From sequence record OR896837.1: a stretch of DNA of 64,000 nucleotides; one strand, written 5' to 3'. Under the pieces are notes generated by a model that saw only the letters and a list, made by a program, of their open reading frames with translations, was not told the origin of the DNA and ran no database searches. This DNA is from Escherichia phage vB_Eco_mar004NP2. The position numbers and the translations under genes are program-made. This document shows, one piece after another, positions 1 to 64,000 of the stretch (position 1 is the stretch's first letter; every line of letters begins with the position of its first letter).

Positions 1-218
1 TTATATTAAATTACTTATTAACTTGTCCTGTCGCTCCGTATACTCCGCTACAAGTTAGTAATTTTAAATTACTGAACCACCACACCTTCTGTGTGGCAAC
101 TCTAAATGGTTAATTCTATTAACTCATAGAGTTATGATAACATACATTTAGCTATCTGTCAACGAGAGTTTGTATTTGAGTCTCGGTACAGGTATTGTGC
201 ACCGAGACATGCAGAATA

Positions 219-1103
219 TTATAATAACTCTTGGTATGCTTTTTGATACGCCTCAGTGTCAGTAGGTGTATCTTTTGCTAACGCAATTAATTCATCCGTT
301 ATCTGAATATTCGTATTATAACGTTGGTGGAACTCATCTGGGATTTCTAGGTATCTATTTATGAACGCTGCAGCAAGCGGTGTAACTAACCCAATTTCTA
401 GGGATAACTTAACTTGTTTCTCATAAATTAAATATTGAGAATCAGATTGGATTGGTGGGGTTACATCAATTTTCTCTGGTTCTTTTTCTGGAAGCAATGG
501 ATTGCTATACAATGCTTCATCTGGAAGTACAGATTTACGCTCTTTAAATATATAAGTTTCTAGATCCGATGCTTTAGATCCTGAGTAAACAGCAAAAACG
601 CTAGCTTTACCTTGAGATGCCCTAACTGGTAAGTAACTAGTAGGGTAGCTTCTTAATGCATCGTGGAATGGACTTCCTGAGTATTTGTACGTATCCCCAT
701 AGAGATCATCAATATTCATTCGTTCATCTTCAAAGATATGGAAAGAGCTAAATGATGGGATGGTGAAGTATTCCATTTGCAATCCATAAACTAAGAAACG
801 ATGTGCATATGCGCTAATCTTTAAGACTGTAAATGCTTTTTCACCTTCTTTATAAGAATTGCCCTTTGAAGTAACTTGGTAACGTTTACAGAACATCTCT
901 ACTAGACGTTTCTCATTAATATTGAGTGAGGAATATAAACGTCCACTTAGCCCTAGAAGAGCATCAAACATAAATGCTAACTTATCTTTTTCTTCTTGAG
1001 ACAGTTCTGGAAATGGTAATACTTTGGCATTAGGAACATTATTATTCTCTTTAGGTTTTGTTTTACCAGCATTTTGTCTTAGTTTATCTTTAAAGTTATA
1101 CAT
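219..1103 (-). CDS. hypothetical protein (294 aa)
   Basis: Long ORF in the leftward gene array; no motif recognised. Confidence 0.5.
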   Translation of the reverse strand: MYNFKDKLRQNAGKTKPKENNNVPNAKVLPFPELSQEEKDKLAFMFDALLGLSGRLYSSLNINEKRLVEMFCKRYQVTSKGNSYKEGEKAFTVLKISAYAHRFLVYGLQMEYFTIPSFSSFHIFEDERMNIDDLYGDTYKYSGSPFHDALRSYPTSYLPVRASQGKASVFAVYSGSKASDLETYIFKERKSVLPDEALYSNPLLPEKEPEKIDVTPPIQSDSQYLIYEKQVKLSLEIGLVTPLAAAFINRYLEIPDEFHQRYNTNIQITDELIALAKDTPTDTEAYQKAYQELL

Positions 1104-1183
1104 TATTATCTCCCGTTTTTAAGGTCTGGATGACCTTCTTTTTATTTTAGAGCCTCCGTAGAGGCTCATGTATTAGGAAATTA

Positions 1184-1786
1184 TTAATCCTTTTTACTCT
1201 CATTAAGAGCAGCTCCCAACGCCTCAAGGATAGTATCATTTATACTCCCAGGTCTAAGATTATTAAAGTGAGTAACATAGATGGGACTTCTAAAACCTTC
1301 AGTATCCGCAGGCGCTACGCTTTTCATGTCAGATTCAAGAGCTTCTTGGGTATGCTTTAACTGTACAGAAGGCCCATAATCTTCACCAAACTTATATGAC
1401 TTCGTACTACTTACCACACCCCCACAAGGAACATTGTGCAAATCCGACGTTATTTTAGGGCTGTTCCACATTGTATTTGGCCCTGACTGCCACGGATCTC
1501 GAATAGTCACTGGAGTACTAGGGCGGTTCACCTCAGTCTTCACAAGTTTGTATCCTGCATCGATTAATGTGTTAATCAGGTTATCAGCCGGGATGCGAGC
1601 CGTGCCAAAAATCTTACGAGCATCTTCTAGTTTACCTTCAAGATCTTTACATGCTTTAAGGTCAGTGTGTACAAATGTTAGCTTCATAGATTTGAATTGT
1701 ACAGTAGCAGTTAAATCTTTAAAGCTATAATCCCATGTGTTCAGTTCATGGTCTGGTACTACTTGAATAGGTTGTTGTGTAAACAT
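1184..1786 (-). CDS. hypothetical protein (200 aa)
   Basis: Long ORF; no motif recognised. Confidence 0.5.
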   Translation of the reverse strand: MFTQQPIQVVPDHELNTWDYSFKDLTATVQFKSMKLTFVHTDLKACKDLEGKLEDARKIFGTARIPADNLINTLIDAGYKLVKTEVNRPSTPVTIRDPWQSGPNTMWNSPKITSDLHNVPCGGVVSSTKSYKFGEDYGPSVQLKHTQEALESDMKSVAPADTEGFRSPIYVTHFNNLRPGSINDTILEALGAALNESKKD

Positions 1787-1971
1787 TATTTATTCTTCAG
1801 TTTGTCTAACAGTTTATGGGCTGCTAGGTTATATTGCTCAAGTTCACGATTAAGGATTTGGTTTTCACACTTTAGCTCTAGATTCTTATTATTAAGAATA
1901 TTGCAGATCAGTAGAAGTGCTAATATAACTAGCAAGGAACCTACGAGCATTAAAAGAAAAAGAGTTTCCAT
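1786..1971 (-). CDS. small membrane protein (61 aa)
   Basis: N-terminal hydrophobic helix LLMLVGSLLVILALLLI; start abuts upstream stop. Confidence 0.4.
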   Translation of the reverse strand: METLFLLMLVGSLLVILALLLICNILNNKNLELKCENQILNRELEQYNLAAHKLLDKLKNK

Positions 1972-2204
1972 TATTTAACTCCCATGTAACGTTTGAGATA
2001 TACGATGAAGTCTTCTGCGGTATGCTCTACGCTACCTTGAGCTACAAATAGTTTGAGGGCTTCACGTTGTAGTTTAAGGGCATCCAATTCACCTCGTAAT
2101 TTTACTACATCTTCCGCTAGTTCTATAGCTCTGCGCATAATAGCAAACGATACAAATGTTACAATAAATAACATAACTGCTAAAATAATTACTATGATCT
2201 CCAT
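1971..2204 (-). CDS. small membrane protein (77 aa)
   Basis: N-terminal TM helix IIVIILAVMLFIVTFVSFAI; coupled to neighbours. Confidence 0.4.
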   Translation of the reverse strand: MEIIVIILAVMLFIVTFVSFAIMRRAIELAEDVVKLRGELDALKLQREALKLFVAQGSVEHTAEDFIVYLKRYMGVK

Positions 2205-2482
2205 ATTAACATCCAGCTCTTATCGTATATTTGGGCATGTTCTACTAATTCATTTATCGATGTAGAATTATCGTAGATACCCTCTAGTAAACGTTTTCTG
2301 TCAAATTTATTAACCAAATACTCTGTGTCATTTATTACTACCCTATACAGCTCTGGAACTAAGGGATGTTTGTTTGGTATTGGGCGACTACCTAAGTCTA
2401 TTTCATTATATCCCCACGTTGTTTTAAATAGTTTGTTACTAAGTGCTGCTAGTGGGTTTGACCATACAATATAGCTACTCAC
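2192..2482 (-). CDS. hypothetical protein (96 aa)
   Basis: ORF in operon context. Confidence 0.4.
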   Translation of the reverse strand: MSSYIVWSNPLAALSNKLFKTTWGYNEIDLGSRPIPNKHPLVPELYRVVINDTEYLVNKFDRKRLLEGIYDNSTSINELVEHAQIYDKSWMLIWRS

Positions 2483-3023
2483 TACTTATCTCCATTCTTA
2501 GCTTTGAAAACTTATTATACCAAACTATATGATTATCGTCAATTACAAATTTATGGTAACATGCTGGTACGGTATAAGTTCCATAATCCGTGACACGCTG
2601 CACAACCTTGTGTGCGCACAGTCGACATCCATGACCTTCTAAATGAGATCTAGCAGTTTGCCAGTAATAACCATCGTGATCTGGACAATAGATCTCAACT
2701 TGCTGTTGCATTGTCTTATAATTTACACGCTCATACCCGAAGAAAGCTCCATGAGCTGCAACAGCTTTCTTGATAAATATAAGGTTTAGTGCTTCTTGTT
2801 GGAAGTCGGGATGTAGCTGCTTAATTTTAGTTCTATTAATAGATCCATCCGATTTGATGAACCTATTTATTGGAAAGTTGTTAGCTTCCTCGATTAATAA
2901 TTCATTTACTTTCTCTCTCATATTAAATAGTCTCACAGTTAAGGTAGAAACATTCGTAAGCATCCCCGGTAAACTCTTTATCTTGTAGTATACACTTAGC
3001 CTGGCCTTCGGGTACCCCCGCAT
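2475..3023 (-). CDS. hypothetical Cys/His-rich protein, possible Zn-binding nuclease-like fold
   Basis: CPDHDGYYW...HLEGHGCRLCAHK cluster; true start may be an internal Met. Confidence 0.35.
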   Translation of the reverse strand: MRGYPKARLSVYYKIKSLPGMLTNVSTLTVRLFNMREKVNELLIEEANNFPINRFIKSDGSINRTKIKQLHPDFQQEALNLIFIKKAVAAHGAFFGYERVNYKTMQQQVEIYCPDHDGYYWQTARSHLEGHGCRLCAHKVVQRVTDYGTYTVPACYHKFVIDDNHIVWYNKFSKLRMEISSE

Positions 3024-3126
3024 CTAATAATTGTTGTTTACTTGGCTTTTCAGCGAATACTTTTACAAAATACTCACCATCCTGATTATACTCATTTATA
3101 TCTCTAGTAAGGACGTATACTTGCAT
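2923..3126 (-). CDS. hypothetical small protein (67 aa)
   Basis: ORF; overlaps the N-terminal extension of the downstream ORF. Confidence 0.3.
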   Translation of the reverse strand: MQVYVLTRDINEYNQDGEYFVKVFAEKPSKQQLLDAGVPEGQAKCILQDKEFTGDAYECFYLNCETI

Positions 3127-3139
3127 TTGAAGTTCCTTG

Positions 3140-3175
3140 AAAACATAAAAGGCCAGAACAACTAAGTCCTGGCCT
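3140..3175 (-). terminator. rho-independent terminator candidate
   Basis: Hairpin AGGCCAG...CTGGCCT followed on the minus strand by a T-rich run. Confidence 0.45.
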
Positions 3176-3182
3176 CCTAAAA

Positions 3183-3620
3183 TTAATGAAGTTGTTTACC
3201 ACTTCTTAACATAGTGGCCGTTTCCATAAGACCTAGCGTAGCATCACGCTTATTGATCTGTTTACCAAGTTCATCAGTACGTTTACCGATGTAAGCATTA
3301 ATAGCCATATTCATAGCTGTAGCGAGATCTTCTTTGGTTATCTCTTCATCGTCTAAAGCTAATTTAGCCAAAGAATCAAATGTGCTAGAGAGTCCTATAA
3401 GATCTGAGGTTTCTCCAGCCAAAATAGGATTAATATTATCTACTGTTACTTCTAGCATGGAGTTGACAATATCTTCACCGTCTATTAGACCAGTTTCAAT
3501 ATTACTCTCCCACTCCTTCATCTGCTCCAATAATGGATTTTTCTTTTCTGTCATGGTAGAGGTTTCCTGTGTCAGTCGGTAAGAAGGATGATTGCGTTTT
3601 AGGTGGATGTTGCTTAGCAA
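3183..3620 (-). CDS. hypothetical acidic protein
   Basis: ORF; real start probably internal (MTEKKNPLL...). Confidence 0.4.
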   Translation of the reverse strand: MLSNIHLKRNHPSYRLTQETSTMTEKKNPLLEQMKEWESNIETGLIDGEDIVNSMLEVTVDNINPILAGETSDLIGLSSTFDSLAKLALDDEEITKEDLATAMNMAINAYIGKRTDELGKQINKRDATLGLMETATMLRSGKQLH

Positions 3621-3963
3621 TCCAGTTAAGAATCAGCACGCGACTAGGGACAATATCGGTGTTGTACCAGAAATCATGAACCCATTGACGAGCATCCTCA
3701 AACTTACCAAATTTATACGCTTTCTTAAACAATTCAAACCCAAAACAATCTGGTGTGAAGTCTACTTCACGATACTGAATTACTTTAGAACCAGTTAGGT
3801 CTTGGATTGCTGCATTAATTTCTGTATGTGAGAATTTTGTTTCGTGAAACTTATTAAAGAATCGGTAGTTGAAGCGTCCGTTCGTTTCGACAAACAACTG
3901 GATGAAGAGATCGTTAAATTGGCTATCAAACCAGTAATTCTGTAGTTGTTGTAGTGCTGTCAT
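3502..3963 (-). CDS. hypothetical protein (153 aa)
   Basis: ORF. Confidence 0.45.
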   Translation of the reverse strand: MTALQQLQNYWFDSQFNDLFIQLFVETNGRFNYRFFNKFHETKFSHTEINAAIQDLTGSKVIQYREVDFTPDCFGFELFKKAYKFGKFEDARQWVHDFWYNTDIVPSRVLILNWIAKQHPPKTQSSFLPTDTGNLYHDRKEKSIIGADEGVGE

Positions 3964-4160
3964 TTACTAACTCCGTTAATTGCCACGATGATGCCTTCGT
4001 ACATAAAAGGAAGTAGCCCAGAAGTGTAGAAGATATTTTCCGTTATTCCTAGATGTCGAAAAAGTATATTAAATAATGCTGTTAGAAATACAATCTGAGG
4101 CAGTAATACAAAATACTCAGTTACAATCTTTGGTGCCTGATAAACAAGACGTTTTACCAT
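3960..4160 (-). CDS. small hydrophobic protein (66 aa)
   Basis: Hydrophobic segments; start/stop coupling. Confidence 0.3.
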   Translation of the reverse strand: MVKRLVYQAPKIVTEYFVLLPQIVFLTALFNILFRHLGITENIFYTSGLLPFMYEGIIVAINGVSK

Positions 4161-4259
4161 TGTTTTTAAGTCTCCTTATTACTTTGGCCTGCTCCACAAT
4201 AATGAAAACTGCGAGCACTAATAGTGCTATTAGCCCCGCAGTAATTGGTACTAAATCAA

Positions 4260-4586
4260 TCATGGGAGACGCCATACATAATTAGCTGTCTGTAGAGTCT
4301 TAGCGGTATCATCATGGTACATTACTACAGACTTTGGTGAATAGCTATCAGCTAGTTCTTTACGAATCATTTCACACTCTTCACCAGTATCAATATTTTT
4401 AACTATCACTTTCATATTAAGTGGTGTTAATACAGAAAGTGGTTTCCAAGAATCCTCAATTTCAATTCCTACCTTTTTCTCGATTAACATGAGAACTTCT
4501 AGCGTGTCATCTGGAATGCTAATATTATTATTCACAAACTGTAGTATCTCATGTAAGGTATTTAATTCATTAAAATTAAGCTTCAT
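4260..4586 (-). CDS. hypothetical protein (108 aa)
   Basis: ORF. Confidence 0.4.
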   Translation of the reverse strand: MKLNFNELNTLHEILQFVNNNISIPDDTLEVLMLIEKKVGIEIEDSWKPLSVLTPLNMKVIVKNIDTGEECEMIRKELADSYSPKSVVMYHDDTAKTLQTANYVWRLP

Positions 4587-4821
4587 CTTTAAGAATATCC
4601 TCTACCATATCACAAGACTGTTGCAATTCATCAGCAATGCGTTTAATATCGGTCTTCGTCACTTTACCAATTAACATCACCAGTAACATAGAAAGTATAA
4701 TAAGTGGGACTGGAATAACAAATAGTGCTACCTTAACTACATTCTTTGGTGCCCATGTATGGTACTTAGTAACTAGAACTCCCACCACGATTAGATAAAA
4801 TGCTAGAATAAATATCATCAT
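4576..4821 (-). CDS. small membrane protein (81 aa)
   Basis: Two predicted TM helices. Confidence 0.4.
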   Translation of the reverse strand: MMIFILAFYLIVVGVLVTKYHTWAPKNVVKVALFVIPVPLIILSMLLVMLIGKVTKTDIKRIADELQQSCDMVEDILKDEA

Positions 4822-5099
4822 TTTTTAATCTCCGTGATTATCTGTGTACGCATTACTTTAGCGGGTAATTTATTATTCCCAATTATTGCTTCTATATTAT
4901 TTAATTTTTCTTTAAGAATATCTGAGCGTCTTTGTGCTAATTCAATATCTTGCTCTTGCTCTAGCAAACGGTGGTGTAATCCATCATTAGTAATGAGCAT
5001 ACTTTCCATGTTTTTTCGTGCGTTTACAACCCCAATAACTCCACCAATCGCTACTAGCGTAGTAAGAATTAGTAACCCAATAAGAATTTCAACCAACAT
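4818..5099 (-). CDS. small membrane protein (93 aa)
   Basis: N-terminal TM helix, then coiled-coil-like segment. Confidence 0.4.
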   Translation of the reverse strand: MLVEILIGLLILTTLVAIGGVIGVVNARKNMESMLITNDGLHHRLLEQEQDIELAQRRSDILKEKLNNIEAIIGNNKLPAKVMRTQIITEIKK

Positions 5100-5101
5100 T
5101 A

Positions 5102-5263
5102 AATATCCTTACATTTTTCATTATTTGGAACTAGTTTACACACCTCCACATTTAACTCGTGGATAGAATTGTCTAGTTCTGCTAAACGTGTGTGAAGAGA
5201 AACTATACTATATATTAACACTCCTAAAAGGAGTGATAGCATAAAAATGGATATTCTTTCCAT
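5102..5263 (-). CDS. small membrane protein (about 53 aa, not in ORF track)
   Basis: Hand translation MERISIFMLSLLLGVLIYSIV...; RBS-like AAAGGAG upstream. Confidence 0.3.
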
Positions 5264-5532
5264 TATTTCTTACCTTTCAGTTGCTTAACTTCACGCTCAA
5301 AAGATGCTGCACGACGTTCGGCAGTTGCCTGATGCTCTTTAGCAAAACGTGCTTCTTGTTTTGCAAGGTTGAACGCCATAGCATTCTTATTCAGGGAATC
5401 GTACATCTTTTTCATTGCCGGAATAGACATCTTCATGAGCTGGCCTTCAAAACCCTGCATGTCGAGGAGAATTGCCAGAACGTTAGCCATTTCATTTTTA
5501 GTCATGTTTTCCATTAGAATTTCCTCTCTCAT
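5263..5532 (-). CDS. hypothetical protein (89 aa)
   Basis: ORF. Confidence 0.4.
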   Translation of the reverse strand: MREEILMENMTKNEMANVLAILLDMQGFEGQLMKMSIPAMKKMYDSLNKNAMAFNLAKQEARFAKEHQATAERRAASFEREVKQLKGKK

Positions 5533-5592
5533 TAATTTATGAACTTATTATACAGAATTTTAAGGCTTAAAGCAACTGAATTTTTTAATTAC

Positions 5593-6024
5593 TTACCAAT
5601 CGTTAACAACGCCGGAGAACTCAGAAGCAAAAACTTTTTCAAATTTCTCTGCAATTTCAGGATGATCTTTGCAGATCAGCTCAATGCATGCTTCTGGAGT
5701 CATTCCTTCATCTTCAGGATCACCATAGTATTTATCCCAAAGATCATCGGGAATGATATGCTCTGCCAAATCTTGGAAAGAGATTAACTGATAACGTTCT
5801 GCCTCCTCAGCGATAAAAATTTCGCACAGATCTTTATCTATATCGCTACGATAATCAGCAATTAATAAGGCATTGCATGCATGACATTCCCAGACCATCA
5901 AACGTTCAGAGATAGGATTAGACTTATCCTGAACGTAAGACTGGAACAAGGTTCGGAAAGTTGCCTTAACTTGTTCAAACTTATCTGCTGCTGCGAAAAC
6001 TAGAGCTTTATCAACTTTGTTCAT
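5593..6024 (-). CDS. hypothetical protein (143 aa)
   Basis: ORF. Confidence 0.45.
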   Translation of the reverse strand: MNKVDKALVFAAADKFEQVKATFRTLFQSYVQDKSNPISERLMVWECHACNALLIADYRSDIDKDLCEIFIAEEAERYQLISFQDLAEHIIPDDLWDKYYGDPEDEGMTPEACIELICKDHPEIAEKFEKVFASEFSGVVNDW

Positions 6025-6191
6025 TTTGATTCCTTCTCATCAATTTATAAAGTAATTATACAGAAACTTAGGCATTTTAGCAAATAAAACTTTCAATTAA
6101 AATGCCTAATCCTGTGCCAATAGTAATACAAATGATTATAAGTATTGCTATCGCCTGTATAATTCGTTTAATAATAACCTCAGCTATATAC

Positions 6192-6713
6192 TTAGACATT
6201 TAACATCCAGCTAGTTTTATCATGAGAAGTGTACTTACCATTCATGATGTCTTCCAGGCGTACTGGTGATTTTGCATACTCTACACAAACGTTAATATAA
6301 CGGGGGTCCCCCATTAACTCAAAGTGAGTATGCCCATGTAAGTTCTTCTTGCCCCTTAACTCTTCTGGATGTACTGGAGCATGGGAAAGCCAAAAGTTTT
6401 TATACTTAACTAGGGATTGTACGTTATCCACAACTCCCACTAAGTCTTTGAAAGATAACCCTTCTCGTTCTAAGTCGTGGTTCCCCAAAACTAATGTAGT
6501 TCTAACATTACTAAAGAGTTTTTCGAATTTCTCCAAACCATTTCTAGATACAAATGCATCCCCTAAAATATAAAATACTGTACGCTTATCTTTCATGGAT
6601 GTAATAGTATCCATAATAAATTCATCATGCTCTTCCATAGTAGAGAAGATTGGTCTGAATTTAGTAATATTTGCATGCCCTAAGTGTAGATCGCTCCAAA
6701 AGCAGACTTTCAT
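6192..6713 (-). CDS. calcineurin-like metallophosphoesterase
   Basis: Motifs DLHLGH, GDAF, GNHD typical of the metallophosphatase fold. Confidence 0.7.
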   Translation of the reverse strand: MKVCFWSDLHLGHANITKFRPIFSTMEEHDEFIMDTITSMKDKRTVFYILGDAFVSRNGLEKFEKLFSNVRTTLVLGNHDLEREGLSFKDLVGVVDNVQSLVKYKNFWLSHAPVHPEELRGKKNLHGHTHFELMGDPRYINVCVEYAKSPVRLEDIMNGKYTSHDKTSWMLNV

Positions 6714-7588
6714 TAAAGAATCCTCTGTATGCCACAGCTATCTTCGCGAAGCGTGGTAAATGTTGTGATTTTGCCAGTTTCATCATTAACTTGCGCAACC
6801 GTCAACTGCCCGTTGAAAACACCGCCAGTATCTAAGTAAACACGATTTTGGTGTAAAATAGGGTAAGGTACTCCAGTATGCCCATGAAACACAAAGTCTA
6901 CCCCACTAACTGGAGGTATTTCTACCATGTATTTTTCTTTAAACCCAGAATAACGCTGGAAATACGGGTGTTCCTCACCATTTTTGGACAAATGGAAGCC
7001 TATTTCTTGTATTACATCTCGATCCCATAAATATGGTTCAACATGGTATCCAGGATGGTCATGTGGGTCTTCCTTAGCTGCTTCTACTTGTGCAATAAGG
7101 TTATCCCATACTGGAGTTTCTACTTCGTTACCACATTCTTTGTATGTAAAAGGTACACCACCATGAACAACACCATACTTCTTGCCACGATGCAGCACAG
7201 TCATAAATACTGGAAGTTTTTCAGCCATGTCTTCGGCAATATTTTTAATGGTATCTGCGTCCAGCTCATTCATAGCCCACATACCTCCATTATACATCCA
7301 GTTAGCCCAATCTCCTACAATCATAAACTGGTCATGATTTCCACGAACGCTACAAAAACGTGGATTATATAAGAATTTAGCTAAAACTTGTAAGTTTTGT
7401 GTGCCCCGGTCAATTAAGTCACCAACACATACTACGCAATCTTTCTTGCTATTATACCCAGCTAATTTCAACGCATCTTCCAGCAAATCATTGCATCCAT
7501 GAATATCACCAACGAAAAACAAGTTGGCATCATCTGGCACTACTAGAGTTTTATGTACATTAAATTCTTTTTTCATAATTATTCCCAA
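6713..7588 (-). CDS. serine/threonine protein phosphatase (PPP family)
   Basis: GDIHGC, GDLIDRG, GNHD motifs. Confidence 0.8.
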   Translation of the reverse strand: MGIIMKKEFNVHKTLVVPDDANLFFVGDIHGCNDLLEDALKLAGYNSKKDCVVCVGDLIDRGTQNLQVLAKFLYNPRFCSVRGNHDQFMIVGDWANWMYNGGMWAMNELDADTIKNIAEDMAEKLPVFMTVLHRGKKYGVVHGGVPFTYKECGNEVETPVWDNLIAQVEAAKEDPHDHPGYHVEPYLWDRDVIQEIGFHLSKNGEEHPYFQRYSGFKEKYMVEIPPVSGVDFVFHGHTGVPYPILHQNRVYLDTGGVFNGQLTVAQVNDETGKITTFTTLREDSCGIQRIL

Positions 7589-7824
7589 ATAACAGTTAAA
7601 ATAGTTGTGCCATACTCATTAGATAGTTGGAGAGTATAACCCTCTTTATAGAGGGCTTTTATAGCTTCATAACTAATTTCATCACGATTAAACTGTACAA
7701 AAGAACCTCCAATCTCCACAGAAGAAACTATTCTCTTTTTAACATACTTATATGGTTTCTTTCTGCTCTTAAGAATTGCAGCTCTATTTATCCTAGCTAA
7801 ACGTTTTGCTTGTTCCGCTAACAT
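7579..7824 (-). CDS. hypothetical protein (81 aa)
   Basis: ORF overlapping phosphatase start. Confidence 0.4.
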   Translation of the reverse strand: MLAEQAKRLARINRAAILKSRKKPYKYVKKRIVSSVEIGGSFVQFNRDEISYEAIKALYKEGYTLQLSNEYGTTILTVIWE

Positions 7825-7945
7825 TTAATTATCACCAGTGGTTAGTATGCTTCTCAGCTTCCTCATCGTTAGGCTCAAAGACAACATGGCAGTCAACTGC
7901 TTCCCAAAAAGCCTCACGGATTAAAGAGTTTTTAGCTGAAATGTC

Positions 7946-8206
7946 TTATTCTCCCCACTCTTCTAAAGTCTCTAGGTCTGTATCAACTTCGGTATCACAG
8001 CCAACCAGCCCCAAAGAGACAACAATAGTAACGCGATCTTCACGCTGTTCGGGATAAACATCAGCATATTCCCAAGCAGCTTCTTCAACATAATATTGTT
8101 GTTCCTTTTCTGGAAGTGACTTATACTTTTCTTCTGTAATACCCATCTCAACGGCGCGAGTACCACAAACTACGTTATTATTAATAATTAGATATGCATA
8201 GTTCAT
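7946..8206 (-). CDS. hypothetical acidic protein (86 aa)
   Basis: ORF; an alternative overlapping frame also exists. Confidence 0.35.
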   Translation of the reverse strand: MNYAYLIINNNVVCGTRAVEMGITEEKYKSLPEKEQQYYVEEAAWEYADVYPEQREDRVTIVVSLGLVGCDTEVDTDLETLEEWGE

Positions 8207-8294
8207 TGGAATACCCCTATTTCTTGTAGTGTGTAGATAGCCTTTTCATCAATTTATATAAGTATTATACCAAAATTTTTAGCAAAAAGCAAGT

Positions 8295-8328
8295 AAAATA
8301 AAAGCCTGATCAGCTAAGATCAGGCTTT
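8295..8328 (-). terminator. rho-independent terminator candidate
   Basis: Perfect hairpin AAAGCCTGATC-AGCTAA-GATCAGGCTTT flanked by T/A runs. Confidence 0.55.
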
Positions 8329-8333
8329 GTTTA

Positions 8334-8624
8334 TTAGTCCTCTGGATTATCATCCAGGAAATTTTTAATAGCTTCGTGAATAGTTTCTTTACGAAGCTGA
8401 CGTCCAATCAGAATATGATTAGCTTCTACTCGACCATTAGGTAAGCGATCCGCCAGAACTACTACAGGAACTTGGCGCACACCAAATTTCTGCATTAATT
8501 CTGTATTATCAGTCTCTTTATGGATTTCCAAATTATAGTCACTGACTACTTTATCAAATACTGGCTCGAAAAGTTTACACGGGTTACAGGTGGAACCTTT
8601 TAATAGATAGACTAATTTACTCAT
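8334..8624 (-). CDS. thioredoxin/glutaredoxin-fold protein
   Basis: CNPC redox motif near N-terminus; about 96 aa. Confidence 0.55.
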   Translation of the reverse strand: MSKLVYLLKGSTCNPCKLFEPVFDKVVSDYNLEIHKETDNTELMQKFGVRQVPVVVLADRLPNGRVEANHILIGRQLRKETIHEAIKNFLDDNPED

Positions 8625-9048
8625 AGTTATTAATGGCCTCTAAGAAGTTTTTCATAGTTTTTACGGTTGCGGTGCTCAGATCAAGATTTACACCCAAACA
8701 CTCGGTTAATGCTTCCTGATAAGGAGCCTTTAATCTGCCCTCTGGGACTTCTACCTTCTTATATTCTTTATTTTTGACCTTTTTAATCATAGTCTCTAGT
8801 ACAAGAAGTGGTAATTTAGCACCTTCAATATCAGTACCCAAAAGTTCAGTTAAAATTTTATTAAGATCAAGACGAGTTAACTTTTTGCCCTTAGACATAG
8901 ATGCACCTACCTTTGTATCAATAGATTTTTCCGCTTTCTTTTCGAGCTTTTTGTACTCAGGAGAGTCATGATCACGGAGTGCAATGTTTAGCTCGTAATG
9001 TGGTATACGAAAATGTTCCGCCATTTGAGTGTAGAAACGATCAGACAT
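8617..9048 (-). CDS. hypothetical protein (143 aa)
   Basis: ORF. Confidence 0.45.
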   Translation of the reverse strand: MSDRFYTQMAEHFRIPHYELNIALRDHDSPEYKKLEKKAEKSIDTKVGASMSKGKKLTRLDLNKILTELLGTDIEGAKLPLLVLETMIKKVKNKEYKKVEVPEGRLKAPYQEALTECLGVNLDLSTATVKTMKNFLEAINNYE

Positions 9049-9123
9049 AATATATACCTCTCTTAACTAATTTATGTATATATTATATAATAACTAGGGC
9101 TAAAAGTCAACTACTTTTTTATC

Positions 9124-9540
9124 TTAATCTACTGCATGTATAAATCTTTTCCTAACTAGATACATAGTTATTGGGTAAATTGAGTACATAAGTATCGGGT
9201 AGAAAAGGGTGAAATACGCTGTAACTCCCCCAGCTAACATTAAAGGTATTAATGCTAGAGTAAGGGCCATAAGAATCATACCGAATGAAACAGCCAAAGC
9301 TATGGATATGGGATTCTCTAGTTCCATCCATAACCAACAATATTTCGTATCTCTATGGCAATTGCATTTACAAACTCCGAATGAACCCATAATTATATAC
9401 TCTAGTCCGTGAATAACCTTTATTAATAAGCTATTTCGGGTAGTTAATGCAATGATAGTAAAGACTATCATTAAAACGAATACTACTAGACTTATTTTCC
9501 AGATACCTAGCAGCATCATAGTGAATAGTTCTGCAAACAT
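9124..9540 (-). CDS. integral membrane protein (138 aa)
   Basis: 3-4 predicted TM helices. Confidence 0.45.
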   Translation of the reverse strand: MFAELFTMMLLGIWKISLVVFVLMIVFTIIALTTRNSLLIKVIHGLEYIIMGSFGVCKCNCHRDTKYCWLWMELENPISIALAVSFGMILMALTLALIPLMLAGGVTAYFTLFYPILMYSIYPITMYLVRKRFIHAVD

Positions 9541-9617
9541 GGCTTTCTCCTATCTTCAAAAATTATTAAAGCCCACTTTGCCTAAAAAGGCGGGAATATT
9601 CCCGCCTCAGTTATTAA

Positions 9618-10031
9618 TTAAACTAGTTCGACATGACCTCCATCATAGGTACCACGTTTTATTTCATCGTGATAGTCTCCTGAAGCATTCCAATCAGCAC
9701 CAAAACGAAGTTTAATGCCTAGTTCTTTACCAGCTTGTTCAAAAGCCTTTTTAACCGCCCAAAATGCTTCTAAGTCATTCCAATCAATTTTGCCATTAAT
9801 ATATGGAGCAAAATCAATAGCATCCCCAGTAATATGTTTGCTTTTACTAGGATCTTTTAGAAATGAAGTACCATTAGCAATGTTCTGGGCACTTTGTGCT
9901 ACTGTACGAATACCTTGCACGATTGTGAAATCATACGGAGATAATTCTAAAGCCCTACGAGCTACTTTTTGTAGCTCGGGCTTAACGGTAGCTAATTGTT
10001 TTTCGCTATTTTTACCAAATTTAAAACTCAT
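9618..10031 (-). CDS. endolysin, L-alanyl-D-glutamate peptidase (M15-like)
   Basis: 137 aa; HITGDAIDF...GADW...DYHD...GGHVE metal-binding pattern; sits just downstream of the putative holin. Confidence 0.8.
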   Translation of the reverse strand: MSFKFGKNSEKQLATVKPELQKVARRALELSPYDFTIVQGIRTVAQSAQNIANGTSFLKDPSKSKHITGDAIDFAPYINGKIDWNDLEAFWAVKKAFEQAGKELGIKLRFGADWNASGDYHDEIKRGTYDGGHVELV

Positions 10032-10738
10032 ATTGACCTACCTAAAGATCTCTGTTGTGTGGAACAGAGCTTTGCTAAATATTCCTTGAACTGTTCAGAA
10101 TCAGCTGTATCTACCGGATTATCTTTCCAAGCAATACCAATGTACCCAGCATAGATATTTTTTAGATTGAAGTATGGACAAGTGTATATGTAATTAAAAG
10201 TAACGTTTTTAAACGCAGGTATATTTAACCCCATATATTTATTTACTCTTACACTTAAATCCGATGCGTAGTTAAAGCCCTCTAAATGACGTCTGTATAA
10301 TTCAGACGTTTTATTTACCGCTTTATCGGCCAAGTCAGCCCTATCTAATTGCGCATTACTTTCCCATGCAATAATATTGGAATAATCATTGATAGCATCT
10401 GGTTTATACTTGACTACAAAAACAGCATCTGCACCCGTCTGAGAGAAGAGAACCATGCTCTTTTCCCTCGCCACATTAGGGAAGTTATCTATCCTCTGGG
10501 TTTGTAAATCCTGTAAAACTGCAGACGTGGAAAAAGTCTTTAAGAATGACATTACTTCACTAGTATTACTAACAAATAAGAAAATAATGACAGCAACTAA
10601 GATAGTTAGCAGACGTTTAAGAAGCGATGCTGGGTCTTTCGCTTCTTGGAGCAGTACTGTTAATAATTGTAAGAACTTTTCCAATTTGTAACCTCCTCTA
10701 ACCAGTACCATTATACTAATTTTGGAGGAAAATTTCAA
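10028..10738 (-). CDS. putative holin
   Basis: TM segment LLTILVAVIIFLFV; position immediately upstream of and overlapping the endolysin. Confidence 0.5.
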   Translation of the reverse strand: MKFSSKISIMVLVRGGYKLEKFLQLLTVLLQEAKDPASLLKRLLTILVAVIIFLFVSNTSEVMSFLKTFSTSAVLQDLQTQRIDNFPNVAREKSMVLFSQTGADAVFVVKYKPDAINDYSNIIAWESNAQLDRADLADKAVNKTSELYRRHLEGFNYASDLSVRVNKYMGLNIPAFKNVTFNYIYTCPYFNLKNIYAGYIGIAWKDNPVDTADSEQFKEYLAKLCSTQQRSLGRSI

Positions 10739-10840
10739 TGGGTTTTTAAATGTTACACTTGGAGCATAAAATTATGTCGTTGTCAAGAAGAATTTTAGAT
10801 AAAAGAAAAGCCAGGGTACTTAACCCTGGCTTAAAATTAC

Positions 10841-11323
10841 TTACTCTTCGTTGTGCTCCTCAGATTGAGTTAACTGCATTTTATTATATTGCTCAGATCT
10901 ATATTTCGCCAAGATTTCAATACGCTTATGGATTTCCTTGCTATCTAGATAGATATTTTTGTTGTCTTTTACCATCTCGTCTATTTCATCTATTGAGAAG
11001 AACGGATAGTAGACATCTAGCATCATATCTTCTACGAACTTGTTGTAAGATTCATAGGCTTTCTTGATTTCTTGACCTTTCTCACAGAATCCGCCAGAGA
11101 ACGTGTGTCCCATTAGCGTAGCATGTGGATGTACTACCCATCCATGACAGGATAGGAAAATTGTGCAGTAAGCAGAAGCACTAGGACCAACCAGATGTCC
11201 TATAACTGTTCCACGGCAATTAGCAATTAAGTTAGATAACTGTGCAGCAGTATCAACATAACCACCTGGACCATTAATCATCAGATTAATTTCGTCGTCC
11301 TCATTTGCTTGCATAAGTACCAT
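10841..11323 (-). CDS. ClpP-like (S14) serine peptidase, N-terminally interrupted
   Basis: INGPGG, GPSASA and VHPHATLMGH segments align with ClpP catalytic regions; N-terminal part lies in another frame (see findings). Confidence 0.5.
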   Translation of the reverse strand: MVLMQANEDDEINLMINGPGGYVDTAAQLSNLIANCRGTVIGHLVGPSASAYCTIFLSCHGWVVHPHATLMGHTFSGGFCEKGQEIKKAYESYNKFVEDMMLDVYYPFFSIDEIDEMVKDNKNIYLDSKEIHKRIEILAKYRSEQYNKMQLTQSEEHNEE

Positions 11324-11451
11324 TGATAAATCACGGTATTCATCCGGCGGACCGAGTTCTTCATCAAAGAAAAAGGTATACTCATTAGATTGGCGAATGG
11401 AGTGAAACAGGTTAGTCTTTTCTTCTTTTTATTAGTCATAGCGATCCTTGA

Positions 11452-12204
11452 TTATCCAACTAGTGGTTCTAGCTCTAAGTCACAGAAGTTATAAACTTCT
11501 AGTTTAAGGTTATTGATACCATCGAATTTATTAACTAATTCGTGAGTAATATATTTTGCAGGAATACCACTTTCAGATGGATGATCTGATTTAATAGTGA
11601 ACTTCTGCTCAGCTGGTACTACATTTACTATCAAAGAATCCATATCTAAATGGTTTGTTTCTCTGAGTAGCTCTCCTTCATTGAGGAATCTAACATCTGT
11701 TATTACGGCGACATCTGGGTCGTCTTTAGCGATGGATTGCTCCAGAATTATGAGCCAAATGCGTTCATGTACCAGCTGCCTTCCTAGCTCTGTCCCTACG
11801 AGCTGTAACATTTTTCTCGGAGAAATAAATAAACTATAAAGTCCGTCTTCTTTATTCTCTGAGATAAGTTGTTGAGGATTAAGATATTTTTCCTCAAAAA
11901 TCGGCCAAACGTACGAGAAGTCTTCAAACTTATCGATACCGTATTTAAACCATACGTCTCTAGCTCGCTCCAATTGAGATTGTGTGACCGTAAACCATTG
12001 GTCAATCTCTTTTCCCCTGCGCTCTCCTAGAAACTCTGGAGTTACACCGAGGATTACAGATGCAAGTTCATAAACGGGCTTGGCAAAACTGTAACGACGG
12101 GGTAAACACGTTGGATACGTGTCATTACACCAATCGATAATTAATTTTGCAACGGTATCTTTTCCCGAACCAGCTTCACCATGTAAACCGACTAATACTG
12201 ACAT
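11452..12204 (-). CDS. deoxynucleoside monophosphate kinase
   Basis: P-loop GEAGSGKDT at N-terminus; about 250 aa; phage dNMP kinase family. Confidence 0.7.
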   Translation of the reverse strand: MSVLVGLHGEAGSGKDTVAKLIIDWCNDTYPTCLPRRYSFAKPVYELASVILGVTPEFLGERRGKEIDQWFTVTQSQLERARDVWFKYGIDKFEDFSYVWPIFEEKYLNPQQLISENKEDGLYSLFISPRKMLQLVGTELGRQLVHERIWLIILEQSIAKDDPDVAVITDVRFLNEGELLRETNHLDMDSLIVNVVPAEQKFTIKSDHPSESGIPAKYITHELVNKFDGINNLKLEVYNFCDLELEPLVG

Positions 12205-12557
12205 TAATCTTTCCTATTGTTAATTGGTGGATAATATACTAAACAACGTTTTTCTTGCAAATCTTGGCGGTAGAAGCAAACCATACTTGTCAGTCGTAAG
12301 ATATATGAATATTCTGCCTCGCGGCATTTTGCCAACATATTCCAATCTTTATATGGTACGACTACTACTACGCCATCTTCACCGTTTGTAGCTAATTTCT
12401 TTTCAAATTTGAAATCAAAGCTACAAGGTTGAAGTTCTTTAGGCCAGTCCACATGAGCTGTTGGTAGTTCATGGGTAGGTTCTGGCTTTATTTCTTGTGC
12501 ACAGCCTGTGATTGTGATTGCGGCTGCGAGCAGTATTCCAAGTTTCCAGTTAAACAT
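12204..12557 (-). CDS. outer-membrane lipoprotein, putative o-spanin
   Basis: Signal peptide with lipobox LAAAITITGC; overlaps the upstream i-spanin-like gene. Confidence 0.5.
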   Translation of the reverse strand: MFNWKLGILLAAAITITGCAQEIKPEPTHELPTAHVDWPKELQPCSFDFKFEKKLATNGEDGVVVVVPYKDWNMLAKCREAEYSYILRLTSMVCFYRQDLQEKRCLVYYPPINNRKD

Positions 12558-12937
12558 GCTAATCTTTCCTCGAACTCCTTACTCTGCTTTTTAGCAATTA
12601 ATGTAACCAATCCAGGCTTTGCAGCTATAATATCTTGACAACTAAGTGCTTTATCAAGCTGATTAATTTTCTTGTCTAGATCTGCTTGCGAAACATTATT
12701 CATTGTGAAATACTGATTCATTCGAGTCTCACGAAGTTCACTCTCAGCCCTCACATTATTAAGGGAGGTTTCTAGAGAAGAGATCTTTTTAGTAGCTACT
12801 GCAAGATCACCTGCTAGAGTCTCAACCTTATTAACTAAGTGATAAGCACCGAATCCGATGCCTATCGCTAGACCTGCTCCCAGGATATACCACTTACCTT
12901 GCCATATTCCTGAAAGAAGTTTTTGTATCAAATCCAT
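12488..12937 (-). CDS. putative i-spanin
   Basis: N-terminal TM helix then coiled-coil periplasmic region; overlapping lipoprotein partner. Confidence 0.5.
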   Translation of the reverse strand: MDLIQKLLSGIWQGKWYILGAGLAIGIGFGAYHLVNKVETLAGDLAVATKKISSLETSLNNVRAESELRETRMNQYFTMNNVSQADLDKKINQLDKALSCQDIIAAKPGLVTLIAKKQSKEFEERLACLTGNLEYCSQPQSQSQAVHKK

Positions 12938-13592
12938 GTGCTGCTAACCTGTCTTTATCTGATACTTTAATCATATCAGGCTCACCAGTTCCCAGTACAC
13001 CGAAGATATACTGTTCAAGAACTTGGTGTAAACGGTATAAGTTACTTTCAATTTCCTGCCACGGAATACCTGACTGATGGAAACGAATGTTAGTCTGAAT
13101 CACGAAGTTACGAACATCATCGTTATCGTTCTTCTTAATACCTTTCACATATGCAATCGGTACACGCAGTTCGGACAAGATACGTTCTGCTTTAGGTTTT
13201 GCTTCAACGAGCAAATCACGCATTGTTTCACGAACATCTCCACGACTCTTATCCATTAAGTAGGAGCGAGCATGCAATCCCATCTCTTCCATTTTATCGA
13301 ACATAGTGTCGAGGTTGAACGTTTTGAAACTAAATGCTGGGTGCCAGCAGTACAGCTCGTGTAGCCAGTAAACTTCACCTGCAATAAACAGTGGGTTTAC
13401 GAAGTATTCGAAGTCACCACGGAAAGATAGTGAACCCTCACGAAATACTTGGCGAGTATGCACAATGTTCTTTTCTGCATCATCAGTTACCTTAACTAGT
13501 AACTCTTCAGTTTTACGCTCCCAAACACGATCGGGATCAAACAAACTGTTCTGCAAATCATACACATCTGCGAATTTAGAAATGATTCTCAT
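12894..13592 (-). CDS. hypothetical protein (232 aa)
   Basis: ORF. Confidence 0.5.
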   Translation of the reverse strand: MRIISKFADVYDLQNSLFDPDRVWERKTEELLVKVTDDAEKNIVHTRQVFREGSLSFRGDFEYFVNPLFIAGEVYWLHELYCWHPAFSFKTFNLDTMFDKMEEMGLHARSYLMDKSRGDVRETMRDLLVEAKPKAERILSELRVPIAYVKGIKKNDNDDVRNFVIQTNIRFHQSGIPWQEIESNLYRLHQVLEQYIFGVLGTGEPDMIKVSDKDRLAAHGFDTKTSFRNMAR

Positions 13593-13746
13593 ATTTAATC
13601 CTATTGCCTCAATCTATGAGTATGTTATACAAAAGTTTGGGCATCTATGCAACTAAAATTTTATTACAAAAATAGCCCAGTCGCAAAAGTGCAGGCTGGG
13701 CTTTGTCATTATTTGCTTTTGCTAGTAAGTTGACTTAGTGTCAATC

Positions 13747-14127
13747 TTATGTAATATTAGTTTCTCTAGCTTTGCGTAGTACCCCTGCATTTCTCCATAA
13801 TTTGATGTCAGCAACTGTTTCTTTGTACGGAGCAATAGTAGAACCAATTGGGCCAGCAATTAATAACCCAAAGAATCCTATAATACGCATGTAGAATAAA
13901 CATTCTTTGACTGTCATTTTCTCTACTGCCTTTTTCTGCTTTTCATCTTTAAATTCATGTTCCTTGTTGTCGATACGAAGGTATTTGATGAACCATTCAG
14001 CAGAATATTCGTCTAAATGTCTAAGTACAGCTACTGCATACCCAGCACCAATTAAAAACCAAGTGGTAACAAGAATTAATACTATAGTCATATCATCTCC
14101 AGTTAAGGTCAGCGACCAACTCACCAC
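13747..14127 (-). CDS. membrane protein (126 aa)
   Basis: Multiple TM helices. Confidence 0.45.
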   Translation of the reverse strand: MVSWSLTLTGDDMTIVLILVTTWFLIGAGYAVAVLRHLDEYSAEWFIKYLRIDNKEHEFKDEKQKKAVEKMTVKECLFYMRIIGFFGLLIAGPIGSTIAPYKETVADIKLWRNAGVLRKARETNIT

Positions 14128-14201
14128 TTACCGCACTAAGGGGCACGACTCCCTTATCCGTAACAGTTGCAGGTGACGCAACTCGGTCCTACGCGAGTTC
14201 T

Positions 14202-14486
14202 TTAATTATTCTGCATTTCTGCTTTAAATTTTTTCATATTACGAGTTTTTCGGTAATAGAAAAATACAGATGCTGGTCCTAGCAGAATATCCATAATAAA
14301 TAGCACAGACATACCACATCTTAATAGTGTTTTATTGTCAAGAGGTGCTAGATCTAGTGGACGTGTTTTATGTATAACATATAAAAGTACATCTTTGTTC
14401 TTAGAGATATACAGATCATCAATCAAGCTGTAAATAGCAACTATAGACCCAATGACGAACCAAAGAGCAAATGGAGAGATAATCAT
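14202..14486 (-). CDS. membrane protein (94 aa)
   Basis: TM helices; ATGA overlap with an unlisted upstream small ORF. Confidence 0.45.
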   Translation of the reverse strand: MIISPFALWFVIGSIVAIYSLIDDLYISKNKDVLLYVIHKTRPLDLAPLDNKTLLRCGMSVLFIMDILLGPASVFFYYRKTRNMKKFKAEMQNN

Positions 14487-14756
14487 TTCAGATCCTTTTC
14501 CTTAATTAGAATATCAGTAAACAGAGGGGCAAATCCTAAACTCATAGTAGGTCCAAATGTTTTCATAGCTATCCATAACTGCATAGTAATCATGCCATCT
14601 TTAATTTCTGGATCTTTGTATTCCCCAATACGGGTTTTGGCAAAAGCCACTATATCTGGATTATTTTTATTTTCCTGAATATAGTCGTGTCAAAACTGAG
14701 TGTTTTCACTACGTAGGAATGTTAAAATATCCTTAGTTGCTGGAATCTGCACTGTG

Positions 14757-15176
14757 CTATTGATGTTTAGCTTTTTCACGTTCTTCTCTCCGACGTTTGC
14801 ATTCTTTCATCATATGAGCTGCTACTACTTCATGGTAGTGGTCATTAATGTTATCTTCTGGTAAGAAGTGTTTAATAGTCTCTAGTTGACAAATAACTCG
14901 ATGAAGATGGTTATTTGGTAGACACAATTTCATACCTGCAACAAATCCAGAGAAGCCTGGAATACTAAACATAGGTTGGGCTTCTACTCTACCTTCAGAG
15001 TTGATATTAAGCTCAATTGAGATACCCATTTTCATGCTATAAAGCTGGCAATATTCTCCATTACCAGACCTTGACCAAACAGTGAAGTCCTCATCAATTT
15101 GATCTTGGATTTCTGTAATTGCAAATTTAATTCTAGGGTCTAAATTATTCATCTTCACCTTCAAAGTCGCAATCAT
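14757..15176 (-). CDS. hypothetical protein (139 aa)
   Basis: ORF. Confidence 0.45.
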   Translation of the reverse strand: MIATLKVKMNNLDPRIKFAITEIQDQIDEDFTVWSRSGNGEYCQLYSMKMGISIELNINSEGRVEAQPMFSIPGFSGFVAGMKLCLPNNHLHRVICQLETIKHFLPEDNINDHYHEVVAAHMMKECKRRREEREKAKHQ

Positions 15177-15555
15177 AACGACAAGTAAAAGAACTAGAGC
15201 TATTAGTACGTTGAGTAGTTATCTCACCACGTTTGCTAACAGTAACAGCCGGAGTAGAGAAGTTTTTATTAGTATATATTTCTACTTTGCCGTTACGTTC
15301 CTTAACATCACGAACTTTACCATACTCGGTAATAATGCCGTTCTGTTGTACTTTAACATTGCCATTTTTCATAAAAACTTTGGTAGATGCTAGAGAACCG
15401 AAACTAACTGCCGAAACCATCAATGCAATAATAAACTTATTCATCAGTATCTTCCTCATTACAGTCACGGCATACATCATAATCATTGAAGGAATGTTCG
15501 TGAGCTTCACACCACCAAGAACAAGAATCACAGAGGAATATTTCGGTTTTCTCAA
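15145..15555 (-). CDS. secreted/periplasmic hypothetical protein
   Basis: Signal-peptide-like N-terminal hydrophobic stretch. Confidence 0.4.
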   Translation of the reverse strand: MRKPKYSSVILVLGGVKLTNIPSMIMMYAVTVMRKILMNKFIIALMVSAVSFGSLASTKVFMKNGNVKVQQNGIITEYGKVRDVKERNGKVEIYTNKNFSTPAVTVSKRGEITTQRTNSSSSFTCRYDCDFEGEDE

Positions 15556-15718
15556 GTGCTTGGCCTAAAAGATCATCAGCTTCCTCAGCAGTAATCTTCA
15601 ATCCACATACATCTGCCACACGTTCTTTAATTAAGCGACCTGCCTCATGGTAAGACATACAGGTTCCAACAACACTATGCTCGACAACGTGGATAGCACA
15701 GTCTAGACGAGTTTTCAT
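15437..15718 (-). CDS. Cys-rich small protein, possible zinc ribbon
   Basis: CDSCSWWC...CRDC pairs. Confidence 0.4.
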   Translation of the reverse strand: MKTRLDCAIHVVEHSVVGTCMSYHEAGRLIKERVADVCGLKITAEEADDLLGQALEKTEIFLCDSCSWWCEAHEHSFNDYDVCRDCNEEDTDE

Positions 15719-15795
15719 TTCAAACCTCTCCCATCAATTTATATAAATATTATAACAAGAAATTAAGCATCAAGCAACTGCGTTTTTCTTGAAAT

Positions 15796-15874
15796 TGGTA
15801 GATCGCCTGGGACTCGAACCCAGAACCTTCCGATTAAAAGTCGGATGCTACTAAACCTATTGAGCTAGCGATCT
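15796..15874 (-). tRNA. tRNA-Lys (anticodon UUU)
   Basis: Hand fold: acceptor AGATCGC/GCGATCT, T-arm CTGGG-TTCGAGT-CCCAG, anticodon loop CTTTTAA, CCA encoded. Confidence 0.7.
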
Positions 15875-16063
15875 ATTAGTAACCATTATATACTTCTTTA
15901 ATAGAGTGAACTTTCAAGTAAGGGTGATTAATCCCAAACTCCGCCATTACTTCTTTCTCATCTTTTCCATAATGAGCAAGTAAGGATTTTGAGGTATTCT
16001 TACCTAAACGTTTGTCACTTACTACTAATCGAAATACTTTCATTTCGAAATCCTCTATTAAAG

Positions 16064-16140
16064 TGGAAGCGGGTGCAGGAATCGAACCTACCTCTTTCTA
16101 GCTTATGAGACTAGCGATCTCTACCAGAGATCTAACCCGC
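16064..16140 (-). tRNA. tRNA with CAU anticodon (Met or Ile2)
   Basis: Anticodon arm CTAGT-CTCATAA-GCTAG; T-loop TTCGATT; imperfect acceptor stem. Confidence 0.55.
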
Positions 16141-16147
16141 AATTGTT

Positions 16148-16225
16148 TGGTCTCCGTGGGAGGATTTGAACCCACGACCCTATCGCCCCAAACGAAACGC
16201 TCTGGCCAAACTGAGCTACACGGAG
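16148..16225 (-). tRNA. tRNA-Pro (anticodon UGG)
   Basis: Perfect acceptor CTCCGTG/CACGGAG + A + CCA; D-arm GCTC/GAGC; loop TTTGGGG; T-stem imperfect. Confidence 0.55.
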
Positions 16226-16600
16226 AATATTATTTCTTTAACCACAGCAAAGATAAGCCCAGCATACTAAAACCGCTAACTAATCCGATACATTTTTCTT
16301 CTATAGTAAAAGTATCTAGATTAAATGCTGTTATAGCTATTGGTATACACCATAATGCCATAAAAACTTGAGCTATCTTGTGTTTCATTTTGCTTTCCTT
16401 CTCTTCACTTTATAAAATATATTATACAGATAATAAAGCAGAATAGCAAATGAATTTTTAATAAATTTACTTATTGTGTAGGCCACCTGGAGGCTACCAA
16501 CCCCACGGCTGACAAAGAAGTTTGCGAGACCTCTCTTAAATGCCAGAATAGACCCGGCGGGTCTATCGGAACCTACATAATAAGTAAACTTTATAGTGTC

Positions 16601-16720
16601 ATTCTAGACAGGACTCGAACCTATTATCACTTGTGCGGACTTACGAGAACCATTCTTTCACTCGAATCGAACGAGCTTCTGCCCTCGCCAAGCTGGTTTC
16701 CCCATCAACCACGCTAGAAT
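16601..16720 (-). ncRNA. tRNA-like structured RNA, about 120 nt
   Basis: Terminal 7-bp pairing ATTCTAG/CTAGAAT, D-like stem GGTT/AACC, T-arm ATAGG-TTCGAGT-CCTGT, but about 70 nt of extra internal sequence and no canonical anticodon arm. Confidence 0.3.
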
Positions 16721-16842
16721 GTTTGATTGTTTTCAGTGCAAGAGTCCGAGTCTTGGACACGACCGCTTCGCAAGTACATAGGCAGCTTATCATGAGTCAG
16801 CACTTCCGAATTGCTAGCTCCGTGTTCTGCACTGAAATTTTG

Positions 16843-17190
16843 TTAATTTAATAGTAAAGTACGATCTACTTCACCATTAATTGTTCGGCATTCTTCTGGG
16901 ATTGCTGGTGTAGTCTTATATTCCCACCATTCAGAACCATCATATTCACCACGTTCTAACCAAGTTCCATCGGTAAACCATACGTTACCATAAAGCAATT
17001 GTCCGCCGAAACCAGAATCATGTTTAAAGTCTAGATTATCTAGAAAATCTTCAATATCTTTTTCTGTATAACCTACGGGTAATACCCAAACTTCTTTATC
17101 CCCATAATAACCGAATTCTATCTTAATACACTTAACTTCAGAATTAGTATTCTTTAGGGCAAGTAACAATTCTTCTTTAGCATTAATCAT
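16843..17190 (-). CDS. hypothetical protein (115 aa)
   Basis: ORF inside the tRNA region. Confidence 0.45.
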   Translation of the reverse strand: MINAKEELLLALKNTNSEVKCIKIEFGYYGDKEVWVLPVGYTEKDIEDFLDNLDFKHDSGFGGQLLYGNVWFTDGTWLERGEYDGSEWWEYKTTPAIPEECRTINGEVDRTLLLN

Positions 17191-17216
17191 AGCATATTTC
17201 TCGTGCTAGTTTAATT

Positions 17217-17291
17217 TGGTACACCCTGTTCGTATCGAACGAACCTCTCAAGCTCTTCAGGCAAGCGCTAATCCATCTCAGCTAAAGGTGC
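17217..17291 (-). tRNA. tRNA-Phe-like (GAA) candidate, possibly defective
   Basis: 75 nt; acceptor GCACCTT/AGGGTGT with 2 G-U pairs; T-arm GTTCG-TTCGATA-CGAAC; loop CTGAAGA; anticodon stem has two T-T mismatches. Confidence 0.4.
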
Positions 17292-17445
17292 AAATTTTGG
17301 CAGGGGTAAAGGTATTCGAAAGCTTGGGCTTCAGAAGTAGCTCTGGCTAACCTATATCCTTTTTTATATTCATCAGGGTATTCTCTATCTTGAATAAACA
17401 CAACATAAACTATGTATAATTCCACTTGTAATCCCCTAATTAAGT

Positions 17446-17523
17446 TGGTGGCTCCCCGAGGATTCGAACCTACGTACCTTCCGGTTATGAGCCGGGTGCT
17501 CATACCATATGAGCTTGAGAACC
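17446..17523 (-). tRNA. tRNA with CAU anticodon (Met/Ile2), second copy
   Basis: Acceptor GGTTCTC/GGGAGCC + A + CCA; D-arm GCTCA/TGAGC; loop CTCATAA; weak T-stem. Confidence 0.5.
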
Positions 17524-17529
17524 AGAATT

Positions 17530-17619
17530 TGGCGGAAGAAGTGGGAATCGAACCCACAAGGCTATATTTCAAACCGACAGATTAGCAATCTGCTGCAATA
17601 CCGTTATGCTATTCTTCCG
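17530..17619 (-). tRNA. tRNA-Ser (anticodon GCU)
   Basis: Acceptor GGAAGAA/TTCTTCC + G + CCA; loop TTGCTAA; long variable arm; perfect T-arm GTGGG-TTCGATT-CCCAC. Confidence 0.65.
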
Positions 17620-17638
17620 AATTTATAAATATATTATA

Positions 17639-18157
17639 TTAGAAATTTAGCTTCATAGCAAGAAAATTTTTCAAGTTTTCGGTAGACATCTCATCCACAT
17701 CTACAGGAGAAACAAATCCATTTAATTGTCTAGCAAATTTTTCACCAGCAGGATCATTATCCCCAACAGCTACCAATTTAAAAGGTAGTAATTTCAATTG
17801 CTTTAACAACGCTTTTCCGGGGGAAGAACCCAACATTGCCAGGGCTGGATAACCAGCGTTATGTAACGCAACTGCCTTAAATACAGATTCAGCAATCAAT
17901 ACTACTTTTTCGTCTCCATTGAGAGTTTCTAGTCCCCGTACACACTGTGTAGTAGAATAAGTAAAATATCTAGCTTCAAAGGGGCATTTACCATGACCTT
18001 TTGGAGCAGAAGGATTATAAGTCTGATAGCCTCTCAACATCCCAGAGAAGTCATACAATGGGACTGTTAGCCATCCTTCTGGGCTTAGCCAGCAGTGATA
18101 TTTATCTGTATCAAACCCTCTAGATAAGAGATGTTCTGTTAGTTCATCAACAGTCAT
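17639..18157 (-). CDS. Toprim-domain protein
   Basis: Conserved Glu in VVLIAESV and acidic cluster VAVGDNDPAGEKFA resemble the Toprim fold. Confidence 0.45.
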   Translation of the reverse strand: MTVDELTEHLLSRGFDTDKYHCWLSPEGWLTVPLYDFSGMLRGYQTYNPSAPKGHGKCPFEARYFTYSTTQCVRGLETLNGDEKVVLIAESVFKAVALHNAGYPALAMLGSSPGKALLKQLKLLPFKLVAVGDNDPAGEKFARQLNGFVSPVDVDEMSTENLKNFLAMKLNF

Positions 18158-18254
18158 TATTTGATCCCCTAGTTAGTTGTATAAATACATTATACAGAAA
18201 AGCCCTGCGTTCTCCAGGAAACACAGGGCTTACTTCGAATATTACGCGTGGATA

Positions 18255-19203
18255 TTACTTATTACGCATATCCATAATCATCTGGCCATCGTAACCAGTG
18301 CCAACCACAGTCTGCGGTACACCACCTTGATACTTCTGAGCACGAATCATTTCAACTTCTAGTTGCTTCCAGCGAATCATCTCAGGAGTAATGGTACGTT
18401 GCAGCGCGGCGTTAGCTTCAGCTTCTTTCTTAGCTGCGTACAGTTTAGCATCTGCGTCGCGTTCGTTAGCAATAGCTTGGTTATTACGAGCTTCACGGTC
18501 TGCTTCTGCTTGTTTAACTTTCTGCTGAGCTTCTTGTTCAACGCGAGCCAGTTCAGCTTTTGCAGCATTAACTTGCTCTTCACGAACTTTGGTATTCTGT
18601 ACCTGTTCCATGATTACTGGTGGCAAAGTAATATCCTGAAGAAACATCTGCTTAACTGTGTAGCCATATGGGCGTGCATACTCTTCAACTTCCTGTTGAA
18701 TTGCAGTTTGCAATTGAGCCTGAATTTTAGCATCAAATAAATCTTGTGCTTTAGGTACAGACTTACCAAACTCACGAATAGTAGACAGTAATTTTTCAGT
18801 TACATATTTGTCTAATGCTTGATCCTGAGTACCTGCATTAATACGGTTAATCGGTGCCTTAGAACCATCAAACTGCAACATAACAGTCAGGTCAACAGTG
18901 GATTTAAACTTATCCTGGCTAGGAACCTGAAGTTTATCTAATTTTTACAGCAATATCTTTTGTACTAAAAGTATCGAAAGATGCAAATGGGTTTACAGGA
19001 TGGAAACCAGGTAATACTGGGTTAGGATCTACTTTACCAAGAAATGTTTGGGTTTTAACCGTACCATCAGAAACAATAGTATATGAATTAAAAGCTAGGA
19101 TTAAACCTGCTAAACCAACTACAGCACCAATCCCCCAACGTTTAATAGTACGAATTACTTTCTGCTCAGAAGTTAGTTCTTTCATATTTTTAGTATTAAA
19201 CAT
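18255..19203 (-). pseudogene. SPFH/band-7 membrane protein, reading frame interrupted (two ORFs, 18934..19203 and 18255..18881)
   Basis: Upstream ORF gives TM anchor plus first SPFH segment; downstream ORF gives the rest plus coiled coil; frames differ by +1 across an A5 run. Confidence 0.5.
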
Positions 19204-19237
19204 ATATTTCCTTTGTTTTAGTTACAGTTAATAAAAT

Positions 19238-19312
19238 TGGCCGAGGTGACAGGATTCGAACCTGCATAAAGGAATTTAGAAGACTCCTGCCTATCCCTTA
19301 GACTACACCCCG
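19238..19312 (-). tRNA. tRNA-Arg (anticodon UCU)
   Basis: Acceptor CGGGGTG/CACCTCG + G + CCA; anticodon arm GGAGT-CTTCTAA-ATTCC; T-arm GCAGG-TTCGAAT-CCTGT. Confidence 0.6.
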
Positions 19313-19814
19313 TTTAAGTATTTTTAAGAACTCTCGTAAAAACTCTTAAAAATACAGACGATACCGGGAGAGTCATAAGTCTCACTCATTAAGTATTTCA
19401 AGACAAAATACAGTAACGTCTATTATTTTCCAGTTTAAGTCAGGGTGACTTAGTGGTTATGTCCTGCGGTATATTGAGGACTCGGTTAGGCTTGGGGTCA
19501 TGACTTCCCACCTTTTGCTGCTACTCAACAGGAGTTATCGCGAATTACCTGTGCTATTGTGCACCATTAGTGACATCTCTCATGTCAGCATTTCCCACTT
19601 TGTGGATAGCTTGAAAAACTACTCCGATATGGAGAAAGAACTTCACTACCCTAGAATACCTTCTAAAGTTCTTCTTTAGCCTAGGCATAGTTAAATCGTA
19701 ATAAAACTATTCAGCAGACTGGTTGGTTAGTCTGGAACCAACTACCGCGTGGTTTAGGCAGTGCGCAACTAACCTCGGAAGCTTTTACGTTAAAAGCATC
19801 AGTTATCCAGTTCT

Positions 19815-19890
19815 TACCGACCGTAGGATTCGAACCTACATCTTCCACCAGTTACGGCTTGATAATACCAATTATACTAGGACGGCAGTG
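19815..19890 (-). ncRNA. tRNA-like element, possible tRNA pseudogene
   Basis: Perfect T-arm GTAGG-TTCGAAT-CCTAC and partial acceptor pairing; no anticodon stem could be folded; no CCA. Confidence 0.3.
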
Positions 19891-20161
19891 TTACTACATA
19901 AGTGATTTCCACACCCCACTATTTATAAATTAGAGAAGAGTTTAGGGGAGAGGTTTCAGACGCCTCATTTTACACGTTCTAGCCACTAACCGGGATTGCC
20001 GCCCCCTGTGTACTAGTTTTACAACTAACCCACCGACTCTATTCAACGAATCTTAGTGCTTGACGCATCTTACATTAAGACAAGTTCAGCGTAATCGGCT
20101 CGCTGTTCTCTAATTTATGAATATATTATACAGAATTTATAAGCATTTAGCAAATAAATTT

Positions 20162-20605
20162 TTAATTAAATTCGCCAGCAATCTGAGCAGCAGTACCACC
20201 ATCATAACGCCCAGGAAATTCTTCCTTAATCGCTTTCATTAGCATACCTTTTGTAATTCCAGGGTTTAGCTTAACTAATTCTGCAAAGTATTTACGAATC
20301 TCAGTATCAGATAACTGAGGAGGCAGATACTCCTGCAACCACTTATTTAGAATGTATTCATACTGAGCGGACTGCAAGCTATAACTATCAAGATCTTGAC
20401 CATGAAGTTTAGCTTTCATCTGGTTAATGCTTTTTAGTTGAGCTTTGAGATAAGACACAAATTGTTCAGAAGTGATGAAATCTTTATTAATACGCTGAAG
20501 ATCCCCGATTATGGTCTGATAGCTTTTAGCGACTTCTTTATCAGAACCATTAAACTTAGAATCCTGCAAAGCTCTACGCAAAACATCTAAAATATTCTCT
20601 TCCAT
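20162..20605 (-). CDS. GatB/YqeY-domain protein
   Basis: C-terminal GMLMKAIKEEFPGRYDGGTAAQI matches the YqeY/GatB C-terminal signature. Confidence 0.55.
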   Translation of the reverse strand: MEENILDVLRRALQDSKFNGSDKEVAKSYQTIIGDLQRINKDFITSEQFVSYLKAQLKSINQMKAKLHGQDLDSYSLQSAQYEYILNKWLQEYLPPQLSDTEIRKYFAELVKLNPGITKGMLMKAIKEEFPGRYDGGTAAQIAGEFN

Positions 20606-20843
20606 TATTTCATTCCTAACGCTTGGTTAAAAGATCGTTCTGTCATAACTGCTGAGACTTTGGCGAAATCAAACTTTTTAGGGTTCGTAGTGATCTCAGC
20701 AACGTTAGAAGTTTTAACAGTTTTCGTAGTACGAATACCGCGAGTGTTAACACCAATAATTACAACTGATTTCATATTTCGCTTCCTCTCATTAATTTAT
20801 GGAAGTATTATACTGAAATTTAAGTATTTAAGCAAGTAAATTT

Positions 20844-21311
20844 TTAAGTTTTAGTGACAACAGGTTTATAAAACGTATGTCCCTTAATCTTAGTTGTTTT
20901 CTTAAACTTCTTTGTCCAGTAAGGTTTATCTTTACCACTATGGAAGTATAGTGCTCCATGTGTAGGATCTTGTGGTAAATCAACGTAGTATATCACTCTA
21001 GCTAAATTCTTGGCGGTTTGCCAAGCCTCATCAGTTTTATCAACTTTTGGTCTCTTAGATACCCAAGAGAACTGGTTAGACTGATATACTACTTTACAGT
21101 AGGAATCTGGGAATTTACCGGAGTTTACACGGTTTTTAGTAACATGTGCAATCGCCGTCATTCCCTTTATGCCCTCACCACGACTTTCGAAATAGATATT
21201 TTTAGCAATGCAATCTATTTCTTTTGCATCGTGCGATGCCTGACTACTAAAGCTGAAGGTAAGGGCAGCTACTAAAAGCAAAGCTGCCTTCATTCTTTTT
21301 ACTCCTGCCAA
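20844..21311 (-). CDS. secreted cell-wall hydrolase (SleB-like)
   Basis: Signal peptide AALLLVAALTFSFSSQA; NIYFESRGE...VTKNR motif. Confidence 0.6.
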   Translation of the reverse strand: MAGVKRMKAALLLVAALTFSFSSQASHDAKEIDCIAKNIYFESRGEGIKGMTAIAHVTKNRVNSGKFPDSYCKVVYQSNQFSWVSKRPKVDKTDEAWQTAKNLARVIYYVDLPQDPTHGALYFHSGKDKPYWTKKFKKTTKIKGHTFYKPVVTKT

Positions 21312-21616
21312 TCATATTCAACACGATTGGGATTTTCTTTATACCCTAAGTCAAGCAAATCATTACGCATATTTTGCTTAGCTACTGGGTTCGAGGTTAC
21401 TAGTACCACTTTCTTTGGTCTCTGCCCAAATTCTAAGAGTAAACGAAGAATTTGATAACCTTCCATACCATCTACAGCCAAGTCATTATCCATATAAACG
21501 AAATGGCCTGTGGTATCAGTTTTATTCAGAAACTCTACAGCGGCTTCTGGGGTTCGAATGATAATGTCCATTCCATGAAGATTACGCACATCATCAATCA
21601 AAATATGAAAAGTCAT
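21299..21616 (-). CDS. hypothetical protein, possible receiver-like fold
   Basis: Weak resemblance only. Confidence 0.35.
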   Translation of the reverse strand: MTFHILIDDVRNLHGMDIIIRTPEAAVEFLNKTDTTGHFVYMDNDLAVDGMEGYQILRLLLEFGQRPKKVVLVTSNPVAKQNMRNDLLDLGYKENPNRVEYDWQE

Positions 21617-21802
21617 AATAGCCTCGTTTCATCAATTTAAAAATATATTATACATATAATTTAGTGGATTAGCAAATACATTTTTAAATTGTGAAACTAG
21701 TAAACCGATAAACAGCCTAGAGGCGCCACAGGCCATATCTTATGAGCCATGTACCTTTGATCTAGGGTTTGAATCATCAACGAATACTTTGCATCTTTTA
21801 GC

Positions 21803-21818
21803 TTTAGAAGTTTAGAAG
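21803..21818. repeat. tandem 8-mer TTTAGAAG x2 in a long non-coding spacer
   Basis: Direct reading of sequence. Confidence 0.8.
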
Positions 21819-22058
21819 TTTGAGTTCTTTAAACTTTTCAGCTTTCATACTTAAATGTTGATCTTTGAAGTTGTGTCGGTAATATCAACGACGCTTTGTT
21901 CTTACGTGTCAGCTTAAAAGGCTGGTGTAATAAACATAATCTCCAATAGATTATACTTTATAGTATGGTCAGCGGTCTTATTTAACCTCGTATTTCAACC
22001 GCTGCTGCGAGGTAAGATGCTTGGGCTTTCGTCTACCGATTTACTAGCTTTTAAATTA

Positions 22059-22697
22059 TTACTCTACTTCAATGAAGGTAGAGGCGTTAGACTCGGACAG
22101 AACAAAGTCAACATTTGTTGCAAAGTCCTGGTATTCCTCGTCATGCTGCTTAATCAGCTTCTCCAGTTCCAGCGGATCAATCAAGAATGGAGTATTCTTG
22201 AGTTCCAGCAGGTTGAGCTGCATTTTAACTTCATCTTCGGAAGTTTTCTTATCGCGGGTAGCCATGCTATCCTGCAAACGCTCATATTTAGCATCAAACT
22301 GTGCTTTCTGCGTATTAAATTTAACCGTAGCGGCATGGAACTGCTTACGCATGTTAGCCAGCAGTTGAGCTTTAAGCTCCATAGAACGCTTAGCTTCAAT
22401 TGCTTCCGCAACAGTCATCTTACGAGAGCCAATCTCAACTACTGTTTCCGCATTGCTCTTAATCAGAGCAGCTTTGATACGATCACGCTGAGACATCATA
22501 TCCAGCAGAGACTGGAAATCTGTCTTAATACGCTCAGATAAATCATCTACTTCGATTGCAGCGCCAACTACAACCTTATTTTTATCCTTACCTTCACCAA
22601 CAGCGATCAGAAGCTGTTGTTCAGTAGCTTTACGGATTTTAGCTTCCAGAGATTTGATAGTTGCTAGAGCGCGAGTTTTAGAGATACGAGTAGTCAT
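22059..22697 (-). CDS. hypothetical coiled-coil protein (212 aa)
   Basis: ORF. Confidence 0.5.
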   Translation of the reverse strand: MTTRISKTRALATIKSLEAKIRKATEQQLLIAVGEGKDKNKVVVGAAIEVDDLSERIKTDFQSLLDMMSQRDRIKAALIKSNAETVVEIGSRKMTVAEAIEAKRSMELKAQLLANMRKQFHAATVKFNTQKAQFDAKYERLQDSMATRDKKTSEDEVKMQLNLLELKNTPFLIDPLELEKLIKQHDEEYQDFATNVDFVLSESNASTFIEVE

Positions 22698-22750
22698 TAT
22701 TTGCTTCCTTATATGAAGTTTGAGATTTGAATTTGTTTAAATTTGGTCTA

Positions 22751-22933
22751 TTACAGACCAATTGCCAGCAGAGTGCGCAGAACAGTATCATTACTGTTAT
22801 CAATTTTAGGATTAGCACGATTTAGCAGATCAAAGATTTTCTGGATACCTGATTGACGTTCAGCCATACGACGGATACCCAGATTACGAGTAGCTTTCTT
22901 ACCATTTTTACGAACATTTTTAGATACTGGCAT
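22751..22933 (-). CDS. small basic protein (60 aa)
   Basis: Lys/Arg-rich N-terminus. Confidence 0.35.
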   Translation of the reverse strand: MPVSKNVRKNGKKATRNLGIRRMAERQSGIQKIFDLLNRANPKIDNSNDTVLRTLLAIGL

Positions 22934-23003
22934 ATTTGTTTTCCTTTTATTGTTTTCTCAAATTTATGAATATATTATACAGAATTTTGGAGCCGGAAGC
23001 AAA

Positions 23004-23705
23004 TCAAATTTTCATTTTTTCGATCATAGCTGCAACACAATAACTCTCAACTAGGGCATCGAATGCTGGGTCGTGCTTAACCGGATAGATCCCATAACGA
23101 ATGGTGTCCATCTTCTCCATTTTAGCTATTGCCCAGCTAATACCTTCGGTCTCTAGAGCCTTATAACTGTATCCAGCTTGCATCCAGAGATTACGAAGAG
23201 ATCGAACATTACCCAAATTCCAGAATTTCCATGGAACTACCTCTTCATTGGTTCCAGCATGGAACGTGTTTGCAGAGTAGATAGTCATATCAAACTCTGG
23301 GCCATTGCCATAATACAAAGCATTTTCGCCTAGAGCCAACTCCATAATATTTTGAGCCATAGAGAAGGCAGCATAGTTTGAGCCTAATTTATTAGTGCAA
23401 TGATGTTTACCATTTTGGAAGGCAATCAGTTTTGTATTACGTTCCTTCATAGCTTCCATAATGTGGATAGCAGATGGGCTATTTTTAGCTTGATCCATCC
23501 AGAATGCTAGAGTAGATGCTGTAACTTTGGCACCAGAATTAAGCTGATCCTGCACATCCAAAGTAACAAATACTAGATCAGGGTCTTTATCAACCCCATG
23601 CATAGCCACAAAAGCGAAAGAAGGCATTACGATATGAGTAGTACCACAATCTCCTGGAGTTCCTAGAGATTCAATATCTAGCATACCAAATGGTTTTACT
23701 TTCAT
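23004..23705 (-). CDS. DEDDh-type 3'-5' exonuclease
   Basis: N-terminal FGMLDIESLG (DxE) and C-terminal HDPAFD motifs. Confidence 0.55.
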   Translation of the reverse strand: MKVKPFGMLDIESLGTPGDCGTTHIVMPSFAFVAMHGVDKDPDLVFVTLDVQDQLNSGAKVTASTLAFWMDQAKNSPSAIHIMEAMKERNTKLIAFQNGKHHCTNKLGSNYAAFSMAQNIMELALGENALYYGNGPEFDMTIYSANTFHAGTNEEVVPWKFWNLGNVRSLRNLWMQAGYSYKALETEGISWAIAKMEKMDTIRYGIYPVKHDPAFDALVESYCVAAMIEKMKI

Positions 23706-23733
23706 AACTTATCCTTTACTGTGTAGAAAACTA

Positions 23734-23970
23734 TTAAAGAGCTGTCTCTTTAATAGACTCCCACTTCTTGGGGTCTTTAAAGCCAGGAAGCATATCCTCA
23801 CTGACATCCCAGTTCTCTTCCATAGAGAAGTCGGGCCATTCATTCCAGCTACCTTCCAGCTCTTCATAACAGGTGTCCATTACCTCATGACTAGAAAGTC
23901 GTGTATAATCTCTAGCGGACTTATGAGTGCTAGCACGGTTAAAATCATTCTTTGCTACAAAATTACGCAT
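23734..23970 (-). CDS. hypothetical acidic protein (78 aa)
   Basis: ORF. Confidence 0.4.
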   Translation of the reverse strand: MRNFVAKNDFNRASTHKSARDYTRLSSHEVMDTCYEELEGSWNEWPDFSMEENWDVSEDMLPGFKDPKKWESIKETAL

Positions 23971-24011
23971 AGTTTCTCCAAATAAGAGTGGCTTTCGCCC
24001 CCTGATTTAAA

Positions 24012-24227
24012 TCACTTGCCCAGCAGTTTAAGGATATTTTCCATAATAGTTTGGGCAGATTTTTCACTCTTGTTGGTTTCAGCCAACTTTAAAGCGAGTT
24101 CTTCCTGCTGTTTCTGAATATCCGCCGCAATTTTTTGATCAGCCTCAATACGAGCTTGAAGCTCATCAGTGATAGTGGTAAAGGAAGCAACGATTTCAGT
24201 AACGGAACGTGGTTTCTTAGAGAACAT
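24012..24227 (-). CDS. hypothetical protein (71 aa)
   Basis: ORF. Confidence 0.4.
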   Translation of the reverse strand: MFSKKPRSVTEIVASFTTITDELQARIEADQKIAADIQKQQEELALKLAETNKSEKSAQTIMENILKLLGK

Positions 24228-24291
24228 AAAAAATATCCTTGATTAGTTAGAGAATTAGTAGATTGTAGGGGCTTCTGCCCCTATTTATCTA

Positions 24292-24807
24292 TTACTTCGC
24301 TTTACGTTTACGAGCTGGTTTAGCAGATTTACGAGCAGAATCACCCGTGAACTTAATGCCTACACCGTAACATAGAGCACGAACATTATCTTTGCTATAC
24401 TCTACACCGAAGATATTTGGCTTAACAGAACCAAACTGTCCACGAGTATCACGAAATACATCTGCCGTTGGTTTGCGTTTCTGGTTAACTGCTTTCTCGT
24501 AATCTTTCATGGCCATGCCATTACGAGGGAACAATTCTGCTCCAGCATTGAAACTCAGTGCTACTGGAACAGATTTGTGACCATAACCCTGTACATAGGT
24601 CACAAGGCGGGCTACAGAACGAGTGGTATTCTTAGCCTTCGGCTTTTGACGAATCGAAGCCGGACGATTCAGTGCCTGTGCAGCTTGAGCATCAGTAGGG
24701 TGCTTGCGCAGGTGGCGTTCCAGACGAGCTTTGCGGTTAGCCTCAGTCTGAGGGAAAGTTTTAACTGCCGGGGCTGCTTGAGTTTTTGCGTTTTTCTGCT
24801 TAGCCAT
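24292..24807 (-). CDS. basic, probably nucleic-acid-binding protein (171 aa)
   Basis: Lys/Arg-rich termini. Confidence 0.45.
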   Translation of the reverse strand: MAKQKNAKTQAAPAVKTFPQTEANRKARLERHLRKHPTDAQAAQALNRPASIRQKPKAKNTTRSVARLVTYVQGYGHKSVPVALSFNAGAELFPRNGMAMKDYEKAVNQKRKPTADVFRDTRGQFGSVKPNIFGVEYSKDNVRALCYGVGIKFTGDSARKSAKPARKRKAK

Positions 24808-24890
24808 TATTTATTTTCCTTTTTGTTTATCAATTTATGAAGTATATTATACGAGAATTTGAAGCGTTTAGCAAATGAATTTTTTAAAAA

Positions 24891-25169
24891 TTATCTACCA
24901 ACCATCTTGGCTTGTTCTGCATCGGAAACATATTGATACGCTCCTTTATTATATGCTGGAGCAGTACACATTTTCTTACGCTCAATCTCTTCTTGAGCTT
25001 TTCTTTCGCGTTCAGCTAATTCTTCATCCAGATAAACTAAACGTTGTTCCGGAGGAGGTGGAAGACGTGTTTCTGGCTCACCAATATTAGCCTTTCTTAT
25101 TTGACGAGGTGATTGTGCACGTTTTCTCAACGGTTTAAATCCTAATGAATTTGAGTTATAAATTCTCAT
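24891..25169 (-). CDS. hypothetical protein (92 aa)
   Basis: ORF. Confidence 0.4.
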   Translation of the reverse strand: MRIYNSNSLGFKPLRKRAQSPRQIRKANIGEPETRLPPPPEQRLVYLDEELAERERKAQEEIERKKMCTAPAYNKGAYQYVSDAEQAKMVGR

Positions 25170-25246
25170 AAAGCCCTCCTCACTTTCAATACGAATATTA
25201 TACTAAATTAGAGGGCTTTAAGCAAGAAAATTTTTTAATTTATTTA

Positions 25247-25723
25247 TCACATCTCAGCCATTTCAGCTTCAGTAATAACTGTGTTACATAAGGCGTCTAC
25301 AGCTTCATTACCACTAATACCAGAATGTCCTTTAACCTTAATAAAGGTAGGGTTAGTATTATGAAAGTTGATATACTGCTGTGTTAATTTAAATGCTTCC
25401 TGCCAAAGTTCTAGATTAAGAGGAACTTCACCATCTGCTTTCTTCCAGCCTTTCCTTTGCCAAGAAAACATCCAACTTTCCATACCATTTTTGCAATAAG
25501 CAGAATCAGTATAGATAACAATTGGTCTATTATCTTTTTTAACTGACCAACGTAGAGCCTCTACAATAGCCGTGAGTTCCATCTCATTATTTGTAGTTTT
25601 AGGACTATATCCAGATTTAGAACCTAAACGATCATCGTTATCATCATAGACAATAAATCCCCAAGCACCTGGACCTGGGTTAGACTTACAAGCACCATCT
25701 GTGTAAATGTGGAAAACCGACAT
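25247..25723 (-). CDS. rnhA: ribonuclease H
   Basis: IYTDGAC...NEMELTA...YTDS...GHSG...NE.VD RNase HI signature. Confidence 0.8.
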   Translation of the reverse strand: MSVFHIYTDGACKSNPGPGAWGFIVYDDNDDRLGSKSGYSPKTTNNEMELTAIVEALRWSVKKDNRPIVIYTDSAYCKNGMESWMFSWQRKGWKKADGEVPLNLELWQEAFKLTQQYINFHNTNPTFIKVKGHSGISGNEAVDALCNTVITEAEMAEM

Positions 25724-25992
25724 TATTTGCTCCAGTCAATTTCAAGCCAAAAACCTTCACGCTGCTCATACTTAGCTTCTACGACGTAGCCTAGTTTAGT
25801 GAGTCGTTGCATAACGCTGTTTCTGGCGTTTTCTGAATATTCAGTTAATCCCTGAATATGGCAGTTAAATTCTTTTTCTTTGATTGCTTTATCAATCTCT
25901 ACGGCAATAAGTGACTCTAGATTAAGTACTTCCTGTTTAATAACAGCAATAGTATTTTGTTTTGCTTCTAAAGCAGATAAAAGAATAGACAT
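25723..25992 (-). CDS. hypothetical protein (89 aa)
   Basis: ORF, start/stop coupled. Confidence 0.4.
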   Translation of the reverse strand: MSILLSALEAKQNTIAVIKQEVLNLESLIAVEIDKAIKEKEFNCHIQGLTEYSENARNSVMQRLTKLGYVVEAKYEQREGFWLEIDWSK

Positions 25993-26288
25993 TAGTTTTC
26001 GCCTTCTATAATTACCCTAGTCGCTGGAGGAATTGGCGGCATAGGAGAAATACATGGTTGACCTCTCTGTGCATCATTTAGTACTCTTGGCGGTTCAGGT
26101 CTAATTGCCTTTAATTCCTTTTCTAGGAATTGTTCTAACGCCCGTTCTACAAAATGATCGAAAGGTAAGTGATAATACTGAGACAGAGCTAAGAACCTAC
26201 GTTCTTGACTTTGTGTTAAATAAACTTTCTTTTTAAATAGTCCCATAGTTGTCTCCGATTTATAAAATATATTATATCTAAATTTCAC
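25992..26288 (-). CDS. hypothetical protein (98 aa)
   Basis: ORF. Confidence 0.4.
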   Translation of the reverse strand: MKFRYNIFYKSETTMGLFKKKVYLTQSQERRFLALSQYYHLPFDHFVERALEQFLEKELKAIRPEPPRVLNDAQRGQPCISPMPPIPPATRVIIEGEN

Positions 26289-26338
26289 TCAGTAAGCAAA
26301 TGAAATTTAAATATAATAGCCCCGAAGGGCTATTTGAG

Positions 26339-27178
26339 TTAAGAAGACATCTTAGCTTTAAGAGCTGGGTGAGGATCGTACCCCTCTAAATGGAATGACC
26401 AAGCTGCAGTATTATTCTCCAGTAAATCGTAGAGATCTACAAATTCTGGCATTACTAGAGTTGGTAAAGAACGAGGTTTACGTTTTACCTGTTCTTCTAC
26501 CTGTTCCATATGGTCATTATAGATATGAGTATCACCGCCACTAAAGATAAGGTAGCGAGGTTTTAATCCAGTCAGTTTTGCCAGGATATGTGTTAATAAA
26601 GCATAACTAGCAATATTGAAAGGTAAACCGAGGAAACAATCCACAGAGCGTTGTGTCCATTTAAGATCTAGGTATCCATCGTTACTTACATAGCACTGGA
26701 AGCCGTAGTGACAAGGTGGTAATGCCATTTTATCAAGTTCAGCTACGTTCCACGCAGAAACTAGATGTCTGCGGCCATGAGGATTATTCTTGAGTCCTTC
26801 AATAAGTTCTAGAATCTGATCTCGCCCACCAAAGTTACGCCACTGTTTACCATATACCGGTCCTAGATTACCCTTATCATACCCCATACTTATAGCTTGA
26901 TCTTCATAATTTGGAGTCCAGATGGTCCACTGTCCTTCGTCACGACCAAATGTGAATACACGTAGATCATGGAGATTTGTGGAACCAGACAAGAACCATA
27001 AGAGTTCTCCTACTACGGATTTCCAAGCTAGACGTTTGGTAGTTACAGCCGGAAACCCCTCACGTAGGTCGAATTTAGCATAGGAATCAAAAATTGAAAC
27101 TGTGCCTGTTCCTGTACGGTCATTACGGGGTTCACCTAGTAAAATTACATCTGTCAAAATTTTTAAGTATTGTTGCAT
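26339..27178 (-). CDS. thyA: thymidylate synthase
   Basis: Active-site region LPPCH and overall ThyA-like sequence. Confidence 0.9.
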   Translation of the reverse strand: MQQYLKILTDVILLGEPRNDRTGTGTVSIFDSYAKFDLREGFPAVTTKRLAWKSVVGELLWFLSGSTNLHDLRVFTFGRDEGQWTIWTPNYEDQAISMGYDKGNLGPVYGKQWRNFGGRDQILELIEGLKNNPHGRRHLVSAWNVAELDKMALPPCHYGFQCYVSNDGYLDLKWTQRSVDCFLGLPFNIASYALLTHILAKLTGLKPRYLIFSGGDTHIYNDHMEQVEEQVKRKPRSLPTLVMPEFVDLYDLLENNTAAWSFHLEGYDPHPALKAKMSS

Positions 27179-27711
27179 TAATAAGTAACCAATTCCTGTA
27201 CAAATCGCAGGCTGTTATCACTGTTTGCGCCAACTGCATAGACTAATCGAGTGGATTCGTAGTTATAATCCAGTATCATACTATCTAGGTGTATATCCGC
27301 CTCTAGCTTCTGCTCGCTAAAGATTGTAGATACAAAAGCACTTTCTATATGTCCATGCTGATACATTTCTAGGAGAAGATTAGCTCCGCCTAGAACTACT
27401 GTTTGCTGATCTTTTAAGAACGTAGGTAATGTATCCCCAATCTTAGAAATTGGGGTATAGATACCATGTTTAATATCATCAGGCAGAGGACGATCCGCAC
27501 GAATAAAGAGGTCAGATTCTCCAATCATACGTTGCCGAATAACTTCTGGAAGTGCTAAATAAGTACCCGCACCAATGATGATGTTATCTGGGTTCAACAC
27601 GTCCAGTTGAGAGTAGAAAGCATCTAGTTCTTCTTTGAAGGAACCCCAAGGGAGTTTACCTCGGAGGCCGAACTCCCCATTCGGCCCAACTGCATATAAT
27701 GCCGTTATCAT
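27178..27711 (-). CDS. frd: dihydrofolate reductase
   Basis: DHFR-like N-terminus and GGA glycine motif; stop overlaps thyA start. Confidence 0.8.
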   Translation of the reverse strand: MITALYAVGPNGEFGLRGKLPWGSFKEELDAFYSQLDVLNPDNIIIGAGTYLALPEVIRQRMIGESDLFIRADRPLPDDIKHGIYTPISKIGDTLPTFLKDQQTVVLGGANLLLEMYQHGHIESAFVSTIFSEQKLEADIHLDSMILDYNYESTRLVYAVGANSDNSLRFVQELVTY

Positions 27712-28853
27712 AAGAAATCTCCAAATTCATTACCCAGATCTTTCAGAGTATCAGTAGAGGTCTCAGTTACCTGACCCACACGGTAGGCTGCACCAATCTG
27801 GATTTCTTGTGGAGCAGGCTGTAAAGAAGTGGTATCCAACCAGTTCATGATCCACGGAATAGGGTTTTTGGTGATTACTGGTAAATGACTAGGCCATTCT
27901 ACACCAATGTGCATAAACGCATTACGCCCCACAAAATATAGATACTCTTCTAGAAGTTCTGCGTTCAAACCAATCAGACTACGACCTTTGAAAATGAAAT
28001 GACCCCATTCAATTTCAGTTTTCAGAGTTTTCAGGAGCTGTGCTGGTGCTTTAGCCACTGCTTCATCTACCAGATCTTTGTCAAATTGTTGAAACATAAT
28101 CTGGATGATTGCTTTGGACATCTGAGTGTGCAGAGCTTCATCTTTAGCGATTAATTGCAGATTTTTAGCAATACCTTGCAGAATATCGTTCTCTGCTAAT
28201 GCAAAGGTACATGCAAAGGATGCGTAAAACTGCATTGCTTCCAGACCATAGATCGCAAAGTAAGCATCTAATAGCTTAGCCTGAGTTTCACGTTTAACTT
28301 CAGGGAACTCAGTTTCTGGATATGTATTGTCGCCACGATGATCGCGTACTGCGATGAAATACTGACCTAACTGGTACAGTTCATCGAATAGTTCAACAGA
28401 ATCAGCGATGCGTGCGAATGCTTCTTGGTTTTTGGTTACAGAATCAATAAATTCTGCTGGATCAGTCAGCACATTACGAATAATATTACTATATGCACGG
28501 CTATGCAGATCTTCGAAGTAGCTCCACTGCTTGAGCATACCTTCCAACTCTGGACGACTTACAAGCGGCATAATAGCTGCTTCAGGGGCACGACTGATAA
28601 AGGAATCTGTTTGAGTCTGCCATGCTAAGTTCAGGAGTGTAATTTCCTGAATTTCACGCGGGAGATTAGGCCACTGTTTCTTATCTGCTTCCAGACTAAT
28701 TTCAGTTTCAGTCCAAAATTGAGAGCGTTGCAGAAGTGCCAGACGTTCTAGTTCTGGATGTGCTACACGTACATAATCTGCGATACCGAGAGAATCTCCC
28801 AGGAAAAGGTCAGCGTTAGTATGATCCCAATTCAGGTTTAGTAAAGTAGTCAT
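27708..28853 (-). CDS. nrdB: ribonucleotide reductase small subunit
   Basis: R2 iron/radical site helices (EAMQFYASFA, LIAKDEALH); ATGA overlap with frd. Confidence 0.9.
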   Translation of the reverse strand: MTTLLNLNWDHTNADLFLGDSLGIADYVRVAHPELERLALLQRSQFWTETEISLEADKKQWPNLPREIQEITLLNLAWQTQTDSFISRAPEAAIMPLVSRPELEGMLKQWSYFEDLHSRAYSNIIRNVLTDPAEFIDSVTKNQEAFARIADSVELFDELYQLGQYFIAVRDHRGDNTYPETEFPEVKRETQAKLLDAYFAIYGLEAMQFYASFACTFALAENDILQGIAKNLQLIAKDEALHTQMSKAIIQIMFQQFDKDLVDEAVAKAPAQLLKTLKTEIEWGHFIFKGRSLIGLNAELLEEYLYFVGRNAFMHIGVEWPSHLPVITKNPIPWIMNWLDTTSLQPAPQEIQIGAAYRVGQVTETSTDTLKDLGNEFGDFL

Positions 28854-28920
28854 TGATTTTCCTCTTTCTCACTATTTCAGGAATATTATAGCAAATCTGG
28901 TAGCGATTAGCAAGTAAAAT

Positions 28921-28951
28921 TTCAAAGAAAAAGGAGACCCGAAGATCTCCT
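28921..28951 (-). terminator. hairpin/attenuator between nrdA and nrdB
   Basis: AGGAGA-loop-TCTCCT hairpin with T-rich flanks on both strands. Confidence 0.4.
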
Positions 28952-28959
28952 TGTTTTTA

Positions 28960-31290
28960 TTAAATAGTACAACCACCGGATGCACAACCGGCTGCTTCTT
29001 CTCCAGCACCTCCACCATTTGCGGTATTGAAGTTAGCATAATACCAAGTTTTCCACCCATACTTAACAGCAGTCATGAAATCACGAACTACTACTGGGCC
29101 AGGAATGATTTCATTCTCAAACTTGGTGTAGTCATAGTACATATTAGTACTGATAGACTGACTGAAGAATTTCTGCATAGTTGCTACCCACTTGATCCAC
29201 TCGATACGATCTACATCATAGGCCAGTTTATAGCTCATTAACGTTTCCCAATCGGTTGCACCTGGAGCAATTGCAATTACTTTATTTACTGCACTACCCT
29301 TGATAGATACAATCTTACGAGGTGGTTCAATAGAGTTAGTAACACCTAACAGAACAGAAGAACTTTCTCCCGGCATCTGAGCAGTCAGAACAGAGTTACG
29401 CATACCATATTTCAGAATATCTGCACGTAGAGACTCCCAATCCATTTCTAGACCTACGGATACCAGTTCATCAACAGTTTTCTTGTACGTGTCGATTACC
29501 AGAATTCCTTTAGATGGTTTAGTACGATCAAACCACTCACATGCACCCTGTTCTTTAGCTAGGCGTACAGAGGCTTTATGCAGGAAGTAAGACAGTTTTT
29601 CAGCCTCACGGTGAATCCAGTTACGGGCTTCAATACCTTCATAAGCCAGACCTTCTGCTGCCATTGCACCTGCTGCGTTCATCAGTCCAATACCAACATT
29701 ACGACGTTTCTTAGCCGTATATTCCATAGTTGGGAACGGATAATCCTGGATTTCAATAATTGTATCAACGAATTTCAGGAGGATGTAGCAAGTTTTTTCC
29801 CACTCAGCCAGAGATTCCATGCGTCCAAGTACAACACCACCTAAGTTACACAGAGATACTTCACCAATATCCTCCGGCTTCATTTGATCAAGTTGTTCTT
29901 TTGTTTTATACAGTTCCGTGATATGGTGGAACGGGCGTGTAGGCTGAGTAATCTCAACACAAAGGTTTGTCATACGGATCGGATCAAGGAAATTACCGTG
30001 ACGATTAGATTCCCCGATGTGATGCGCATACATACGTCCTGTTTCCATTCGGATACGTAGCCAAGTATCTAGGATTTCTTTTGCAGAGACTTTAGGAGCT
30101 GCTGGAACTGTTTTTCCTTCGTGGTCGATCTTTGTAAGAGATGCCACACGTTTCTCCGCTGCCACGTAGATTTCTTCAAATTTAGCCTCGTCATCACTAT
30201 AAAACGCTTCATGAACTTCTGGAGCATAGAAGTATGACATTAGCGTAATATCTTCGTTTTTAAGATAACGTTTTAACAAAAGATTGTTAAAGCTCAGAGA
30301 ATAATCCATCTTATCGATTTTATTCTCATCTGTAGCACGTTGTTGCTTAACCTGCATCAATTGAATGATTTCAGGGTCGAAGTACGGATAAGACACTGTG
30401 GCAGAACCACCACGAGTTTGCTGAGTATTGGCCTTTACTGAGCGGTCAATGTGTCGATAATATGGCAGTTTTCCGGAATGCGGGAATGCCCCATTTCGCA
30501 CCGGATCAGCAATTGATCGGCTTTCAAGATGATACCCGATTCCCGCTCTGGCTGCGACCATTTTGAAGACGATGTGCTCGGCGGTGTCGATTGAATCCAA
30601 CGTGTCAGTGGAATCCACGAGGCAGCAACTAGCAAATCCACGGTCACTAGAGCGCAGACCAACCAGTGGCGGCGTAGGAACGTTGATTTTGTGGAGTGAC
30701 ATTGCGTTGTAGAGGTCGATTGCATCTAGAATTGTCCAGCTAGGTTGAGATAACATCGCCATTGCCATACCCATGTAGGCAAACTGCGGAGTTTCATAAA
30801 TTTCACCAGTGGCTATGTTACGACGGGAATACTTATCAAAGAACTGTTTCAGTCCACCACTAGTAAAAAGACGGTCACGATCATGGTCGATAACCTGATT
30901 CAGAGCTTCGAACTGCTCATCGGTAATCCATGCACTCATGTCTTCCCATGCACCTACGCTAACCATATGGTCATGGAAGAAGCGTAGAGAAGGTGGTTCG
31001 AAAGAGTCGTAAAGGCGTTTACGCATTTGCGCAAGACGTAATTCCTTTGCTGGCACATCGTATGCTGGGTTATCTTTGATAAGACTTTCAGCAGCTTTAA
31101 TTAATGCGTCCATCAGAGTGTCGGAATCTACAACCCCCTTAGGCAGAGTTTTTTGAGCAGCCATAGTAATGGCTGACCAACTTACATCAACTGTTTTGCA
31201 ACCATACTCTGCCCAACCATTGAGTTTTTCAGGAGCAAAGTCTTCTACAGTACCGTCACGTTTAATTACTTTTTCAATGCGATGGCTCAT
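28960..31290 (-). CDS. nrdA: ribonucleotide reductase large subunit
   Basis: ATP-cone N-terminus MSHRIEKVIKRDG, class I catalytic motifs, C-terminal Cys pair; start set at ATG 31290 with RBS rather than track start 31395. Confidence 0.9.
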   Translation of the reverse strand: MSHRIEKVIKRDGTVEDFAPEKLNGWAEYGCKTVDVSWSAITMAAQKTLPKGVVDSDTLMDALIKAAESLIKDNPAYDVPAKELRLAQMRKRLYDSFEPPSLRFFHDHMVSVGAWEDMSAWITDEQFEALNQVIDHDRDRLFTSGGLKQFFDKYSRRNIATGEIYETPQFAYMGMAMAMLSQPSWTILDAIDLYNAMSLHKINVPTPPLVGLRSSDRGFASCCLVDSTDTLDSIDTAEHIVFKMVAARAGIGYHLESRSIADPVRNGAFPHSGKLPYYRHIDRSVKANTQQTRGGSATVSYPYFDPEIIQLMQVKQQRATDENKIDKMDYSLSFNNLLLKRYLKNEDITLMSYFYAPEVHEAFYSDDEAKFEEIYVAAEKRVASLTKIDHEGKTVPAAPKVSAKEILDTWLRIRMETGRMYAHHIGESNRHGNFLDPIRMTNLCVEITQPTRPFHHITELYKTKEQLDQMKPEDIGEVSLCNLGGVVLGRMESLAEWEKTCYILLKFVDTIIEIQDYPFPTMEYTAKKRRNVGIGLMNAAGAMAAEGLAYEGIEARNWIHREAEKLSYFLHKASVRLAKEQGACEWFDRTKPSKGILVIDTYKKTVDELVSVGLEMDWESLRADILKYGMRNSVLTAQMPGESSSVLLGVTNSIEPPRKIVSIKGSAVNKVIAIAPGATDWETLMSYKLAYDVDRIEWIKWVATMQKFFSQSISTNMYYDYTKFENEIIPGPVVVRDFMTAVKYGWKTWYYANFNTANGGGAGEEAAGCASGGCTI

Positions 31291-31411
31291 TTGGCTTTCC
31301 TTTTTATAGTTATCAGGATTTAAGGAATATTCTACTTTATTATCTGTCATTAGGCAAATAAAATTTTCTGATAGAAAAGGCCCGAGTATTTTCATACCCA
31401 GGCCCTGTATA

Positions 31412-31723
31412 TTACCAGTCTAGCTTTTTAGCTTGTTCAATTACTTTAGCTCTAGCTACTTCTTTTAATAGAATATCTATAGAGGTGCTCAGCTCGTTAT
31501 AATTGAATGGTTTATTTGGATTTGAGGTTACAATTTTCCACGCTAGGGTTGTCTTAGGACTTTCTTTCCCTTCCTTACGTGTAATCATATTAGCAGCACT
31601 CAGTGAAGTACGATGTATTTTAGTTTTACGGCTCAGATGAACGACGTTTCCCATATTACACCTTTCCCATATCTTTAAAAATATCATAGAATGCTTTAGA
31701 CTCAACAGAACGAACGTTATCAA
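31412..31723 (-). CDS. hypothetical small protein
   Basis: ORF; overlaps phoH 3' end so true start is probably internal. Confidence 0.3.
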   Translation of the reverse strand: MITFVLLSLKHSMIFLKIWERCNMGNVVHLSRKTKIHRTSLSAANMITRKEGKESPKTTLAWKIVTSNPNKPFNYNELSTSIDILLKEVARAKVIEQAKKLDW

Positions 31724-32408
31724 TCAATTCGATCATTGAGAATGGGGCATTTTCATATTTCTCATAGACTTCCATAAGGAGTGCTAGACCTGAGTCACCT
31801 TTAATGTCTTTCTGAGCTATATCTCCGCAGATAATTAAACGGCAGTCTTGCCCTACACGAGTTAGGAGACAAATCATTGCCTCAACGGAAATATTCTGAG
31901 CTTCATCGACAATTACATAGGAGTTGTTGAAAGTTCTGCCACGAGCATGTTCGACAGCCAAAAATTTAATTTTCTGACGTTCGACATATCCCTTATAGGC
32001 ATGATCGCCGATGGCCCATTTCATACCATCAGCTATTGGCTCTAACCAAGGCTCTAGCTTTTCCGCCAGATCACCAGGAAGCATACCAAGAGACTTACCT
32101 AGAGGTTCATTAGGACGTACGAGAATCACTTGCTCAATATCTGAGTGAATGTCTACGAGTTCCTGAGCTGCAAGAACGGACGGAATAAAGGTTTTACCAG
32201 TACCTGGCTCACCGATACCCACAGTCACTGTGTTGTTCTTGATCATATTGATATATGATTTTTGCTCGCGGTTTTTACCTACTAGGGATTTAGCAACTGG
32301 GTTAGCGTAATCATTAGAAAAATTAGTCTGAATTACGTTATTCTCATATTTGTTGCCACGCTTTCTTGAACCATTGCGGTTCTCTCTTTTTTGACGTGCT
32401 TTTCCCAT
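31656..32408 (-). CDS. phoH: PhoH-like ATPase
   Basis: Walker A GEPGTGKT and Walker B VIVDEAQN; start set at ATG 32408 after AGGAG RBS. Confidence 0.8.
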   Translation of the reverse strand: MGKARQKRENRNGSRKRGNKYENNVIQTNFSNDYANPVAKSLVGKNREQKSYINMIKNNTVTVGIGEPGTGKTFIPSVLAAQELVDIHSDIEQVILVRPNEPLGKSLGMLPGDLAEKLEPWLEPIADGMKWAIGDHAYKGYVERQKIKFLAVEHARGRTFNNSYVIVDEAQNISVEAMICLLTRVGQDCRLIICGDIAQKDIKGDSGLALLMEVYEKYENAPFSMIELIDNVRSVESKAFYDIFKDMGKV

Positions 32409-32481
32409 AAATAACACTCCTATAGTGTACTTCGCTAACAGAGGATCAACAAAAAGATCTTGTTTATCAACTTACAAATAT

Positions 32482-32510
32482 ATTATACCAATATATACAG
32501 TAAAAAGCAA
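32482..32510 (-). promoter_or_regulatory. sigma70-like promoter reading leftward toward phoH
   Basis: Reverse complement gives TTGCTT, 17-bp spacer, TATAAT. Confidence 0.45.
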
Positions 32511-32622
32511 CTACAATTTTAAATAAGCCTATGATATTGCATTTAAATAAAAAATTTGCTTGCTTTTAACGTGAGATGTGTGATACTAGATAATCATTTT
32601 ATATCGCGTGTACGAGTGCGTG

Positions 32623-32651
32623 ATTATACAATTTTTAATAGAGATTGGCAA
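32623..32651 (-). promoter_or_regulatory. second leftward sigma70-like promoter
   Basis: Reverse complement TTGCCA, 17 bp, TATAAT. Confidence 0.4.
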
Positions 32652-32702
32652 ATAAAATTTTTTGACTCAGATCATGTTACAGAACTTTATAGTAAAATAT
32701 TG

Positions 32703-32731
32703 TTGACATCTGCCCTCGAATGAGTTATAAT
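32703..32731 (+). promoter_or_regulatory. consensus sigma70 promoter for nrdD
   Basis: TTGACA, 17-bp spacer, TATAAT, then GGAGAG RBS and ATG at 32761. Confidence 0.65.
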
Positions 32732-32760
32732 AGTAGTCTTAGTTATAGAAGGAGAGTATA

Positions 32761-34635
32761 ATGAATCGCAATGAAGAACTAAAGTATAAAGAAATGCAGG
32801 CGTTAATTAGAAACTGCAAAGAGATTATCGAAGGGTCAGCAGATGAAGAGCTGCTGTTTAATAATGCCAATAAACCCTCAGAACGTTTCCCTACACAAAG
32901 GGATATGCTTGCAGGTGAATTGAGTAAGTATCTGATTCTAGAAGAAATGCCAATTCAGATTCGAAATGCTCATATGATTGGGGATATTCATTTCCATGAT
33001 GCTGATTATGCTGCATTAGGCATGACTAACTGTTGCCTGGTAGCTCTGGAAGATATGTTGAAGAATGGTATGAAGGTTGGTAATGCTGAAATTAGCACTC
33101 CAAACTCTATCACTACTGCGGCGGCTATCACTGCTCAGATTATCACTCAAGTTAGCTCCCATCAGTATGGTGGTACTTCTGTAGATCGCCTTGATGAAGT
33201 ATTAGCACCTTATGTTCGTAAATCCTATGACAAAAATCATGCGTTTGCAAAACGTTGGACTAAGGATGAAGCCAAAGCATCCGTAATGGCTACGGAGATG
33301 ACTGAAAAAGAAGTCTATGACGCTTGTCAGGGTTTAGAATATGAAATCAATACCATGTTCAACTCTAATGGTCAGAGTCCGTTTATTACCTTTGGTTTTG
33401 GTCTAGGAACTTCTTGGGAAGCACGTCTAGTACAGAAAGCAATACTGAAAGTACGCATGGATGGTTTAGGTATCAATAAGCGTACAGCTATCTTCCCGAA
33501 ACTGGTATTTGTACTCCGTGATGGCGTTAACATGAAACCAGGAGATGTTAATTATGACATCAAGAAGTTAGCTATGAAATGTACTGCTGAACGTATGTAT
33601 CCAGATTATATCAGCTATGATAAGGTTGTGGAAGTTACTGGAGACTATAAAGTTTCTATGGGCTGCCGTTCATTCCTAGCTGCTACAGAAGATGGTGAAA
33701 CTGCCGGTCGTAATAACTTAGGTGTTGTTTCTGTAAACTTGCCTAGAATTGCTATCGAAGCTGAAGGAAATATTGACCTATTCTTTGATTTGCTTGAGCT
33801 ACGTGTGGATACAGCGTTAAAAGCATTGGAGTGGAGAGTTGATCGCTTAAAATACATCCAAGCTAAAGCTGCGCCCATCCTCTATATGTCAGGAGCCTTT
33901 GGACTGCGCTTGGAGCCTGATGAATATGTATTCGATCATTTCTATAACCGTGCTTCTGTATCTCTAGGGTATATTGGTTGCCATGAAATGCTACAGTTCA
34001 TGTTTGGCAAAGATGTAGACACAATGTCCGAGACCTGCATCAAGTTTGTTCAGCGTGTATTGCAGTACATGCGGGATAGAGTCGATCAGAAGAAGGAAGA
34101 AACTAAGTTAGGTTATAGCCTGTATGCTACACCATCAGAATCCCTATGTGACCGTTTTTGTCGTCTAGACCGCGAATATTTCCCGGAGCATGAAGATATT
34201 CTGTCTAAAGGATACTACACTAACTCGCACCACCTTGATGTAGAACGTAAGGTTGCTCCCAATGTGAAATTTGATTATGAATCTAACTTTACGCCTATTG
34301 CTTCTGGTGGGTGCATTTCCTATGTAGAACTACCAGATATGAAACGATTCCCAGATGCACTGGAATGGGTTATTAATTATGCTGCTAGTAAAGTTCATTA
34401 CTTCGGTATTAATACTCCAGTGGATTCTTGCGGTAAATGTGGATTCTTAGGTGAAACAGTAGCATCCGAAGATGGGTTTAAGTGCCCTATCTGTGGTAAT
34501 CATGATCCCGAAACTCTTGAAGTAACTCGCCGAGTTTGTGGGTATCTTGGAAATCCAGGTGCTCGTCCATTTAACCCTGGTAAACAGCACGAGGTTATGG
34601 GCAGGGTGAAACATCAGGATATTCGAGCTAAATAA
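32761..34635 (+). CDS. nrdD: anaerobic ribonucleoside-triphosphate reductase
   Basis: C-terminal glycyl-radical motif RVCGYLGNP; Zn-ribbon cysteines CGKCG...CPICG. Confidence 0.9.
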   Translation: MNRNEELKYKEMQALIRNCKEIIEGSADEELLFNNANKPSERFPTQRDMLAGELSKYLILEEMPIQIRNAHMIGDIHFHDADYAALGMTNCCLVALEDMLKNGMKVGNAEISTPNSITTAAAITAQIITQVSSHQYGGTSVDRLDEVLAPYVRKSYDKNHAFAKRWTKDEAKASVMATEMTEKEVYDACQGLEYEINTMFNSNGQSPFITFGFGLGTSWEARLVQKAILKVRMDGLGINKRTAIFPKLVFVLRDGVNMKPGDVNYDIKKLAMKCTAERMYPDYISYDKVVEVTGDYKVSMGCRSFLAATEDGETAGRNNLGVVSVNLPRIAIEAEGNIDLFFDLLELRVDTALKALEWRVDRLKYIQAKAAPILYMSGAFGLRLEPDEYVFDHFYNRASVSLGYIGCHEMLQFMFGKDVDTMSETCIKFVQRVLQYMRDRVDQKKEETKLGYSLYATPSESLCDRFCRLDREYFPEHEDILSKGYYTNSHHLDVERKVAPNVKFDYESNFTPIASGGCISYVELPDMKRFPDALEWVINYAASKVHYFGINTPVDSCGKCGFLGETVASEDGFKCPICGNHDPETLEVTRRVCGYLGNPGARPFNPGKQHEVMGRVKHQDIRAK

Positions 34636-34642
34636 GCTAATC

Positions 34643-34679
34643 AGCCGGGTTGCTAGTCGACCTGGCTTTTATTTTATTT
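34643..34679 (+). terminator. rho-independent terminator after nrdD
   Basis: GC hairpin (AGCCGGG...CCTGGCT) followed by TTTTATTTTATTT. Confidence 0.5.
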
Positions 34680-34706
34680 GCTTTCAGCCAAAAATTTATG
34701 TATAAT
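34678..34706 (+). promoter_or_regulatory. sigma70-like promoter
   Basis: TTGCTT, 17 bp, TATAAT, followed by the conserved ATAAATTTGAGAGGAG leader. Confidence 0.55.
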
Positions 34707-34734
34707 TGATTTATAAATTTGAGAGGAGAAAGCT

Positions 34735-34947
34735 ATGAGAGTTCACAAGGTAGATAAAGAACGTATCTATTTTATTATGGATTCTGGGGCGTATGGTTCC
34801 ATTCTCCGTGGGGATATAGCTAAATTATGTTTAGTAAATACTTGGATGGACGAAGGGAAGATTGATCCTAGGGTGGGATTGTGCTTATCTGGGCCCGCCC
34901 TTTATATTGCTAGTGCAGAAATTGAAATGTTTGAGGAACAAGAATGA
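34735..34947 (+). CDS. hypothetical protein (70 aa)
   Basis: ORF with RBS GAGAGGAG. Confidence 0.45.
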   Translation: MRVHKVDKERIYFIMDSGAYGSILRGDIAKLCLVNTWMDEGKIDPRVGLCLSGPALYIASAEIEMFEEQE

Positions 34948-35147
34948 AGAACGTAAAACATCTTAAATATCGCTTAATTTACAACGGACGTATGGAAACA
35001 GAAGACCTGGCCCAGTTAGCTATTAATTCTAATGAGGTTACAGTGCGTGCGCTGGCAATTGAAAAGTTGCGTGCTTCTTATGAAAATCGTGTTATGGAAC
35101 TAGAGGAGAAACTTTATGGCATTCTCGAAGCCGATGCTACCAGATAA
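34944..35147 (+). CDS. hypothetical protein (67 aa)
   Basis: ATGA-coupled ORF. Confidence 0.4.
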   Translation: MKNVKHLKYRLIYNGRMETEDLAQLAINSNEVTVRALAIEKLRASYENRVMELEEKLYGILEADATR

Positions 35148-35337
35148 GGGTTTAAATGCCGCTTTGGAAAACGCATTAATGCAGCATTGGGAAACTGGCT
35201 ATAAGGATGGTGTTGAATCCTGCGCTAATATGCTAGAAGTTATTGCTAATACCTTAATGGAGAAAGGCAATAAAGAATTAGCTGAGCTATTAGACAGTAT
35301 TGGGCAAAACTTCAGAGAACAGGTGGAAAATGCGTAG
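35116..35337 (+). CDS. hypothetical protein (73 aa)
   Basis: ORF. Confidence 0.4.
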   Translation: MAFSKPMLPDKGLNAALENALMQHWETGYKDGVESCANMLEVIANTLMEKGNKELAELLDSIGQNFREQVENA

Positions 35338-36148
35338 ATTAATTATTATTAGCGGTGCGGGTTTGAGTGTTGAAAGTGGTGTACGAGCTTTTCGTACTGA
35401 TACTGCTAGTGGTAAAGCACTGTGGGATGATTATGATCTAGAAGAAGTATGTAATATTCATGCCTTTCGTAGTAATTTTTACCATAAAACCCATATGTTT
35501 TACAACAAACGTCGTGAAGAGCTAAAAACTGTTGAACCCAATCTTGCACATTTGCGTATTGGTGAATGGTATAAACAATATCCAGGTCAGGTAGTAAACT
35601 TGACTACCAACGTTGATGACCTTATTGAGCGTGCTGGCGTTCCACATAGTGACATTCTGCACATTCACGGATATTTAAAAGAGGTTATTGTAGCTGATAG
35701 CTACAATAGTAGCAATAAACGGATTATTGATGTAGGGTACAATTCTATTGATCCAGATGATTATAAATGGGTTAAACCTAATGTAATCTTCTTTGGGGAG
35801 CATGCTCCAGCGTATGCAGAAATGTACAATATTTTTGATGGTATTACCAGTCAAGATATGATCATTGTGGTTGGTTGCTCTAACCAAGTAATTAACTTCT
35901 ACTGGGAATTATTTCCTGTTCTTAATTTGACTGCTGCGAAACTTATGGTTGTTAACTACTATGATAGTGCCCTCGCAGCGGAACCGGGCTATCAAGGTAT
36001 GACTCGTAGTGAGATGTACCAGCTGGAAGAACGTGGTATCCCTTACTGGAGTAAAGGTGCGGTAGATGCTTTCAACGACCCTGATTTTATTGCTCGTGTA
36101 GAAGCCCATTTAGAGGGTAGACCTTATGTGTCGAGAAGCAAGAAATAA
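35330..36148 (+). CDS. Sir2-family (sirtuin-like) NAD-binding protein
   Basis: GAGLSVESGVRAFR, NVDDLIERAG, HIHG, FFGE motifs; no Zn-binding Cys tetrad visible; start set at ATG 35330. Confidence 0.65.
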   Translation: MRRLIIISGAGLSVESGVRAFRTDTASGKALWDDYDLEEVCNIHAFRSNFYHKTHMFYNKRREELKTVEPNLAHLRIGEWYKQYPGQVVNLTTNVDDLIERAGVPHSDILHIHGYLKEVIVADSYNSSNKRIIDVGYNSIDPDDYKWVKPNVIFFGEHAPAYAEMYNIFDGITSQDMIIVVGCSNQVINFYWELFPVLNLTAAKLMVVNYYDSALAAEPGYQGMTRSEMYQLEERGIPYWSKGAVDAFNDPDFIARVEAHLEGRPYVSRSKK

Positions 36149-36240
36149 TGAATGGGATATTTTTATAGCTTAGTCTGGCACTTGGTGTTATATATATGTT
36201 GATACGGTTGAGTATGATACGTTCTTAGAAAGGAACAAAA

Positions 36241-36747
36241 ATGGAAATAAGTAATACTCCAATTATTTTTCTAGACATTGATGGGGTGCTCAATTCGAGC
36301 ATCTCCCATCATCATGCACCTGATAATGAAAAGATTTTCTTTGGAAGTGACTGGGTTTTCAAACCGCTTCTCAAGGCTTTTCAGGATTTTATTCGTCCTT
36401 CTCCGATAATGATTGTTGGAGTATCCTCATGGTTCTCTGTTAGGAATGAGATGGAGAACGTTCAGATTATGACCGGATTAGGTCTTATCGATCGTTTTCT
36501 TGGTACAACTGATTTTACTGGGGGTGGGCTATCTAGAGGTAATTCTGTTCTCCGTTTCGTTGAAAAGCATAAGCTCAAACATTGGTGTGTGCTTGATGAT
36601 GCTGGTGCTACGATGTATCAGTATCCAACGGTTATAGTCAACGGTAGGACTGGGATAAATCTTCAAGATTTAAAAGCTGTTAGCTATATGCTAGAATTTA
36701 GCCCAGATATTGAAATGTGTAAATCCTTACAACAATTTAAGGTGTAA
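36241..36747 (+). CDS. HAD-superfamily phosphatase (nucleotidase-like)
   Basis: N-terminal FLDIDGVLN (DxDG) motif. Confidence 0.55.
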   Translation: MEISNTPIIFLDIDGVLNSSISHHHAPDNEKIFFGSDWVFKPLLKAFQDFIRPSPIMIVGVSSWFSVRNEMENVQIMTGLGLIDRFLGTTDFTGGGLSRGNSVLRFVEKHKLKHWCVLDDAGATMYQYPTVIVNGRTGINLQDLKAVSYMLEFSPDIEMCKSLQQFKV

Positions 36748-36749
36748 AT

Positions 36750-37178
36750 ATGTTCAATAATGTATTCTCTAAAGAAGCTAACCCAATTTTGGTTAACTTT
36801 TGGCGTACTCTCCCAGCTAGCCTGTATAATGAGGCTATTAACTCTTTGAAAATATGGTGTGAGAATAACGAAATCTCCTTTGCTTTTAAGGATGATATTG
36901 ATGAGGCCCCCTGTATTGGTTTAATTGTGCAGGTAGAGGATGGTCTTGAAGAGATTGTGGGCTGGAAAGAGTTAGACGAAATGGGCTTAGTTTTTGCGTT
37001 AAACTATAAGCTGTTTATGCCTGCTAAGCATCGCCTAGTTGTTAACTATAAAACTAGTGAATCTCCTGGTTTTCAGGTTAATGAACGTTATGGTTGGTCT
37101 TACTCACCGGAAGAAGTGAATGAGGGGATTCAGAAACTTCGCCGTTTCGGGTATATGATCCCAGGTTTAACTGCTTAA
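36750..37178 (+). CDS. hypothetical protein, paralog A of tandem pair
   Basis: Shares SF(A/T)F...(D/P)C.G...W.EL..MGL...LN..LF...PGL with the next ORF. Confidence 0.5.
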   Translation: MFNNVFSKEANPILVNFWRTLPASLYNEAINSLKIWCENNEISFAFKDDIDEAPCIGLIVQVEDGLEEIVGWKELDEMGLVFALNYKLFMPAKHRLVVNYKTSESPGFQVNERYGWSYSPEEVNEGIQKLRRFGYMIPGLTA

Positions 37179-37187
37179 GGAGGCAGA

Positions 37188-37580
37188 ATGGAACAAGTAT
37201 ATTGGCGTCAGATTGATCCTAGTTTGGTGAAGCGTGCTGAGAAGCTGCTACAACGTTGGTTGGGGGTAAAGCAAGCCTCCTTCACTTTTCCAGAGCAGCA
37301 AATAGATGATCCCTGCACTGGCGTTTTCCTGTCTGGATATGCCGGGGAATGGGAGATGGACTGGAATGAATTGTCCTCTATGGGTTTAATTGTTTCCCTA
37401 AATTTCTCTTTGTTCCATCCACGTGGTTTTGCCATATGTCGTGTGCCTGATGACGGTTGTTCGCCCCATCTTTTACAGGTGAAAGATGATATTTGGGAGT
37501 ACACTCCAGATATTCTCAAAGAAGCTAAAGAACAATTAAACCGTGTTGGGATTTATGTTCCAGGCCTAAATGATGAATGA
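37188..37580 (+). CDS. hypothetical protein, paralog B of tandem pair
   Basis: Similarity to preceding ORF. Confidence 0.5.
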   Translation: MEQVYWRQIDPSLVKRAEKLLQRWLGVKQASFTFPEQQIDDPCTGVFLSGYAGEWEMDWNELSSMGLIVSLNFSLFHPRGFAICRVPDDGCSPHLLQVKDDIWEYTPDILKEAKEQLNRVGIYVPGLNDE

Positions 37581-37671
37581 TTTTTACTAGCTGAACTCTG
37601 ATTACCGAGTCATTTTGGCTCGGTTTTCTCTGTACTCAAAGACACTGATAGCACCTTTGGGAAAAATTTAC

Positions 37672-37700
37672 TTGCACGGTGCTCAAAATCTTGATATAAT
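37672..37700 (+). promoter_or_regulatory. sigma70-like promoter at start of a 0.6-kb non-coding region
   Basis: TTGCAC, 17 bp, TATAAT. Confidence 0.55.
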
Positions 37701-38199
37701 ATTTATATTGAATTGAGAGACATTAGTAAAAATTGATTTTGCTAATTTTTCTTGTTTACAATCCGCGATACGGAACAGTTAGGCTGCCCCATTAAGGGTT
37801 GTTTTAACTGTTACGTGTTAGTTTTTAAACAAATAGTTAATAGAATACTTAGCGATCTGCGTCCCGTAGGAACCCTGGTAAGGCCTCGAAGCAACCTAGA
37901 TAGAGGTGGTTGTGAAGTGAGACGGGAGGAGTGAAAAACTCCGAGACGTGATTCTGTAAGTTATATTGCATCTAGTATGAGCTAGTATATGAAGCATTAG
38001 GTGAGCAAATCTGGCTTAGCGGCCATCCTCAAGGATTTGTGCGGTATAGCAAAGCAGCAGCGCAGCGTGAAAGTGGAAGTTGCCACCCCACTTCAGTATT
38101 TGCGATTAATTTGTTGAGAAATTGACAGTAACAGTTGTTCTATTCTTTCTGAATAGTCCTAAAGAAAACTTATTTCATTTCCAACACAGGAGTATTGTT

Positions 38200-40989
38200 G
38201 TGTTTTCAATCCTACAAGGTCATGCAGGATTTCATCGCGATTTAGCCACAGGCAATTGGCGAGAAGTTAAAGCAGAAGATTATCTTTTTGCTAAAAGATT
38301 TTCCTCAAAGCATCCTGAAGGTAAACCAGCTTCAATGCCCTTCAAGTTTGATGTAATTGACGAAGTTGATCCTCAAACCCTAGTAGAAATGCTTCCTCTT
38401 ATGAGACGTTTAACGTCTGACCCTCATATCGTTGCGGTACGAGGTCGATGTCTTGCACCTAAAAATAATGTGCGGCGTAAGAATGGCAACTTTAATGTAT
38501 CTAACCCAAGTCATATAATTGCAATGGATGTGGATGGTATTGTAGATACAGGTGGTTGTAACAAGTTTGATCTTGTTGGCATGGCTCGACATATTATTAG
38601 AATGTTAAATAGTATTAGTGAGGATATGTTTCCTCTTGATGCAGGGTTTATCGCTCATGCATCGTCTTCGGCTGGGCTAAAACCAGGTATCCGAATGCAC
38701 TTAATACTAGAATCTAATGTTAAAGTAACTCAGGGTCAAATCAAATTCTTATTTACATCTATCAACGAAAGTAGTAGACAAAAGTATGGCTTTGATATTG
38801 CCGACTTAGCTTATTACTCTTCCGTACAGCTCCATTATTTTGCAGATCCGTTATTTACCGATGGTATAGTAGATCCGTTTAAAGAGGAGGGTGCTTCACG
38901 TCTGGTATTTGTTAAGGGTTCTAAAGTAAATTTACCCAATAATCTGGTTGACTATGAAACAACTAGAGGTGAGTTTAAAGAAGAGTTCTACTCTTTACTA
39001 GACCAAATTAAGGGTAAAAAAGCTGCCTCTGATAAAGTAGAAGAAACCATCAGCGAACTAGAAGAAGCTGAGGATGGAGTGTATCTACGTATTATTCCTA
39101 AACTCTATCACAGGGCTTTAGAGGATGGTGTTGATTTTGCATGGCTAGAAAAAGAAATCCGTCCAGCCTTATCAGAATATATTGCAACTAAAGATAATAG
39201 TCGTAATATTCAAGACTACTTTAATAATGGTCGTAAACAGGCTCTAAAAGCATTTGTTAATAATTCTAAACGTTATATACCGGATGTTTTAAAAGGTATT
39301 CCACTCAAAAAGCTAGAAACTAACTCTTTAGAGACTGATAACTTCTTGAAATTAAATACTGTGCCACCAGAAGGTTATATGACTTTTGTAAAAGCGAGTC
39401 TAGGTACAGGTAAAACTACAGCGGTTGTGCGTTGGTTAGATTCAGGAGTTATTAAAGGTAATTTCTTAGCAATTACCAATACTCGAGCACTGGTATCTTC
39501 CAATGCTAAGAAATTTAGTGCAGGACAATATGATAAGTCTGTAGATATGCTTAATTTTAAGCGTGGTGCTATTGACCGTATGTCCACAACTATTCACTCT
39601 TTGCATAAGTTCAAGAGTTTTATTGGTCAAATTGATGCAATCTTTATCGATGAATGTGATGCAGTAATGAACGACCTATTATTCGCCCCGGTTGTTAAAC
39701 AACGTCGTGAATGTATTCAGGTTCTTCGGGATATTCTTGCAACTGCAAAAATCATTATATTATCAGATGGTGATATTAGTGCAGAAACAATTGAAGCATA
39801 TGGTTCTTTGATCGAGTTTGATAAACCGGTTGCATTTTATAATCATCACCGTAAAATGCTGTCAAAAGCTCATGCTTATGAGTTTCCTGATGAATCCAGT
39901 ATTTGGGTTGCACTTCAGACTTCTCTAGAGATGGGTGAGAAATCTATTCTGGTATCTGATTGTGGCCCTGATGAGCTGAATGAGAAGGGTATGGCATTAC
40001 GTCGTAATACGGGTGCGTTAGTTAAGGAAATCCACTCAAATTCTACGTCTGATGTGGATATTAGACGTATTCTGGATTACACAACTAATGAGCTGATTGA
40101 TCAACAAATTGATTGCTTATTATGTAGTCCATCCGTAACGAGTGGAGTTGACTTCAACTATTTTGATAACGTATTCGTTATTACTAGAACCAGTAACCAA
40201 GCGCCAAACATGCGTTTTCAAGCAATCAGGCGCGACCGTGGTGCTCAGAATATCTATTATTTTATTGATAAATCTACGAGTGGATTCTCTGCAGGTTCTG
40301 AACAATATAATATTGATGAGGGCTGGCTGGAGTTAGCACAGCAATTATATGCACGTCGTAGAGAGCTGGAATCTAGAAATTATACTAGTACTTTACGTTA
40401 TTACTTGCTTGATCAGGGTGCAACTATTGATATTTTCAGCGAAAGCTGGGGAACTATTGAAGGTGCAGGGAAAGAATATATGGAAGAGCGAATCAAAGCT
40501 ATTCTACATTCAACTCCTGATTATTGTGCTCCACGTCATGCGGATGCGTATGAAGCTAAACTACTTCTTGTTCGCTATTATCATCTTGAGTCTATTAAAG
40601 ATGTAACAGTTGAGCATGTTGAACAATATATCAAGGATAAACCTAATGATCGAGCGGCATTCTTCCATAAAATGCACGAGATGTTTTGGGAAGATATTAA
40701 GAAGTGTTCAAACGTCACTATCAAACCATTCATAGAAGCTCTGAAAGGTAAGAAGAAGGACTTCTTCCTTAAAACAGGTCAGAGTGCTAACCCAAAATAT
40801 GCTAGAATGTATCTTGGTATGATGGGTATTGGTAAGGATATGAACACTGAAAATATTGTAGACTGGTACAGAACCTATTGTAAAATCGAGTGTATGCCAA
40901 TTCCTTATAAGTTTATGACTGATGAGGAGAAACATATGCATGATGAAGCAATGGCAGAGCTAGGTGCTAGAAATGACAGTGAAGAATAA
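38200..40989 (+). CDS. replication initiation / origin-binding-type protein with P-loop NTPase domain
   Basis: Walker A SLGTGKTT and Walker B IFIDECD in a 929-aa protein at the head of the replication module; start set at GTG 38200 after ACAGGAG RBS. Confidence 0.5.
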   Translation: MFSILQGHAGFHRDLATGNWREVKAEDYLFAKRFSSKHPEGKPASMPFKFDVIDEVDPQTLVEMLPLMRRLTSDPHIVAVRGRCLAPKNNVRRKNGNFNVSNPSHIIAMDVDGIVDTGGCNKFDLVGMARHIIRMLNSISEDMFPLDAGFIAHASSSAGLKPGIRMHLILESNVKVTQGQIKFLFTSINESSRQKYGFDIADLAYYSSVQLHYFADPLFTDGIVDPFKEEGASRLVFVKGSKVNLPNNLVDYETTRGEFKEEFYSLLDQIKGKKAASDKVEETISELEEAEDGVYLRIIPKLYHRALEDGVDFAWLEKEIRPALSEYIATKDNSRNIQDYFNNGRKQALKAFVNNSKRYIPDVLKGIPLKKLETNSLETDNFLKLNTVPPEGYMTFVKASLGTGKTTAVVRWLDSGVIKGNFLAITNTRALVSSNAKKFSAGQYDKSVDMLNFKRGAIDRMSTTIHSLHKFKSFIGQIDAIFIDECDAVMNDLLFAPVVKQRRECIQVLRDILATAKIIILSDGDISAETIEAYGSLIEFDKPVAFYNHHRKMLSKAHAYEFPDESSIWVALQTSLEMGEKSILVSDCGPDELNEKGMALRRNTGALVKEIHSNSTSDVDIRRILDYTTNELIDQQIDCLLCSPSVTSGVDFNYFDNVFVITRTSNQAPNMRFQAIRRDRGAQNIYYFIDKSTSGFSAGSEQYNIDEGWLELAQQLYARRRELESRNYTSTLRYYLLDQGATIDIFSESWGTIEGAGKEYMEERIKAILHSTPDYCAPRHADAYEAKLLLVRYYHLESIKDVTVEHVEQYIKDKPNDRAAFFHKMHEMFWEDIKKCSNVTIKPFIEALKGKKKDFFLKTGQSANPKYARMYLGMMGIGKDMNTENIVDWYRTYCKIECMPIPYKFMTDEEKHMHDEAMAELGARNDSEE

Positions 40990-41206
40990 AAAATGGGAAA
41001 CAAGGAAGTTCCCAGTAAAAGAGCGTAAAGTTCCTGTTTACGATACTTCGGAAAAGCTATGTAGGGTGGTTCCTGCTAGATTAGCTGGCATCCCTAACAT
41101 ATCCGAGTGGTTACTTAAACAACGGAAAACAAACGTGTCTCTTCGCATCGGCTTTGAATTAGATAAAGTCTATGCTGAACTTGCTTCTTTGCTCAAGGAA
41201 TCGTAA
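40973..41206 (+). CDS. hypothetical small protein
   Basis: ORF overlapping end of preceding gene. Confidence 0.35.
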   Translation: MTVKNKKWETRKFPVKERKVPVYDTSEKLCRVVPARLAGIPNISEWLLKQRKTNVSLRIGFELDKVYAELASLLKES

Positions 41207-41214
41207 AAATTTAT

Positions 41215-41243
41215 TTGCATAGTGCAAAAAATTTCTGTATAAT
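41215..41243 (+). promoter_or_regulatory. sigma70-like promoter
   Basis: TTGCAT, 17 bp, TATAAT, then ATAAATTTGAGAGAGGAG leader. Confidence 0.55.
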
Positions 41244-41274
41244 AGATTCATAAATTTGAGAGAGGAGTTTAAAT

Positions 41275-41979
41275 ATGGCTGGTTCTCGTAGAAAGAAACA
41301 TATCCATGAAATCCCGGATGAAGTCTTTAAAAAGGTTATAGAGCATCTGGAGAACGGTGGTACTAAGAAAGCAGCATGTGAAATGCTCGGCGTATCATCT
41401 AATCCAACTATGGAAAGAATGATTGAAGAATGGCAAGACCGCCAGATTCAAGTTGCCGAAATGAAGAAAAAGAAACGTGGCACACTCATTGAAGGCATTG
41501 AGTTAGCTAACGTTATTGAGCAGTATTTATCTGGTGATTCTTTTGAAGAAATTGCCGATCGTAATTACCGCTCTGTAGCAATGGTTAAATCTGTTCTGGA
41601 ACGATATGGTGCTCTACTTCGTTTGAACGATATTGTAGATCCATTGAATCCTCCAATTATTCCTGATGATGCTGTAGCAGAAGAATTTGCAGTTGGTGAG
41701 CTTGTTTGGGTTCCTGGATACCAGTGTATCGGTGAAATCAAAAAAGCAATGGATAATCCTGTTGGTTGTTACCGTGTATGGCTTCTATCGGAAGGCAAAC
41801 AACAGAACGTCCATTATATGAATTACGAGTTGGCCTCTGTTAAGCATCTAGAAAAGTTAGGGGTTGACGTAAAATCTCTAGGGTACAAGTGGACTCGTGA
41901 AGAAATTATTACGTTGATTAACGAAGCTGTTAAGGCCGCCCTGAAGCTTGATAAAGAAAAAGGAAAACGCCGTGAGTAA
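41275..41979 (+). CDS. putative HTH DNA-binding protein
   Basis: N-terminal GGTKKAACEMLGVSSNPTMERMIEEW helix-turn-helix-like segment. Confidence 0.45.
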   Translation: MAGSRRKKHIHEIPDEVFKKVIEHLENGGTKKAACEMLGVSSNPTMERMIEEWQDRQIQVAEMKKKKRGTLIEGIELANVIEQYLSGDSFEEIADRNYRSVAMVKSVLERYGALLRLNDIVDPLNPPIIPDDAVAEEFAVGELVWVPGYQCIGEIKKAMDNPVGCYRVWLLSEGKQQNVHYMNYELASVKHLEKLGVDVKSLGYKWTREEIITLINEAVKAALKLDKEKGKRRE

Positions 41980-42235
41980 GCTAACAGATTTGCTTAAAGA
42001 TGGAGATGTAAAATATCTCCAGCGGGATAGCTGGGGTAATTGGGACGCTCGTACTTATTACTCTACTATTATAAAAGTAGATGTTGATAATAATGATATT
42101 GTCGAGTTTACCTGGTGGCTCAATGAAGGTGGGTATACCAAGTTCGATATAAAAGACGCAACATGGAAAACCTCCTCCCTAACCCTAGAAGAAGCTCTGG
42201 CGGATGATTGGGAGATCGTTGAGCTAGATGTGTAG
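41971..42235 (+). CDS. hypothetical protein
   Basis: ORF; probable GTG start after AAAAAGGAAAA. Confidence 0.4.
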
Positions 42236-42256
42236 CAATTACAGAAAAAATTTCAG

Positions 42257-42285
42257 TTGCTTAATCCTATAATTCTTGATATAAT
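42257..42285 (+). promoter_or_regulatory. sigma70-like promoter
   Basis: TTGCTT, 17 bp, TATAAT. Confidence 0.5.
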
Positions 42286-42342
42286 ATTCTCATAGTTTGA
42301 AAGAACTATTCTGTTTAATTATTAATTAAGGAAATATAAAAT

Positions 42343-42753
42343 ATGACTACTCCAACTCAGTGGACTGATGAACTGTTCGAAAAAATGTCTTCCGAATACG
42401 TTGCTCGTATGGAGCAATTCCCAGAGGATGAACGTCCGGGTGTTAGCATGGAAATTGTTAGCGAAATTGCCCAGGAAAATGGTGTAACTCCGAACGGTTT
42501 TCGTATGAAGCTAACTAAAGCAGGTGTGTATATCAAGAAAGCTGCTGGCTCTGCTTCTAAATCTAGCGCATCTACTGGAGAAAAAGCTTCTGGTGGTTCT
42601 CGTACTTCCAAAGCCCAAGCTCATGCCGATCTTCGTTCAGCATTCTCTGATGCTGGCTTAGCACCAGATTTTCTGGATGATGCAATTATCGACAAACTGA
42701 CCGGTAAAGCGGCTGCTCATCTGGCAGAAGCAATCCGAGCTATCACTAAGTAA
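42343..42753 (+). CDS. hypothetical protein (136 aa)
   Basis: ORF with RBS AAGGAAA. Confidence 0.5.
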   Translation: MTTPTQWTDELFEKMSSEYVARMEQFPEDERPGVSMEIVSEIAQENGVTPNGFRMKLTKAGVYIKKAAGSASKSSASTGEKASGGSRTSKAQAHADLRSAFSDAGLAPDFLDDAIIDKLTGKAAAHLAEAIRAITK

Positions 42754-42789
42754 TTTCTAGATAAATCCACCAACAAAAGGAACACAGTT

Positions 42790-43083
42790 ATGACCAAAGC
42801 TGAAATTATCGCACAATGTGAAAAATTTGGTGAGTTTTATCTTCATTACGAGAAACTTCGTCAGAAAGGAACCACGTACCTTCAGGGTACGATGGAATTT
42901 GATCCAGCCCAAGATAAATATCTGGCTGAGCGTATTAAACGTGAACGTATTCGTAAAGCGAAAGATGATGAGATCCTTGTCTTCTCTCGTACTAATGATA
43001 GCTTCCGTTTTATTCCTGTCGAGAAAGTCCGTCGTGTGACTAGCCTCCAATCAGAGTTAGATCGTGCTTCTCCAGTAGGCTGA
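42790..43083 (+). CDS. hypothetical protein (97 aa)
   Basis: ORF. Confidence 0.45.
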   Translation: MTKAEIIAQCEKFGEFYLHYEKLRQKGTTYLQGTMEFDPAQDKYLAERIKRERIRKAKDDEILVFSRTNDSFRFIPVEKVRRVTSLQSELDRASPVG

Positions 43084-43095
43084 TAAGAAACCAAT

Positions 43096-43118
43096 TAGCC
43101 CCTATATGGGGCTTTTTG
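43096..43118 (+). terminator. rho-independent terminator
   Basis: AGCCCC-TATA-TGGGGCT hairpin + TTTTTGTG. Confidence 0.55.
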
Positions 43119-43136
43119 TGTATTTGGGATATGTAA

Positions 43137-43445
43137 ATGAGCGAACAGGTAAATCAAAACTATGAAGGACACGTTGATGACCAGTCCATCATACTCTGGG
43201 AGAAGGAGGGAGAACAAGTAAGATTAACAGTATCTGAATTTCGTGGGAATCTATACATGGGTATTCGTTACTGGCTTCTTGATATTAATGATGAATGGTT
43301 TCCAACGAAATCTGGCTTCTCTTTTCCTTACACCCTAGAAACAACATCGCAGCTTTTCTATGCGTTTACACAGATTCTTAGCGAATCTGAGGTTTTACAT
43401 GAAGTACAGAAACGAGCTGAAGAACTCAAAGCCAAGAATGCCTAG
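43137..43445 (+). CDS. hypothetical protein (102 aa)
   Basis: ORF. Confidence 0.45.
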   Translation: MSEQVNQNYEGHVDDQSIILWEKEGEQVRLTVSEFRGNLYMGIRYWLLDINDEWFPTKSGFSFPYTLETTSQLFYAFTQILSESEVLHEVQKRAEELKAKNA

Positions 43446-43472
43446 TTCTTGGCTTTTTCTTTATAAATGTAT

Positions 43473-43501
43473 TTGCTTTCAACTCAGTTTTGTTATATAA
43501 T
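43473..43501 (+). promoter_or_regulatory. sigma70-like promoter
   Basis: TTGCTT, 17 bp, TATAAT. Confidence 0.55.
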
Positions 43502-43532
43502 ATTTATATAAATTAATGAGAGATACAAATAA

Positions 43533-44504
43533 ATGACTAATGTAAAAGACTTTATTAAACGTTGCCAAGAAGCATATTACCAGGGAATGTCTTTAATCTC
43601 TGACGAAGAATATGATCGTCTGATTAAAAGATTTCCGTTAGAAGAAGAGATCGGGCCTAAGGGCGATATTCCACATCTGTATCGTATGTATTCTTTACAG
43701 AAAGTTTATTATAATCGTGGAGATAAACCTCCGTTTAACCCATTAGGTCAGGTAGAAACTGATAAGTTAGATGGTTGTGCGATTTCTCTGTTATATATTA
43801 ATGGCGAATTTGTTCAAGCATTAACTCGTGGTAATGGCATTCTAGGGAATGATGTCACAAGCAACGTAAGATTGCTGAACATCCCTAAAAAGATTTCCCA
43901 AAAAGTACCTACTCAAATCACTGGTGAAGTTCTAATTACAAAAGAAGTAGAAAATAAACGTAACTTTGCCTCTGGTGCTATTAACCTCAAGGATAGAGAT
44001 GATTTCGTACAACGTATCGGGGAAGGTGGTTTAATCTTCGTTGCATATGGTATCCAGTGTTCTGCTGAATCTGTAGGTATTACAGAAGCGTATTTAAAAG
44101 ATATGCTTTGGCTGGAGAATGAGAACTTCTTAACAGTTGTTAATGTGCGTTCCTTCTTTAAATGGATTCCGACGGACGGTAAAGTTGTTCGTATCAATGA
44201 CAATAACAAATTCTTCCGAGAAGGCTGGACTAATAAATTCCCTCGTGGAGCATTCGCTATTAAAGAGGATGAAGAAGGCGAAATTACAACTCTTACTAAA
44301 GTTGAATGGCAGGTAGGGGCTTCTGGTAAAGTAACTCCAGTTGGTTATTTTGAACCGGTAATTATTGATGATGCTACAATTGTTAAAGCGACTCTTAATA
44401 ACGTTGATTATATTAACTCTCTCGATCTAGAGATCGGTTGCCAGATTCGAGTGATTCGTGCTGGTGGTGTAATCCCGTGTATAGTAGAGCGAGTATACGA
44501 TTAA
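43533..44504 (+). CDS. NAD-dependent DNA ligase, adenylation-domain subunit (split ligase, part A)
   Basis: KLDG adenylation motif and OB-like region; C-terminal Zn/HhH/BRCT modules are in the next gene. Confidence 0.7.
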   Translation: MTNVKDFIKRCQEAYYQGMSLISDEEYDRLIKRFPLEEEIGPKGDIPHLYRMYSLQKVYYNRGDKPPFNPLGQVETDKLDGCAISLLYINGEFVQALTRGNGILGNDVTSNVRLLNIPKKISQKVPTQITGEVLITKEVENKRNFASGAINLKDRDDFVQRIGEGGLIFVAYGIQCSAESVGITEAYLKDMLWLENENFLTVVNVRSFFKWIPTDGKVVRINDNNKFFREGWTNKFPRGAFAIKEDEEGEITTLTKVEWQVGASGKVTPVGYFEPVIIDDATIVKATLNNVDYINSLDLEIGCQIRVIRAGGVIPCIVERVYD

Positions 44505-44554
44505 TACATAACCCTTTGCTACCCATCTACCATATCGGAATTATAAAGTGGTTA

Positions 44555-44583
44555 TTGACATTTTCGCCGCTTAGGTATATACT
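44555..44583 (+). promoter_or_regulatory. sigma70-like promoter in ligase intergenic region
   Basis: TTGACA, 17 bp, TATACT. Confidence 0.5.
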
Positions 44584-44646
44584 ATTATCATTCAGTTGAG
44601 GGATAGAAAGTTATGGCGAGGGTAAGCAAAGTTAGTTAAAATTGTA

Positions 44647-44676
44647 GTTGCTAAATGCTTAAATACTTGCTATAAT
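44647..44676 (+). promoter_or_regulatory. sigma70-like promoter
   Basis: TTGCTA, 18 bp, TATAAT. Confidence 0.45.
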
Positions 44677-44703
44677 ATTTATATAAATTGATAAGGAAGA
44701 AAT

Positions 44704-45486
44704 TTGATGAAAATCGAAATTCCAACACAATGTCCCTCTTGTGGTTCTAAGCTAGATCTTGTCAACGGACAATTATTCTGTCGGAATAAGTCCAACTGTC
44801 CAGCGCAATCAAGTAAGTTAATTGAGAACTTCTGTTCAAAAATGAAGTTAAAGGGCTTTGGCCCAAAAACTATTGAGAAGCTGGAGCTGACGAAGATTTC
44901 AGAACTATTTTACCTAACCGAAGAAGATTTGGTTAGAGCCGTGGGTAGCAAGGTTGCCGCTAAGTTAATTAGCGAATTAAATACTAAAGTTCGCGGAGAC
45001 ATTGACTTTGGTTCAGTTCTCGGTTCTTTAGGAATCCCTCTAATTGGAGAGGTTGCAGCAAAGAAATTATCCCAAAATTACACTAGCTTCCATGATGTGA
45101 AGGCTGACGGCAAGGCTGGAGAAAATTACAAAGCCTGGCTAAATTCCCCACAAGGCAAGGATGTTATCGAACTACCGTGGAAATTTTCAACTGGTATTAA
45201 GGGCACTAAAGCTGACGTCATCATTACAGATGAATTAGTTGCCCAGCCAAATGGAATCGCGGTATGTATTACCGGATCTTTGCAAGATTTTGCAAATCGA
45301 ACGGATGCAACAAACTATTTAGAAGGTCTAGGGTATACGGTTAAGAAATCCGTTACTAAAGACGTCAAATACCTAATCTGTGAGGATGAATCAAAACGTT
45401 CTTCCTCATCTTATAAGAAAGCCGAAACGAATGGGATAGAAATCCTGTCGATTAAAGAACTATTGGAGAAAAATAATAATGTCTAA
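44704..45486 (+). CDS. NAD-dependent DNA ligase, Zn-finger/HhH/BRCT subunit (split ligase, part B)
   Basis: CPSCGSKL...CRNKSNCPAQ zinc finger, helix-hairpin-helix-like GFGPKT, C-terminal BRCT-like region. Confidence 0.7.
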   Translation: MMKIEIPTQCPSCGSKLDLVNGQLFCRNKSNCPAQSSKLIENFCSKMKLKGFGPKTIEKLELTKISELFYLTEEDLVRAVGSKVAAKLISELNTKVRGDIDFGSVLGSLGIPLIGEVAAKKLSQNYTSFHDVKADGKAGENYKAWLNSPQGKDVIELPWKFSTGIKGTKADVIITDELVAQPNGIAVCITGSLQDFANRTDATNYLEGLGYTVKKSVTKDVKYLICEDESKRSSSSYKKAETNGIEILSIKELLEKNNNV

Positions 45487-46246
45487 ACTGAACTGGAACG
45501 TAGAAGGTGTAACCGAGTCTCTGAAAGCAAAAGCCACTGCTCTGGGTGTTGCTGTAATCTCTCAAGAACAAGTAGCTGCTATCGCTGCTGAACTGGCTGC
45601 TGAAACTGGCAAAGACGTTACCGCTCGCTCTGTTGGCTCTAAGCTGCGTAAAGAAGGTTTTGAAGTACAAAAAGCTAACGAAGTACAGAAATCCCCGTGG
45701 ACTCCTGAGCAGGAAGCTGAACTGGTTGATTTCCTGAACGCTCATGCTGGTCAGTATACCTATGCTGAAATCGCTGCTGCTGTAGCTGGTGGTCAATTTG
45801 GTGCTAAGCAGGTACAGGGTAAGATCCTGAGTCTGGAAATGACCGCCTCTGTTAAACCAACTGAAAAAGCTGCTGCTGTTCGTTCCTTCACTCCTGATGA
45901 AGAAACCGATTTTGTTAATCAGGTTGTTGCTGGGGCTACTATTGAAGCTATCGCTGCTCACTTCGGTCGTAATATCAAGCAGATCCGTGGTAAAGCTCTG
46001 AGCCTGCTTCGTGAAGGTCGTATCGCTGCTATGCCGGTACAGGAAACTTCAAGTGCTAAAACTCGTGAAGATCTGTTAGAAGGTCTGGATCTGGCTAACA
46101 TGACTGTTGCTGAGATCGCTGAGAAAACTGGTAAATCTGAGCGCGGTGTTAAATCTATGCTGTCTCGTCGTGGTCTAGTTGCTAAGGACTATGATGGTGC
46201 TGCTAAGCGTGCTAAACTGGATGCAAAAGCTGCGGCTGCTGAATAA
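45479..46246 (+). CDS. Ala-rich protein with four internal repeats, putative abundant DNA-binding protein
   Basis: Repeated ~50-aa units ending in basic helices; codon usage strongly biased to host-preferred codons unlike neighbours. Confidence 0.45.
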   Translation: MSKLNWNVEGVTESLKAKATALGVAVISQEQVAAIAAELAAETGKDVTARSVGSKLRKEGFEVQKANEVQKSPWTPEQEAELVDFLNAHAGQYTYAEIAAAVAGGQFGAKQVQGKILSLEMTASVKPTEKAAAVRSFTPDEETDFVNQVVAGATIEAIAAHFGRNIKQIRGKALSLLREGRIAAMPVQETSSAKTREDLLEGLDLANMTVAEIAEKTGKSERGVKSMLSRRGLVAKDYDGAAKRAKLDAKAAAAE

Positions 46247-46264
46247 TCTGGTAAATTAAACCTA

Positions 46265-46297
46265 AGGGGAGGGGGCTATGCTCCTTCCCCTTTTTTG
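46265..46297 (+). terminator. rho-independent terminator
   Basis: GGGGAGGGGG...CCTTCCCC hairpin + TTTTTT. Confidence 0.5.
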
Positions 46298-46329
46298 CAT
46301 TTAGAAGGCACGAAAGCGTGCAAAGGAGA

Positions 46330-47802
46330 ATGACCTTGTTTAACGTGCAAGCTGTAGTGTTGAAGATGCTTCTTGCTTCTGAACAGAAGCAAATAGCATT
46401 GGAAACATTCTCAAAACTGCATAAAGATCATTTTAATGACGCTTTCTCCTCAATTTACCAAGCCGTCCAGAATTATTATAAAAAATATAACACAATGCCG
46501 TCCATTGACGCACTTATGCTTGAAGCTAATAGGAACGCCCGCCTTTCTCAAGCTCTAGTCGTCTTAGCTAACACTCAAATTCCAGAAGTGAGCATGGAAC
46601 AGGCACTTGAAGTCCTAGAGGCCGAATATACACAAGATTTATTCCTAAAGCTTCTAGAAACAGATGTGCTTCAAGATTTAACAATGCTGGATCAGGGAGA
46701 AATTCTCAACCGAGTTGCCTCCCTTCACTTAAAATTAGAAGAGAAAGTAACGAATACTGGAAAAGTATTCAACGCAGATAACATGCGTATTTTCCAGAGA
46801 GAAGAAGATACCAAACTGAACTTAATCGCTCTTGGTATTTGTAATGAGTTCGACGCTCAAATTGGTTTAGCTCGCACAGAAACGTTACTGCTTGGTGGTT
46901 GGCGTGGTACTGGTAAATCCATTATCTGTTCAAACATACAGGTTCAGCAATATTTGAATGGAGATATTGCTCCATACTTCTCAATTGAGATGAAAGAACA
47001 TGAAGTATTTAGACGTAATCTAGCCATGTTAGCTGGTGTATCAGCATTAGCAATGCGTAATAATACTCTAGAAGGTGCAGCTCTGTTGAGATTGGCCAGA
47101 ACTAGAGCTAGGATGTTCAACGGGGGTGAGGAGCTTTTCGATAACTTCGTTAAACAGTATACAATGGCTAAGATGAGTGATTTCTACGATATGGAGAGTA
47201 AGCTAATAGAAGGATATGAGCTACATACTCCTATGATTATTGTTTATGACCCTGAGCTGTCCATTACAACAGTTGACGTAGAATTAAATAAATTAGTTGC
47301 TAGATACGGAGATAAAGTTACAGTAGCTTTACTGGACTATATTAACCAAACCCGACTTCCAGACTCTAAAACCATTGATATGTATGACTGGAAAGAACAG
47401 ATGGTTGTCAGCTCGTCTTTCAAATCTATCTGCCAGAAACATAACGTGGCTGGTGTAGCTCCTTACCAGATTGATCAAGATGGTAGAACACGTATGTCAA
47501 AGGGGATTCTTGATTCCGCAGACATGGCTGCTAATCTTAATGCTGCAAAAGCTGATAATGGTCAAGGTGCTATTATGTTTGACTTCGTTAAGACCCGTTC
47601 TTCTGATAGCGTGAAGTTTATGCCTAAAATGAACTGGGAAACCCTGCGGATGGATAACACTATCAACCTAGCAATGGAAGATATATCTCAAATGGAAGCT
47701 GAGTTCGTTATCCCTATTGAGAAGGATAAGCCGGCTCAATCTAAACGTGCTAAGAAAGACAAAGCTGAAAATTCAACAGGTGAACAGGCCAGCGATATAT
47801 GA
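46330..47802 (+). CDS. RecA-fold replicative helicase-like ATPase (DnaB-like)
   Basis: Walker A GGWRGTGKS; directly upstream of and coupled to the primase; start uncertain (ATG 46330 or TTG 46336). Confidence 0.5.
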   Translation: MTLFNVQAVVLKMLLASEQKQIALETFSKLHKDHFNDAFSSIYQAVQNYYKKYNTMPSIDALMLEANRNARLSQALVVLANTQIPEVSMEQALEVLEAEYTQDLFLKLLETDVLQDLTMLDQGEILNRVASLHLKLEEKVTNTGKVFNADNMRIFQREEDTKLNLIALGICNEFDAQIGLARTETLLLGGWRGTGKSIICSNIQVQQYLNGDIAPYFSIEMKEHEVFRRNLAMLAGVSALAMRNNTLEGAALLRLARTRARMFNGGEELFDNFVKQYTMAKMSDFYDMESKLIEGYELHTPMIIVYDPELSITTVDVELNKLVARYGDKVTVALLDYINQTRLPDSKTIDMYDWKEQMVVSSSFKSICQKHNVAGVAPYQIDQDGRTRMSKGILDSADMAANLNAAKADNGQGAIMFDFVKTRSSDSVKFMPKMNWETLRMDNTINLAMEDISQMEAEFVIPIEKDKPAQSKRAKKDKAENSTGEQASDI

Positions 47803-48689
47803 GTAGAATAACAGAACTACTTGATCTGAAAGGCATTGAGTATAAAGACACAGGTGGGGACATCCTCATCTGTTGTCTCAATCCAGATCATGACGATAAA
47901 CATCCAAGTTTGCGTATTGATCCTGAAACAGGTATTATGCACTGCTTGAGTTGTGGCTTCGGTAAAGGTATACCGAGCATTTACCATTATTTTAATGAGA
48001 CTCAGTACCGACAGTCTCCAAGACTATCGCAGGTACGTAAAAAGATTTCAGAGATTAGGAATGGATCTACGAATCTTGCAATTCCTGAATCTGCTTACCT
48101 TTTCGAAGGTGATTTCCGAGGTATAAGTTCTAAGACCTTGAAGAAATATTTTGCTTTCCAACACCAAGCAGATTGGGAGGGCAGAATTGTATTCCCAATC
48201 ACAGATGCTGTTGGACGCAATATCCTATTTTTGGGTCGTTCTATAAACAGTTCTGCCCCTCCTAAATACTTAGTAAAACCAAAACAAGTTTCACCACCGA
48301 TTTTCCCTGTACGATATAATACTCCAGTTCTTATTCTAGTTGAAGGTATCTTTGATATGCTGAACCTAGAGGATAATGGTATAGACTATGCTTCTTGCTG
48401 CTTTGGTACACATCAGTTTACTTCGGATAACATTGCAGATAAGTTCAGTCCTTATATTATTGCTGGTGTAAAAGTTGTTGTTATCTTACTAGATAATGAT
48501 GCTTCTGGTAATAAAACTGCACAAGCATTGGCTAAGCTAATTCGTACAAAAACGCGTTTAACACCTGTAGTTGCTAACTTTCTCCTACCTGAAGGCAAAG
48601 ATCCAGGTGATTTAAACAAAGATGAAATTGATATGTTAGCAAAACGTATTGAAATTTTAGTTGCTGAATCGCTTAAAGATTTGGTATAA
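47799..48689 (+). CDS. DNA primase (DnaG-like)
   Basis: Zn-finger CLNPDHDDKHPSLRIDPETGIMHCLSCG; Toprim EGIFDMLNL...DNDASG. Confidence 0.75.
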   Translation: MSRITELLDLKGIEYKDTGGDILICCLNPDHDDKHPSLRIDPETGIMHCLSCGFGKGIPSIYHYFNETQYRQSPRLSQVRKKISEIRNGSTNLAIPESAYLFEGDFRGISSKTLKKYFAFQHQADWEGRIVFPITDAVGRNILFLGRSINSSAPPKYLVKPKQVSPPIFPVRYNTPVLILVEGIFDMLNLEDNGIDYASCCFGTHQFTSDNIADKFSPYIIAGVKVVVILLDNDASGNKTAQALAKLIRTKTRLTPVVANFLLPEGKDPGDLNKDEIDMLAKRIEILVAESLKDLV

Positions 48690-48715
48690 TAGTCCTAAAT
48701 AACTGAGGAGCTACT

Positions 48716-49045
48716 ATGGAATATGTATATATTTATGCGGATGTTCCAGTGTATGATAGTGTAACACACAAAGAGGTTAAACTAGAGCGGTTTACAACAC
48801 TGGAGTCCCTTAATAAACGAAAGAATTTCCATTTATTTGGTGATCCTAAATTACCTGCATCTTATATTTACTTTAAAGTAAAAGATACAGGTCAAGAGGT
48901 ATACCTAACATATGATTGGGCTGTTGTAGAAAATACTGAGCAATCTATGAAAGCGCTAGATGCTTTTCTGCGTATAGATGAAGAATTTCGGGTACTAGAA
49001 AAGCAGCGCAATGAAATGCGTAAATTACTTCACACCTATAAATAG
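48716..49045 (+). CDS. hypothetical protein (109 aa)
   Basis: ORF with RBS GAGGAG. Confidence 0.45.
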   Translation: MEYVYIYADVPVYDSVTHKEVKLERFTTLESLNKRKNFHLFGDPKLPASYIYFKVKDTGQEVYLTYDWAVVENTEQSMKALDAFLRIDEEFRVLEKQRNEMRKLLHTYK

Positions 49046-49048
49046 TAT

Positions 49049-49077
49049 TTGCTATTATCCCAATATTTTGATATAAT
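49049..49077 (+). promoter_or_regulatory. sigma70-like promoter upstream of DNA polymerase
   Basis: TTGCTA, 17 bp, TATAAT. Confidence 0.55.
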
Positions 49078-49138
49078 ATATTGGTAAGTTAGAGAAGAAA
49101 CACTGAAGTTATACTTACTTACCAAGAGGAGATTAAAT

Positions 49139-51706
49139 TTGAAAATCGCAGTAGTTGATAAAGCTCTAAATAACACTCGTTATGATAAACATTTCCAGCT
49201 ATACGGCGAGGAAGTTGATGTATTCCATATGTGTAACGAGAAGTTATCCGGTCGTTTGCTCAAAAAGCATATTACTATCGGGACTCCGGAAAACCCATTT
49301 GACCCGAATGATTATGATTTTGTTATACTGGTAGGTGCCGAGCCTTTCCTGTACTTTGCAGGTAAGAAAGGCATTGGTGACTATACTGGTAAACGTGTAG
49401 AGTATAATGGATATGCTAACTGGATTGCGAGTATCAGCCCCGCCCAGTTACACTTTAAGCCTGAAATGAAACCAGTTTTCGATGCAACAGTAGAGAATAT
49501 CCACGATATTATCAATGGTCGTGAGAAGATTGCAAAAGCTGGTGATTACCGTCCTATTACTGACCCTGACGAGGCGGAAGAATATATCAAGATGGTGTAT
49601 AATATGGTTATCGGACCTGTCGCATTCGACTCCGAAACCTCAGCACTATACTGTCGAGATGGTTATCTGCTTGGTGTTTCTATGTCTCACCAAGAGTATC
49701 AGGGTGTATATATCGATTCTGATTGTCTCACAGAGGTTGCAGTATATTATCTCCAGAAAATTCTGGATAGTGAAAACCACACTATTGTTTTTCACAACTT
49801 GAAGTTTGATATGCACTTTTATAAGTACCATCTGGGACTTACTTTTGATAAAGCACATAAAGAACGCAGGCTCCATGATACCATGTTGCAGCATTATGTT
49901 CTAGATGAGCGTCGTGGTACTCATGGCTTGAAATCTCTAGCAATGAAGTATACCGATATGGGCGACTATGACTTTGAACTAGATAAGTTCAAGGAGGATT
50001 ACTGCAAAGCACATAAAATCAAGAAAGAAGATTTCACCTATGATTTAATTCCGTTTGATATTATGTGGCCTTACGCTGCAAAAGATACCGATGCCACCAT
50101 ACGTTTGCACAACTTCTTCTTATCAAAAATTGAGAAGAATGAAAAACTTTGCAGTCTGTATTATGATGTCCTAATGCCTGGTTGTGTATTTCTCCAGCGT
50201 GTTGAGGATCGTGGTGTACCTATTTCTATTGATCGTTTAAAAGAAGCTCAGTACCAGTTAACCCATAATCTGAATAAGGCTCGTGAGAAACTGTATACTT
50301 ATCCAGAAGTCGTTCAGCTAGAAAAAGACCAGAACGAGGCGTTTAACCCAAACTCTGTTAAGCAACTGCGTGTTCTTCTGTTTGATTATGTTGGCTTAAC
50401 TCCAACAGGTAAATTGACGGATACTGGGGCAGACTCTACAGATGCAGAAGCTCTGAATGAACTGGCTACGCAGCATCCAATTGCTAAGACTCTACTAGAG
50501 ATTCGTAAGCTGACTAAGCTGATCTCTACTTATGTTGAGAAGATTCTTCTGAGTATTGATGCAGATGGTTGCATTCGTACTGGTTTCCATGAACATATGA
50601 CTACTTCTGGTCGTCTGAGTTCTTCTGGTAAACTGAACCTGCAACAGTTACCTCGTGATGAATCTATTATCAAGGGTTGTGTAGTAGCTCCTCCCGGGTA
50701 TCGTGTAATTGCATGGGACTTAACAACTGCGGAAGTTTATTATGCTGCTGTTCTATCTGGTGATAGAAATATGCAACAAGTATTTATCAACATGAGAAAT
50801 GAACCTGATAAATACCCTGACTTCCACTCTAACATCGCACACATGGTATTTAAACTCCAATGCGAGCCTCGTGATGTTAAAAAGTTATTCCCAGCTCTGC
50901 GTCAGGCTGCTAAAGCAATCACCTTTGGTATTCTGTATGGTTCTGGCCCGGCTAAAGTAGCTCATTCTGTTAACGAAGCTCTTCTGGAACAGGCTGCTAA
51001 GACAGGTGAACCGTTTGTAGAGTGTACTGTTGCGGATGCGAAGGACTATATCGAAACTTACTTCGGTCAGTTCCCGCAGCTTAAGCGTTGGATTGATAAG
51101 TGTCACGACCAGATCAAGAATCATGGATTTATCTATAGTCACTTTGGTCGTAAACGTCGTCTGCATAATATCCATTCCGAAGACCGTGGTGTTCAGGGTG
51201 AAGAAATCCGTTCTGGATTTAACGCAATCATTCAGTCTGCTTCTTCCGACAGTCTCCTTTTAGGTGCTGTAGATGCAGATAATGAGATCATTTCTCTTGG
51301 CCTAGAACAAGAGATGAAGATTGTTATGCTAGTTCATGACTCCGTAGTTGCTATTGTTCGTGAAGACTTGATCGACCAATACAATGAAATCCTGATTCGT
51401 AATATTCAGAAAGACCGTGGTATTAGTATTCCTGGCTGTCCGATTGGTATTGATTCAGATTCTGAAGCAGGAGGTTCTCGTGACTATTCTTGTGGTAAGA
51501 TGAAGAAACAGCACCCATCAATCGCTTGTATTGATGATGATGAATATACTCGTTATGTCAAGGGTGTATTACTTGATGCAGAGTTCGAGTATAAGAAACT
51601 AGCTGCAATGGATAAAGAGCATCCAGATCATAGCAAGTACAAGGATGATAAGTTTATTGCTATATGTAAAGATTTGGATAACGTGAGAAGGATTCTCGGT
51701 GCTTAA
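49139..51706 (+). CDS. DNA polymerase, family A, with 3'-5' exonuclease domain
   Basis: Exo motif AFDSETSALY, motif B RQAAKAITFGILYG, motif C LVHDS; TTG start after AAGAGGAG RBS. Confidence 0.9.
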   Translation: MKIAVVDKALNNTRYDKHFQLYGEEVDVFHMCNEKLSGRLLKKHITIGTPENPFDPNDYDFVILVGAEPFLYFAGKKGIGDYTGKRVEYNGYANWIASISPAQLHFKPEMKPVFDATVENIHDIINGREKIAKAGDYRPITDPDEAEEYIKMVYNMVIGPVAFDSETSALYCRDGYLLGVSMSHQEYQGVYIDSDCLTEVAVYYLQKILDSENHTIVFHNLKFDMHFYKYHLGLTFDKAHKERRLHDTMLQHYVLDERRGTHGLKSLAMKYTDMGDYDFELDKFKEDYCKAHKIKKEDFTYDLIPFDIMWPYAAKDTDATIRLHNFFLSKIEKNEKLCSLYYDVLMPGCVFLQRVEDRGVPISIDRLKEAQYQLTHNLNKAREKLYTYPEVVQLEKDQNEAFNPNSVKQLRVLLFDYVGLTPTGKLTDTGADSTDAEALNELATQHPIAKTLLEIRKLTKLISTYVEKILLSIDADGCIRTGFHEHMTTSGRLSSSGKLNLQQLPRDESIIKGCVVAPPGYRVIAWDLTTAEVYYAAVLSGDRNMQQVFINMRNEPDKYPDFHSNIAHMVFKLQCEPRDVKKLFPALRQAAKAITFGILYGSGPAKVAHSVNEALLEQAAKTGEPFVECTVADAKDYIETYFGQFPQLKRWIDKCHDQIKNHGFIYSHFGRKRRLHNIHSEDRGVQGEEIRSGFNAIIQSASSDSLLLGAVDADNEIISLGLEQEMKIVMLVHDSVVAIVREDLIDQYNEILIRNIQKDRGISIPGCPIGIDSDSEAGGSRDYSCGKMKKQHPSIACIDDDEYTRYVKGVLLDAEFEYKKLAAMDKEHPDHSKYKDDKFIAICKDLDNVRRILGA

Positions 51707-52196
51707 TTTCAAATTGCCCGTATATGCTTTACGGGCGTTTGTATCAATTGAGCAAGAAGGTGATTATTCCGTAATTACAACAAGATATAATAAATATGTG
51801 CTAGATAACAGGAAGTTGCCTGGCACGTTTTCTCAACGTAGACTTATTCTATTTGAGAAACGGAAAGAATTACCATACAAGCTCTACCCTATTAGAGGTA
51901 GAATATCAATGTTGTCTCAATTAGTTGGGTCAAAGCGTAGCCAATTTATAGATTCTGATGGAAATCTTATTAACTGGAAGAAAACTACGTTCTATGATGT
52001 TGTCACCTCTAAAGTTTTGCATTCAGCTAGAATTTATAATGGAAAATACCAATGCTATGTGGCTAAAGTTCCTTATCCATTTGTATTATCCTATGTTCCA
52101 GCTTATATAAGCTATATTCTGGTAAATAATAGCCCTGTTATTTATCAAGTCCATCAAGAGGAGCCTGAAATTCCTAGACTTAGAATAAAATTATGA
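51699..52196 (+). CDS. hypothetical protein (165 aa)
   Basis: ORF coupled between polymerase and helicase. Confidence 0.4.
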   Translation: MLNFKLPVYALRAFVSIEQEGDYSVITTRYNKYVLDNRKLPGTFSQRRLILFEKRKELPYKLYPIRGRISMLSQLVGSKRSQFIDSDGNLINWKKTTFYDVVTSKVLHSARIYNGKYQCYVAKVPYPFVLSYVPAYISYILVNNSPVIYQVHQEEPEIPRLRIKL

Positions 52197-53545
52197 AGGT
52201 TGTTATATCTAATAAAGCCTATTTCAAGCCCGATGATGAACTTTGGGATTATTGTAGTAAGCAAACCACTTATCACATTGAGACAATGACTAGTAAATAC
52301 CCTATTATGTATAAGAATAGTGGTGTTGTTGCCAAAGAGATTAAGTGGATTCCTATTACGCGTCTGGACTTACTAGATGCTAAAGGAGTAAAATACGAAT
52401 TAGTCGATAAACGCACATTAGCTCCGGTAGATATACCAAAACCTAAGTTCAAGCTGCGTGAAGAAGACCAGCTCCCAATATATGAAGAGTGTGATGATAC
52501 CTGTATTATTAATGGTAAGCCTGGATTTGGCAAAACTATCCTAGCCCTTGCACTTGCGTATAAATTTGGCCAGAAAACTCTGGTAATTTGTACTAACACA
52601 TCTATTCGTGAGATGTGGGCAGCAGAAGTTCGTAAATGGTTTGGATTTGAGCCAGGTATTATAGGTTCTGGGAAATACAATATTGATCCACCAATTGTAG
52701 TCAGTAATATTCAAACAGTGAATAAACATGCGAATAATCTTTCTAAAGTATTCGGTACTGTTATAGTTGATGAAGTTCACCATTGTGTGGCTACAACTTT
52801 CATTAACTTCCTAGAAATATCATGTGCTCGCTATAAGATTGGGCTATCTGGAACATTAAAACGTAAAGATGGTCTACAAGTTATGCTCAAAGATTTCTTT
52901 GGATATAAGATCTTTAGCCCACCGGTTAATAATACTGTTGCACCTACAATCCACAGGTACTCCGTACCAGTTGAGTTGTCTGGAAACCAAAACGTACCGT
53001 GGGCATTACGTGCTAATGATGTGTATAATCATCCTGAATATCGAGAAACTATTATAAACCTAGCACATTTATATGTGAATATGGGACATAAAGTACTCAT
53101 TGTAAGTGATAGAACAGAGTTAATCCAAACAGTACTAGAAGCTCTTGCACAACGTGGTGTTACAACATATGAAATTATAGGGTCAACTCACTTGGATGAC
53201 CGATTAAAAATTCAGGAAGATATAGCAAAAGGTGGGCCTTGTGTACTTGCAGCAGCTCAAAGTATCTTCTCTGAAGGTATTTCCCTTAATGAGCTGTCTT
53301 GTTTAATAATGGGAAGCCTCATTAATAATGAATCTCTCATTGAACAGCTTGCAGGACGTGTTCAACGTATTGTCGATGGTAAACTCGACCCTATTGTTGT
53401 AGATCTAATTATGAAAGGTGGCACTGGACTAAGGCAGGCTTCTGGACGTATGGCAGTATATCATAACAATGGGTGGAAAACTATTACCATGACTCCTGAG
53501 AAAGCAGTTCAATTAGCTAAAATTGCATTTGGCAACAGCTCATAA
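52193..53545 (+). CDS. SF2 DNA helicase
   Basis: Walker A GKPGFGKT, Walker B VIVDEVHH, C-terminal helicase domain. Confidence 0.75.
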   Translation: MKVVISNKAYFKPDDELWDYCSKQTTYHIETMTSKYPIMYKNSGVVAKEIKWIPITRLDLLDAKGVKYELVDKRTLAPVDIPKPKFKLREEDQLPIYEECDDTCIINGKPGFGKTILALALAYKFGQKTLVICTNTSIREMWAAEVRKWFGFEPGIIGSGKYNIDPPIVVSNIQTVNKHANNLSKVFGTVIVDEVHHCVATTFINFLEISCARYKIGLSGTLKRKDGLQVMLKDFFGYKIFSPPVNNTVAPTIHRYSVPVELSGNQNVPWALRANDVYNHPEYRETIINLAHLYVNMGHKVLIVSDRTELIQTVLEALAQRGVTTYEIIGSTHLDDRLKIQEDIAKGGPCVLAAAQSIFSEGISLNELSCLIMGSLINNESLIEQLAGRVQRIVDGKLDPIVVDLIMKGGTGLRQASGRMAVYHNNGWKTITMTPEKAVQLAKIAFGNSS

Positions 53546-53558
53546 ATGATGTATAATA
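53530..53558 (+). promoter_or_regulatory. sigma70-like promoter
   Basis: TTGGCA, 17 bp, TATAAT, then conserved ATAAATTTGAGAGAGA leader. Confidence 0.45.
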
Positions 53559-53629
53559 ATATACATAAATTTGAGAGAGAAAGTTTCGGATTGATAAGAA
53601 AGTCCGAAGCAGAAAAATAAAAATTTTAG

Positions 53630-53659
53630 TTGCTAAATTCTCTCGAAATCTAGTATAAT
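53630..53659 (+). promoter_or_regulatory. sigma70-like promoter
   Basis: TTGCTA, 18 bp, TATAAT. Confidence 0.45.
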
Positions 53660-53766
53660 ATATACATAAATTCGAGGAGAAAACAAAAATTAAATTCTTC
53701 GATTATGAAAAGCTATACTTACTAGCTAGAGGAAATTCCGACCTAATTATTAAGTTATTCAAAAGA

Positions 53767-54051
53767 ATGCTCATAGAGCCTGATGCTCACCAATTATTGG
53801 TCGGTTCCTCATTCATTTTGAATGAGTCAACAATAGTTGATAATCCAAATAAATTGTCTAATAGACAACTGGCAGAATATCTAGGAATTTTAAGTCTACG
53901 AAATTATGCCGAATACAAGTTTACAAACGATCCTAGTTTGAACATACAATATGTTCCAGTATGGATACCACGTTTAGTAATCGACACTAACCCACTAATC
54001 GCAATTAACAAATCGAAATTAATCTTTAAAGAGGAAATAAAATATGGCTAA
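53767..54051 (+). CDS. hypothetical protein (94 aa)
   Basis: ORF. Confidence 0.35.
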   Translation: MLIEPDAHQLLVGSSFILNESTIVDNPNKLSNRQLAEYLGILSLRNYAEYKFTNDPSLNIQYVPVWIPRLVIDTNPLIAINKSKLIFKEEIKYG

Positions 54052-54817
54052 GTCTTGGGGCGAAACTACTGGCGGTTCTAACGATAAAATCGAATTCCTG
54101 AAGTTCAACAACGGTATCACTCGTGTCCGTATCGTTTCTGGTGTTCTTCCACGTTATGTCTATTGGCTGACTAATAAAGAGGGTAACGTAGCTCCTTTTG
54201 AATGTCTCCGTTTTAACCGTGACAAAGAGAGCTTTGTTCGTGGTAAAGCTGATCCGGTTCATGAGATGGGCTTCTTCGAGAAAGAGCTGGATAAAGACGG
54301 TAATCGTGTTCCGCTGAAACCGAAGAAAAACTATATCGCTTTTGTTATCGACCGTTCTGATAACAAACTGAAAGTAATGGAAGTCAAGGCTACTATTCTG
54401 AAAGGCATCCAGTCTATCATGAAGCAGTTGAATCTGGCAACTCCGTTTGATATTGATATTTCTATCGAGAAAAAAGGTAAAGGTTTCGATACTGAGTATG
54501 ATGTACAGCAGATTGCTGCTATGCAGTTCCAGATTAAGCTGCAAGATCCTAACAGTGCAGAATCTAAGCAATATGCTGCAGATGTAGATCTGATCGGTGA
54601 AGCTATGTGTGATGAAGATGGCGACATCATTAAGTTCGAAAAAGTTCCTTCTCTGGAACAAACCTATCCGGTTCCTACCTATGAAGAGCAGAAAGAAGCA
54701 ATTCAAGCCTTCATGGAGGGTCGTGAGAATAAAGATGATGATGCCAAATCTGGTAATAGCAATGCAGGCTCCCAGAAAGGTATTGACACAGAAGCTGCAA
54801 GCGATCTGGACGACTAA
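54044..54817 (+). CDS. putative ssDNA-binding protein with acidic C-terminal tail
   Basis: Highly expressed-type codon usage; acidic tail ...EAASDLDD; sits inside the replication/recombination module. Confidence 0.4.
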   Translation: MAKSWGETTGGSNDKIEFLKFNNGITRVRIVSGVLPRYVYWLTNKEGNVAPFECLRFNRDKESFVRGKADPVHEMGFFEKELDKDGNRVPLKPKKNYIAFVIDRSDNKLKVMEVKATILKGIQSIMKQLNLATPFDIDISIEKKGKGFDTEYDVQQIAAMQFQIKLQDPNSAESKQYAADVDLIGEAMCDEDGDIIKFEKVPSLEQTYPVPTYEEQKEAIQAFMEGRENKDDDAKSGNSNAGSQKGIDTEAASDLDD

Positions 54818-54822
54818 TAAAT

Positions 54823-54849
54823 AGAGGGGCTTCGGCCCCTTTCTTTTTA
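54823..54849 (+). terminator. rho-independent terminator
   Basis: AGGGGC-TTCG-GCCCCT hairpin + TTTCTTTTT. Confidence 0.65.
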
Positions 54850-54853
54850 ACTT

Positions 54854-55831
54854 ATGAGAATATTATTTAGTGCTGATCATCATATTAAGCTGGGCCAAGA
54901 TAAGATACCCAAAGAATGGCAGAAGCGTCGCTTCCTGATGCTAGGAGAACGGTTAAATGATATATTCCATAATCATAACTGTGATTTGCATATTATTGGT
55001 GGTGATTTATTTGATCATTCCGACCCGTCGTCGGAAGAAGTAGAACTTCTAGAAAAATTTATGTCTAGGCTAGATCATATAGGAATGGTATTTACAGGTA
55101 ATCATGAATTAATAACTAAGACTATTTCATGCCTATATCATTATGCAGGAGTTATTAATAAAGTAACGAGTGGTAAGTGGGAAGTAATTACCAAACCATA
55201 TCGTTCCCCTGAATTTGATATTGTTCCATATGACGAAATCCATAAATCTAAGTGGAAACCTCCTGTATCAAAACTATGTTTCACGCATGTTCGTGGTGAA
55301 ATCCCTCCACATGTAAAACCAGAAATTGATCTAACTAAGTACAACTGTTATGATACTGTAATTGCTGGCGATTTACATTCTTATACTAATAGCCAGACTA
55401 TCGGATCTACTAGACTTCTCTACCCAGGATCTCCATTAACTACATCGTTCCATAGAGAACGCACAAAAGGTACAAATGGTTGCTTTATCATTGATACCGA
55501 CACATTAAAAGTAGAATGGATTGAACTAGGTGATTTACCACAACTGATTCGTAAAACAATCGGAGCAGGTGAAGAGATGGAACCTAGTGATTATGATCGT
55601 GTAGTCTATGAAGTTACTGGTGACGTTGTTCAATTAAAGTCTATTAAAGACTCTGATTTGTTAGATAAGAAGATTAACCATCGAGTTACTAAAGACGCTA
55701 AGTTAAATCTTGTTGATCTTGATATGTTAGGGGAACTTGAACTTTACTTCCGTGAAGTCGAGAAGCTGTCTCAAGGCGACATTGATAGAATCTTGGCTAG
55801 AGCTGCGAAATATGTCAAAGATTACAATTAA
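54854..55831 (+). CDS. SbcD/Mre11-like nuclease
   Basis: Metallophosphoesterase motifs DHH, GGDLFD, GNHE. Confidence 0.8.
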   Translation: MRILFSADHHIKLGQDKIPKEWQKRRFLMLGERLNDIFHNHNCDLHIIGGDLFDHSDPSSEEVELLEKFMSRLDHIGMVFTGNHELITKTISCLYHYAGVINKVTSGKWEVITKPYRSPEFDIVPYDEIHKSKWKPPVSKLCFTHVRGEIPPHVKPEIDLTKYNCYDTVIAGDLHSYTNSQTIGSTRLLYPGSPLTTSFHRERTKGTNGCFIIDTDTLKVEWIELGDLPQLIRKTIGAGEEMEPSDYDRVVYEVTGDVVQLKSIKDSDLLDKKINHRVTKDAKLNLVDLDMLGELELYFREVEKLSQGDIDRILARAAKYVKDYN

Positions 55832-57650
55832 GACACTAAAATTTAGTAACGTTATGTCTTACGGTAGGGACATCGTAATTCATTTCGATAAGAATCCAGT
55901 TACTCAGTTAATCGGAGGAAACGGTCTAGGGAAGTCCACTATTGCTACTGTTATTGAGGAATTGTTTTATAGCAAGAACTCACGTGGTATCAAGAAGGAC
56001 GCCCTATTCTCTTGGGGTTCTCCGAAGAAAGAGTATGATATGCATGCTTACTTCTCGAAAGATGAAGATGAGTATGAATTGCATAAAGTAGTTAAATCAA
56101 CTGCTAAGGTTACACTGATTAAGAATGGAGAAGATATCAGTGGACACACAGCAACTCAAACGTACAAGATGATTGAAGAGATTATGGGTGGTGACTTCCA
56201 AACATTCACTAAACTAATCTATCAATCTGTTGGTTCCAATCTAGACTTCCTCAAAGCAACAGATGCAACACGTAAGGCTTTTCTTGTTAACTTGTTCAAT
56301 CAAGAACAGTATAAAGAAATGTCAGAAACTATTAAGGCTGACCGTAAAGAAATAGCAAATACCTTAAATAATTTGCAGGGCCAAATGGCTGTAATTACAA
56401 AAATCCTTAATGGAAAGAATAACTTGGGAACCTTACAAGAACCAGTCGAAGTACCAGAATTTGATGAAGAACCATTAGCACAAGAACTTACAGAATCGAA
56501 AATTAAGGCGGCATTAGCCAAGTCTCAAGAGGCTAATATTACTAAATTGCGTAATTTGGACAAAGCTGTACAAGTTGCCGAACAATCTTTCGAGCCTTTC
56601 AAAAATTTGCCTGCGCCCACCGACCAAAATGAAGAGATCTCGAGTGTTACGCGTGACCTAACGATTGTGACCTCACGTGCGGGCGAAGTCAAGAAACGTT
56701 ATCAGAAGTTCAAGCAAGAGGCTTCAAATACTGAATGTCCTACTTGTGGTACTCACCTGGATACAACTGCTGCTCAAAAAGCAATGGATATGGCTAGAAC
56801 AGAATATGATCCTCTGTTCAAAGAGAAGCAATCTCTTGAAACCAAGCTAGAACAGCTGAAGAAAGAACAACTTGAGTACACTACGTATATTAGAGCAAAG
56901 GATGCTTTGGATAAAGCAGTAGCAGCTAGAGACGAGTTCAAAAATTCAATGAGTGATGCTTCTTTTGAAGAACTCAATGTGCAAAACCTACAGGTGCAAA
57001 TACGACAATTAGAACAGGAAATTGCTGATGGACGTTCTAAGGTTGCAATTGCCAAAGAGCATAATGCAAATGTTGAATTAGCCAATGCAAAATATAAAGC
57101 GAAACTAGAACAGATTGAGAAAGCTGAGGCAGAAATGTCTGAGATTACTTCCAAACTGGATGAAGTATCAGAAGCTGTTGCTGATCTCGATATTCTGATC
57201 GCCGCATTGAAAAATCTGGTAGGGTATAAGCTAGAGCATAGTGTGAAAGTATTTGAAGAACTAATTAATAAATACCTTTCCATTATGACTGGTGGTAAGT
57301 TCGCACTTGGATTTGAACTTGATGAAACAAAATTACAAGTAGTAATCTTCAATGATGGAAACCGTACCAGTATGGAGAACTGCTCTACTGGTCAGCAAAG
57401 TCGAATCAACCTAGCAACTCTGTTAGCTATTCGAATGCTACTAACATCTATTAGTAAAGTTAATATTAATCTTCTATTCCTTGATGAAGTAATTAGCTTT
57501 ATTGATACGAAAGGACTTGACACCCTTGTTGAATTATTAAATGAGGAAGAAAGTCTAAACTCTATCATTGTTTCTCATGGGCATACGCATCCATTGGCCC
57601 ATAAGATTACTGTCAAAAAAGATGCAGAAGGATTTTCCTACTTAGAATAA
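55812..57650 (+). CDS. SbcC/Rad50-like ATPase
   Basis: Walker A GGNGLGKST, long coiled coil, C-terminal LLFLDEVISFID; start set at ATG 55812. Confidence 0.8.
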   Translation: MSKITIKTLKFSNVMSYGRDIVIHFDKNPVTQLIGGNGLGKSTIATVIEELFYSKNSRGIKKDALFSWGSPKKEYDMHAYFSKDEDEYELHKVVKSTAKVTLIKNGEDISGHTATQTYKMIEEIMGGDFQTFTKLIYQSVGSNLDFLKATDATRKAFLVNLFNQEQYKEMSETIKADRKEIANTLNNLQGQMAVITKILNGKNNLGTLQEPVEVPEFDEEPLAQELTESKIKAALAKSQEANITKLRNLDKAVQVAEQSFEPFKNLPAPTDQNEEISSVTRDLTIVTSRAGEVKKRYQKFKQEASNTECPTCGTHLDTTAAQKAMDMARTEYDPLFKEKQSLETKLEQLKKEQLEYTTYIRAKDALDKAVAARDEFKNSMSDASFEELNVQNLQVQIRQLEQEIADGRSKVAIAKEHNANVELANAKYKAKLEQIEKAEAEMSEITSKLDEVSEAVADLDILIAALKNLVGYKLEHSVKVFEELINKYLSIMTGGKFALGFELDETKLQVVIFNDGNRTSMENCSTGQQSRINLATLLAIRMLLTSISKVNINLLFLDEVISFIDTKGLDTLVELLNEEESLNSIIVSHGHTHPLAHKITVKKDAEGFSYLE

Positions 57651-57653
57651 AAC

Positions 57654-58136
57654 ATGGCTGTAGATAGTAGAGAGAAAGGTAAACGTGGTGAATATCAGGT
57701 AAGAGATATTCTACGCGAGCGTACAGGTCTTGAGTGGGAACGTGTTCCTGGCTCTGGTGCTTTTGGCCAGAGCCACGGACTGAAAGGTGACATCTACCTT
57801 CCACCACAAAGCGGACACATTAGTAAATACTGCTTCGAAGTTAAGTGGTATAAAGATGATAATATATCAAGTAATTTATTTAATGTCGGTGAATCCACTC
57901 TAGAGAAGTGGTGGCAGCAATGCTCACGTGAAGGTGAGCAGATGAACTCCAAGTCTGCATTAATATTCAAAAAAGACAGAGGACAGTGGTTAATAGCTTT
58001 GGATAGCGCAGACCCGATGGTTGACAACTTAATGAGTCGTACCCATATGGTGTTAAATAAGAAAGACATGGAAATCGTAATTGGTTTATTTGAACCGTGG
58101 CTACATCATGCATCTGTTGAGGACTTAATTAAATAA
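57654..58136 (+). CDS. PD-(D/E)xK-type nuclease-like protein (resolvase-like)
   Basis: GDIY...EVK motif pattern; position between SbcC-like gene and flap endonuclease. Confidence 0.4.
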   Translation: MAVDSREKGKRGEYQVRDILRERTGLEWERVPGSGAFGQSHGLKGDIYLPPQSGHISKYCFEVKWYKDDNISSNLFNVGESTLEKWWQQCSREGEQMNSKSALIFKKDRGQWLIALDSADPMVDNLMSRTHMVLNKKDMEIVIGLFEPWLHHASVEDLIK

Positions 58137-59011
58137 TGAGTAAATCCTGGGGAAAATTTATTGAAGAAGAGGAAGCTGAAATGGCTTCCCGTCGTAACCT
58201 AATGATTGTTGATGGAACTAACTTAGGCTTCCGCTTCAAACATAACAATAGTAAAAAACCATTTGCCTCAAGTTATGTTTCCACTATTCAGTCTCTAGCA
58301 AAATCTTATTCTGCTAGAACTACAATAGTTTTAGGGGATAAAGGAAAGTCTGCATTCCGCCTAGAGCATCTTCCAGAGTATAAAGGGAATCGAGATGAGA
58401 AATACTCTCAGCGTACGGAAGAGGAAAAAGCGTTAGATGAGCAGTTTTTCGAGTATTTGAAAGATGCTTTCGAACTATGTGAAACTACATTCCCAACCTT
58501 CACTATTCGTGGTGTAGAAGCAGATGATATGGCAGCTTATATTGTTAAGCTGATTGGGCATCTATATGATCATGTTTGGCTAATTTCTACCGATGGTGAC
58601 TGGGATACTTTATTAACTGATAAAGTTTCTCGCTTCTCTTTTACAACACGTCGTGAATATCATCTTCGTGATATGTATGAGCACCATAATGTTGACGATG
58701 TAGAGCAGTTTATCTCTCTGAAAGCAATTATGGGTGATTTAGGGGATAATATCCGTGGTGTTGAAGGTATTGGGGCAAAACGCGGGTATAATATTATTCG
58801 TGAATTTGGTAACGTTCTGGATATTATTGATCAGCTTCCACTACCTGGAAAACAGAAATATATACAGAATTTAAATGCTTCGGAAGAATTGCTTTATCGA
58901 AACCTAATTTTAGTTGATTTACCTACCTACTGTGTGGACGCTATTGCTGCTGTAGGTCAAGATGTATTAGATAAGTTTACAAAAGATATTTTGGAGATTG
59001 CAGAACAATGA
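58136..59011 (+). CDS. 5'-3' exonuclease / flap endonuclease
   Basis: FEN signatures MIVDGTNLGFR, EADD, STDGD, GD.GDN.RGVEGIG. Confidence 0.85.
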   Translation: MSKSWGKFIEEEEAEMASRRNLMIVDGTNLGFRFKHNNSKKPFASSYVSTIQSLAKSYSARTTIVLGDKGKSAFRLEHLPEYKGNRDEKYSQRTEEEKALDEQFFEYLKDAFELCETTFPTFTIRGVEADDMAAYIVKLIGHLYDHVWLISTDGDWDTLLTDKVSRFSFTTRREYHLRDMYEHHNVDDVEQFISLKAIMGDLGDNIRGVEGIGAKRGYNIIREFGNVLDIIDQLPLPGKQKYIQNLNASEELLYRNLILVDLPTYCVDAIAAVGQDVLDKFTKDILEIAEQ

Positions 59012-59454
59012 TTAAAATTAAATTAACTCATCCAGATTGTATGCCTAAGATTGGTTCCGAAGATGCCGCAGGTATGGATCTGCGAGCATTCTTTGGTACA
59101 AACCCTGCTGCAGATTTACGTGCTATTGCGCCAGGCAAATCCCTAATGATTGACACCGGTGTCGCGGTAGAAATTCCGCGAGGTTGGTTCGGTTTGGTGG
59201 TTCCTCGTAGCTCTTTAGGTAAGCGCTATTTGATGATTGCAAACACCGCAGGGGTGATCGACTCAGACTATCGTGGTACTATTAAGATGAACCTCTATAA
59301 TTACGGTTCTGAAATGCAAACTCTGGAGAATTTCGAGAGACTTTGTCAGCTAGTGGTATTGCCACATTACTCAACTCATAATTTTGAAATCGTTGATGAG
59401 TTAGAAGAGACTGTACGTGGAGAAGGAGGATTTGGAAGTTCAGGAAGTAAGTAA
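59008..59454 (+). CDS. dut: dUTPase
   Basis: Motifs AGMDLRA, GVIDSDYRG, GGFGSSG. Confidence 0.9.
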   Translation: MIKIKLTHPDCMPKIGSEDAAGMDLRAFFGTNPAADLRAIAPGKSLMIDTGVAVEIPRGWFGLVVPRSSLGKRYLMIANTAGVIDSDYRGTIKMNLYNYGSEMQTLENFERLCQLVVLPHYSTHNFEIVDELEETVRGEGGFGSSGSK

Positions 59455-59478
59455 TCTACATATAAAATAAATAATAAA

Positions 59479-59513
59479 CCCCAGTGGATTTTGTCCACTG
59501 GGATTTTCTTTTA
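59479..59513. terminator. bidirectional rho-independent terminator between early and late genes
   Basis: CCCAGTGGA-TTTTG-TCCACTGGG hairpin flanked by A-rich and T-rich runs. Confidence 0.65.
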
Positions 59514-61283
59514 TTGTGATACTAATTGTACCTTTAATTGCTCAAGCTCTTTCTCTAGATCTTCAATCCGTTTAATAAGATCTTGCACAACATGCATAGT
59601 GTCAAGAAGCATTGGAGTTGTATCTAATTCCTTTTGCTCCTGCTCTATTCCGTCATCATTATAAAATTTTCTAGTTTTTACATAAAGTGGTTCTATAGTC
59701 TCTACTTGCTGAGCAATAACCCCACGTCGGACACGAGATTTTTCATCGTTATTATATACAAAGGATTGGAATTCTAATCCTTTTAATACCTCGATGGACT
59801 TAGTTGCGTCTATAGCCTTAATATCATGCTTTAAGCGAGAATCAGATACAGCATTTAATTGCAAAGTATAGGTTGCTGAAGCACCTGGCCACCAAGAATA
59901 AAAATAAATACTATTATTATTCGGCTGAATTTTTAAACGCACACCAAATTTATTATCATCATCTCCCGCTACCTGCCAACAAGAATCTGCAAATGAGCCT
60001 AAGTCATTATGAATTAATCCAAAATGTGCAGATGTCTTATACCCTGCGGAAGAAGACTGGGAACCGCTCAATATACTATTAAAGTTAAATGTACTACCTA
60101 TATTGACCTCGTTCTGAGAAAGAGTACCTTGTACCCAGCCAGTCTGAGACCACGCCATGCCAGTAACTAATCTAGCTTTAAAACGATCCGTTACAAAATC
60201 CCCATTTATCTACAAGCTGGGCGGAATTCGATTTACCGGTAGATTTATTGTCTATTAGTAGTTCAGTAGAGTAGGTGCCACCAATAGTAGCTTTAGCTCG
60301 TAGTGTACTTACAGCCTCACTACTAGTACCTACTTTATACTCAGATAGTACACTCCCGCCATAAACAGTAGTACCAGTATTAGGTTTGACAGCATCACCA
60401 CTAATAACACTCCACGAAGTCTTTGCAGCCACGAACCCACCAGAAGCACGGATTACCCAGACACCTATAAAGCTGTTTGGAATAATAGTACCTTTTATTC
60501 CATAACGCCCATAAACAGGGTCCGCTAAGTTTGCATCAAAACTAAATCCGTATTGGTTATCAGGATTAACTACGGCGAATGATTTAGATGCACCTCCAGG
60601 AGCGGCACCTAAGCCGTTTTCACCACCAATCGCCCCAATAAGACCAAATCTAGATGAATATCTATTAAGCGCTTCTTCATATGCACCAGCAATAGCGCCA
60701 GGAAAACTACCAGTAATATTGGGTGCTGCAGCTTCTGATATTGAACCAGCTTGACCAGCATCCCCCCCCCCCCCACCGTCACCACGAGCGAATAACCCTT
60801 TGATTGAATTTAGTTGCACACCATTACGATCTGGGACGCGGAAAGTAGTGGTACCATCTCCCGTAGAATATTTCCCACGTTGTCCTACATCTGCTAACCA
60901 AACTGAATCATCTATAGCTCCAACCATTTGTGCATACGCCCAAAGTTCAGGCCAGTCAGCCCTGTTAAGAAGCTGCCCATCAGAAACTACCTCATAAGGT
61001 TGAATATACGCACGGCTATCTCGAAGATGAAAATCCCCACCCCGTAGTTCATAACACCATTCATTGTGGGTCCTACTGTGCCAGTATTAAGTTTGTTCTC
61101 CACCCAACGCTTAGTTGCGGCATCATAGTCACTAACAGGATCTCCAGCAAGAGGGGTAGATCCAATAGGACGCACATTTAGCCATGCTGCACGGTCTGCT
61201 AAGTCACTCAGGTTATTATTTTTATTAAGTGACTCATTTTTAAGTTTTGTAATATCCGTAGGAATTACTGTTTTAGTTACCAT
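59511..61283 (-). pseudogene. tail fiber protein with C-terminal intramolecular chaperone/autoprotease domain, split into three ORFs by two frame breaks
   Basis: N-terminus MVTKTVIP...PLAGDPVSDYDAATKRWV; open frame continues in another phase (HNEWCYELRGGDF...); C-terminal ORF carries the SDSRLK autocleavage-type motif. Confidence 0.55.
60762..60774. repeat. 13-nt C/G homopolymer inside the tail fiber coding sequence
   Basis: Read directly; encodes the Gly run GDGGGGGD on the minus strand. Confidence 0.9.
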
Positions 61284-61292
61284 TATAAAACC

Positions 61293-61571
61293 TTATGCCC
61301 ATACTCTAAGAGGCTGTTCTAGCTGAACTATAAAAGGCTCGAAGGATTCGTAAGTAAAGGATTCATCAAGAATCCTTACATTAATATAATACCCTTCATT
61401 ACGGATGCATCTAGGTTCCTCATCACCTAGCGGAGAGATTTCAGTATAAGTATATCCAATTTCGTCAAGCATTATTTGGTTTTGCAAATTTTCATTAGTA
61501 TCCCACTCTATTTTTAAGAGAAAATCTTTATATGCTGATTTATCCGTGAATTTTAGGATTATATCTCTCAT
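61293..61571 (-). CDS. hypothetical small protein between the two fiber genes
   Basis: ATGA overlap with upstream fiber gene stop. Confidence 0.4.
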   Translation of the reverse strand: MRDIILKFTDKSAYKDFLLKIEWDTNENLQNQIMLDEIGYTYTEISPLGDEEPRCIRNEGYYINVRILDESFTYESFEPFIVQLEQPLRVWA

Positions 61572-63625
61572 ACATACTCCTTCATTTGTCTATCAGTTAG
61601 TTCCTTATGCCAGATTCTAAAGTTTCTAACGTGCCCGAAAAGATGACGTTCGCCCCTAGTTGTTTGTCCTCCAATCCTTATAGTAGCCGTTGATTGTATG
61701 TATCTCCATTCCGTTTTTGTTTCGCTTGATATTCTGGCATTACTTACACAGCAAGTATTGTAATCACTCTTTACTCTCATTCCCATGATCATCTTTTTTA
61801 GTTTTGCATTCTCGTAAACCCTTCTGTTTGATTTACCTATATCGCAATAAGGGAAACCATCATTATCGCCTTCGGCAGATCCGAAAGCAAGAATAATAGC
61901 CGCTTCGGTTTGATGACCTCTGGTATCAAAAACACGTGGCGCTGCACTTGGCGTTATACTCCAGTTTTTATGAGCTTCCACAAGTACTGTAAACGGCAAA
62001 TTGTAAAGGTTGTTTTTTATTGGTAATGTGACCATATCGCTTGCCCGTGTTACTGGAGTCTCTTCTGTAATAATAAACGATGAAGCGCACGCCCCGCCTT
62101 CAACTTGAGGGGTAGCTACCTGTAAGTACTCTCCACCAGAATAAGTGCCAGGTGAAACAGGTGGAGCAATTTGGATCTGAGAGCTAACCATATTATCAAT
62201 AGCTTCAGATTGATATGTAACCTCGAAATAAATCCATCCATTAGATTCTTTCTCCGCTCGGGCGGTTATTCTTGCAGCCCCTACTTCCGTTTTTCTAATG
62301 GACATATCTGTTATATTAAGATATGCATCTGCTAGATAAAAATATGCGGATCCGTCATATCTTTCAAATCTTATACGACATTGTATATTAGCACTATCGC
62401 TTTTTACACGACATGATGTTGTAACATACTTTTCAGTTCCGGTAACATCGACACCTCTTCCTCCTGAAATCGCAGCGATATTCATTGCCGTATTTGTCCC
62501 AATTTTTTCGTCCTTTATTTGAAACCGCCCATAAGTAAATCCAAACTCATCAACACCACTTTCTGTTATAGTTACACTTGTTGTAGCTTCCCACTTAGAT
62601 GGCGTAAGTGAGTTAAGATGATAGTTAGTTCTTTGCCCCTCAATGAGCAAACCATCCTTTTCAAATCTAGGTTCATTAATCCCCGCAACAGTTAATACAC
62701 CTGATTTATTAATATATGTCGCAGTTGATGCACGTGTAAAGCTAACAATCTTGTCACTGGGCAGTGTTATTTCCTCATCACCGACTGTTATTTTTTTTTT
62801 ATAGTCTGGCGCAAAGCCGGTGATCATATCTAGAGAATCGTTAAACGGTATCCATACATCTGGAAGAGGTTGAATGTCGGGGGTAGAATTAGCAGCAGCT
62901 TCTGATCTATCAGCCTCAGTTTTTGAACGATCGGCTTCAGTTTTAGCAGTATTAGCACTATTAGCAGCATTAGTAGCTTGTTTTCCTGCTTCAGTAGCAG
63001 AATTAGCAGCACTAGTTGCAGAATTAGCAGCTTGGTTTTTTAGCGTGGTAGTTTCTGTTATCGCGCTATTCTTAATGCCTTGTGTGTCTGTTTTTAACTG
63101 CGCAACATCTGCCTTTATAGCTGTTGTCTCTGTTACAGCACTGTTTTTAATGGCCTGAGTATCTGATTTTAGCTGCTCAACATCTGATTTTAAGCCTTGA
63201 ATAGTAGTTACTGACTGACTAGCTGAAGTTGCGGAACTAGCTGCGTTATTCTCACTAGCTTTGGCTTTAGTCTCACTAGCTTTGGCTTTAGTCTCACTAG
63301 CTTTTGCATTAGTCTCGGATACTTTAGCAGCGGATGCAGATGTTGCAGCTTGTCTAGCGAATGTTTCTGCTTCATCCCTAAAACCTTTAGAATTGGCAGC
63401 AGACGCAGCAGCATTAGTCTCACTAATTTTAGCGTTAGTTTCGCTAATTTTTGCAGCCGCAGCAGATTTAGCAGCAGCCTCTATAGAAGATACTAACTCA
63501 TTAGCAGTAATAGAGCTAATAGAATTTCCAAGAGTTACTGTGTATCTAGGAAATTTACTAGCAGTAGCTTTAGTATCATCAATATTTAATATTTGTTGTA
63601 CAATAATCTTAGTAGTTATTGCCAT
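61568..63625 (-). CDS. L-shaped/side tail fiber protein (685 aa)
   Basis: N-terminus [18 protein letters not shown]..., repetitive SETNAKASETKAKASE coiled-coil repeats typical of side tail fibers. Confidence 0.7.
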   Translation of the reverse strand: MAITTKIIVQQILNIDDTKATASKFPRYTVTLGNSISSITANELVSSIEAAAKSAAAAKISETNAKISETNAAASAANSKGFRDEAETFARQAATSASAAKVSETNAKASETKAKASETKAKASENNAASSATSASQSVTTIQGLKSDVEQLKSDTQAIKNSAVTETTAIKADVAQLKTDTQGIKNSAITETTTLKNQAANSATSAANSATEAGKQATNAANSANTAKTEADRSKTEADRSEAAANSTPDIQPLPDVWIPFNDSLDMITGFAPDYKKKITVGDEEITLPSDKIVSFTRASTATYINKSGVLTVAGINEPRFEKDGLLIEGQRTNYHLNSLTPSKWEATTSVTITESGVDEFGFTYGRFQIKDEKIGTNTAMNIAAISGGRGVDVTGTEKYVTTSCRVKSDSANIQCRIRFERYDGSAYFYLADAYLNITDMSIRKTEVGAARITARAEKESNGWIYFEVTYQSEAIDNMVSSQIQIAPPVSPGTYSGGEYLQVATPQVEGGACASSFIITEETPVTRASDMVTLPIKNNLYNLPFTVLVEAHKNWSITPSAAPRVFDTRGHQTEAAIILAFGSAEGDNDGFPYCDIGKSNRRVYENAKLKKMIMGMRVKSDYNTCCVSNARISSETKTEWRYIQSTATIRIGGQTTRGERHLFGHVRNFRIWHKELTDRQMKEYV
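62791..62800. repeat. 10-nt T/A homopolymer inside the tail fiber coding sequence
   Basis: Read directly; encodes KKK on the minus strand. Confidence 0.9.
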
Positions 63626-63987
63626 TATCTAGTTACCCCATCACTGATAAATACTTTACCCTCCATTATACGAAAAGAGCTAATAGCTGATCCTATGACA
63701 TCTCGTGTCATAATTATATCATAGTATCCTGCAAAACGTTGGCGAGGGTTATACTTATCTCTCTCTTTGGTAGCTTTTTCACCAATATTATCTACCGCCT
63801 CTACAGGTAAACTTATAGCTATAGCACCTTGAGCAGCATCAATAATTTTAGTAGTAAAAGATGCCAAAGTTTCCGCGTTCTCATCAAGCCCCGCCTTTAT
63901 AGTACCCCTTAGGGAATACCCTGTTAAGTTAACAGGGGTATTTGTAGGTGGATAAGTACTATCATCAACATCTAAGAATTGCATCAT
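63625..63987 (-). CDS. hypothetical late (virion-associated?) protein, possibly truncated by window end
   Basis: ORF directly upstream of the fiber gene; its 5' end lies within 13 bp of the window edge. Confidence 0.35.
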
Positions 63988-64000
63988 TAGACCATAAGGT

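What the first reader, a model, noticed from the sequence alone, without database searches (positions are those of the whole stretch)
10841..11439. ClpP-like peptidase whose N-terminus is in a different frame, switching at an A5 run
The ClpP-like frame is open from a TAA at 11429..11431 but has no ATG before Met at 11323, which would delete about 40 residues of the ClpP fold. An ATG at 11439 with a plausible leader is in the +1 frame. One extra A in the AAAAA run (forward T5 at 11426..11430) would give a continuous full-length protein. The site resembles, but does not match, the classic A-AAA-AAG slippery heptamer.
Basis: partly seen in the sequence, partly recalled or inferred. Interest (0 to 1): 0.5.

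Follow-up and report, generated by a model that had tools for sequence, protein, structure and literature searches.

The report
One-base deletion breaks phage ClpP-like gene
This T5-like phage sequence is missing one A from a run of six at the start of a well-known ClpP-like protease gene; about 440 related phages all keep the gene in one frame, so this is a sequencing error or a private knockout mutation, not programmed frameshifting.

Summary
On the minus strand, ATG 11439 opens one frame and the ClpP-like frame (-1 relative to it) opens after TAA 11431..11429. The two overlap at an A5 run (11430..11426).

The gene is the orthologue of phage T5 gene T5.042 ("ATP-dependent Clp protease", 199 aa). 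T5 and the closest relatives have A6 there and one continuous ORF. Residues 5-199 of the window's protein are 100% identical to phage mar004NP2.

The A5 allele has no exact match in 439 phage records, IMG/VR, metagenome contigs or genome contigs. The A6 allele matches 143 records exactly. In the Epseptimavirus clade the run is interrupted by synonymous changes while the protein MTNKKEEKTNLFH... is conserved. There is no downstream stimulatory hairpin. Programmed -1 frameshifting is therefore not supported.

The window also carries about seven other private 1-nt indels. Three of them break two further genes (an SPFH/Band-7 gene once, a tail-fibre gene twice). Each close relative has 0-1.

Base-calling or assembly error is my leading explanation (about 0.55). 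A genuine null mutation in a dispensable gene comes second (about 0.37); leaky -1 slippage at A_AAG would then restore exactly the wild-type protein. Only the reads can decide. Interest is low.

The parts
10841..11439 (-). Frameshifted orthologue of phage T5 gene T5.042 (ClpP-family peptidase, 199 aa when intact), from the conserved ATG to the TAA stop
   Evidence: 97-99.9% nt identity to 437 T5-like records annotated as Clp protease or ATP-dependent protease. The T5 and mar004NP2 CDS is 600 nt against 599 nt here.
11437..11439 (-). Conserved ATG start codon of the gene
   Evidence: Invariant in the alignment of 7 phages. It is the annotated start in T5, mar004NP2, PMBT29, Sepoy and others.
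11445..11449 (-). Shine-Dalgarno sequence AAGGA, 5 nt upstream of the ATG and 13 nt upstream of U_AAA_AAG
   Evidence: Read from the sequence. An RBS is annotated at the same place in phage Sepoy.
11426..11430 (-). A5 homopolymer, the site of the private 1-nt deletion (A6 in relatives)
   Evidence: Alignments. A5 has 0 exact matches in four collections. A6 matches 143 phage records and 19 IMG/VR contigs exactly.
11429..11431 (-). TAA that closes the ClpP frame upstream; it exists only because of the frame offset (AAT AAA in relatives)
10844..11428 (-). ClpP-frame segment encoding residues 5-199, 100% identical to the mar004NP2 protein
   Evidence: tblastn. Pfam CLP_protease PF00574, E = 4e-8, 33.8 bits against a cutoff of 20.2.
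11281..11439 (-). 52-codon out-of-frame ORF (MTNKKKKRLTCF...) that ribosomes starting at the real ATG would read
   Evidence: This frame is not conserved in relatives: changes there are mostly non-synonymous and relatives have 1-5 stops in it. No gene with this product is on record.
11321..11323 (-). Internal Met40 codon, the first canonical start in the ClpP frame; no convincing SD upstream
   Evidence: The 160-aa product is not on record anywhere.
11174..11176 (-). Codon of the predicted catalytic Ser89 (GPSASAY motif)
   Evidence: Aligned to the GQAAS(A/M)G serine of solved ClpP 3q7h. Invariant in 7 phages.
11105..11107 (-). Codon of the predicted catalytic His112 (LMGH)
   Evidence: Aligned to the MIHQ histidine of ClpP 3q7h. 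Invariant.
10808..10832 (-). Intrinsic terminator hairpin directly after the gene
   Evidence: Terminator scan: 10-bp stem, 6 GC pairs, T-tail. A terminator is annotated at the same place in T5.

Best explanation
The region is the ordinary orthologue of phage T5 gene T5.042, an early-region ClpP-family serine peptidase of 199 aa. It lies between the dNMP kinase gene and the holin/endolysin genes. Its normal expression needs no recoding: one ATG, one Shine-Dalgarno sequence, one continuous ORF and one terminator. In this window the A6 run at codons 4-5 is recorded as A5, which puts the start codon out of frame with the rest of the gene. I think the most likely cause is a base-calling or assembly error in the source record, one of a set of single-base indel errors in this sequence. 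In that case the real phage has A6 and makes the normal protein. What is shown: the deletion, its uniqueness, the intact conserved ORF in relatives, and the excess of private 1-nt indels in this window. What is inferred: that the cause is technical rather than mutational.
For: (1) A5 against A6: T5, mar004NP2, PMBT29, SPLA5b and KS_S14 all have one more A and an intact 199-200 aa ORF. (2) Uniqueness: 0 of 439 phage records match the A5 72-mer, and the best hits are 98.6% identical, differing by the one gap. 143 records match the A6 73-mer exactly, and almost all sampled others span 73 nt. In IMG/VR, A5 has 0 matches and A6 has 19. A5 has 0 matches in metagenome and genome contigs. (3) The window has 7-8 private 1-nt indels against 131 private substitutions. 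Three references at 99.2-99.8% identity have 1-2 against 325 between them (Fisher p = 4e-4 to 4e-3). (4) Three of those indels break two other genes that are intact in all close relatives: the SPFH/Band-7 gene at 18946, and a 592-codon tail-fibre gene twice, at 61039 and 60207. These alleles are also unique, with 0 exact matches in 451, 13 and 99 records. (5) Six of the eight indels are insertions, which runs against the usual deletion bias of natural mutation (my own knowledge; weak evidence).
Against: Half of the private indels (16561, 42250, 46296, 53559) are intergenic, where 13-26% would be expected (p about 0.01-0.11). The four coding ones fall in three genes that are plausibly dispensable: the Clp-like gene, the SPFH gene, and an L-shaped-fibre-like gene with a Peptidase_S74 chaperone domain. 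None hits the large replication genes. That pattern looks like selection having filtered real mutations. The longest homopolymers in the window (C13 at 60769-60781, T10 near 62798) differ from relatives by multiples of 3 and keep frame, which is not what a platform prone to homopolymer errors would be expected to give. Several indels are in 1-2-nt runs. The window also lacks about 7.8 kb of the tRNA region, which is reminiscent of deletion derivatives such as T5st0 and fits a lineage that really is losing accessory functions. No reads are available, so the cause cannot be proven.
Confidence: 0.55

Rival explanations
1. Genuine private loss-of-function mutation. Replication slippage contracted A6 to A5 in this phage lineage and knocked out a dispensable accessory gene. 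Ribosomes starting at ATG 11439 make a 52-aa nonsense peptide. A small fraction may slip -1 on aaU_AAA_AAG (the A_AAG tetramer), which would regenerate exactly the wild-type sequence MTNKKEEKT..., so the allele would be leaky rather than null.
For: The private indels avoid clearly essential coding sequence and are enriched in intergenic DNA. All three broken genes are plausibly non-essential. The lineage also has a tRNA region shortened by about 7.8 kb, with only 5 tRNAs against 24 in mar004NP2. Long homopolymers elsewhere are in frame. A_AAG is a minimal -1 shift site in E. coli and A_AAA_AAG the most shift-prone heptamer (PMC5009743). Single-bp deletion mutants of lambda cI are rescued at about 10% by non-programmed -1 slippage, mostly at A_AAA_AAG / A_AAG_AAA (PMC10861913). 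The -1 slip arithmetic follows directly from the sequence.
Against: The ratio of 1-nt indels to substitutions is 10-20 times higher than in three close relatives. Seven of the eight indel alleles are singletons among about 440 genomes. Two independent frameshifts in a single 1.8-kb fibre gene at about 99% identity is unusual for a recent natural lineage. The insertion bias is 6:2.
Confidence: 0.37
2. Programmed -1 ribosomal frameshifting, the reading the first reader hinted at. The gene is meant to be decoded in two frames, with the switch at the A5G site, as a regulated way of setting protease levels.
For: The ATG frame and the ClpP frame stand in the -1 relation. A_AAG lies in the right phase. 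The initiation SD lies 13 nt upstream of the site, inside the 10-14 nt range that I recall as stimulatory for -1 shifts (my own knowledge, not tested).
Against: No relative has the two-frame layout: 0 of 439. The run is not conserved, since Epseptimavirus phages read AAT AAG AAA GAA or AAC AAG AAA GAA with the same protein. The heptamer is U_AAA_AAG, which is not X_XXY_YYZ. There is no downstream hairpin (MFE -4.9 kcal/mol, z = +0.81, and 156 of 200 shuffles fold at least as well). The zero-frame product is not conserved. The same genome has other, clearly non-programmed frameshifts.
Confidence: 0.03
3. The functional product is an N-terminally truncated 160-aa peptidase initiated at Met 11323 (or at a non-canonical CTG or ATT codon further upstream), and the upstream ATG is irrelevant.
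For: The Pfam CLP_protease match scores the same for the 160-aa form (34.0 bits against 33.8), because the profile match starts at residue 41. The catalytic Ser and His are retained.
Against: Codons 1-40 are conserved as protein in relatives, with 9-10 synonymous against 3 non-synonymous codon changes compared with Sepoy and Ob_P, the same regime as the rest of the gene. Residues 20-40 align to strand beta-1 and helix A of ClpP1 structures (query 19-137 against chains of 2ce3, 4u0g and others), so the truncation removes core fold elements. There is no SD before ATG 11323. Ribosomes from ATG 11439 read through it in another frame until 11281. No such 160-aa product is on record. VAH1, the only record annotated with a truncated form, has several other split genes.
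Confidence: 0.03

Closest known systems
Phage T5 gene T5.042 (YP_006870.1, 'ATP-dependent protease'; orf12c 'putative Clp-like protease'), BF23 ORF45 clp, and their orthologues across Tequintavirus and Epseptimavirus
   Same: Same locus and synteny: dnk, then the clp-like gene, terminator, promoter, holin and endolysin. 97-99.9% nt identity. Residues 5-199 are 100% identical to mar004NP2. Same start codon, SD and terminator.
   Different: One A fewer in the A6 run at codons 4-5, so the start codon is out of frame. This allele was found in no other record.
Bacterial ClpP (Pfam PF00574, MEROPS S14), e.g. Coxiella burnetii ClpP, PDB 3q7h
   Same: Significant family match (E = 4e-8 to Pfam; E = 2e-5 to 3q7h). 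Catalytic Ser (GPSASAY against GQAASAG) and His (LMGH against VMIH) are aligned and invariant.
   Different: Only distant similarity. It has a short, unrelated N-terminal 20 residues in place of the ClpP axial loops. The third triad position is Asp in Tequintavirus but Glu in Epseptimavirus. ATP dependence and a partner unfoldase are annotation only. The BF23 protein was detected in virions and its function is unknown (PMC10644984).
E. coli dnaX programmed -1 frameshift site (A_AAA_AAG with upstream SD and downstream hairpin)
   Same: A lysine-codon run ending in AAG, in the -1 relation, with an SD-like sequence 13 nt upstream.
   Different: The first base is U, so the P-site tRNA cannot fully re-pair. 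There is no downstream hairpin. The site is not conserved in homologues. The two-frame layout is private to one sequence.
Non-programmed frameshift suppression of single-base deletions ('savior indel' plus compensatory slippage)
   Same: If A5 is real, a 1-nt deletion next to an A_AAG slip site could be partly rescued, as for lambda cI FS8 at about 10% (PMC10861913) and for herpesvirus TK G-run indels (PMC5009743).
   Different: There is no evidence here that the deletion is real, that any rescue occurs, or that it is selected.

Membership tests
T5.042 orthologue group (Demerecviridae Clp-like early gene) | Position between the dNMP kinase gene and the holin/endolysin genes, followed by an intrinsic terminator | tested here: met
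   Window ORFs: dnk 11452..12204, holin 10028..10738 and endolysin 9618..10031, all on the minus strand. The T5 and mar004NP2 annotation is identical in order. Terminator at 10832..10808.
T5.042 orthologue group (Demerecviridae Clp-like early gene) | High sequence identity over the whole gene | tested here: met
   437 records cover at least 80% of the 901-nt query at 80-99.9% identity. Residues 5-199 are 100% identical to mar004NP2.
T5.042 orthologue group (Demerecviridae Clp-like early gene) | Single continuous ORF of about 199 aa from the conserved ATG | tested here: not met
   The window has 599 nt between the ATG and the stop instead of 600, so the ATG frame ends after 52 codons. This is why I file it as a damaged or mis-sequenced copy and not as a variant architecture.
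ClpP family (Pfam PF00574 / MEROPS S14) | Profile match above the curated gathering threshold | tested here: met
   33.8 bits against a cutoff of 20.2, E = 4e-8, profile positions 39-139 of 182.
ClpP family (Pfam PF00574 / MEROPS S14) | Catalytic Ser and His at the aligned positions | tested here: met
   Ser89 and His112 align to the catalytic residues of 3q7h and are invariant in 7 phages.
ClpP family (Pfam PF00574 / MEROPS S14) | Third triad residue (Asp) | tested here: inconclusive
   Asp159 (VKD) aligns with EKD of 3q7h, but it is Glu in Sepoy, UTK0009 and Ob_P. The alignment is of low confidence in this part.
ClpP family (Pfam PF00574 / MEROPS S14) | Two stacked heptameric rings and docking of a Clp ATPase (the 'ATP-dependent' part) | not testable with these tools
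   No structure prediction or interaction test was run. The annotation rests on similarity only, and the function is stated as unknown for BF23 (PMC10644984).
Programmed -1 ribosomal frameshift site (dnaX / IS-element type) | Slippery heptamer X_XXY_YYZ in the zero frame | tested here: not met
   The zero-frame reading is aaU_AAA_AAG. Only the A_AAG tetramer is present (motif definitions from PMC5009743).
Programmed -1 ribosomal frameshift site (dnaX / IS-element type) | Downstream stimulatory RNA structure | tested here: not met
   The 70 nt downstream fold at -4.9 kcal/mol, z = +0.81, and 156 of 200 shuffles fold at least as well.
Programmed -1 ribosomal frameshift site (dnaX / IS-element type) | Upstream SD-like stimulator at suitable spacing | tested here: inconclusive
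   AAGGA lies 13 nt upstream, but it is the gene's own initiation SD. The stimulatory spacing range is recalled from memory.
Programmed -1 ribosomal frameshift site (dnaX / IS-element type) | Two-frame gene layout and slippery site conserved in homologues | tested here: not met
   0 of 439 records carry the layout. The A-run is interrupted in Epseptimavirus while the protein is conserved. The zero-frame extension is not conserved.
Transcriptional slippage site | Long A/T homopolymer (about 8-9 or more) giving heterogeneous transcripts | tested here: not met
   The run is only 5 nt, or 6 in relatives. The length requirement is from general knowledge (review PMC5009743).

The most novel reading that the evidence does not exclude
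The A5 allele is real and acts as an attenuating ('savior'-type) indel. Most ribosomes abort, but -1 slippage of tRNA-Lys on A_AAG at codon 5 regenerates exactly the wild-type ClpP-like protein at a few percent. The slippage might be helped by the still-engaged initiation SD 13 nt upstream. This would happen in a lineage that has simultaneously lost the SPFH/Band-7 protein (a possible NfeD/SPFH-type partner), a lateral tail fibre and most tRNA genes. That would be a natural example of dose-tuning a virion-associated protease through a homopolymer switch.
Probability: 0.07. Interest if true: 0.35.

Novelty: not a real feature. Interest (0 to 1): 0.08.

Why it matters
It matters mostly as a cautionary result. 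An apparent recoding site in a phage protease gene dissolves once relatives are compared. The same record carries several other unique single-base indels that split genes, so automatic annotation of this genome will mis-call at least three genes: the Clp-like gene, the SPFH gene and a tail-fibre gene. If the reads confirm the indels instead, the phage would be a natural triple knockout, together with a large tRNA-region deletion. That would show these accessory genes are dispensable, and it would give a convenient natural substrate for measuring non-programmed -1 slippage at A_AAG. Neither outcome changes what is known about frameshifting or about ClpP.

Tried and rejected
(1) I looked for the A5 allele, or the source contig, elsewhere. 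Exact-pattern scans of IMG/VR, metagenome contigs and genome contigs found nothing. Look-ups of the exact 160-aa and 52-aa products also found nothing.

(2) At first I counted the replicative helicase as a fourth broken gene (46296, T5 to T6). I rejected this. The indel lies in the T-tract of a terminator-like hairpin (46264..46292), upstream of a better start (AAAGGAGAATG), and the T6 allele is shared with phages GSW6 and PHZ191.

(3) I hoped KS_S14 would be a near-identical relative that could give a clean substitution-to-indel ratio. It is only about 97% identical, so it served only as a fourth reference.

(4) The calculation 'all four coding hits fall in three named genes' is post hoc, and I do not use it.

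(5) I argued at first that the broken tail gene proves error because it is essential. I dropped this after Pfam showed a Peptidase_S74 chaperone domain, which is typical of the L-shaped lateral fibres. Those are dispensable in T5 on rough hosts (my own knowledge).

(6) I considered VAH1 as a second instance of a frameshift here. That record has an A8 variant but also split dnk and holin genes, so it is a low-quality record and not independent evidence.

(7) I did not run the capped protein database searches or structure prediction, because the gene's identity was already settled by annotated relatives.

Full report
**What is in the sequence**

Read on the minus strand, the region contains AAGGA (11449..11445) and ATG (11439..11437). 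It continues act aat AAAAA g aag aaa aga ..., with the A5 run at 11430..11426.
- The ATG frame stays open for only 52 codons, reading MTNKKKKRLTCF... and ending at TGA 11283..11281.
- The -1 frame opens after TAA 11431..11429 and encodes KEEKTNLFHSIRQSNEYTFFFDEELGPPDEYRDLSMVLMQ...GPSASAY...LMGH...HNEE*, ending at 10841.
- Its first canonical start codon is ATG 11323, giving a 160-aa ORF.

**What the gene is**

The window is a T5-like phage (Tequintavirus). A 901-nt query around the gene matches 441 phage records, and 437 of them cover at least 80% of it at 80-99.9% identity. The matched gene is annotated as Clp protease or ATP-dependent protease, and dNMP kinase and holin flank it.

In T5 (NC_005859) the gene is T5.042, a 600-nt CDS of 199 aa. 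It is followed by an annotated terminator, and then by the promoter, holin and endolysin. mar004NP2 is laid out the same way, and the window has the same neighbours and the same terminator.

The protein belongs to Pfam CLP_protease (33.8 bits against a cutoff of 20.2). Its Ser89 and His112 align with the catalytic Ser and His of solved ClpP structures and are invariant in seven phages. The third triad position is Asp in Tequintavirus and Glu in Epseptimavirus.

A proteomics study of BF23 detected the orthologue (ORF45, predicted 22.9 kDa, which is the full-length size) in purified virions and called its function unknown (PMC10644984).

**Where the frames diverge**

Aligning the 5' ends shows that T5 and mar004NP2 read ATG ACT AAT AAA AAA GAA GAA AAG ... 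(A6), while the window has A5. With A6 the ORF is continuous: MTNKKEEKTNLFHS.... tblastn of the mar004NP2 protein against the window gives 100% identity for residues 5-199 in one frame. The whole anomaly is therefore a single missing A.

**Is the two-frame layout conserved?**

No.
- The 72-nt A5 sequence has no exact match in 439 matching phage records. The best hits are 98.6% identical and span 73 nt, which is the one-base gap.
- The 73-nt A6 version matches 143 records exactly. Rows sampled across the whole ranking nearly all span 73 nt; AKFV33 and phiLLS span 70 nt, which is in frame.
- Exact-pattern scans give A5 = 0 and A6 = 19 in IMG/VR. A5 = 0 in metagenome contigs and in genome contigs.
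- In the divergent Epseptimavirus clade the A-run is interrupted (AAT AAG AAA GAA; AAC AAG AAA GAA; ACT AAT AAG AAA GAA) while the protein N-terminus is conserved. The only natural indels are +AAT (SPLA5b) and -AAT (AKFV33).
- Codons 1-40 show 9-10 synonymous against 3 non-synonymous codon differences between mar004NP2 and Sepoy or Ob_P. That is the same regime as codons 41-199 (43-46 against 20). In the other two frames the differences are mostly non-synonymous and introduce stops.

The N-terminal 40 residues are thus translated in the ClpP frame in all relatives. Neither the 52-aa alternative product nor the slippery run is conserved.

**Frameshift-site anatomy**

The zero-frame reading is aaU_AAA_AAG. 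It contains the A_AAG tetramer, a minimal -1 shift site in E. coli (PMC5009743), but it is not an X_XXY_YYZ heptamer.

The 70 nt downstream have no structure beyond chance (-4.9 kcal/mol, z = +0.81). The only SD-like element upstream is the gene's own initiation SD, 13 nt away. A5 is far too short for transcriptional slippage.

From the sequence itself, a -1 slip with AAG in the A site would produce M-T-N-K-K-E-E-K-T..., which is exactly the wild-type protein. If the deletion is real, some leaky rescue is therefore plausible. Single-base deletion mutants of lambda cI are rescued at about 10%, largely at A_AAA_AAG / A_AAG_AAA (PMC10861913). That would be non-programmed suppression and not a designed recoding signal.

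**Error or real mutation?**

I compared the whole window with PMBT29, SPLA5b and mar004NP2 (99.2-99.8% identity), and later with KS_S14.

The private 1-nt indels in the window are:

| Window position | Change | Location |
|---|---|---|
| 11430/1 | T6 to T5 on the + strand | Clp-like gene |
| 16561 | +1 nt | intergenic, tRNA region |
| 18946 | T4 to T5 | SPFH/Band-7 gene |
| 42250 | A5 to A6 | intergenic |
| 46296 | T5 to T6 | T-tract of a terminator hairpin |
| 53559 | +1 nt | intergenic |
| 60207 | T2 to T3 | tail-fibre gene |
| 61039 | C5 to C4 | tail-fibre gene |

The indel at 18946 splits a 315-aa SPFH/Band-7 gene. Those at 61039 and 60207 split a 589-aa tail-fibre gene with a Peptidase_S74 chaperone domain into three frame segments.

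Each reference has 0-1 private 1-nt indels, and their private substitution counts are comparable: the window has 131 and the references have 325 in total. The excess is significant (Fisher p = 4e-4 to 4e-3).

Seven of the eight alleles have no exact match among the related records. Only the terminator T6 allele is shared, with GSW6 and PHZ191. By contrast, indels that are multiples of 3 occur in both the window and the references, and they look like ordinary polymorphism.

This pattern is what a record with residual single-base indel errors looks like, and it is my leading explanation (0.55).

The case is not closed, for these reasons:
- Half of the indels are intergenic, against 13-26% expected.
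- The coding ones hit only genes that are plausibly dispensable.
- The replication genes are untouched.
- The longest homopolymers (C13, T10) are in frame.
- The genome also lacks about 7.8 kb of the tRNA region, with 5 tRNAs against 24 in mar004NP2.

This is how a genuinely gene-losing lineage would look, so a real null or leaky mutation keeps 0.37. Programmed frameshifting (0.03) and a functional truncated protein starting at Met 11323 (0.03) are poorly supported.

**Comparison with known systems, and verdict**

The gene is a member of the T5.042 orthologue group and of the ClpP family by sequence. It fails the one architectural criterion, a continuous ORF, because of a private single-base deletion. 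It does not meet the defining features of a programmed -1 frameshift site: no canonical heptamer, no downstream stimulator and no conservation.

Interest is low (0.08). The only mildly novel reading left open is a real attenuating indel with compensatory slippage (probability about 0.07). Resequencing the A-run, together with the three other gene-breaking sites, would settle the question.

Noticed in passing
window 18258..19203 (-), indel at 18946: A 315-aa SPFH/Band-7 gene (Pfam PF01145), intact in PMBT29, SPLA5b, mar004NP2 and KS_S14, is split into two frames here by a private T4-to-T5 insertion. The allele has 0 exact matches in 451 records.
   Followed up: yes
window 59514..61283 (-), indels at 61039 and 60207: A 589-aa tail-fibre gene with a C-terminal Peptidase_S74 intramolecular-chaperone domain (it looks like an L-shaped lateral fibre) is broken into three frame segments by two private 1-nt indels (C5 to C4, T2 to T3). 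Both alleles are unique among matching records.
   Followed up: yes
window 60769..60781: A poly-C tract (poly-G on the coding strand, encoding a Gly run) inside the same tail-fibre gene is hypervariable: C13 here, C10 in SPLA5b, C7 in PMBT29 and C6 in KS_S14. In KS_S14 the gene is annotated as two CDSs, which I attribute to the out-of-frame C6 tract. It could be a contingency or phase-variable tract, or a sequencing trouble spot.
   Followed up: partly
window about 15729..17325: The tRNA-gene region is about 7.8 kb shorter than in all close relatives. There are three deletion junctions, one with a 34-nt overlap at 15729-15762. Only 5 tRNA genes remain (Lys, Met, Pro, Ser, Arg) against 24 in mar004NP2. 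This is reminiscent of T5st0-type deletion derivatives.
   Followed up: partly
window 46264..46300: The start codon that relatives annotate for the DnaB-like helicase (MLLPLFAFRR...) sits inside a strong terminator-like hairpin with a T-tract. The real start is probably the downstream ATG preceded by AAAGGAG. The T-tract is T6 here and in phages GSW6 and PHZ191, and T5 in most others.
   Followed up: partly
window 10841..11439 and 18258..19203: The Clp-like protein also gives a weak match to the NfeD1b N-terminal domain (E = 1e-3, below the cutoff), and the genome encodes an SPFH protein. NfeD-type ClpP-class proteases and SPFH proteins are known partners in bacteria. Both genes are frameshifted in this window. 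This may be coincidence.
   Followed up: no
window about 62798 and 63251..63625: In the 797-aa side-tail-fibre (Stf) gene, a T10 run is 3 nt longer than in relatives (in frame). The N-terminal 139 residues are only about 73% identical to PMBT29, against 98% for the rest, which suggests a mosaic or recombinant N-terminus.
   Followed up: no
L003 (MK373792.1, phage VAH1) 1290..2686: The public VAH1 record has the same Clp gene truncated (an A8 variant, one base short) and also has split dnk and holin genes. That record appears to carry many frameshift errors.
   Followed up: partly
window 16550..16570: A private change converts GACCCGCCGGTC to GACCCGGCGGGTC in an intergenic hairpin of the tRNA region. 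It is a substitution plus a 1-nt insertion that lengthens the palindrome. This is not a simple homopolymer change.
   Followed up: no

What the first reader, a model, noticed from the sequence alone, without database searches (positions are those of the whole stretch)
16601..16720. 120-nt tRNA-like RNA with canonical acceptor and T-arm but about 70 nt of extra internal sequence
On the minus strand, ATTCTAG pairs perfectly with CTAGAAT 106 nt away, next to a good T-arm (ATAGG-TTCGAGT-CCTGT) and a D-like stem (GGTT/AACC). Between them are extra hairpins, including a second T-arm-like hairpin (CTCG-TTCGATT-CGAG), and no standard anticodon arm. It could be an intron-containing or insertion-bearing tRNA, a tRNA-derived regulatory RNA, or another stable phage RNA.
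Basis: seen in the sequence. Interest (0 to 1): 0.55.

Follow-up and report, generated by a model that had tools for sequence, protein, structure and literature searches.

The report
Phage T5 "RNA2": tRNA with swapped anticodon loop
This is the already-annotated T5/BF23 stable "RNA2", a transfer-RNA-shaped molecule whose anticodon loop is replaced by a conserved 55-base folded module; relatives sit in the tRNA gene arrays of many unrelated phages, and its function is still unknown.

Summary
Window 16601-16720 (minus strand) is 96-100% identical to the gene annotated in phage T5 (rna2/T5s06) and BF23 as "tRNA-like stable RNA with unknown functions".

One point needs correcting. There is a normal 5-bp anticodon stem (RNA 28-32 with 88-92). 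Only the 7-nt anticodon loop is missing, replaced by a 55-nt insert.

I collected about 50 distinct relatives:
- T5-like phages of four or more genera
- Acinetobacter T4-like phages
- uncultured contigs up to 363 kb, from IMG/VR and metagenomes

Across them, every cloverleaf helix and the inner T-arm-like hairpin covary strongly. Two further short helices, P1 and P2, close the insert.

The insert is the best-conserved part (about 0.8 column conservation, against 0.41 for the acceptor stem). Members lie in phage tRNA arrays on the same strand as every tRNA there, at a median of 11 nt from the nearest. A scan of 185,579 bacterial and archaeal genomes found one hit.

It cannot be a normal decoder, and the T5 copy lies inside a viable deletion.

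Most likely it is matured like a tRNA and acts as a non-decoding tRNA mimic. A role as a decoy against tRNA-targeting host defences is my guess and is untested.

The gene is already known. The breadth of the family and the anatomy of the module appear undescribed.

The parts
16601..16720 (-). Whole RNA (120 nt), the orthologue of T5/BF23 rna2 (RNA2). The base after the 3' end, G at 16600, sits at the discriminator position. CCA is not encoded here (GACA follows).
   Evidence: the annotated orthologues; the covariance model spans 1-120 at 147.6 bits; 96% identity to BF23 RNA2.
16714..16720 (-). Acceptor stem, 5' strand (RNA 1-7, AUUCUAG).
   Evidence: all 7 acceptor pairs change on both sides across the family (for example AGACAAU/AUUGUCU in the Pantoea phage and UACGGGG/CUCCCGUA in Klebsiella phages).
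16601..16607 (-). Acceptor stem, 3' strand (RNA 114-120, CUAGAAU).
16694..16711 (-). D arm (RNA 10-27): a 5-bp stem UGGUU/AACCA with loop GAUGGGGA, which contains the GG.
   Evidence: 5 of 5 pairs covary. Distant members have textbook D arms (GCUC AGUUGGUA GAGC in L168).
16689..16693 (-). Anticodon stem, 5' strand (RNA 28-32, GCUUG).
   Evidence: helix 3, 5 of 5 pairs covary, 97% of cells paired.
16629..16633 (-). Anticodon stem, 3' strand (RNA 88-92, CAAGU).
16634..16688 (-). 55-nt insert that replaces the anticodon loop (RNA 33-87). It is the most conserved part of the family.
   Evidence: mean column conservation is 0.77-0.81, against 0.41 for the acceptor stem and 0.47 for the anticodon stem, in 35 sequences less than 90% identical to each other.
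16681..16684 (-). P1, 5' strand (RNA 37-40, GGGC), part of the near-invariant AGGGYNG motif.
   Evidence: three invariant pairs (G-C, G-C, G-U). The fourth pair is U-A in 21 sequences, C-G in 11 and unpaired in 16. Support is weak to moderate.
16637..16640 (-). P1, 3' strand (RNA 81-84, GUCC).
16678..16679 (-). P2, 5' strand (RNA 42-43, GA).
   Evidence: G42-C76 is invariant. N43-N75 is AU 19, UA 13, GC 6, GU 2, UG 2, CG 1, with 4 unpaired. This pair was not in the model used to build the alignment.
16645..16646 (-). P2, 3' strand (RNA 75-76, UC).
16660..16676 (-). Inner T-arm-like hairpin (RNA 45-61): stem GCUCG/CGAGU, a 7-nt loop UUCGAUU that matches the T-loop consensus, and a G-C closing pair.
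   Evidence: helix 5, 4 of 5 pairs covary; loop conservation 0.94.
16647..16659 (-). Conserved unpaired strand GAAAGAAUGGUUC (RNA 62-74) carrying the near-invariant AUGGU.
   Evidence: sequence conservation with no covarying partner. That its GG contacts the inner T-like loop is my inference.
16641..16644 (-). Invariant GUAA (RNA 77-80), an asymmetric bulge between P2 and P1, opposite the single base A41.
16634..16636 (-). Near-invariant GCA (RNA 85-87) between P1 and the anticodon stem. Together with the preceding NUCC it reads like the 3' part of an anticodon loop (N-U-C-C-G-C-A).
   Evidence: ARAGORN in intron mode reads CCG as the anticodon in 8 of 48 members.
16625..16628 (-). Variable loop (RNA 93-96, GAUA).
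   Evidence: 3-5 nt in all members.
16608..16624 (-). T arm (RNA 97-113, AUAGG UUCGAGU CCUGU).
   Evidence: helix 6, 4 of 5 pairs covary, 98% of cells paired.

Best explanation
**What it is (shown)**
A phage gene for a 120-nt tRNA-derived RNA, identical in kind to T5/BF23 "RNA2". It has a complete tRNA body:
- 7-bp acceptor stem
- D arm with GG
- 5-bp anticodon stem
- short variable loop
- canonical T arm

The 7-nt anticodon loop is replaced by a conserved 55-nt module. From the anticodon stem outward, the module runs:
- a small internal loop
- P1 (GGGY/RUCC)
- an A/GUAA asymmetric bulge
- P2 (2 bp)
- a T-arm-like hairpin with a UUCGAUU loop, plus a 13-nt conserved strand (GAAAGNAUGGU..)

**How it is made (inferred)**
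This follows from the tRNA body, the tRNA-like spacing in same-strand tRNA arrays, and the encoded NCCA in some members. It is transcribed within the phage's polycistronic tRNA transcripts. RNase P and 3' trimming release it, and it receives CCA like a tRNA.

**How it works (inferred, not shown)**
It cannot decode. It acts as a tRNA mimic: the body engages tRNA-recognising machinery, while the rigid module at the anticodon end supplies the specific function.

My preferred specific version, at roughly 25%, is a decoy or competitive inhibitor. The target would be a host factor that inspects the anticodon end of tRNAs, such as an anticodon-loop nuclease or another tRNA-directed defence.

The broader statement, a non-decoding tRNA mimic acting in trans through the module, I put at about 50%.
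For: **Identity**
- 96-100% identical to BF23 rna2 and to T5 rna2 (T5s06), both annotated "tRNA-like stable RNA with unknown functions".

**Structure**
- Covariation on 48 distinct members: 93.8% of cells paired, against 61% shuffled and at most 45% slid. All acceptor, D and anticodon-stem pairs change on both sides.
- P2 was found independently by RNAalifold and was absent from the aligning model.
- The Rfam tRNA model spans two distant members (L168 and L062) across the insert, at 50.6 and 44.8 bits.

**The module is the selected part**
- Insert conservation is about 0.8, and the inner loop 0.94, against 0.41-0.53 for the body stems.

**tRNA-type biogenesis**
- All 397 tRNAs in member loci are on the same strand as the RNA.
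- The median gap to the nearest tRNA is 11 nt, and 24 of 43 members lie within 15 nt of one.
- NCCA is encoded in 4 of 52 members, where about 0.8 would be expected by chance.

**Not a decoder**
- There is no 7-nt loop.
- ARAGORN in intron mode gives nothing for T5-type copies and inconsistent isotypes elsewhere.
- The discriminator base varies across A, C, G and U.

**Restricted to phages**
- One hit in 185,579 bacterial and archaeal genomes, on a 167-kb contig carrying a tRNA array.

**Dispensable in the laboratory, as accessory counter-defence genes are**
- T5 rna2 (32959-33083) lies inside the viable T5Mos deletion 30661-38625 (PMC11464382).
- The same paper shows that a T5 tRNA neutralises the PARIS defence. 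That gives precedent for an anti-defence role of the T5 tRNA region.
Against: - No partner is known, and nothing here tests binding.
- No protein gene consistently accompanies the RNA.
- A decoy for an anticodon nuclease would be expected to show an anticodon-loop-like surface. The module only partly does (N-U-C-C-G-C-A next to the stem).
- The module is nearly the same in phages of enterobacteria, Acinetobacter and unknown freshwater and soil hosts. That points to a universally conserved target such as the ribosome, RNase P or a modification enzyme, more than to a patchy defence system.
- Stability and end positions rest on the database annotation ("stable RNA"). I saw no data for them.
Confidence: 0.5

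Rival explanations
1. It is a real tRNA, formally tRNA-Arg(CCG), interrupted by a short intron or carrying an extra arm at position 32-34. It decodes after the insert is removed, or even with it in place.
For: - ARAGORN in intron mode of 48 members tRNA-Arg(CCG) with a 46-48-nt intron at 32-34.
- The 7 nt before the 3' strand of the anticodon stem read N-U-C-C-G-C-A. In some members the 5' linker ends in C-U, so excision could restore a 7-nt loop.
- No tRNA-Arg(CCG) was seen in any member array, although other Arg isoacceptors were.
- The Rfam tRNA model accepts L168 and L062 with the insert treated as an insertion.
Against: - The "intron" is the most conserved part of the RNA and the "exons" the least.
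- Position 37 would be a pyrimidine (C or U) in every member.
- Base 36 varies between G and A, which would switch Arg to Trp. The discriminator varies across all four bases.
- In the T5 clade, including this window, no excision gives U33.
- 48 nt is far too small for a group I intron. From general knowledge, bacteria have no protein tRNA-splicing endonuclease.
- T5 and BF23 annotate the full 125-nt form as the stable RNA.
Confidence: 0.1
2. It is a ribosome-directed tRNA-like RNA, analogous to tmRNA. The body enters the A site, or binds the ribosome through its two elbow-like ends, and the module stands in for a codon-anticodon helix. The effect would be to rescue, stall or reprogramme ribosomes during infection.
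For: - The molecule is a tRNA body with a structured non-decoding domain.
- In the T5 copy, the string CGAGGG...CUCGUAAGUCCGCA superficially resembles pseudoknot PK1 of E. coli tmRNA followed by a GCA resume-like triplet. The tmRNA sequence here is from my memory.
- The near-universal conservation of the module fits a universal target.
- In Acinetobacter phage W16 the RNA is followed 20 nt later by a 76-aa RF-1 (GGQ) domain ORF.
Against: - There is no G3-U70 pair; the T5 copy has U3-A70.
- No conserved open reading frame starts at GCA. In L081 a stop follows after 2 codons, and in L045 there is none within the RNA (my reading of the sequences).
- ARAGORN and the Rfam tmRNA models do not match.
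- The PK1-like S1 helix is not conserved even in BF23.
- The RF-1 neighbour occurs in one lineage only.
Confidence: 0.12
3. It works in cis, or has no function of its own. It could be a processing or stability element that organises RNase P/RNase E cleavage of the tRNA precursor, or a decayed tRNA pseudogene that picked up an insertion.
For: - It sits within tRNA arrays at tRNA spacing.
- The T5 tRNA region is a hotspot for deletions and is dispensable.
- The T5 and BF23 records annotate several other stable RNAs of unknown function in the same region.
Against: - A pseudogene would not keep compensatory changes in all five helices.
- A pseudogene would not keep an insert at about 0.8 conservation across T5-like phages, Acinetobacter T4-like phages and 160-360-kb contigs.
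- A processing signal needs only the tRNA body, not a conserved 55-nt module.
Confidence: 0.1
4. The region is protein-coding, as several GenBank records have it: they place "hypothetical protein" ORFs across it, and the window has a 50-aa minus-strand ORF and a 72-aa plus-strand ORF there. On this view the RNA fold is incidental.
For: ORFs 16641-16793 (-) and 16633-16851 (+) exist. Some records annotate hypothetical proteins over the match.
Against: - The substitution pattern is compensatory base-pairing across 31 pairs, not codon-like.
- Relatives differ by indels in loops.
- No ORF is conserved in distant members.
- The curated T5 and BF23 records annotate an RNA.
Confidence: 0.01

Closest known systems
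Bacteriophage T5 rna2 (T5s06, NC_005859 32959-33083) and BF23 rna2 (AJ604530 5701-5825), annotated "tRNA-like stable RNA with unknown functions"
   Same: It is the same gene. Identity is 96-100%, the genomic position matches (after the T5.067 homologue and before RNAIV), and the length and fold match.
   Different: Nothing material differs. BF23 has an extra tRNA-Gly(GCC) directly downstream that this window lacks. The records give no structure for the insert and no function.
Canonical tRNA (Rfam RF00005)
   Same: - Acceptor, D, anticodon and T stems, the variable loop, the T-loop sequence and the D-loop GG are all present.
- It sits in tRNA arrays.
- Distant family members reach the Rfam tRNA gathering score.
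   Different: - The 7-nt anticodon loop is replaced by about 55 nt.
- The window copy is not detected by Rfam (E up to 10) or by ARAGORN.
- There is no consistent anticodon or discriminator base.
tmRNA (SsrA)
   Same: It is a tRNA-like RNA whose anticodon end is replaced by another structured domain, and it is matured like a tRNA. Some phages encode tmRNA: a tmRNA sits in the L153 array.
   Different: - tmRNA lacks a D stem and an anticodon stem, is about 350 nt long, has G3-U70 and carries a tag ORF. None of this applies here.
- The tmRNA models do not match.
YrlA, the bacterial and phage Y RNA-like RNAs (Chen et al. 2014, PMC4201824)
   Same: It is a non-decoding RNA of about 100-120 nt with a tRNA-like domain (T arm, D arm). 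YrlA is modified by tRNA enzymes, and YrlA RNAs are also found in phages.
   Different: - In YrlA the 5' and 3' ends form the Ro-binding stem and the tRNA-like part is internal. Here the ends form a true acceptor stem.
- Rfam YrlA does not match the RNA (no hit at E up to 10). The only weak YrlA hit, in L160, lies over ordinary tRNAs.
- No Ro60/TROVE gene turned up among the recurrent neighbours.
T4 stable RNAs species 1 and 2 (rnaC, rnaD), and T5/BF23 RNA1
   Same: - They are stable RNAs of unknown function encoded inside a phage tRNA cluster.
- T4 rnaC has an acceptor-like stem and a T arm.
- BF23 RNA1 has the same plan: a tRNA body with a 57-nt insert at the anticodon-loop position.
   Different: The inserts share no homology. 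The family model scores them 10-12 bits, through the tRNA body only.
[quoted passage not shown] 2013, PMC3664808)
   Same: The module contains a true T-loop hairpin. It also has purine-rich conserved strands, AGGG(U)A and UGGUA, that resemble the AG..A and UG..A cores of those modules, which dock onto tRNA elbows.
   Different: - The resemblance is by eye only.
- The fifth-position A is not conserved: AGGGUUG or UGGUU in many members.
- The GGG appears to pair in P1.
- No 3D test was possible.

Membership tests
T5/BF23 RNA2 (rna2) | Sequence orthology with the annotated rna2 genes, in the same genomic position | tested here: met
   96% identity over 124 of 125 nt to BF23 rna2. The flanking spacer is 100% identical, and the RNAIV and ORF 2.10 homologues flank it. 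T5 rna2 is annotated at the matching place.
T5/BF23 RNA2 (rna2) | A stable transcript of about 120-125 nt in infected cells | not testable with these tools
   This rests only on the depositors' wording, "stable RNA".
tRNA (RF00005) | Cloverleaf: 7-bp acceptor stem, D arm, 5-bp anticodon stem and T arm with the T-loop consensus | tested here: met
   all helices covary.
tRNA (RF00005) | A 7-nt anticodon loop with U33 and purine 37 | tested here: not met
   55 nt lie between the two strands of the anticodon stem. No excision restores U33 and purine 37 in the T5 clade.
tRNA (RF00005) | Reaches the Rfam gathering score, or is called by ARAGORN | tested here: not met
   The window copy gets no Rfam hit up to E = 10 and no ARAGORN call, with or without introns. 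Distant relatives L168 and L062 do pass Rfam.
Intron-containing tRNA (bacterial group I type) | An intron of about 200 nt or more with a group I core, flanked by exons that restore a canonical anticodon loop | tested here: not met
   The insert is 46-55 nt, and no Rfam intron family matches. Canonical loops are not restored.
Intron-containing tRNA (archaeal type) | A strict bulge-helix-bulge motif (3-nt bulge, 4-bp helix, 3-nt bulge) at the exon-intron junctions | tested here: inconclusive
   The arrangement only loosely resembles the motif: a 3-4 x 3 internal loop, the 4-bp P1, then a 1 x 4 loop. The extra unpaired bases GCA and A41 break the strict motif. The splicing endonuclease is not known in bacteria (general knowledge).
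tmRNA | G3-U70 alanine identity pair | tested here: not met
   The pair is U3-A70 in the window copy, and it varies across the family.
tmRNA | A resume codon followed by a conserved tag ORF ending in a stop codon | tested here: not met
   Reading from the conserved GCA gives frames of very different length. They run through the T arm, and no tag is conserved (sequences).
tmRNA | Detected by ARAGORN or the Rfam tmRNA models | tested here: not met
YrlA / Y RNA | Match to Rfam YrlA or Y_RNA, with the Ro-binding stem formed by the 5' and 3' ends | tested here: not met
   No hit at E up to 10. The ends form an acceptor stem.
YrlA / Y RNA | Encoded next to a Ro60 (TROVE) gene | tested here: inconclusive
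   The recurrent neighbouring ORF clusters are GIY-YIG endonucleases and hypothetical proteins. Not every neighbour was scanned against Pfam.
Double T-loop elbow-docking module | Two T-loop pentamers (AG..A and UG..A) interdigitated head to tail | not testable with these tools
   Sequence resemblance only, and the A5 positions are not conserved.

The most novel reading that the evidence does not exclude
RNA2 would be the founding member of a widespread, phage-restricted class of tRNA-derived effector RNAs. In this reading a complete tRNA body serves as a chassis for maturation and for recognition by tRNA-binding machinery. The anticodon loop has been exchanged for a conserved module built on a T-loop, forming in effect a second elbow. 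The module would dock onto a universally conserved partner, such as the tRNA elbow of other tRNAs, the ribosome, or a tRNA-directed nuclease. The result would be an RNA-only device for counter-defence or for controlling translation. BF23/T5 RNA1, which has the same plan but a different insert, would be a second cargo on the same chassis.
Probability: 0.3. Interest if true: 0.8.

Novelty: already known. Interest (0 to 1): 0.5.

Why it matters
T5 has carried this stable RNA of unknown function in its annotation for about two decades (Wang et al. 2005 genome).

This work adds three things:
- The RNA is not a T5 oddity. It belongs to a family spread over unrelated virulent phages that carry tRNA arrays.
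- Selection acts mainly on the inserted module, not on the tRNA body.
- The module has a defined secondary structure: P1, a GUAA bulge, P2, a T-loop hairpin and an AUGGU strand.

That makes the old question testable, through module point mutants, pull-downs and a precise rna2 knockout on defence-carrying hosts.

If the module proves to bind a tRNA-directed defence nuclease or the ribosome, it would be a new type of RNA-based phage countermeasure. It would also be a ready-made scaffold for delivering RNA modules through the tRNA maturation pathway.

Tried and rejected
- **Single-sequence MFE fold.** Its helices 28-32/78-82 and 34-40/71-77 are not conserved. On the family alignment the second is paired in 72.8% of cells, against 72.5% after shuffling. 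BF23 itself breaks it (GCUAGGGC).
- **tmRNA-like reading.** A PK1-like pseudoknot and a GCA resume codon can be drawn for T5. There is no conserved S1 helix, tag ORF, G3-U70 pair or model hit.
- **Bacterial 5S loop-E or sarcin-ricin resemblance of GAGGGUAG / AUGGUA.** The resemblance is by eye only. The register is incompatible with the covarying P2 pair, so I dropped it.
- **Homology with T4 rnaC/rnaD.** They share short words (CCGUAAG, AUAUGGUU), but the family model matches only the acceptor and T arm of rnaC, at 10.5 bits.
- **A conserved protein partner near the RNA.** All-against-all comparison of 1,031 ORFs within 4 kb in 43 loci found only GIY-YIG endonucleases (7 loci) and lineage-specific hypothetical proteins.
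- **YqeY-like proteins.** They looked promising in three diverse loci. They are widespread in tRNA-rich phages that lack the RNA, such as phi92-like, Aeromonas and Pseudomonas jumbo phages.
- **The pattern AGGGTNG...GTTCRATTC.** It mostly retrieved ordinary class II tRNAs (variable arm plus T arm). Only two new members came from it.
- **Literature searches.** None found a paper describing this family or a function for T5 RNA2. The original Russian-group papers are not in the searchable library.

Full report
**1. What is in the window**

On the minus strand, 16601-16720 reads ATTCTAG CG TGGTT GATGGGGA AACCA GCTTG [55 nt] CAAGT GATA ATAGG TTCGAGT CCTGT CTAGAAT.

The window is a T5-like phage (Tequintavirus). 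505 phage records match the surrounding 500 nt, and the best are 99% identical.

ARAGORN finds five tRNAs nearby and Rfam finds eight, all on the minus strand. Neither reports anything at 16601-16720, even at E up to 10. The thermodynamic fold is no better than shuffles (z = -0.22), so the case must rest on comparison with relatives.

**2. It is a known gene**

The 130-nt query matches 484 phage records.
- The BF23 tRNA-region record AJ604530 annotates the match as "rna2: RNA2, tRNA-like RNA with unknown functions".
- T5 RefSeq annotates rna2/T5s06, "tRNA-like stable RNA with unknown functions", at 32959-33083.

Mapping BF23 features onto the window gives this order:
- the ORF 2.10 homologue at 17185-16843
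- a 121-nt spacer, 100% identical to BF23, at 16841-16722
- RNA2 at 16721-16598
- RNAIV at 16578-16475
- promoter P13a

BF23's tRNA-Gly(GCC), which lies just after RNA2, is absent here.

**3. A family well beyond T5**

Two exact-pattern scans of IMG/VR contributed most relatives and a third added two more. One scan of metagenomes followed. A covariance model built from six T5-like sequences was then run over all 188 fetched loci. Together these gave about 50 distinct members, scoring from 150 bits down to about 28.

The members come from:
- Demerecviridae of several genera (Tequintavirus, Epseptimavirus, Sugarlandvirus, Hongcheonvirus, and a Pantoea phage)
- Acinetobacter T4-like phages (133, Acj9, W16)
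- uncultured viral contigs of 160-363 kb

The same strict pattern hit only one of 185,579 bacterial and archaeal genomes. That hit was on a 167-kb contig that itself carries a tRNA array. The window holds a single copy.

**4. Structure from covariation**

On the 48-member alignment A4, the proposed structure has 93.8% of cells paired. Shuffling gives 61%, and sliding partners by 1-3 columns gives 32-45%. 26 of 31 pairs change on both sides.

| Helix | Pairs that covary |
|---|---|
| Acceptor stem | 7 of 7 |
| D stem | 5 of 5 |
| Anticodon stem (RNA 28-32 with 88-92) | 5 of 5 |
| Inner T-like hairpin | 4 of 5 |
| T stem | 4 of 5 |

The alignment was fitted to this structure, which inflates the percentage paired. 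Acceptor stems with entirely different sequences (AUUCUAG, AGACAAU, UACGGGG, GACUUUG, AUGCGUA and others) show that the result is not an artefact of fitting.

RNAalifold on the same alignment added a helix that was not in my model. G42-C76 is invariant. N43-N75 is A-U in 19 sequences, U-A in 13, G-C in 6, G-U in 2, U-G in 2 and C-G in 1, with 4 unpaired.

Tested with P1 (GGGY 37-40 with RUCC 81-84), these six pairs are 91% paired, and their covariation exceeds all 500 shuffles and all slid controls. P1 alone is weak: three pairs are invariant, and the fourth is U-A in 21 sequences, C-G in 11 and unpaired in 16.

The helix 34-40/71-77 from the single-sequence fold does no better than shuffles.

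The insert therefore runs as follows:
- anticodon stem
- an internal loop (2-5 variable nt on the 5' side; GCA on the 3' side)
- P1
- an A / GUAA asymmetric bulge
- P2
- the T-like hairpin, after one base (A44), plus the 13-nt strand GAAAGNAUGGUNN

One lineage (L041) lacks the hairpin and the AUGGU strand but keeps P1, GUAA and P2.

**5. Where selection acts**

In 35 sequences less than 90% identical to each other, mean column conservation is as follows:

| Region | Conservation |
|---|---|
| Insert | 0.77-0.81 |
| Inner T-like loop | 0.94 |
| Acceptor stem | 0.41 |
| Anticodon stem | 0.47 |
| D arm | 0.53 |

The body is kept in shape only. The module is kept in sequence.

**6. Genomic context**

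- In 43 member loci that contain tRNAs, all 397 tRNAs lie on the same strand as the RNA.
- The median distance to the nearest tRNA is 11 nt, and 24 members are within 15 nt of one.
- Four of 52 members encode N-CCA after the acceptor stem, where about 0.8 would be expected by chance.
- No promoter-like or terminator-like site separates the window copy from its neighbours. The nearest promoter-like sites are at 17661-17633 and 16449-16421.
- No protein family consistently accompanies the RNA.

**7. Is it a tRNA with an intron?**

The Rfam tRNA model accepts two distant members across the insert: L168 at 50.6 bits and L062 at 44.8 bits. ARAGORN in intron mode of 48 members tRNA-Arg(CCG) with a 46-48-nt intron at position 32-34. 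It does so because the 7 nt before the 3' strand of the stem read N-U-C-C-G-C-A. No tRNA-Arg(CCG) appears in the member arrays I could see. This rival is real.

Four things count against it:
- The supposed intron is the conserved part.
- Position 37 would always be a pyrimidine.
- Base 36 is A in four lineages, which would change the anticodon to CCA, and the discriminator base takes all four values.
- In the T5 clade no excision gives U33, and ARAGORN calls none of the T5-type copies.

The insert is also too short for a group I intron. I put this rival at about 10%.

**8. Other comparisons**

- **tmRNA:** no G3-U70 pair, no conserved tag frame and no model match.
- **YrlA:** no Rfam match, and the ends form an acceptor stem, not a Ro-binding stem (PMC4201824).
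- **T4 rnaC and rnaD:** not members.
- **BF23/T5 RNA1:** it shares the plan, a tRNA body with a 57-nt insert at the anticodon-loop position, but not the insert sequence.
- **Double T-loop modules:** the conserved strands AGGG(U)A and UGGUA recall the AG..A and UG..A cores of the modules that RNase P, the L1 stalk and T-box leaders use to stack on tRNA elbows (PMC3664808). The key adenines are not conserved, and I could not test 3D structure.

**9. Function**

T5 rna2 lies inside the T5Mos deletion (30661-38625), and T5Mos is viable. The tRNA region is a known deletion hotspot (PMC11464382; PMC12483538). RNA2 is therefore an accessory gene under laboratory conditions.

The same literature shows that T5 tRNAs counter tRNA-cleaving defences. 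Given this, and given a tRNA body that cannot decode, I favour a non-decoding tRNA mimic acting in trans through its module (about 50%). The specific guess is a decoy or inhibitor for a factor that inspects the anticodon end of tRNAs (about 25%).

The near-identity of the module in phages of very different hosts argues for a universally conserved target such as the ribosome, RNase P or a tRNA enzyme. I keep a ribosome-directed role as a serious rival (about 12%). None of this is shown.

**10. Verdict**

The object is already known and annotated as T5/BF23 RNA2.

Three things appear new, as far as the searchable literature and Rfam 15 show:
- the breadth of the family
- the finding that a normal anticodon stem carries a conserved module in place of the loop
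- the secondary structure of that module

Interest is moderate. It is a long-standing "unknown function" RNA that is now well enough defined to attack by experiment.

Noticed in passing
window 16722-16841 (-): The 121-nt spacer between the T5.067-like ORF and RNA2 is 100% identical to BF23, while the flanking ORF is only 87% identical. It is unannotated in T5 and BF23. It has an 11-bp long-range helix (UUCAGUGCAGA...UCUUGCACUGAA) and folds at z = -1.6. It could be another structured RNA or a precursor-processing element.
   Followed up: partly
window 16475-16578 (-): This is the homologue of T5/BF23 "RNAIV, stable RNA with unknown functions" (93% identity). It folds significantly better than shuffles (z = -3.1, 0 of 200 shuffles as stable). 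Rfam has no match.
   Followed up: partly
window 17220-17291, 17449-17523 and 19815-19886 (-): Three tRNAs pass the Rfam gathering score (40.0, 40.3 and 35.5 bits), but ARAGORN does not call them. The first corresponds to BF23 tRNA-Phe. The phage's tRNA count from ARAGORN alone is therefore too low.
   Followed up: partly
L001 5450-5593 (BF23 RNA1; T5 30501-30644): RNA1, a second "tRNA-like stable RNA", has the same plan as RNA2: acceptor, D arm, a 4-5-bp anticodon stem (AUAGG/CUAU) and T arm, with a 57-nt insert in place of the anticodon loop. The insert sequence is unrelated. BLAST did not find RNA1 in this window.
   Followed up: partly
L007 508-738 (Acinetobacter phage W16; same in L074): The RNA2-family member is followed 20 nt downstream by a 76-aa ORF with an RF-1 (GGQ peptidyl-tRNA hydrolase) domain (Pfam E = 3e-10). 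It is much shorter than ArfB. This was seen in one lineage only.
   Followed up: partly
window 20162-20605 (-); L045 3005-3508; L058 4635-5102: YqeY-like proteins (GatB C-terminal-like; annotated "tRNA amidotransferase" in several phage records) sit in the tRNA regions of three very different RNA2-bearing phages. tblastn shows the family is widespread in tRNA-rich phages in general, with no specific link to RNA2.
   Followed up: yes
window 17639-18157 (-): A 172-aa ORF inside the tRNA cluster (the T5.069 / BF23 trn 2.8 homologue, annotated as hypothetical) has a Toprim-like domain (Pfam PF13155, 24.5 bits, above the cut-off).
   Followed up: no
L188 7053-7127; L174 1300-1373 and 2473-2546; L050 12400-12474; L051 5451-5523: Several arrays that hold an RNA2-family member also hold suppressor-type tRNAs (anticodon CUA, and UUA in L174). 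In L188 the CUA tRNA directly abuts the RNA. This may point to stop-codon recoding in those phages.
   Followed up: no
L045 8968-9093 and 9119-9228; L159 1368-1490; L175 5111-5224; L151 4372-4472: The family model gives weak hits (17-24 bits) of 100-126 nt. These are too long for ordinary tRNAs and may be further tRNA bodies carrying other inserts.
   Followed up: no
L153 7557-7931: A 48-kb metagenomic contig carrying an RNA2-family member also encodes a tmRNA (tag ANDTVYALAA) within its tRNA array.
   Followed up: no

What the first reader, a model, noticed from the sequence alone, without database searches (positions are those of the whole stretch)
18255..19203. SPFH/band-7 membrane protein gene split by a +1 frame change at an A5 run
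ORF 18934..19203 encodes a TM anchor plus the first SPFH segment and ends KDIAVKIR-stop. ORF 18255..18881 encodes the rest of the SPFH domain plus a coiled coil. The second frame opens only 11 nt before the first ORF's stop, across AAAAA (forward TTTTT 18943..18947). Deleting one A gives a continuous protein.
Basis: partly seen in the sequence, partly recalled or inferred. Interest (0 to 1): 0.5.

Follow-up and report, generated by a model that had tools for sequence, protein, structure and literature searches.

The report
Frameshifted SPFH gene in T5-like phage
One extra A has broken a membrane-protein (SPFH/band-7) gene that is intact in every related T5-like phage examined; it is an ordinary knockout mutation (less likely a sequencing error) in a genome carrying many other unselected mutations, not a programmed frameshift.

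Summary
On the minus strand, ORF 18934..19203 (89 aa) and the frame open from 18944 down to 18255 (first ATG 18881, 208 aa) are two halves of one gene. Removing one A from the A5 run gives a 315-aa protein. It differs at one residue from the single 948-nt gene of the closest phages. Its Band_7/SPFH domain (60.9 bits) spans the junction.

The window is a T5-like phage (Tequintavirus). Every relative checked has A4 and an intact gene. No public collection scanned holds the A5 version, except a separate assembly of run SRR27112525, which matches the window exactly over 6.27 kb. So the extra A is in the reads.

Nothing points to programmed frameshifting: the site is not conserved, and there is no SD-like stimulator, slow codon or significant RNA structure.

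The frameshift is one of eight private single-base indels. Others split a lateral tail-fibre gene into three ORFs and detach the start codon of a ClpP-like gene. There are also three private deletions in the tRNA region and 91 private substitutions with a neutral N:S ratio.

Verdict: ordinary loss-of-function mutation, or less likely a consensus error. Low interest.

The parts
18255..19203 (-). Whole disrupted gene (949 nt). It is the orthologue of the T5.080-type SPFH/band-7 membrane protein, which is 948 nt / 315 aa in relatives.
   Evidence: In relatives it is annotated 'lipoprotein', 'band 7 domain-containing protein' or 'putative membrane protein (T5.080)'.
18934..19203 (-). 5' ORF of 89 aa. 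It holds a cytoplasmic N-tail, one hydrophobic anchor (about residues 25-43) and the first SPFH strands. The last two residues (IR) are out of frame, followed by TAA.
   Evidence: hydropathy maximum at residues 25-43. The exact protein is on record as WWD13487.1.
18255..18944 (-). 3' reading frame carrying the rest of the SPFH domain plus an Ala/Glu/Lys/Gln-rich helical region. The frame opens at 18944 and the first ATG is at 18881 (208 aa). I see no Shine-Dalgarno-like sequence before that ATG.
   Evidence: The exact 208-aa protein is on record as WWD13486.1.
18942..18946 (-). A5 run (T5 on the + strand). It has one A more than the A4 of every relative examined. This is the frameshifting insertion.
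   Evidence: Alignment; indel lists; 16 of 16 complete genes from other genome records/contigs have A4 and 315 aa; the A5 27-mer gives 0 hits in IMG/VR, GTDB genomes and JGI metagenomes.
18647..18647 (-). Private missense change Val186 to Met (GTG to ATG) in the 3' part of the same gene.
19207..19214 (-). Ribosome-binding site AAAGGAAA, 3 nt upstream of the ATG at 19203.
   Evidence: Read directly.
18200..18231 (-). Intrinsic-terminator-like hairpin plus T tract just after the gene's stop codon.
   Evidence: 13-pair stem followed by TTCTGTATAA.
19238..19312 (-). tRNA-Arg(UCU) immediately upstream. Relatives have the same gene order.

Best explanation
This is the T5.080-type SPFH/band-7 gene of a T5-like phage (Tequintavirus). 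A lineage-private insertion of one A, turning A4 into A5, has knocked it out. Translation from the normal start yields an 89-aa membrane-anchored stub that ends two codons after the insertion. The remaining 70% of the SPFH domain and the helical oligomerisation region lie in the +1 frame. Their only start is an internal ATG 52 nt downstream with no SD-like sequence that I can see. They are therefore probably not made, and would lack the membrane anchor if they were. The intact protein is inferred, by family membership only, to form membrane-anchored SPFH rings or cages like QmcA, HflK/C or prohibitin. The mutation looks real in the sequenced DNA. It is tolerated because the gene is dispensable under the conditions in which this lineage was propagated. 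The same genome carries a large unselected mutation load. Shown: the one-base insertion, its uniqueness, its presence in an independent assembly of the reads, and the lack of recoding signals. Inferred: loss of function, dispensability and the SPFH mechanism.
For: Relatives have one 948-nt CDS with A4. All 16 complete genes read from other genome records/contigs (some duplicate accessions of the same phages) have A4 and 315 aa. None of 338 phage records reaches 99% identity to the 81-mer that carries A5; all 30 listed rows match 81 query bases to 80 record bases at 98.8%, i.e. the one-base gap. The A5 27-mer gives 0 hits in IMG/VR, GTDB genomes and JGI metagenomes, while the A4 version gives 13 IMG/VR hits. 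The 90% protein cluster has 249 members; the named ones are 314-315 aa, including T5 AAX12012.1. The Band_7 domain spans the junction. The Logan assembly of SRR27112525 is 100% identical to window 15934..22203, including A5, so A5 is the majority state in the reads. The private changes are 91 substitutions against 8 single-base indels. That does not look like homopolymer-error-dominated data (my reading of typical long-read error profiles). The private substitutions are unselected: N:S:noORF is 61:20:10, against 64.6:20.4:6.1 expected at random. A mosaic patch gives N:S 3:39 as an internal control (Fisher p 8.6e-14). Other accessory genes are broken too: the lateral tail fibre is in 3 ORFs, the ClpP-like start codon is uncoupled, there are two nonsense codons, and about 7.8 kb of the tRNA region is deleted. 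The SPFH gene also has a private missense change, V186M.
Against: The sequencing platform and read depth of SRR27112525 could not be inspected. The Logan contig and the GenBank record probably derive from the same reads, so a systematic homopolymer miscall would be shared by both. Several other private indels also sit in short homopolymers (11430, 42250, 46296, 61038), which is the error-prone context. Dispensability of this gene has not been shown experimentally for any T5-like phage in the literature I could search.
Confidence: 0.7

Rival explanations
1. Sequencing or consensus artefact. The phage really has A4 and an intact 315-aa gene, and the extra A is a homopolymer miscall carried into both the GenBank record and the Logan contig.
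For: The change is a one-base length change in a homopolymer. It is unique among all relatives. The window has seven further private single-base indels, several of them in short runs, and four of the eight break otherwise conserved genes. The private substitutions look unselected, as errors would.
Against: An independent k-mer assembly (Logan) reproduces 6,270 bases around the site exactly. That stretch includes A5, nine private substitutions, a private G insertion and two deletion junctions. The same assembly also holds the three tail-fibre fragments. Substitutions outnumber indels by about 11 to 1. Most of the indels are insertions in runs of 5 or fewer, which to my knowledge is unlike typical long-read error profiles. 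The three large deletions cannot be base-calling errors.
Confidence: 0.22
2. Programmed or tolerated +1 ribosomal frameshifting (tRNA-Lys slipping on A-AAA-A), or transcriptional slippage, restores a full-length SPFH protein, so the gene remains functional.
For: A +1 slip of P-site tRNA-Lys from AAA (18945..18943) to AAA (18944..18942) would re-pair perfectly. It would regenerate exactly the ancestral sequence ...AVK-LDKLQ....
Against: The site is not conserved: all relatives encode the protein in one frame. The next zero-frame codon is AUU, not a stop or hungry codon, and there is no SD-like element upstream. The local RNA fold is not significant, z = -1.05. By general knowledge, a run of five A is too short for efficient RNA polymerase slippage. 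The same genome has other plainly disruptive frameshifts and nonsense codons.
Confidence: 0.04
3. A functional two-gene arrangement: a small membrane stub plus a separately translated soluble SPFH/coiled-coil protein.
For: Both pieces were called as genes and deposited as WWD13487.1 and WWD13486.1. The second piece has an ATG.
Against: No homolog is split. The break falls inside the Band_7 domain, so neither piece passes the Pfam threshold alone. I see no SD-like sequence before ATG 18881. The split is one base old relative to phages that are 99.6-99.8% identical.
Confidence: 0.03

Closest known systems
T5.080-type 'putative transmembrane protein' of phage T5 and its orthologues in Tequintavirus/Epseptimavirus (AAX12012.1; DT57C YP_009149839.1; mar004NP2 YP_009824570.1; PHROG 200)
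   Same: Same locus, between tRNA-Arg(UCU) and a Toprim/primase-like gene. The repaired protein is 314/315 identical to the mar004NP2 protein. It has the same N-terminal anchor, Band_7 domain and helical tail.
   Different: In the window the gene has one extra A and is read as 89-aa and 208-aa pieces. It also carries V186M.
Bacterial and mitochondrial SPFH proteins with solved assemblies: E. coli QmcA (PDB 8z5g), prohibitin-2 (8rrh), HflK/C
   Same: Band_7/SPFH domain followed by an Ala/Glu/Lys-rich helical region, with a single N-terminal membrane anchor. phmmer E = 2e-5 to QmcA and 6e-4 to prohibitin-2.
   Different: The sequence relationship is distant. No partner protease or NfeD gene lies next to it. 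The function in phage infection is unknown and was not tested here.
Viable T5 tRNA-region deletion variants T5_123 and T5_Mos
   Same: These are viable T5 variants that have lost 11 or 17 of 24 tRNA genes (PMC12409363). The window likewise lacks about 7.8 kb of this region and keeps only 5 tRNAs. The broken SPFH gene sits at the edge of this dispensable block.
   Different: The window's three deletion junctions are not found in any record of the phage collection. The SPFH lesion is a point frameshift, not part of a deletion.
Programmed +1 frameshift sites (prfB-type CUU UGA C with an upstream SD)
   Same: Only the arithmetic is the same: a +1 shift would join the two frames.
   Different: There is no conservation, no slow A-site codon, no SD stimulator and no structure.

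Membership tests
SPFH / Band 7 (Pfam PF01145) | Band_7 domain match above Pfam's gathering score | tested here: met
   The repaired 315-aa protein scores 60.9 bits against a cutoff of 23.6, over residues 52-225. As encoded in the window, neither fragment passes: the N fragment has no hit and the C fragment scores 21.9 bits.
SPFH / Band 7 (Pfam PF01145) | N-terminal membrane anchor preceding the SPFH domain | tested here: met
   The Kyte-Doolittle 19-residue maximum is 1.79 at residues 25-43 (IGAVVGLAGLILAFNSYTI). No other window after residue 60 exceeds 0.6. No dedicated TM predictor was available.
SPFH / Band 7 (Pfam PF01145) | C-terminal helical or coiled-coil region used for ring or cage assembly | tested here: inconclusive
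   Residues 205-270 are rich in Ala, Glu, Lys and Gln and align with the helical region of QmcA 8z5g. No structure prediction or coiled-coil predictor was run.
SPFH / Band 7 (Pfam PF01145) | Formation of large membrane-associated oligomers | not testable with these tools
   Requires biochemistry or cryo-EM.
Programmed +1 ribosomal frameshift genes | The shift site and two-frame organisation are conserved among homologs | tested here: not met
   All relatives encode one frame with A4. The A5 version is absent from IMG/VR, GTDB genomes and JGI metagenomes.
Programmed +1 ribosomal frameshift genes | A slow A-site codon (stop or rare) and/or an upstream SD-like stimulator or an RNA structure | tested here: not met
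   The A-site codon after AAA is AUU, and no GGAGG-like element lies within 20 nt upstream. Fold z-score is -1.05.
Programmed +1 ribosomal frameshift genes | A trans-frame protein product is detected | not testable with these tools
   Needs mass spectrometry, a western blot or a reporter assay.
Bacterial lipoprotein (the name given in RefSeq, GenBank and PHROG 200) | Lipobox with an invariant Cys after a signal peptide | tested here: not met
   The repaired protein contains no cysteine at all. The 'lipoprotein' label is not supported.
Frameshift pseudogene (disrupted orthologue of an intact gene) | A single indel relative to close intact orthologues, with both halves still recognisably homologous | tested here: met
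   One inserted base; 314/315 identity after repair.
Frameshift pseudogene (disrupted orthologue of an intact gene) | The indel is present in the DNA and is not an artefact | tested here: inconclusive
   An independent assembly of SRR27112525 agrees exactly, but the raw reads and the platform could not be inspected.

The most novel reading that the evidence does not exclude
Loss of the SPFH gene might be adaptive rather than incidental, and linked to the simultaneous disruption of the phage's ClpP-like early protease (A6 to A5 at 11430). Prokaryotic stomatin-type SPFH proteins commonly work with a ClpP-fold NfeD protease (my own knowledge). The phage protease gives a weak NfeD1b_N hit as well as CLP_protease. 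If the two form a phage-encoded SPFH-protease module, this genome would be a natural double knockout that shows the module is dispensable. A second novel reading is low-level +1 slippage on A-AAA-A that keeps some full-length protein.
Probability: 0.05. Interest if true: 0.35.

Novelty: already known. Interest (0 to 1): 0.08.

Why it matters
It matters little for biology. It is a one-base knockout, or miscall, of a conserved accessory gene of unknown role. If the mutation is real, it gives a natural hint that the T5.080-type SPFH protein is dispensable for plaque formation. It also flags this genome record as carrying many disruptive private changes. Annotators should mark the two 'lipoprotein' CDSs (WWD13486/WWD13487) as one disrupted gene. 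The 'lipoprotein' name itself is wrong for this family, because the protein has no cysteine.

Tried and rejected
- Programmed +1 frameshift: rejected. There is no conservation, no stimulatory codon or SD and no significant RNA structure.
- Independent occurrences of the A5 allele: none found in IMG/VR, GTDB genomes or JGI metagenomes, and none among 338 phage records.
- Lab derivative of the original mar004NP2 stock: rejected. There are 184 differences over about 40 kb against LR027384, and PMBT29 is closer. The organism name on the source record is probably species-level (my inference).
- Literature on the run or the phage: nothing for SRR27112525. mar004NP2 appears only in its isolation paper, PMC6563131. 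No paper on a T5 SPFH function was found. One search failed because a search term was too short, and searches were mostly off-target.
- Mutagen signature from the sequence context of the private C>T and C>A changes: inconclusive. There is a mild excess of 3'-C and 5'-pyrimidine neighbours, with no clear UV, EMS or APOBEC pattern.
- NCBIfam gave no family for the protein.
- Structure prediction and fold search were not run, because the Pfam and PDB sequence hits already place the protein.

Full report
**What is in the sequence.** On the minus strand, an ORF runs from ATG 19203 to TAA 18934 (89 aa). A second ORF runs from ATG 18881 to 18255 (208 aa). The second frame is closed by TAA at 18947..18945 and is open from 18944, so the two frames overlap by 11 nt. 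The overlap contains an A5 run, which is T5 at 18942..18946 on the + strand. Removing one A yields a continuous 315-aa protein. The gene has an AAAGGAAA ribosome-binding site ending 3 nt before the ATG. It has a terminator-like hairpin at 18231..18200. tRNA-Arg(UCU) lies directly upstream at 19238..19312.

**What the gene is.** The repaired protein matches Pfam Band_7/SPFH at 60.9 bits (cutoff 23.6) over residues 52-225, straight across the junction at residue 87/88. The 89-aa piece alone matches nothing, and the 208-aa piece alone scores 21.9 bits, below the cutoff. It belongs to PHROG 200. Its closest solved structures by sequence are E. coli QmcA (8z5g, E = 2e-5) and prohibitin-2. It has one strongly hydrophobic segment at residues 25-43, an Ala/Glu/Lys/Gln-rich helical region at about residues 205-270, and no cysteine. 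The database name 'lipoprotein' is therefore unfounded. By family membership I infer that the intact protein forms membrane-anchored SPFH rings or cages. Its role in infection is unknown, and I found no paper on it.

**Where the window comes from.** The window is a T5-like phage (Demerecviridae, Tequintavirus). It is 99.6-99.8% identical over 24 kb to Salmonella phage PMBT29, Escherichia phage vB_Eco_mar004NP2 and Salmonella phage SPLA5b. The exact 89-aa and 208-aa proteins are on record as WWD13487.1 and WWD13486.1. Both are called 'lipoprotein [Escherichia phage vB_Eco_mar004NP2]' and sit on a 98,746-bp record. That record is not the original mar004NP2 stock: the window differs from LR027384 at 184 positions over about 40 kb.

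**Comparison with relatives.**
- In mar004NP2, SIA3lw, DT57C, PMBT29 and SPLA5b the gene is a single 948-nt CDS.
- The alignment shows GTAAAATTAG (A4) in relatives and GTAAAAATTAG in the window, with no other difference nearby.
- All 16 complete genes read from other genome records and IMG/VR contigs (some are duplicate accessions of the same phages) have A4 and encode 315 aa.
- None of 338 phage records matching the 81-mer around the site reaches 99% identity. All 30 listed rows are 98.8% and span 80 bases, which is the one-base gap.
- The A5 27-mer is absent from IMG/VR, GTDB genomes and JGI metagenomes, while the A4 version hits 13 IMG/VR contigs.
- The 90% protein cluster has 249 members; the named ones are 314-315 aa, including T5 AAX12012.1.

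The extra A is therefore a derived state found only in this genome.

**Is it real or an artefact?**
- A separate assembly (Logan) of run SRR27112525 carries the same 89-aa gene.
- That contig is 100% identical to window 15934..22203. The stretch includes A5, nine private substitutions, a private G insertion and two private deletion junctions.
- A5 is thus the majority state in the reads. I could not see the reads or the platform, so a systematic homopolymer miscall is not excluded.
- The private changes are 91 substitutions against 8 single-base indels, and most indels are insertions in runs of 5 or fewer. To my knowledge that is not what homopolymer-error-dominated data look like.
- I put the real mutation at about 0.7 and the artefact at about 0.2.

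**Is it programmed?** No evidence supports this. A +1 slip of tRNA-Lys on A-AAA-A would restore the ancestral sequence. However, the following codon is AUU, there is no SD-like element upstream, and the local fold is unremarkable (z = -1.05). By general knowledge, five A's are too few for efficient transcriptional slippage. The arrangement is also conserved in no relative. A functional two-gene split is equally unlikely: the break falls inside the domain, and I see no SD-like sequence before ATG 18881.

**Context: the frameshift is part of a wider, unselected mutation load.** I compared the window with PMBT29 and SPLA5b together, adding mar004NP2 where it was available. The window has eight private single-base indels.
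- 11430: A6 to A5 at codon 5 of a ClpP-like early protease. This uncouples its start codon, leaving a 160-aa ORF against 199 aa in relatives.
- 16557: outside annotated CDSs.
- 18946: the SPFH frameshift discussed here.
- 42250 and 53559: downstream of stop codons.
- 46296: inside what reads as a terminator T tract.
- 60207 and 61038: these split a 590-aa lateral tail-fibre gene, which has a Peptidase_S74 C-terminus, into three ORFs.

Three private deletions remove about 7.8 kb of the tRNA region. Only 5 tRNA genes remain. No record in the phage collection spans these junctions. Viable T5 variants lacking 11 or 17 of 24 tRNAs are documented (PMC12409363).

Outside a mosaic patch at 46.0-48.6 kb there are 91 private substitutions. 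Of these, 67 change G:C to A:T or T:A in a genome of 38.7% GC. Their split is 61 non-synonymous, 20 synonymous and 10 outside ORFs. Random hits with the same spectrum would give 64.6, 20.4 and 6.1. They include nonsense codons at 7947 and 43081. The mosaic patch, which is presumably old recombined polymorphism, shows 3 non-synonymous against 39 synonymous changes (Fisher p = 8.6e-14). The SPFH gene itself also carries a private V186M change.

This lineage has therefore accumulated mutations without purifying selection. Possible causes are mutagenesis, bottlenecked passage or, less likely, consensus errors. The SPFH frameshift is one of those hits. The sequence context of the substitutions did not identify a mutagen.

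**Verdict.** The feature is an ordinary, lineage-private frameshift that inactivates a conserved accessory SPFH gene, or less likely an assembly error. It is not a recoding signal and not a new kind of element. Interest is low. The by-products worth recording are the unselected mutation load of this genome record, the private tRNA-region deletions, the broken tail-fibre and ClpP-like genes, and the misnaming of this protein family as 'lipoprotein'.

Noticed in passing
whole window (for example 2083, 7834, 9200, 18647, 50123, 62286): There are 91 private substitutions outside a mosaic patch. Their N:S:noORF split is 61:20:10, against 64.6:20.4:6.1 expected for random mutation. 67 of the 91 change G:C to A:T or T:A. 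The lineage looks mutagenised, mutation-accumulated or error-laden. The sequence context gave no clear mutagen signature.
   Followed up: partly
window 46000-48600: A mosaic patch across the DnaB-like helicase region carries 42 private substitutions, with N:S of 3:39 and a balanced GC-to-AT versus AT-to-GC spectrum. It looks like a recombined segment from another T5-like phage. It served as the internal control for the selection analysis.
   Followed up: partly
window 15729-15762, 17213-17226, 17321-17325: These are three deletion junctions, with alignment overlaps of 34, 14 and 5 nt. They remove about 7.8 kb of the tRNA region and leave 5 tRNA genes. No record among 50,697 phage records spans the junctions.
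   Followed up: partly
window 59511-61283 (-): A lateral tail-fibre gene is 589-590 aa in relatives and has a Peptidase_S74 chaperone C-terminus. Here it is split into 98-, 249- and 215-aa ORFs by a -1 indel at 61038 (C5 to C4) and a +1 indel at 60207 (T2 to T3). A poly-Gly-coding C run at about 60769 varies only in multiples of 3 between phages.
   Followed up: partly
window 10841-11439 (-): A ClpP-like early protease matches Pfam CLP_protease and weakly NfeD1b_N. An A6-to-A5 change at 11430, at codon 5, disconnects the start codon from the body of the gene. It was deposited as a 160-aa protein, against 198-199 aa in relatives.
   Followed up: partly
window 7946-7948 and 43081-43083: Two private nonsense substitutions. 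TTA to TAA truncates a 125-aa hypothetical protein to 86 aa. CGA to TGA removes the last 4 codons of a 98-aa protein.
   Followed up: no
window 46270-46300 (+): The hairpin AAGGGGAGG...CCTTCCCCTTTTTT reads as an intrinsic terminator, and a good RBS and ATG lie at about 46330. The annotated 507-aa start of the DnaB-like helicase in relatives appears to lie inside this hairpin, so the start codon in those relatives is probably mis-annotated.
   Followed up: no
window 18255-19203; RefSeq, GenBank and PHROG 200 naming: The protein family is widely named 'lipoprotein', but it has no cysteine and a plain N-terminal TM anchor. 'SPFH/band 7 domain membrane protein' is the supported name.
   Followed up: yes
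window 17639-18157 (-): The downstream 172-aa gene, named 'DNA primase' in RefSeq, matches only a short Toprim_2 domain at 24.5 bits. It is a small Toprim-domain protein, and calling it a primase looks over-stated. It carries a private W-to-R change at 17938.
   Followed up: no
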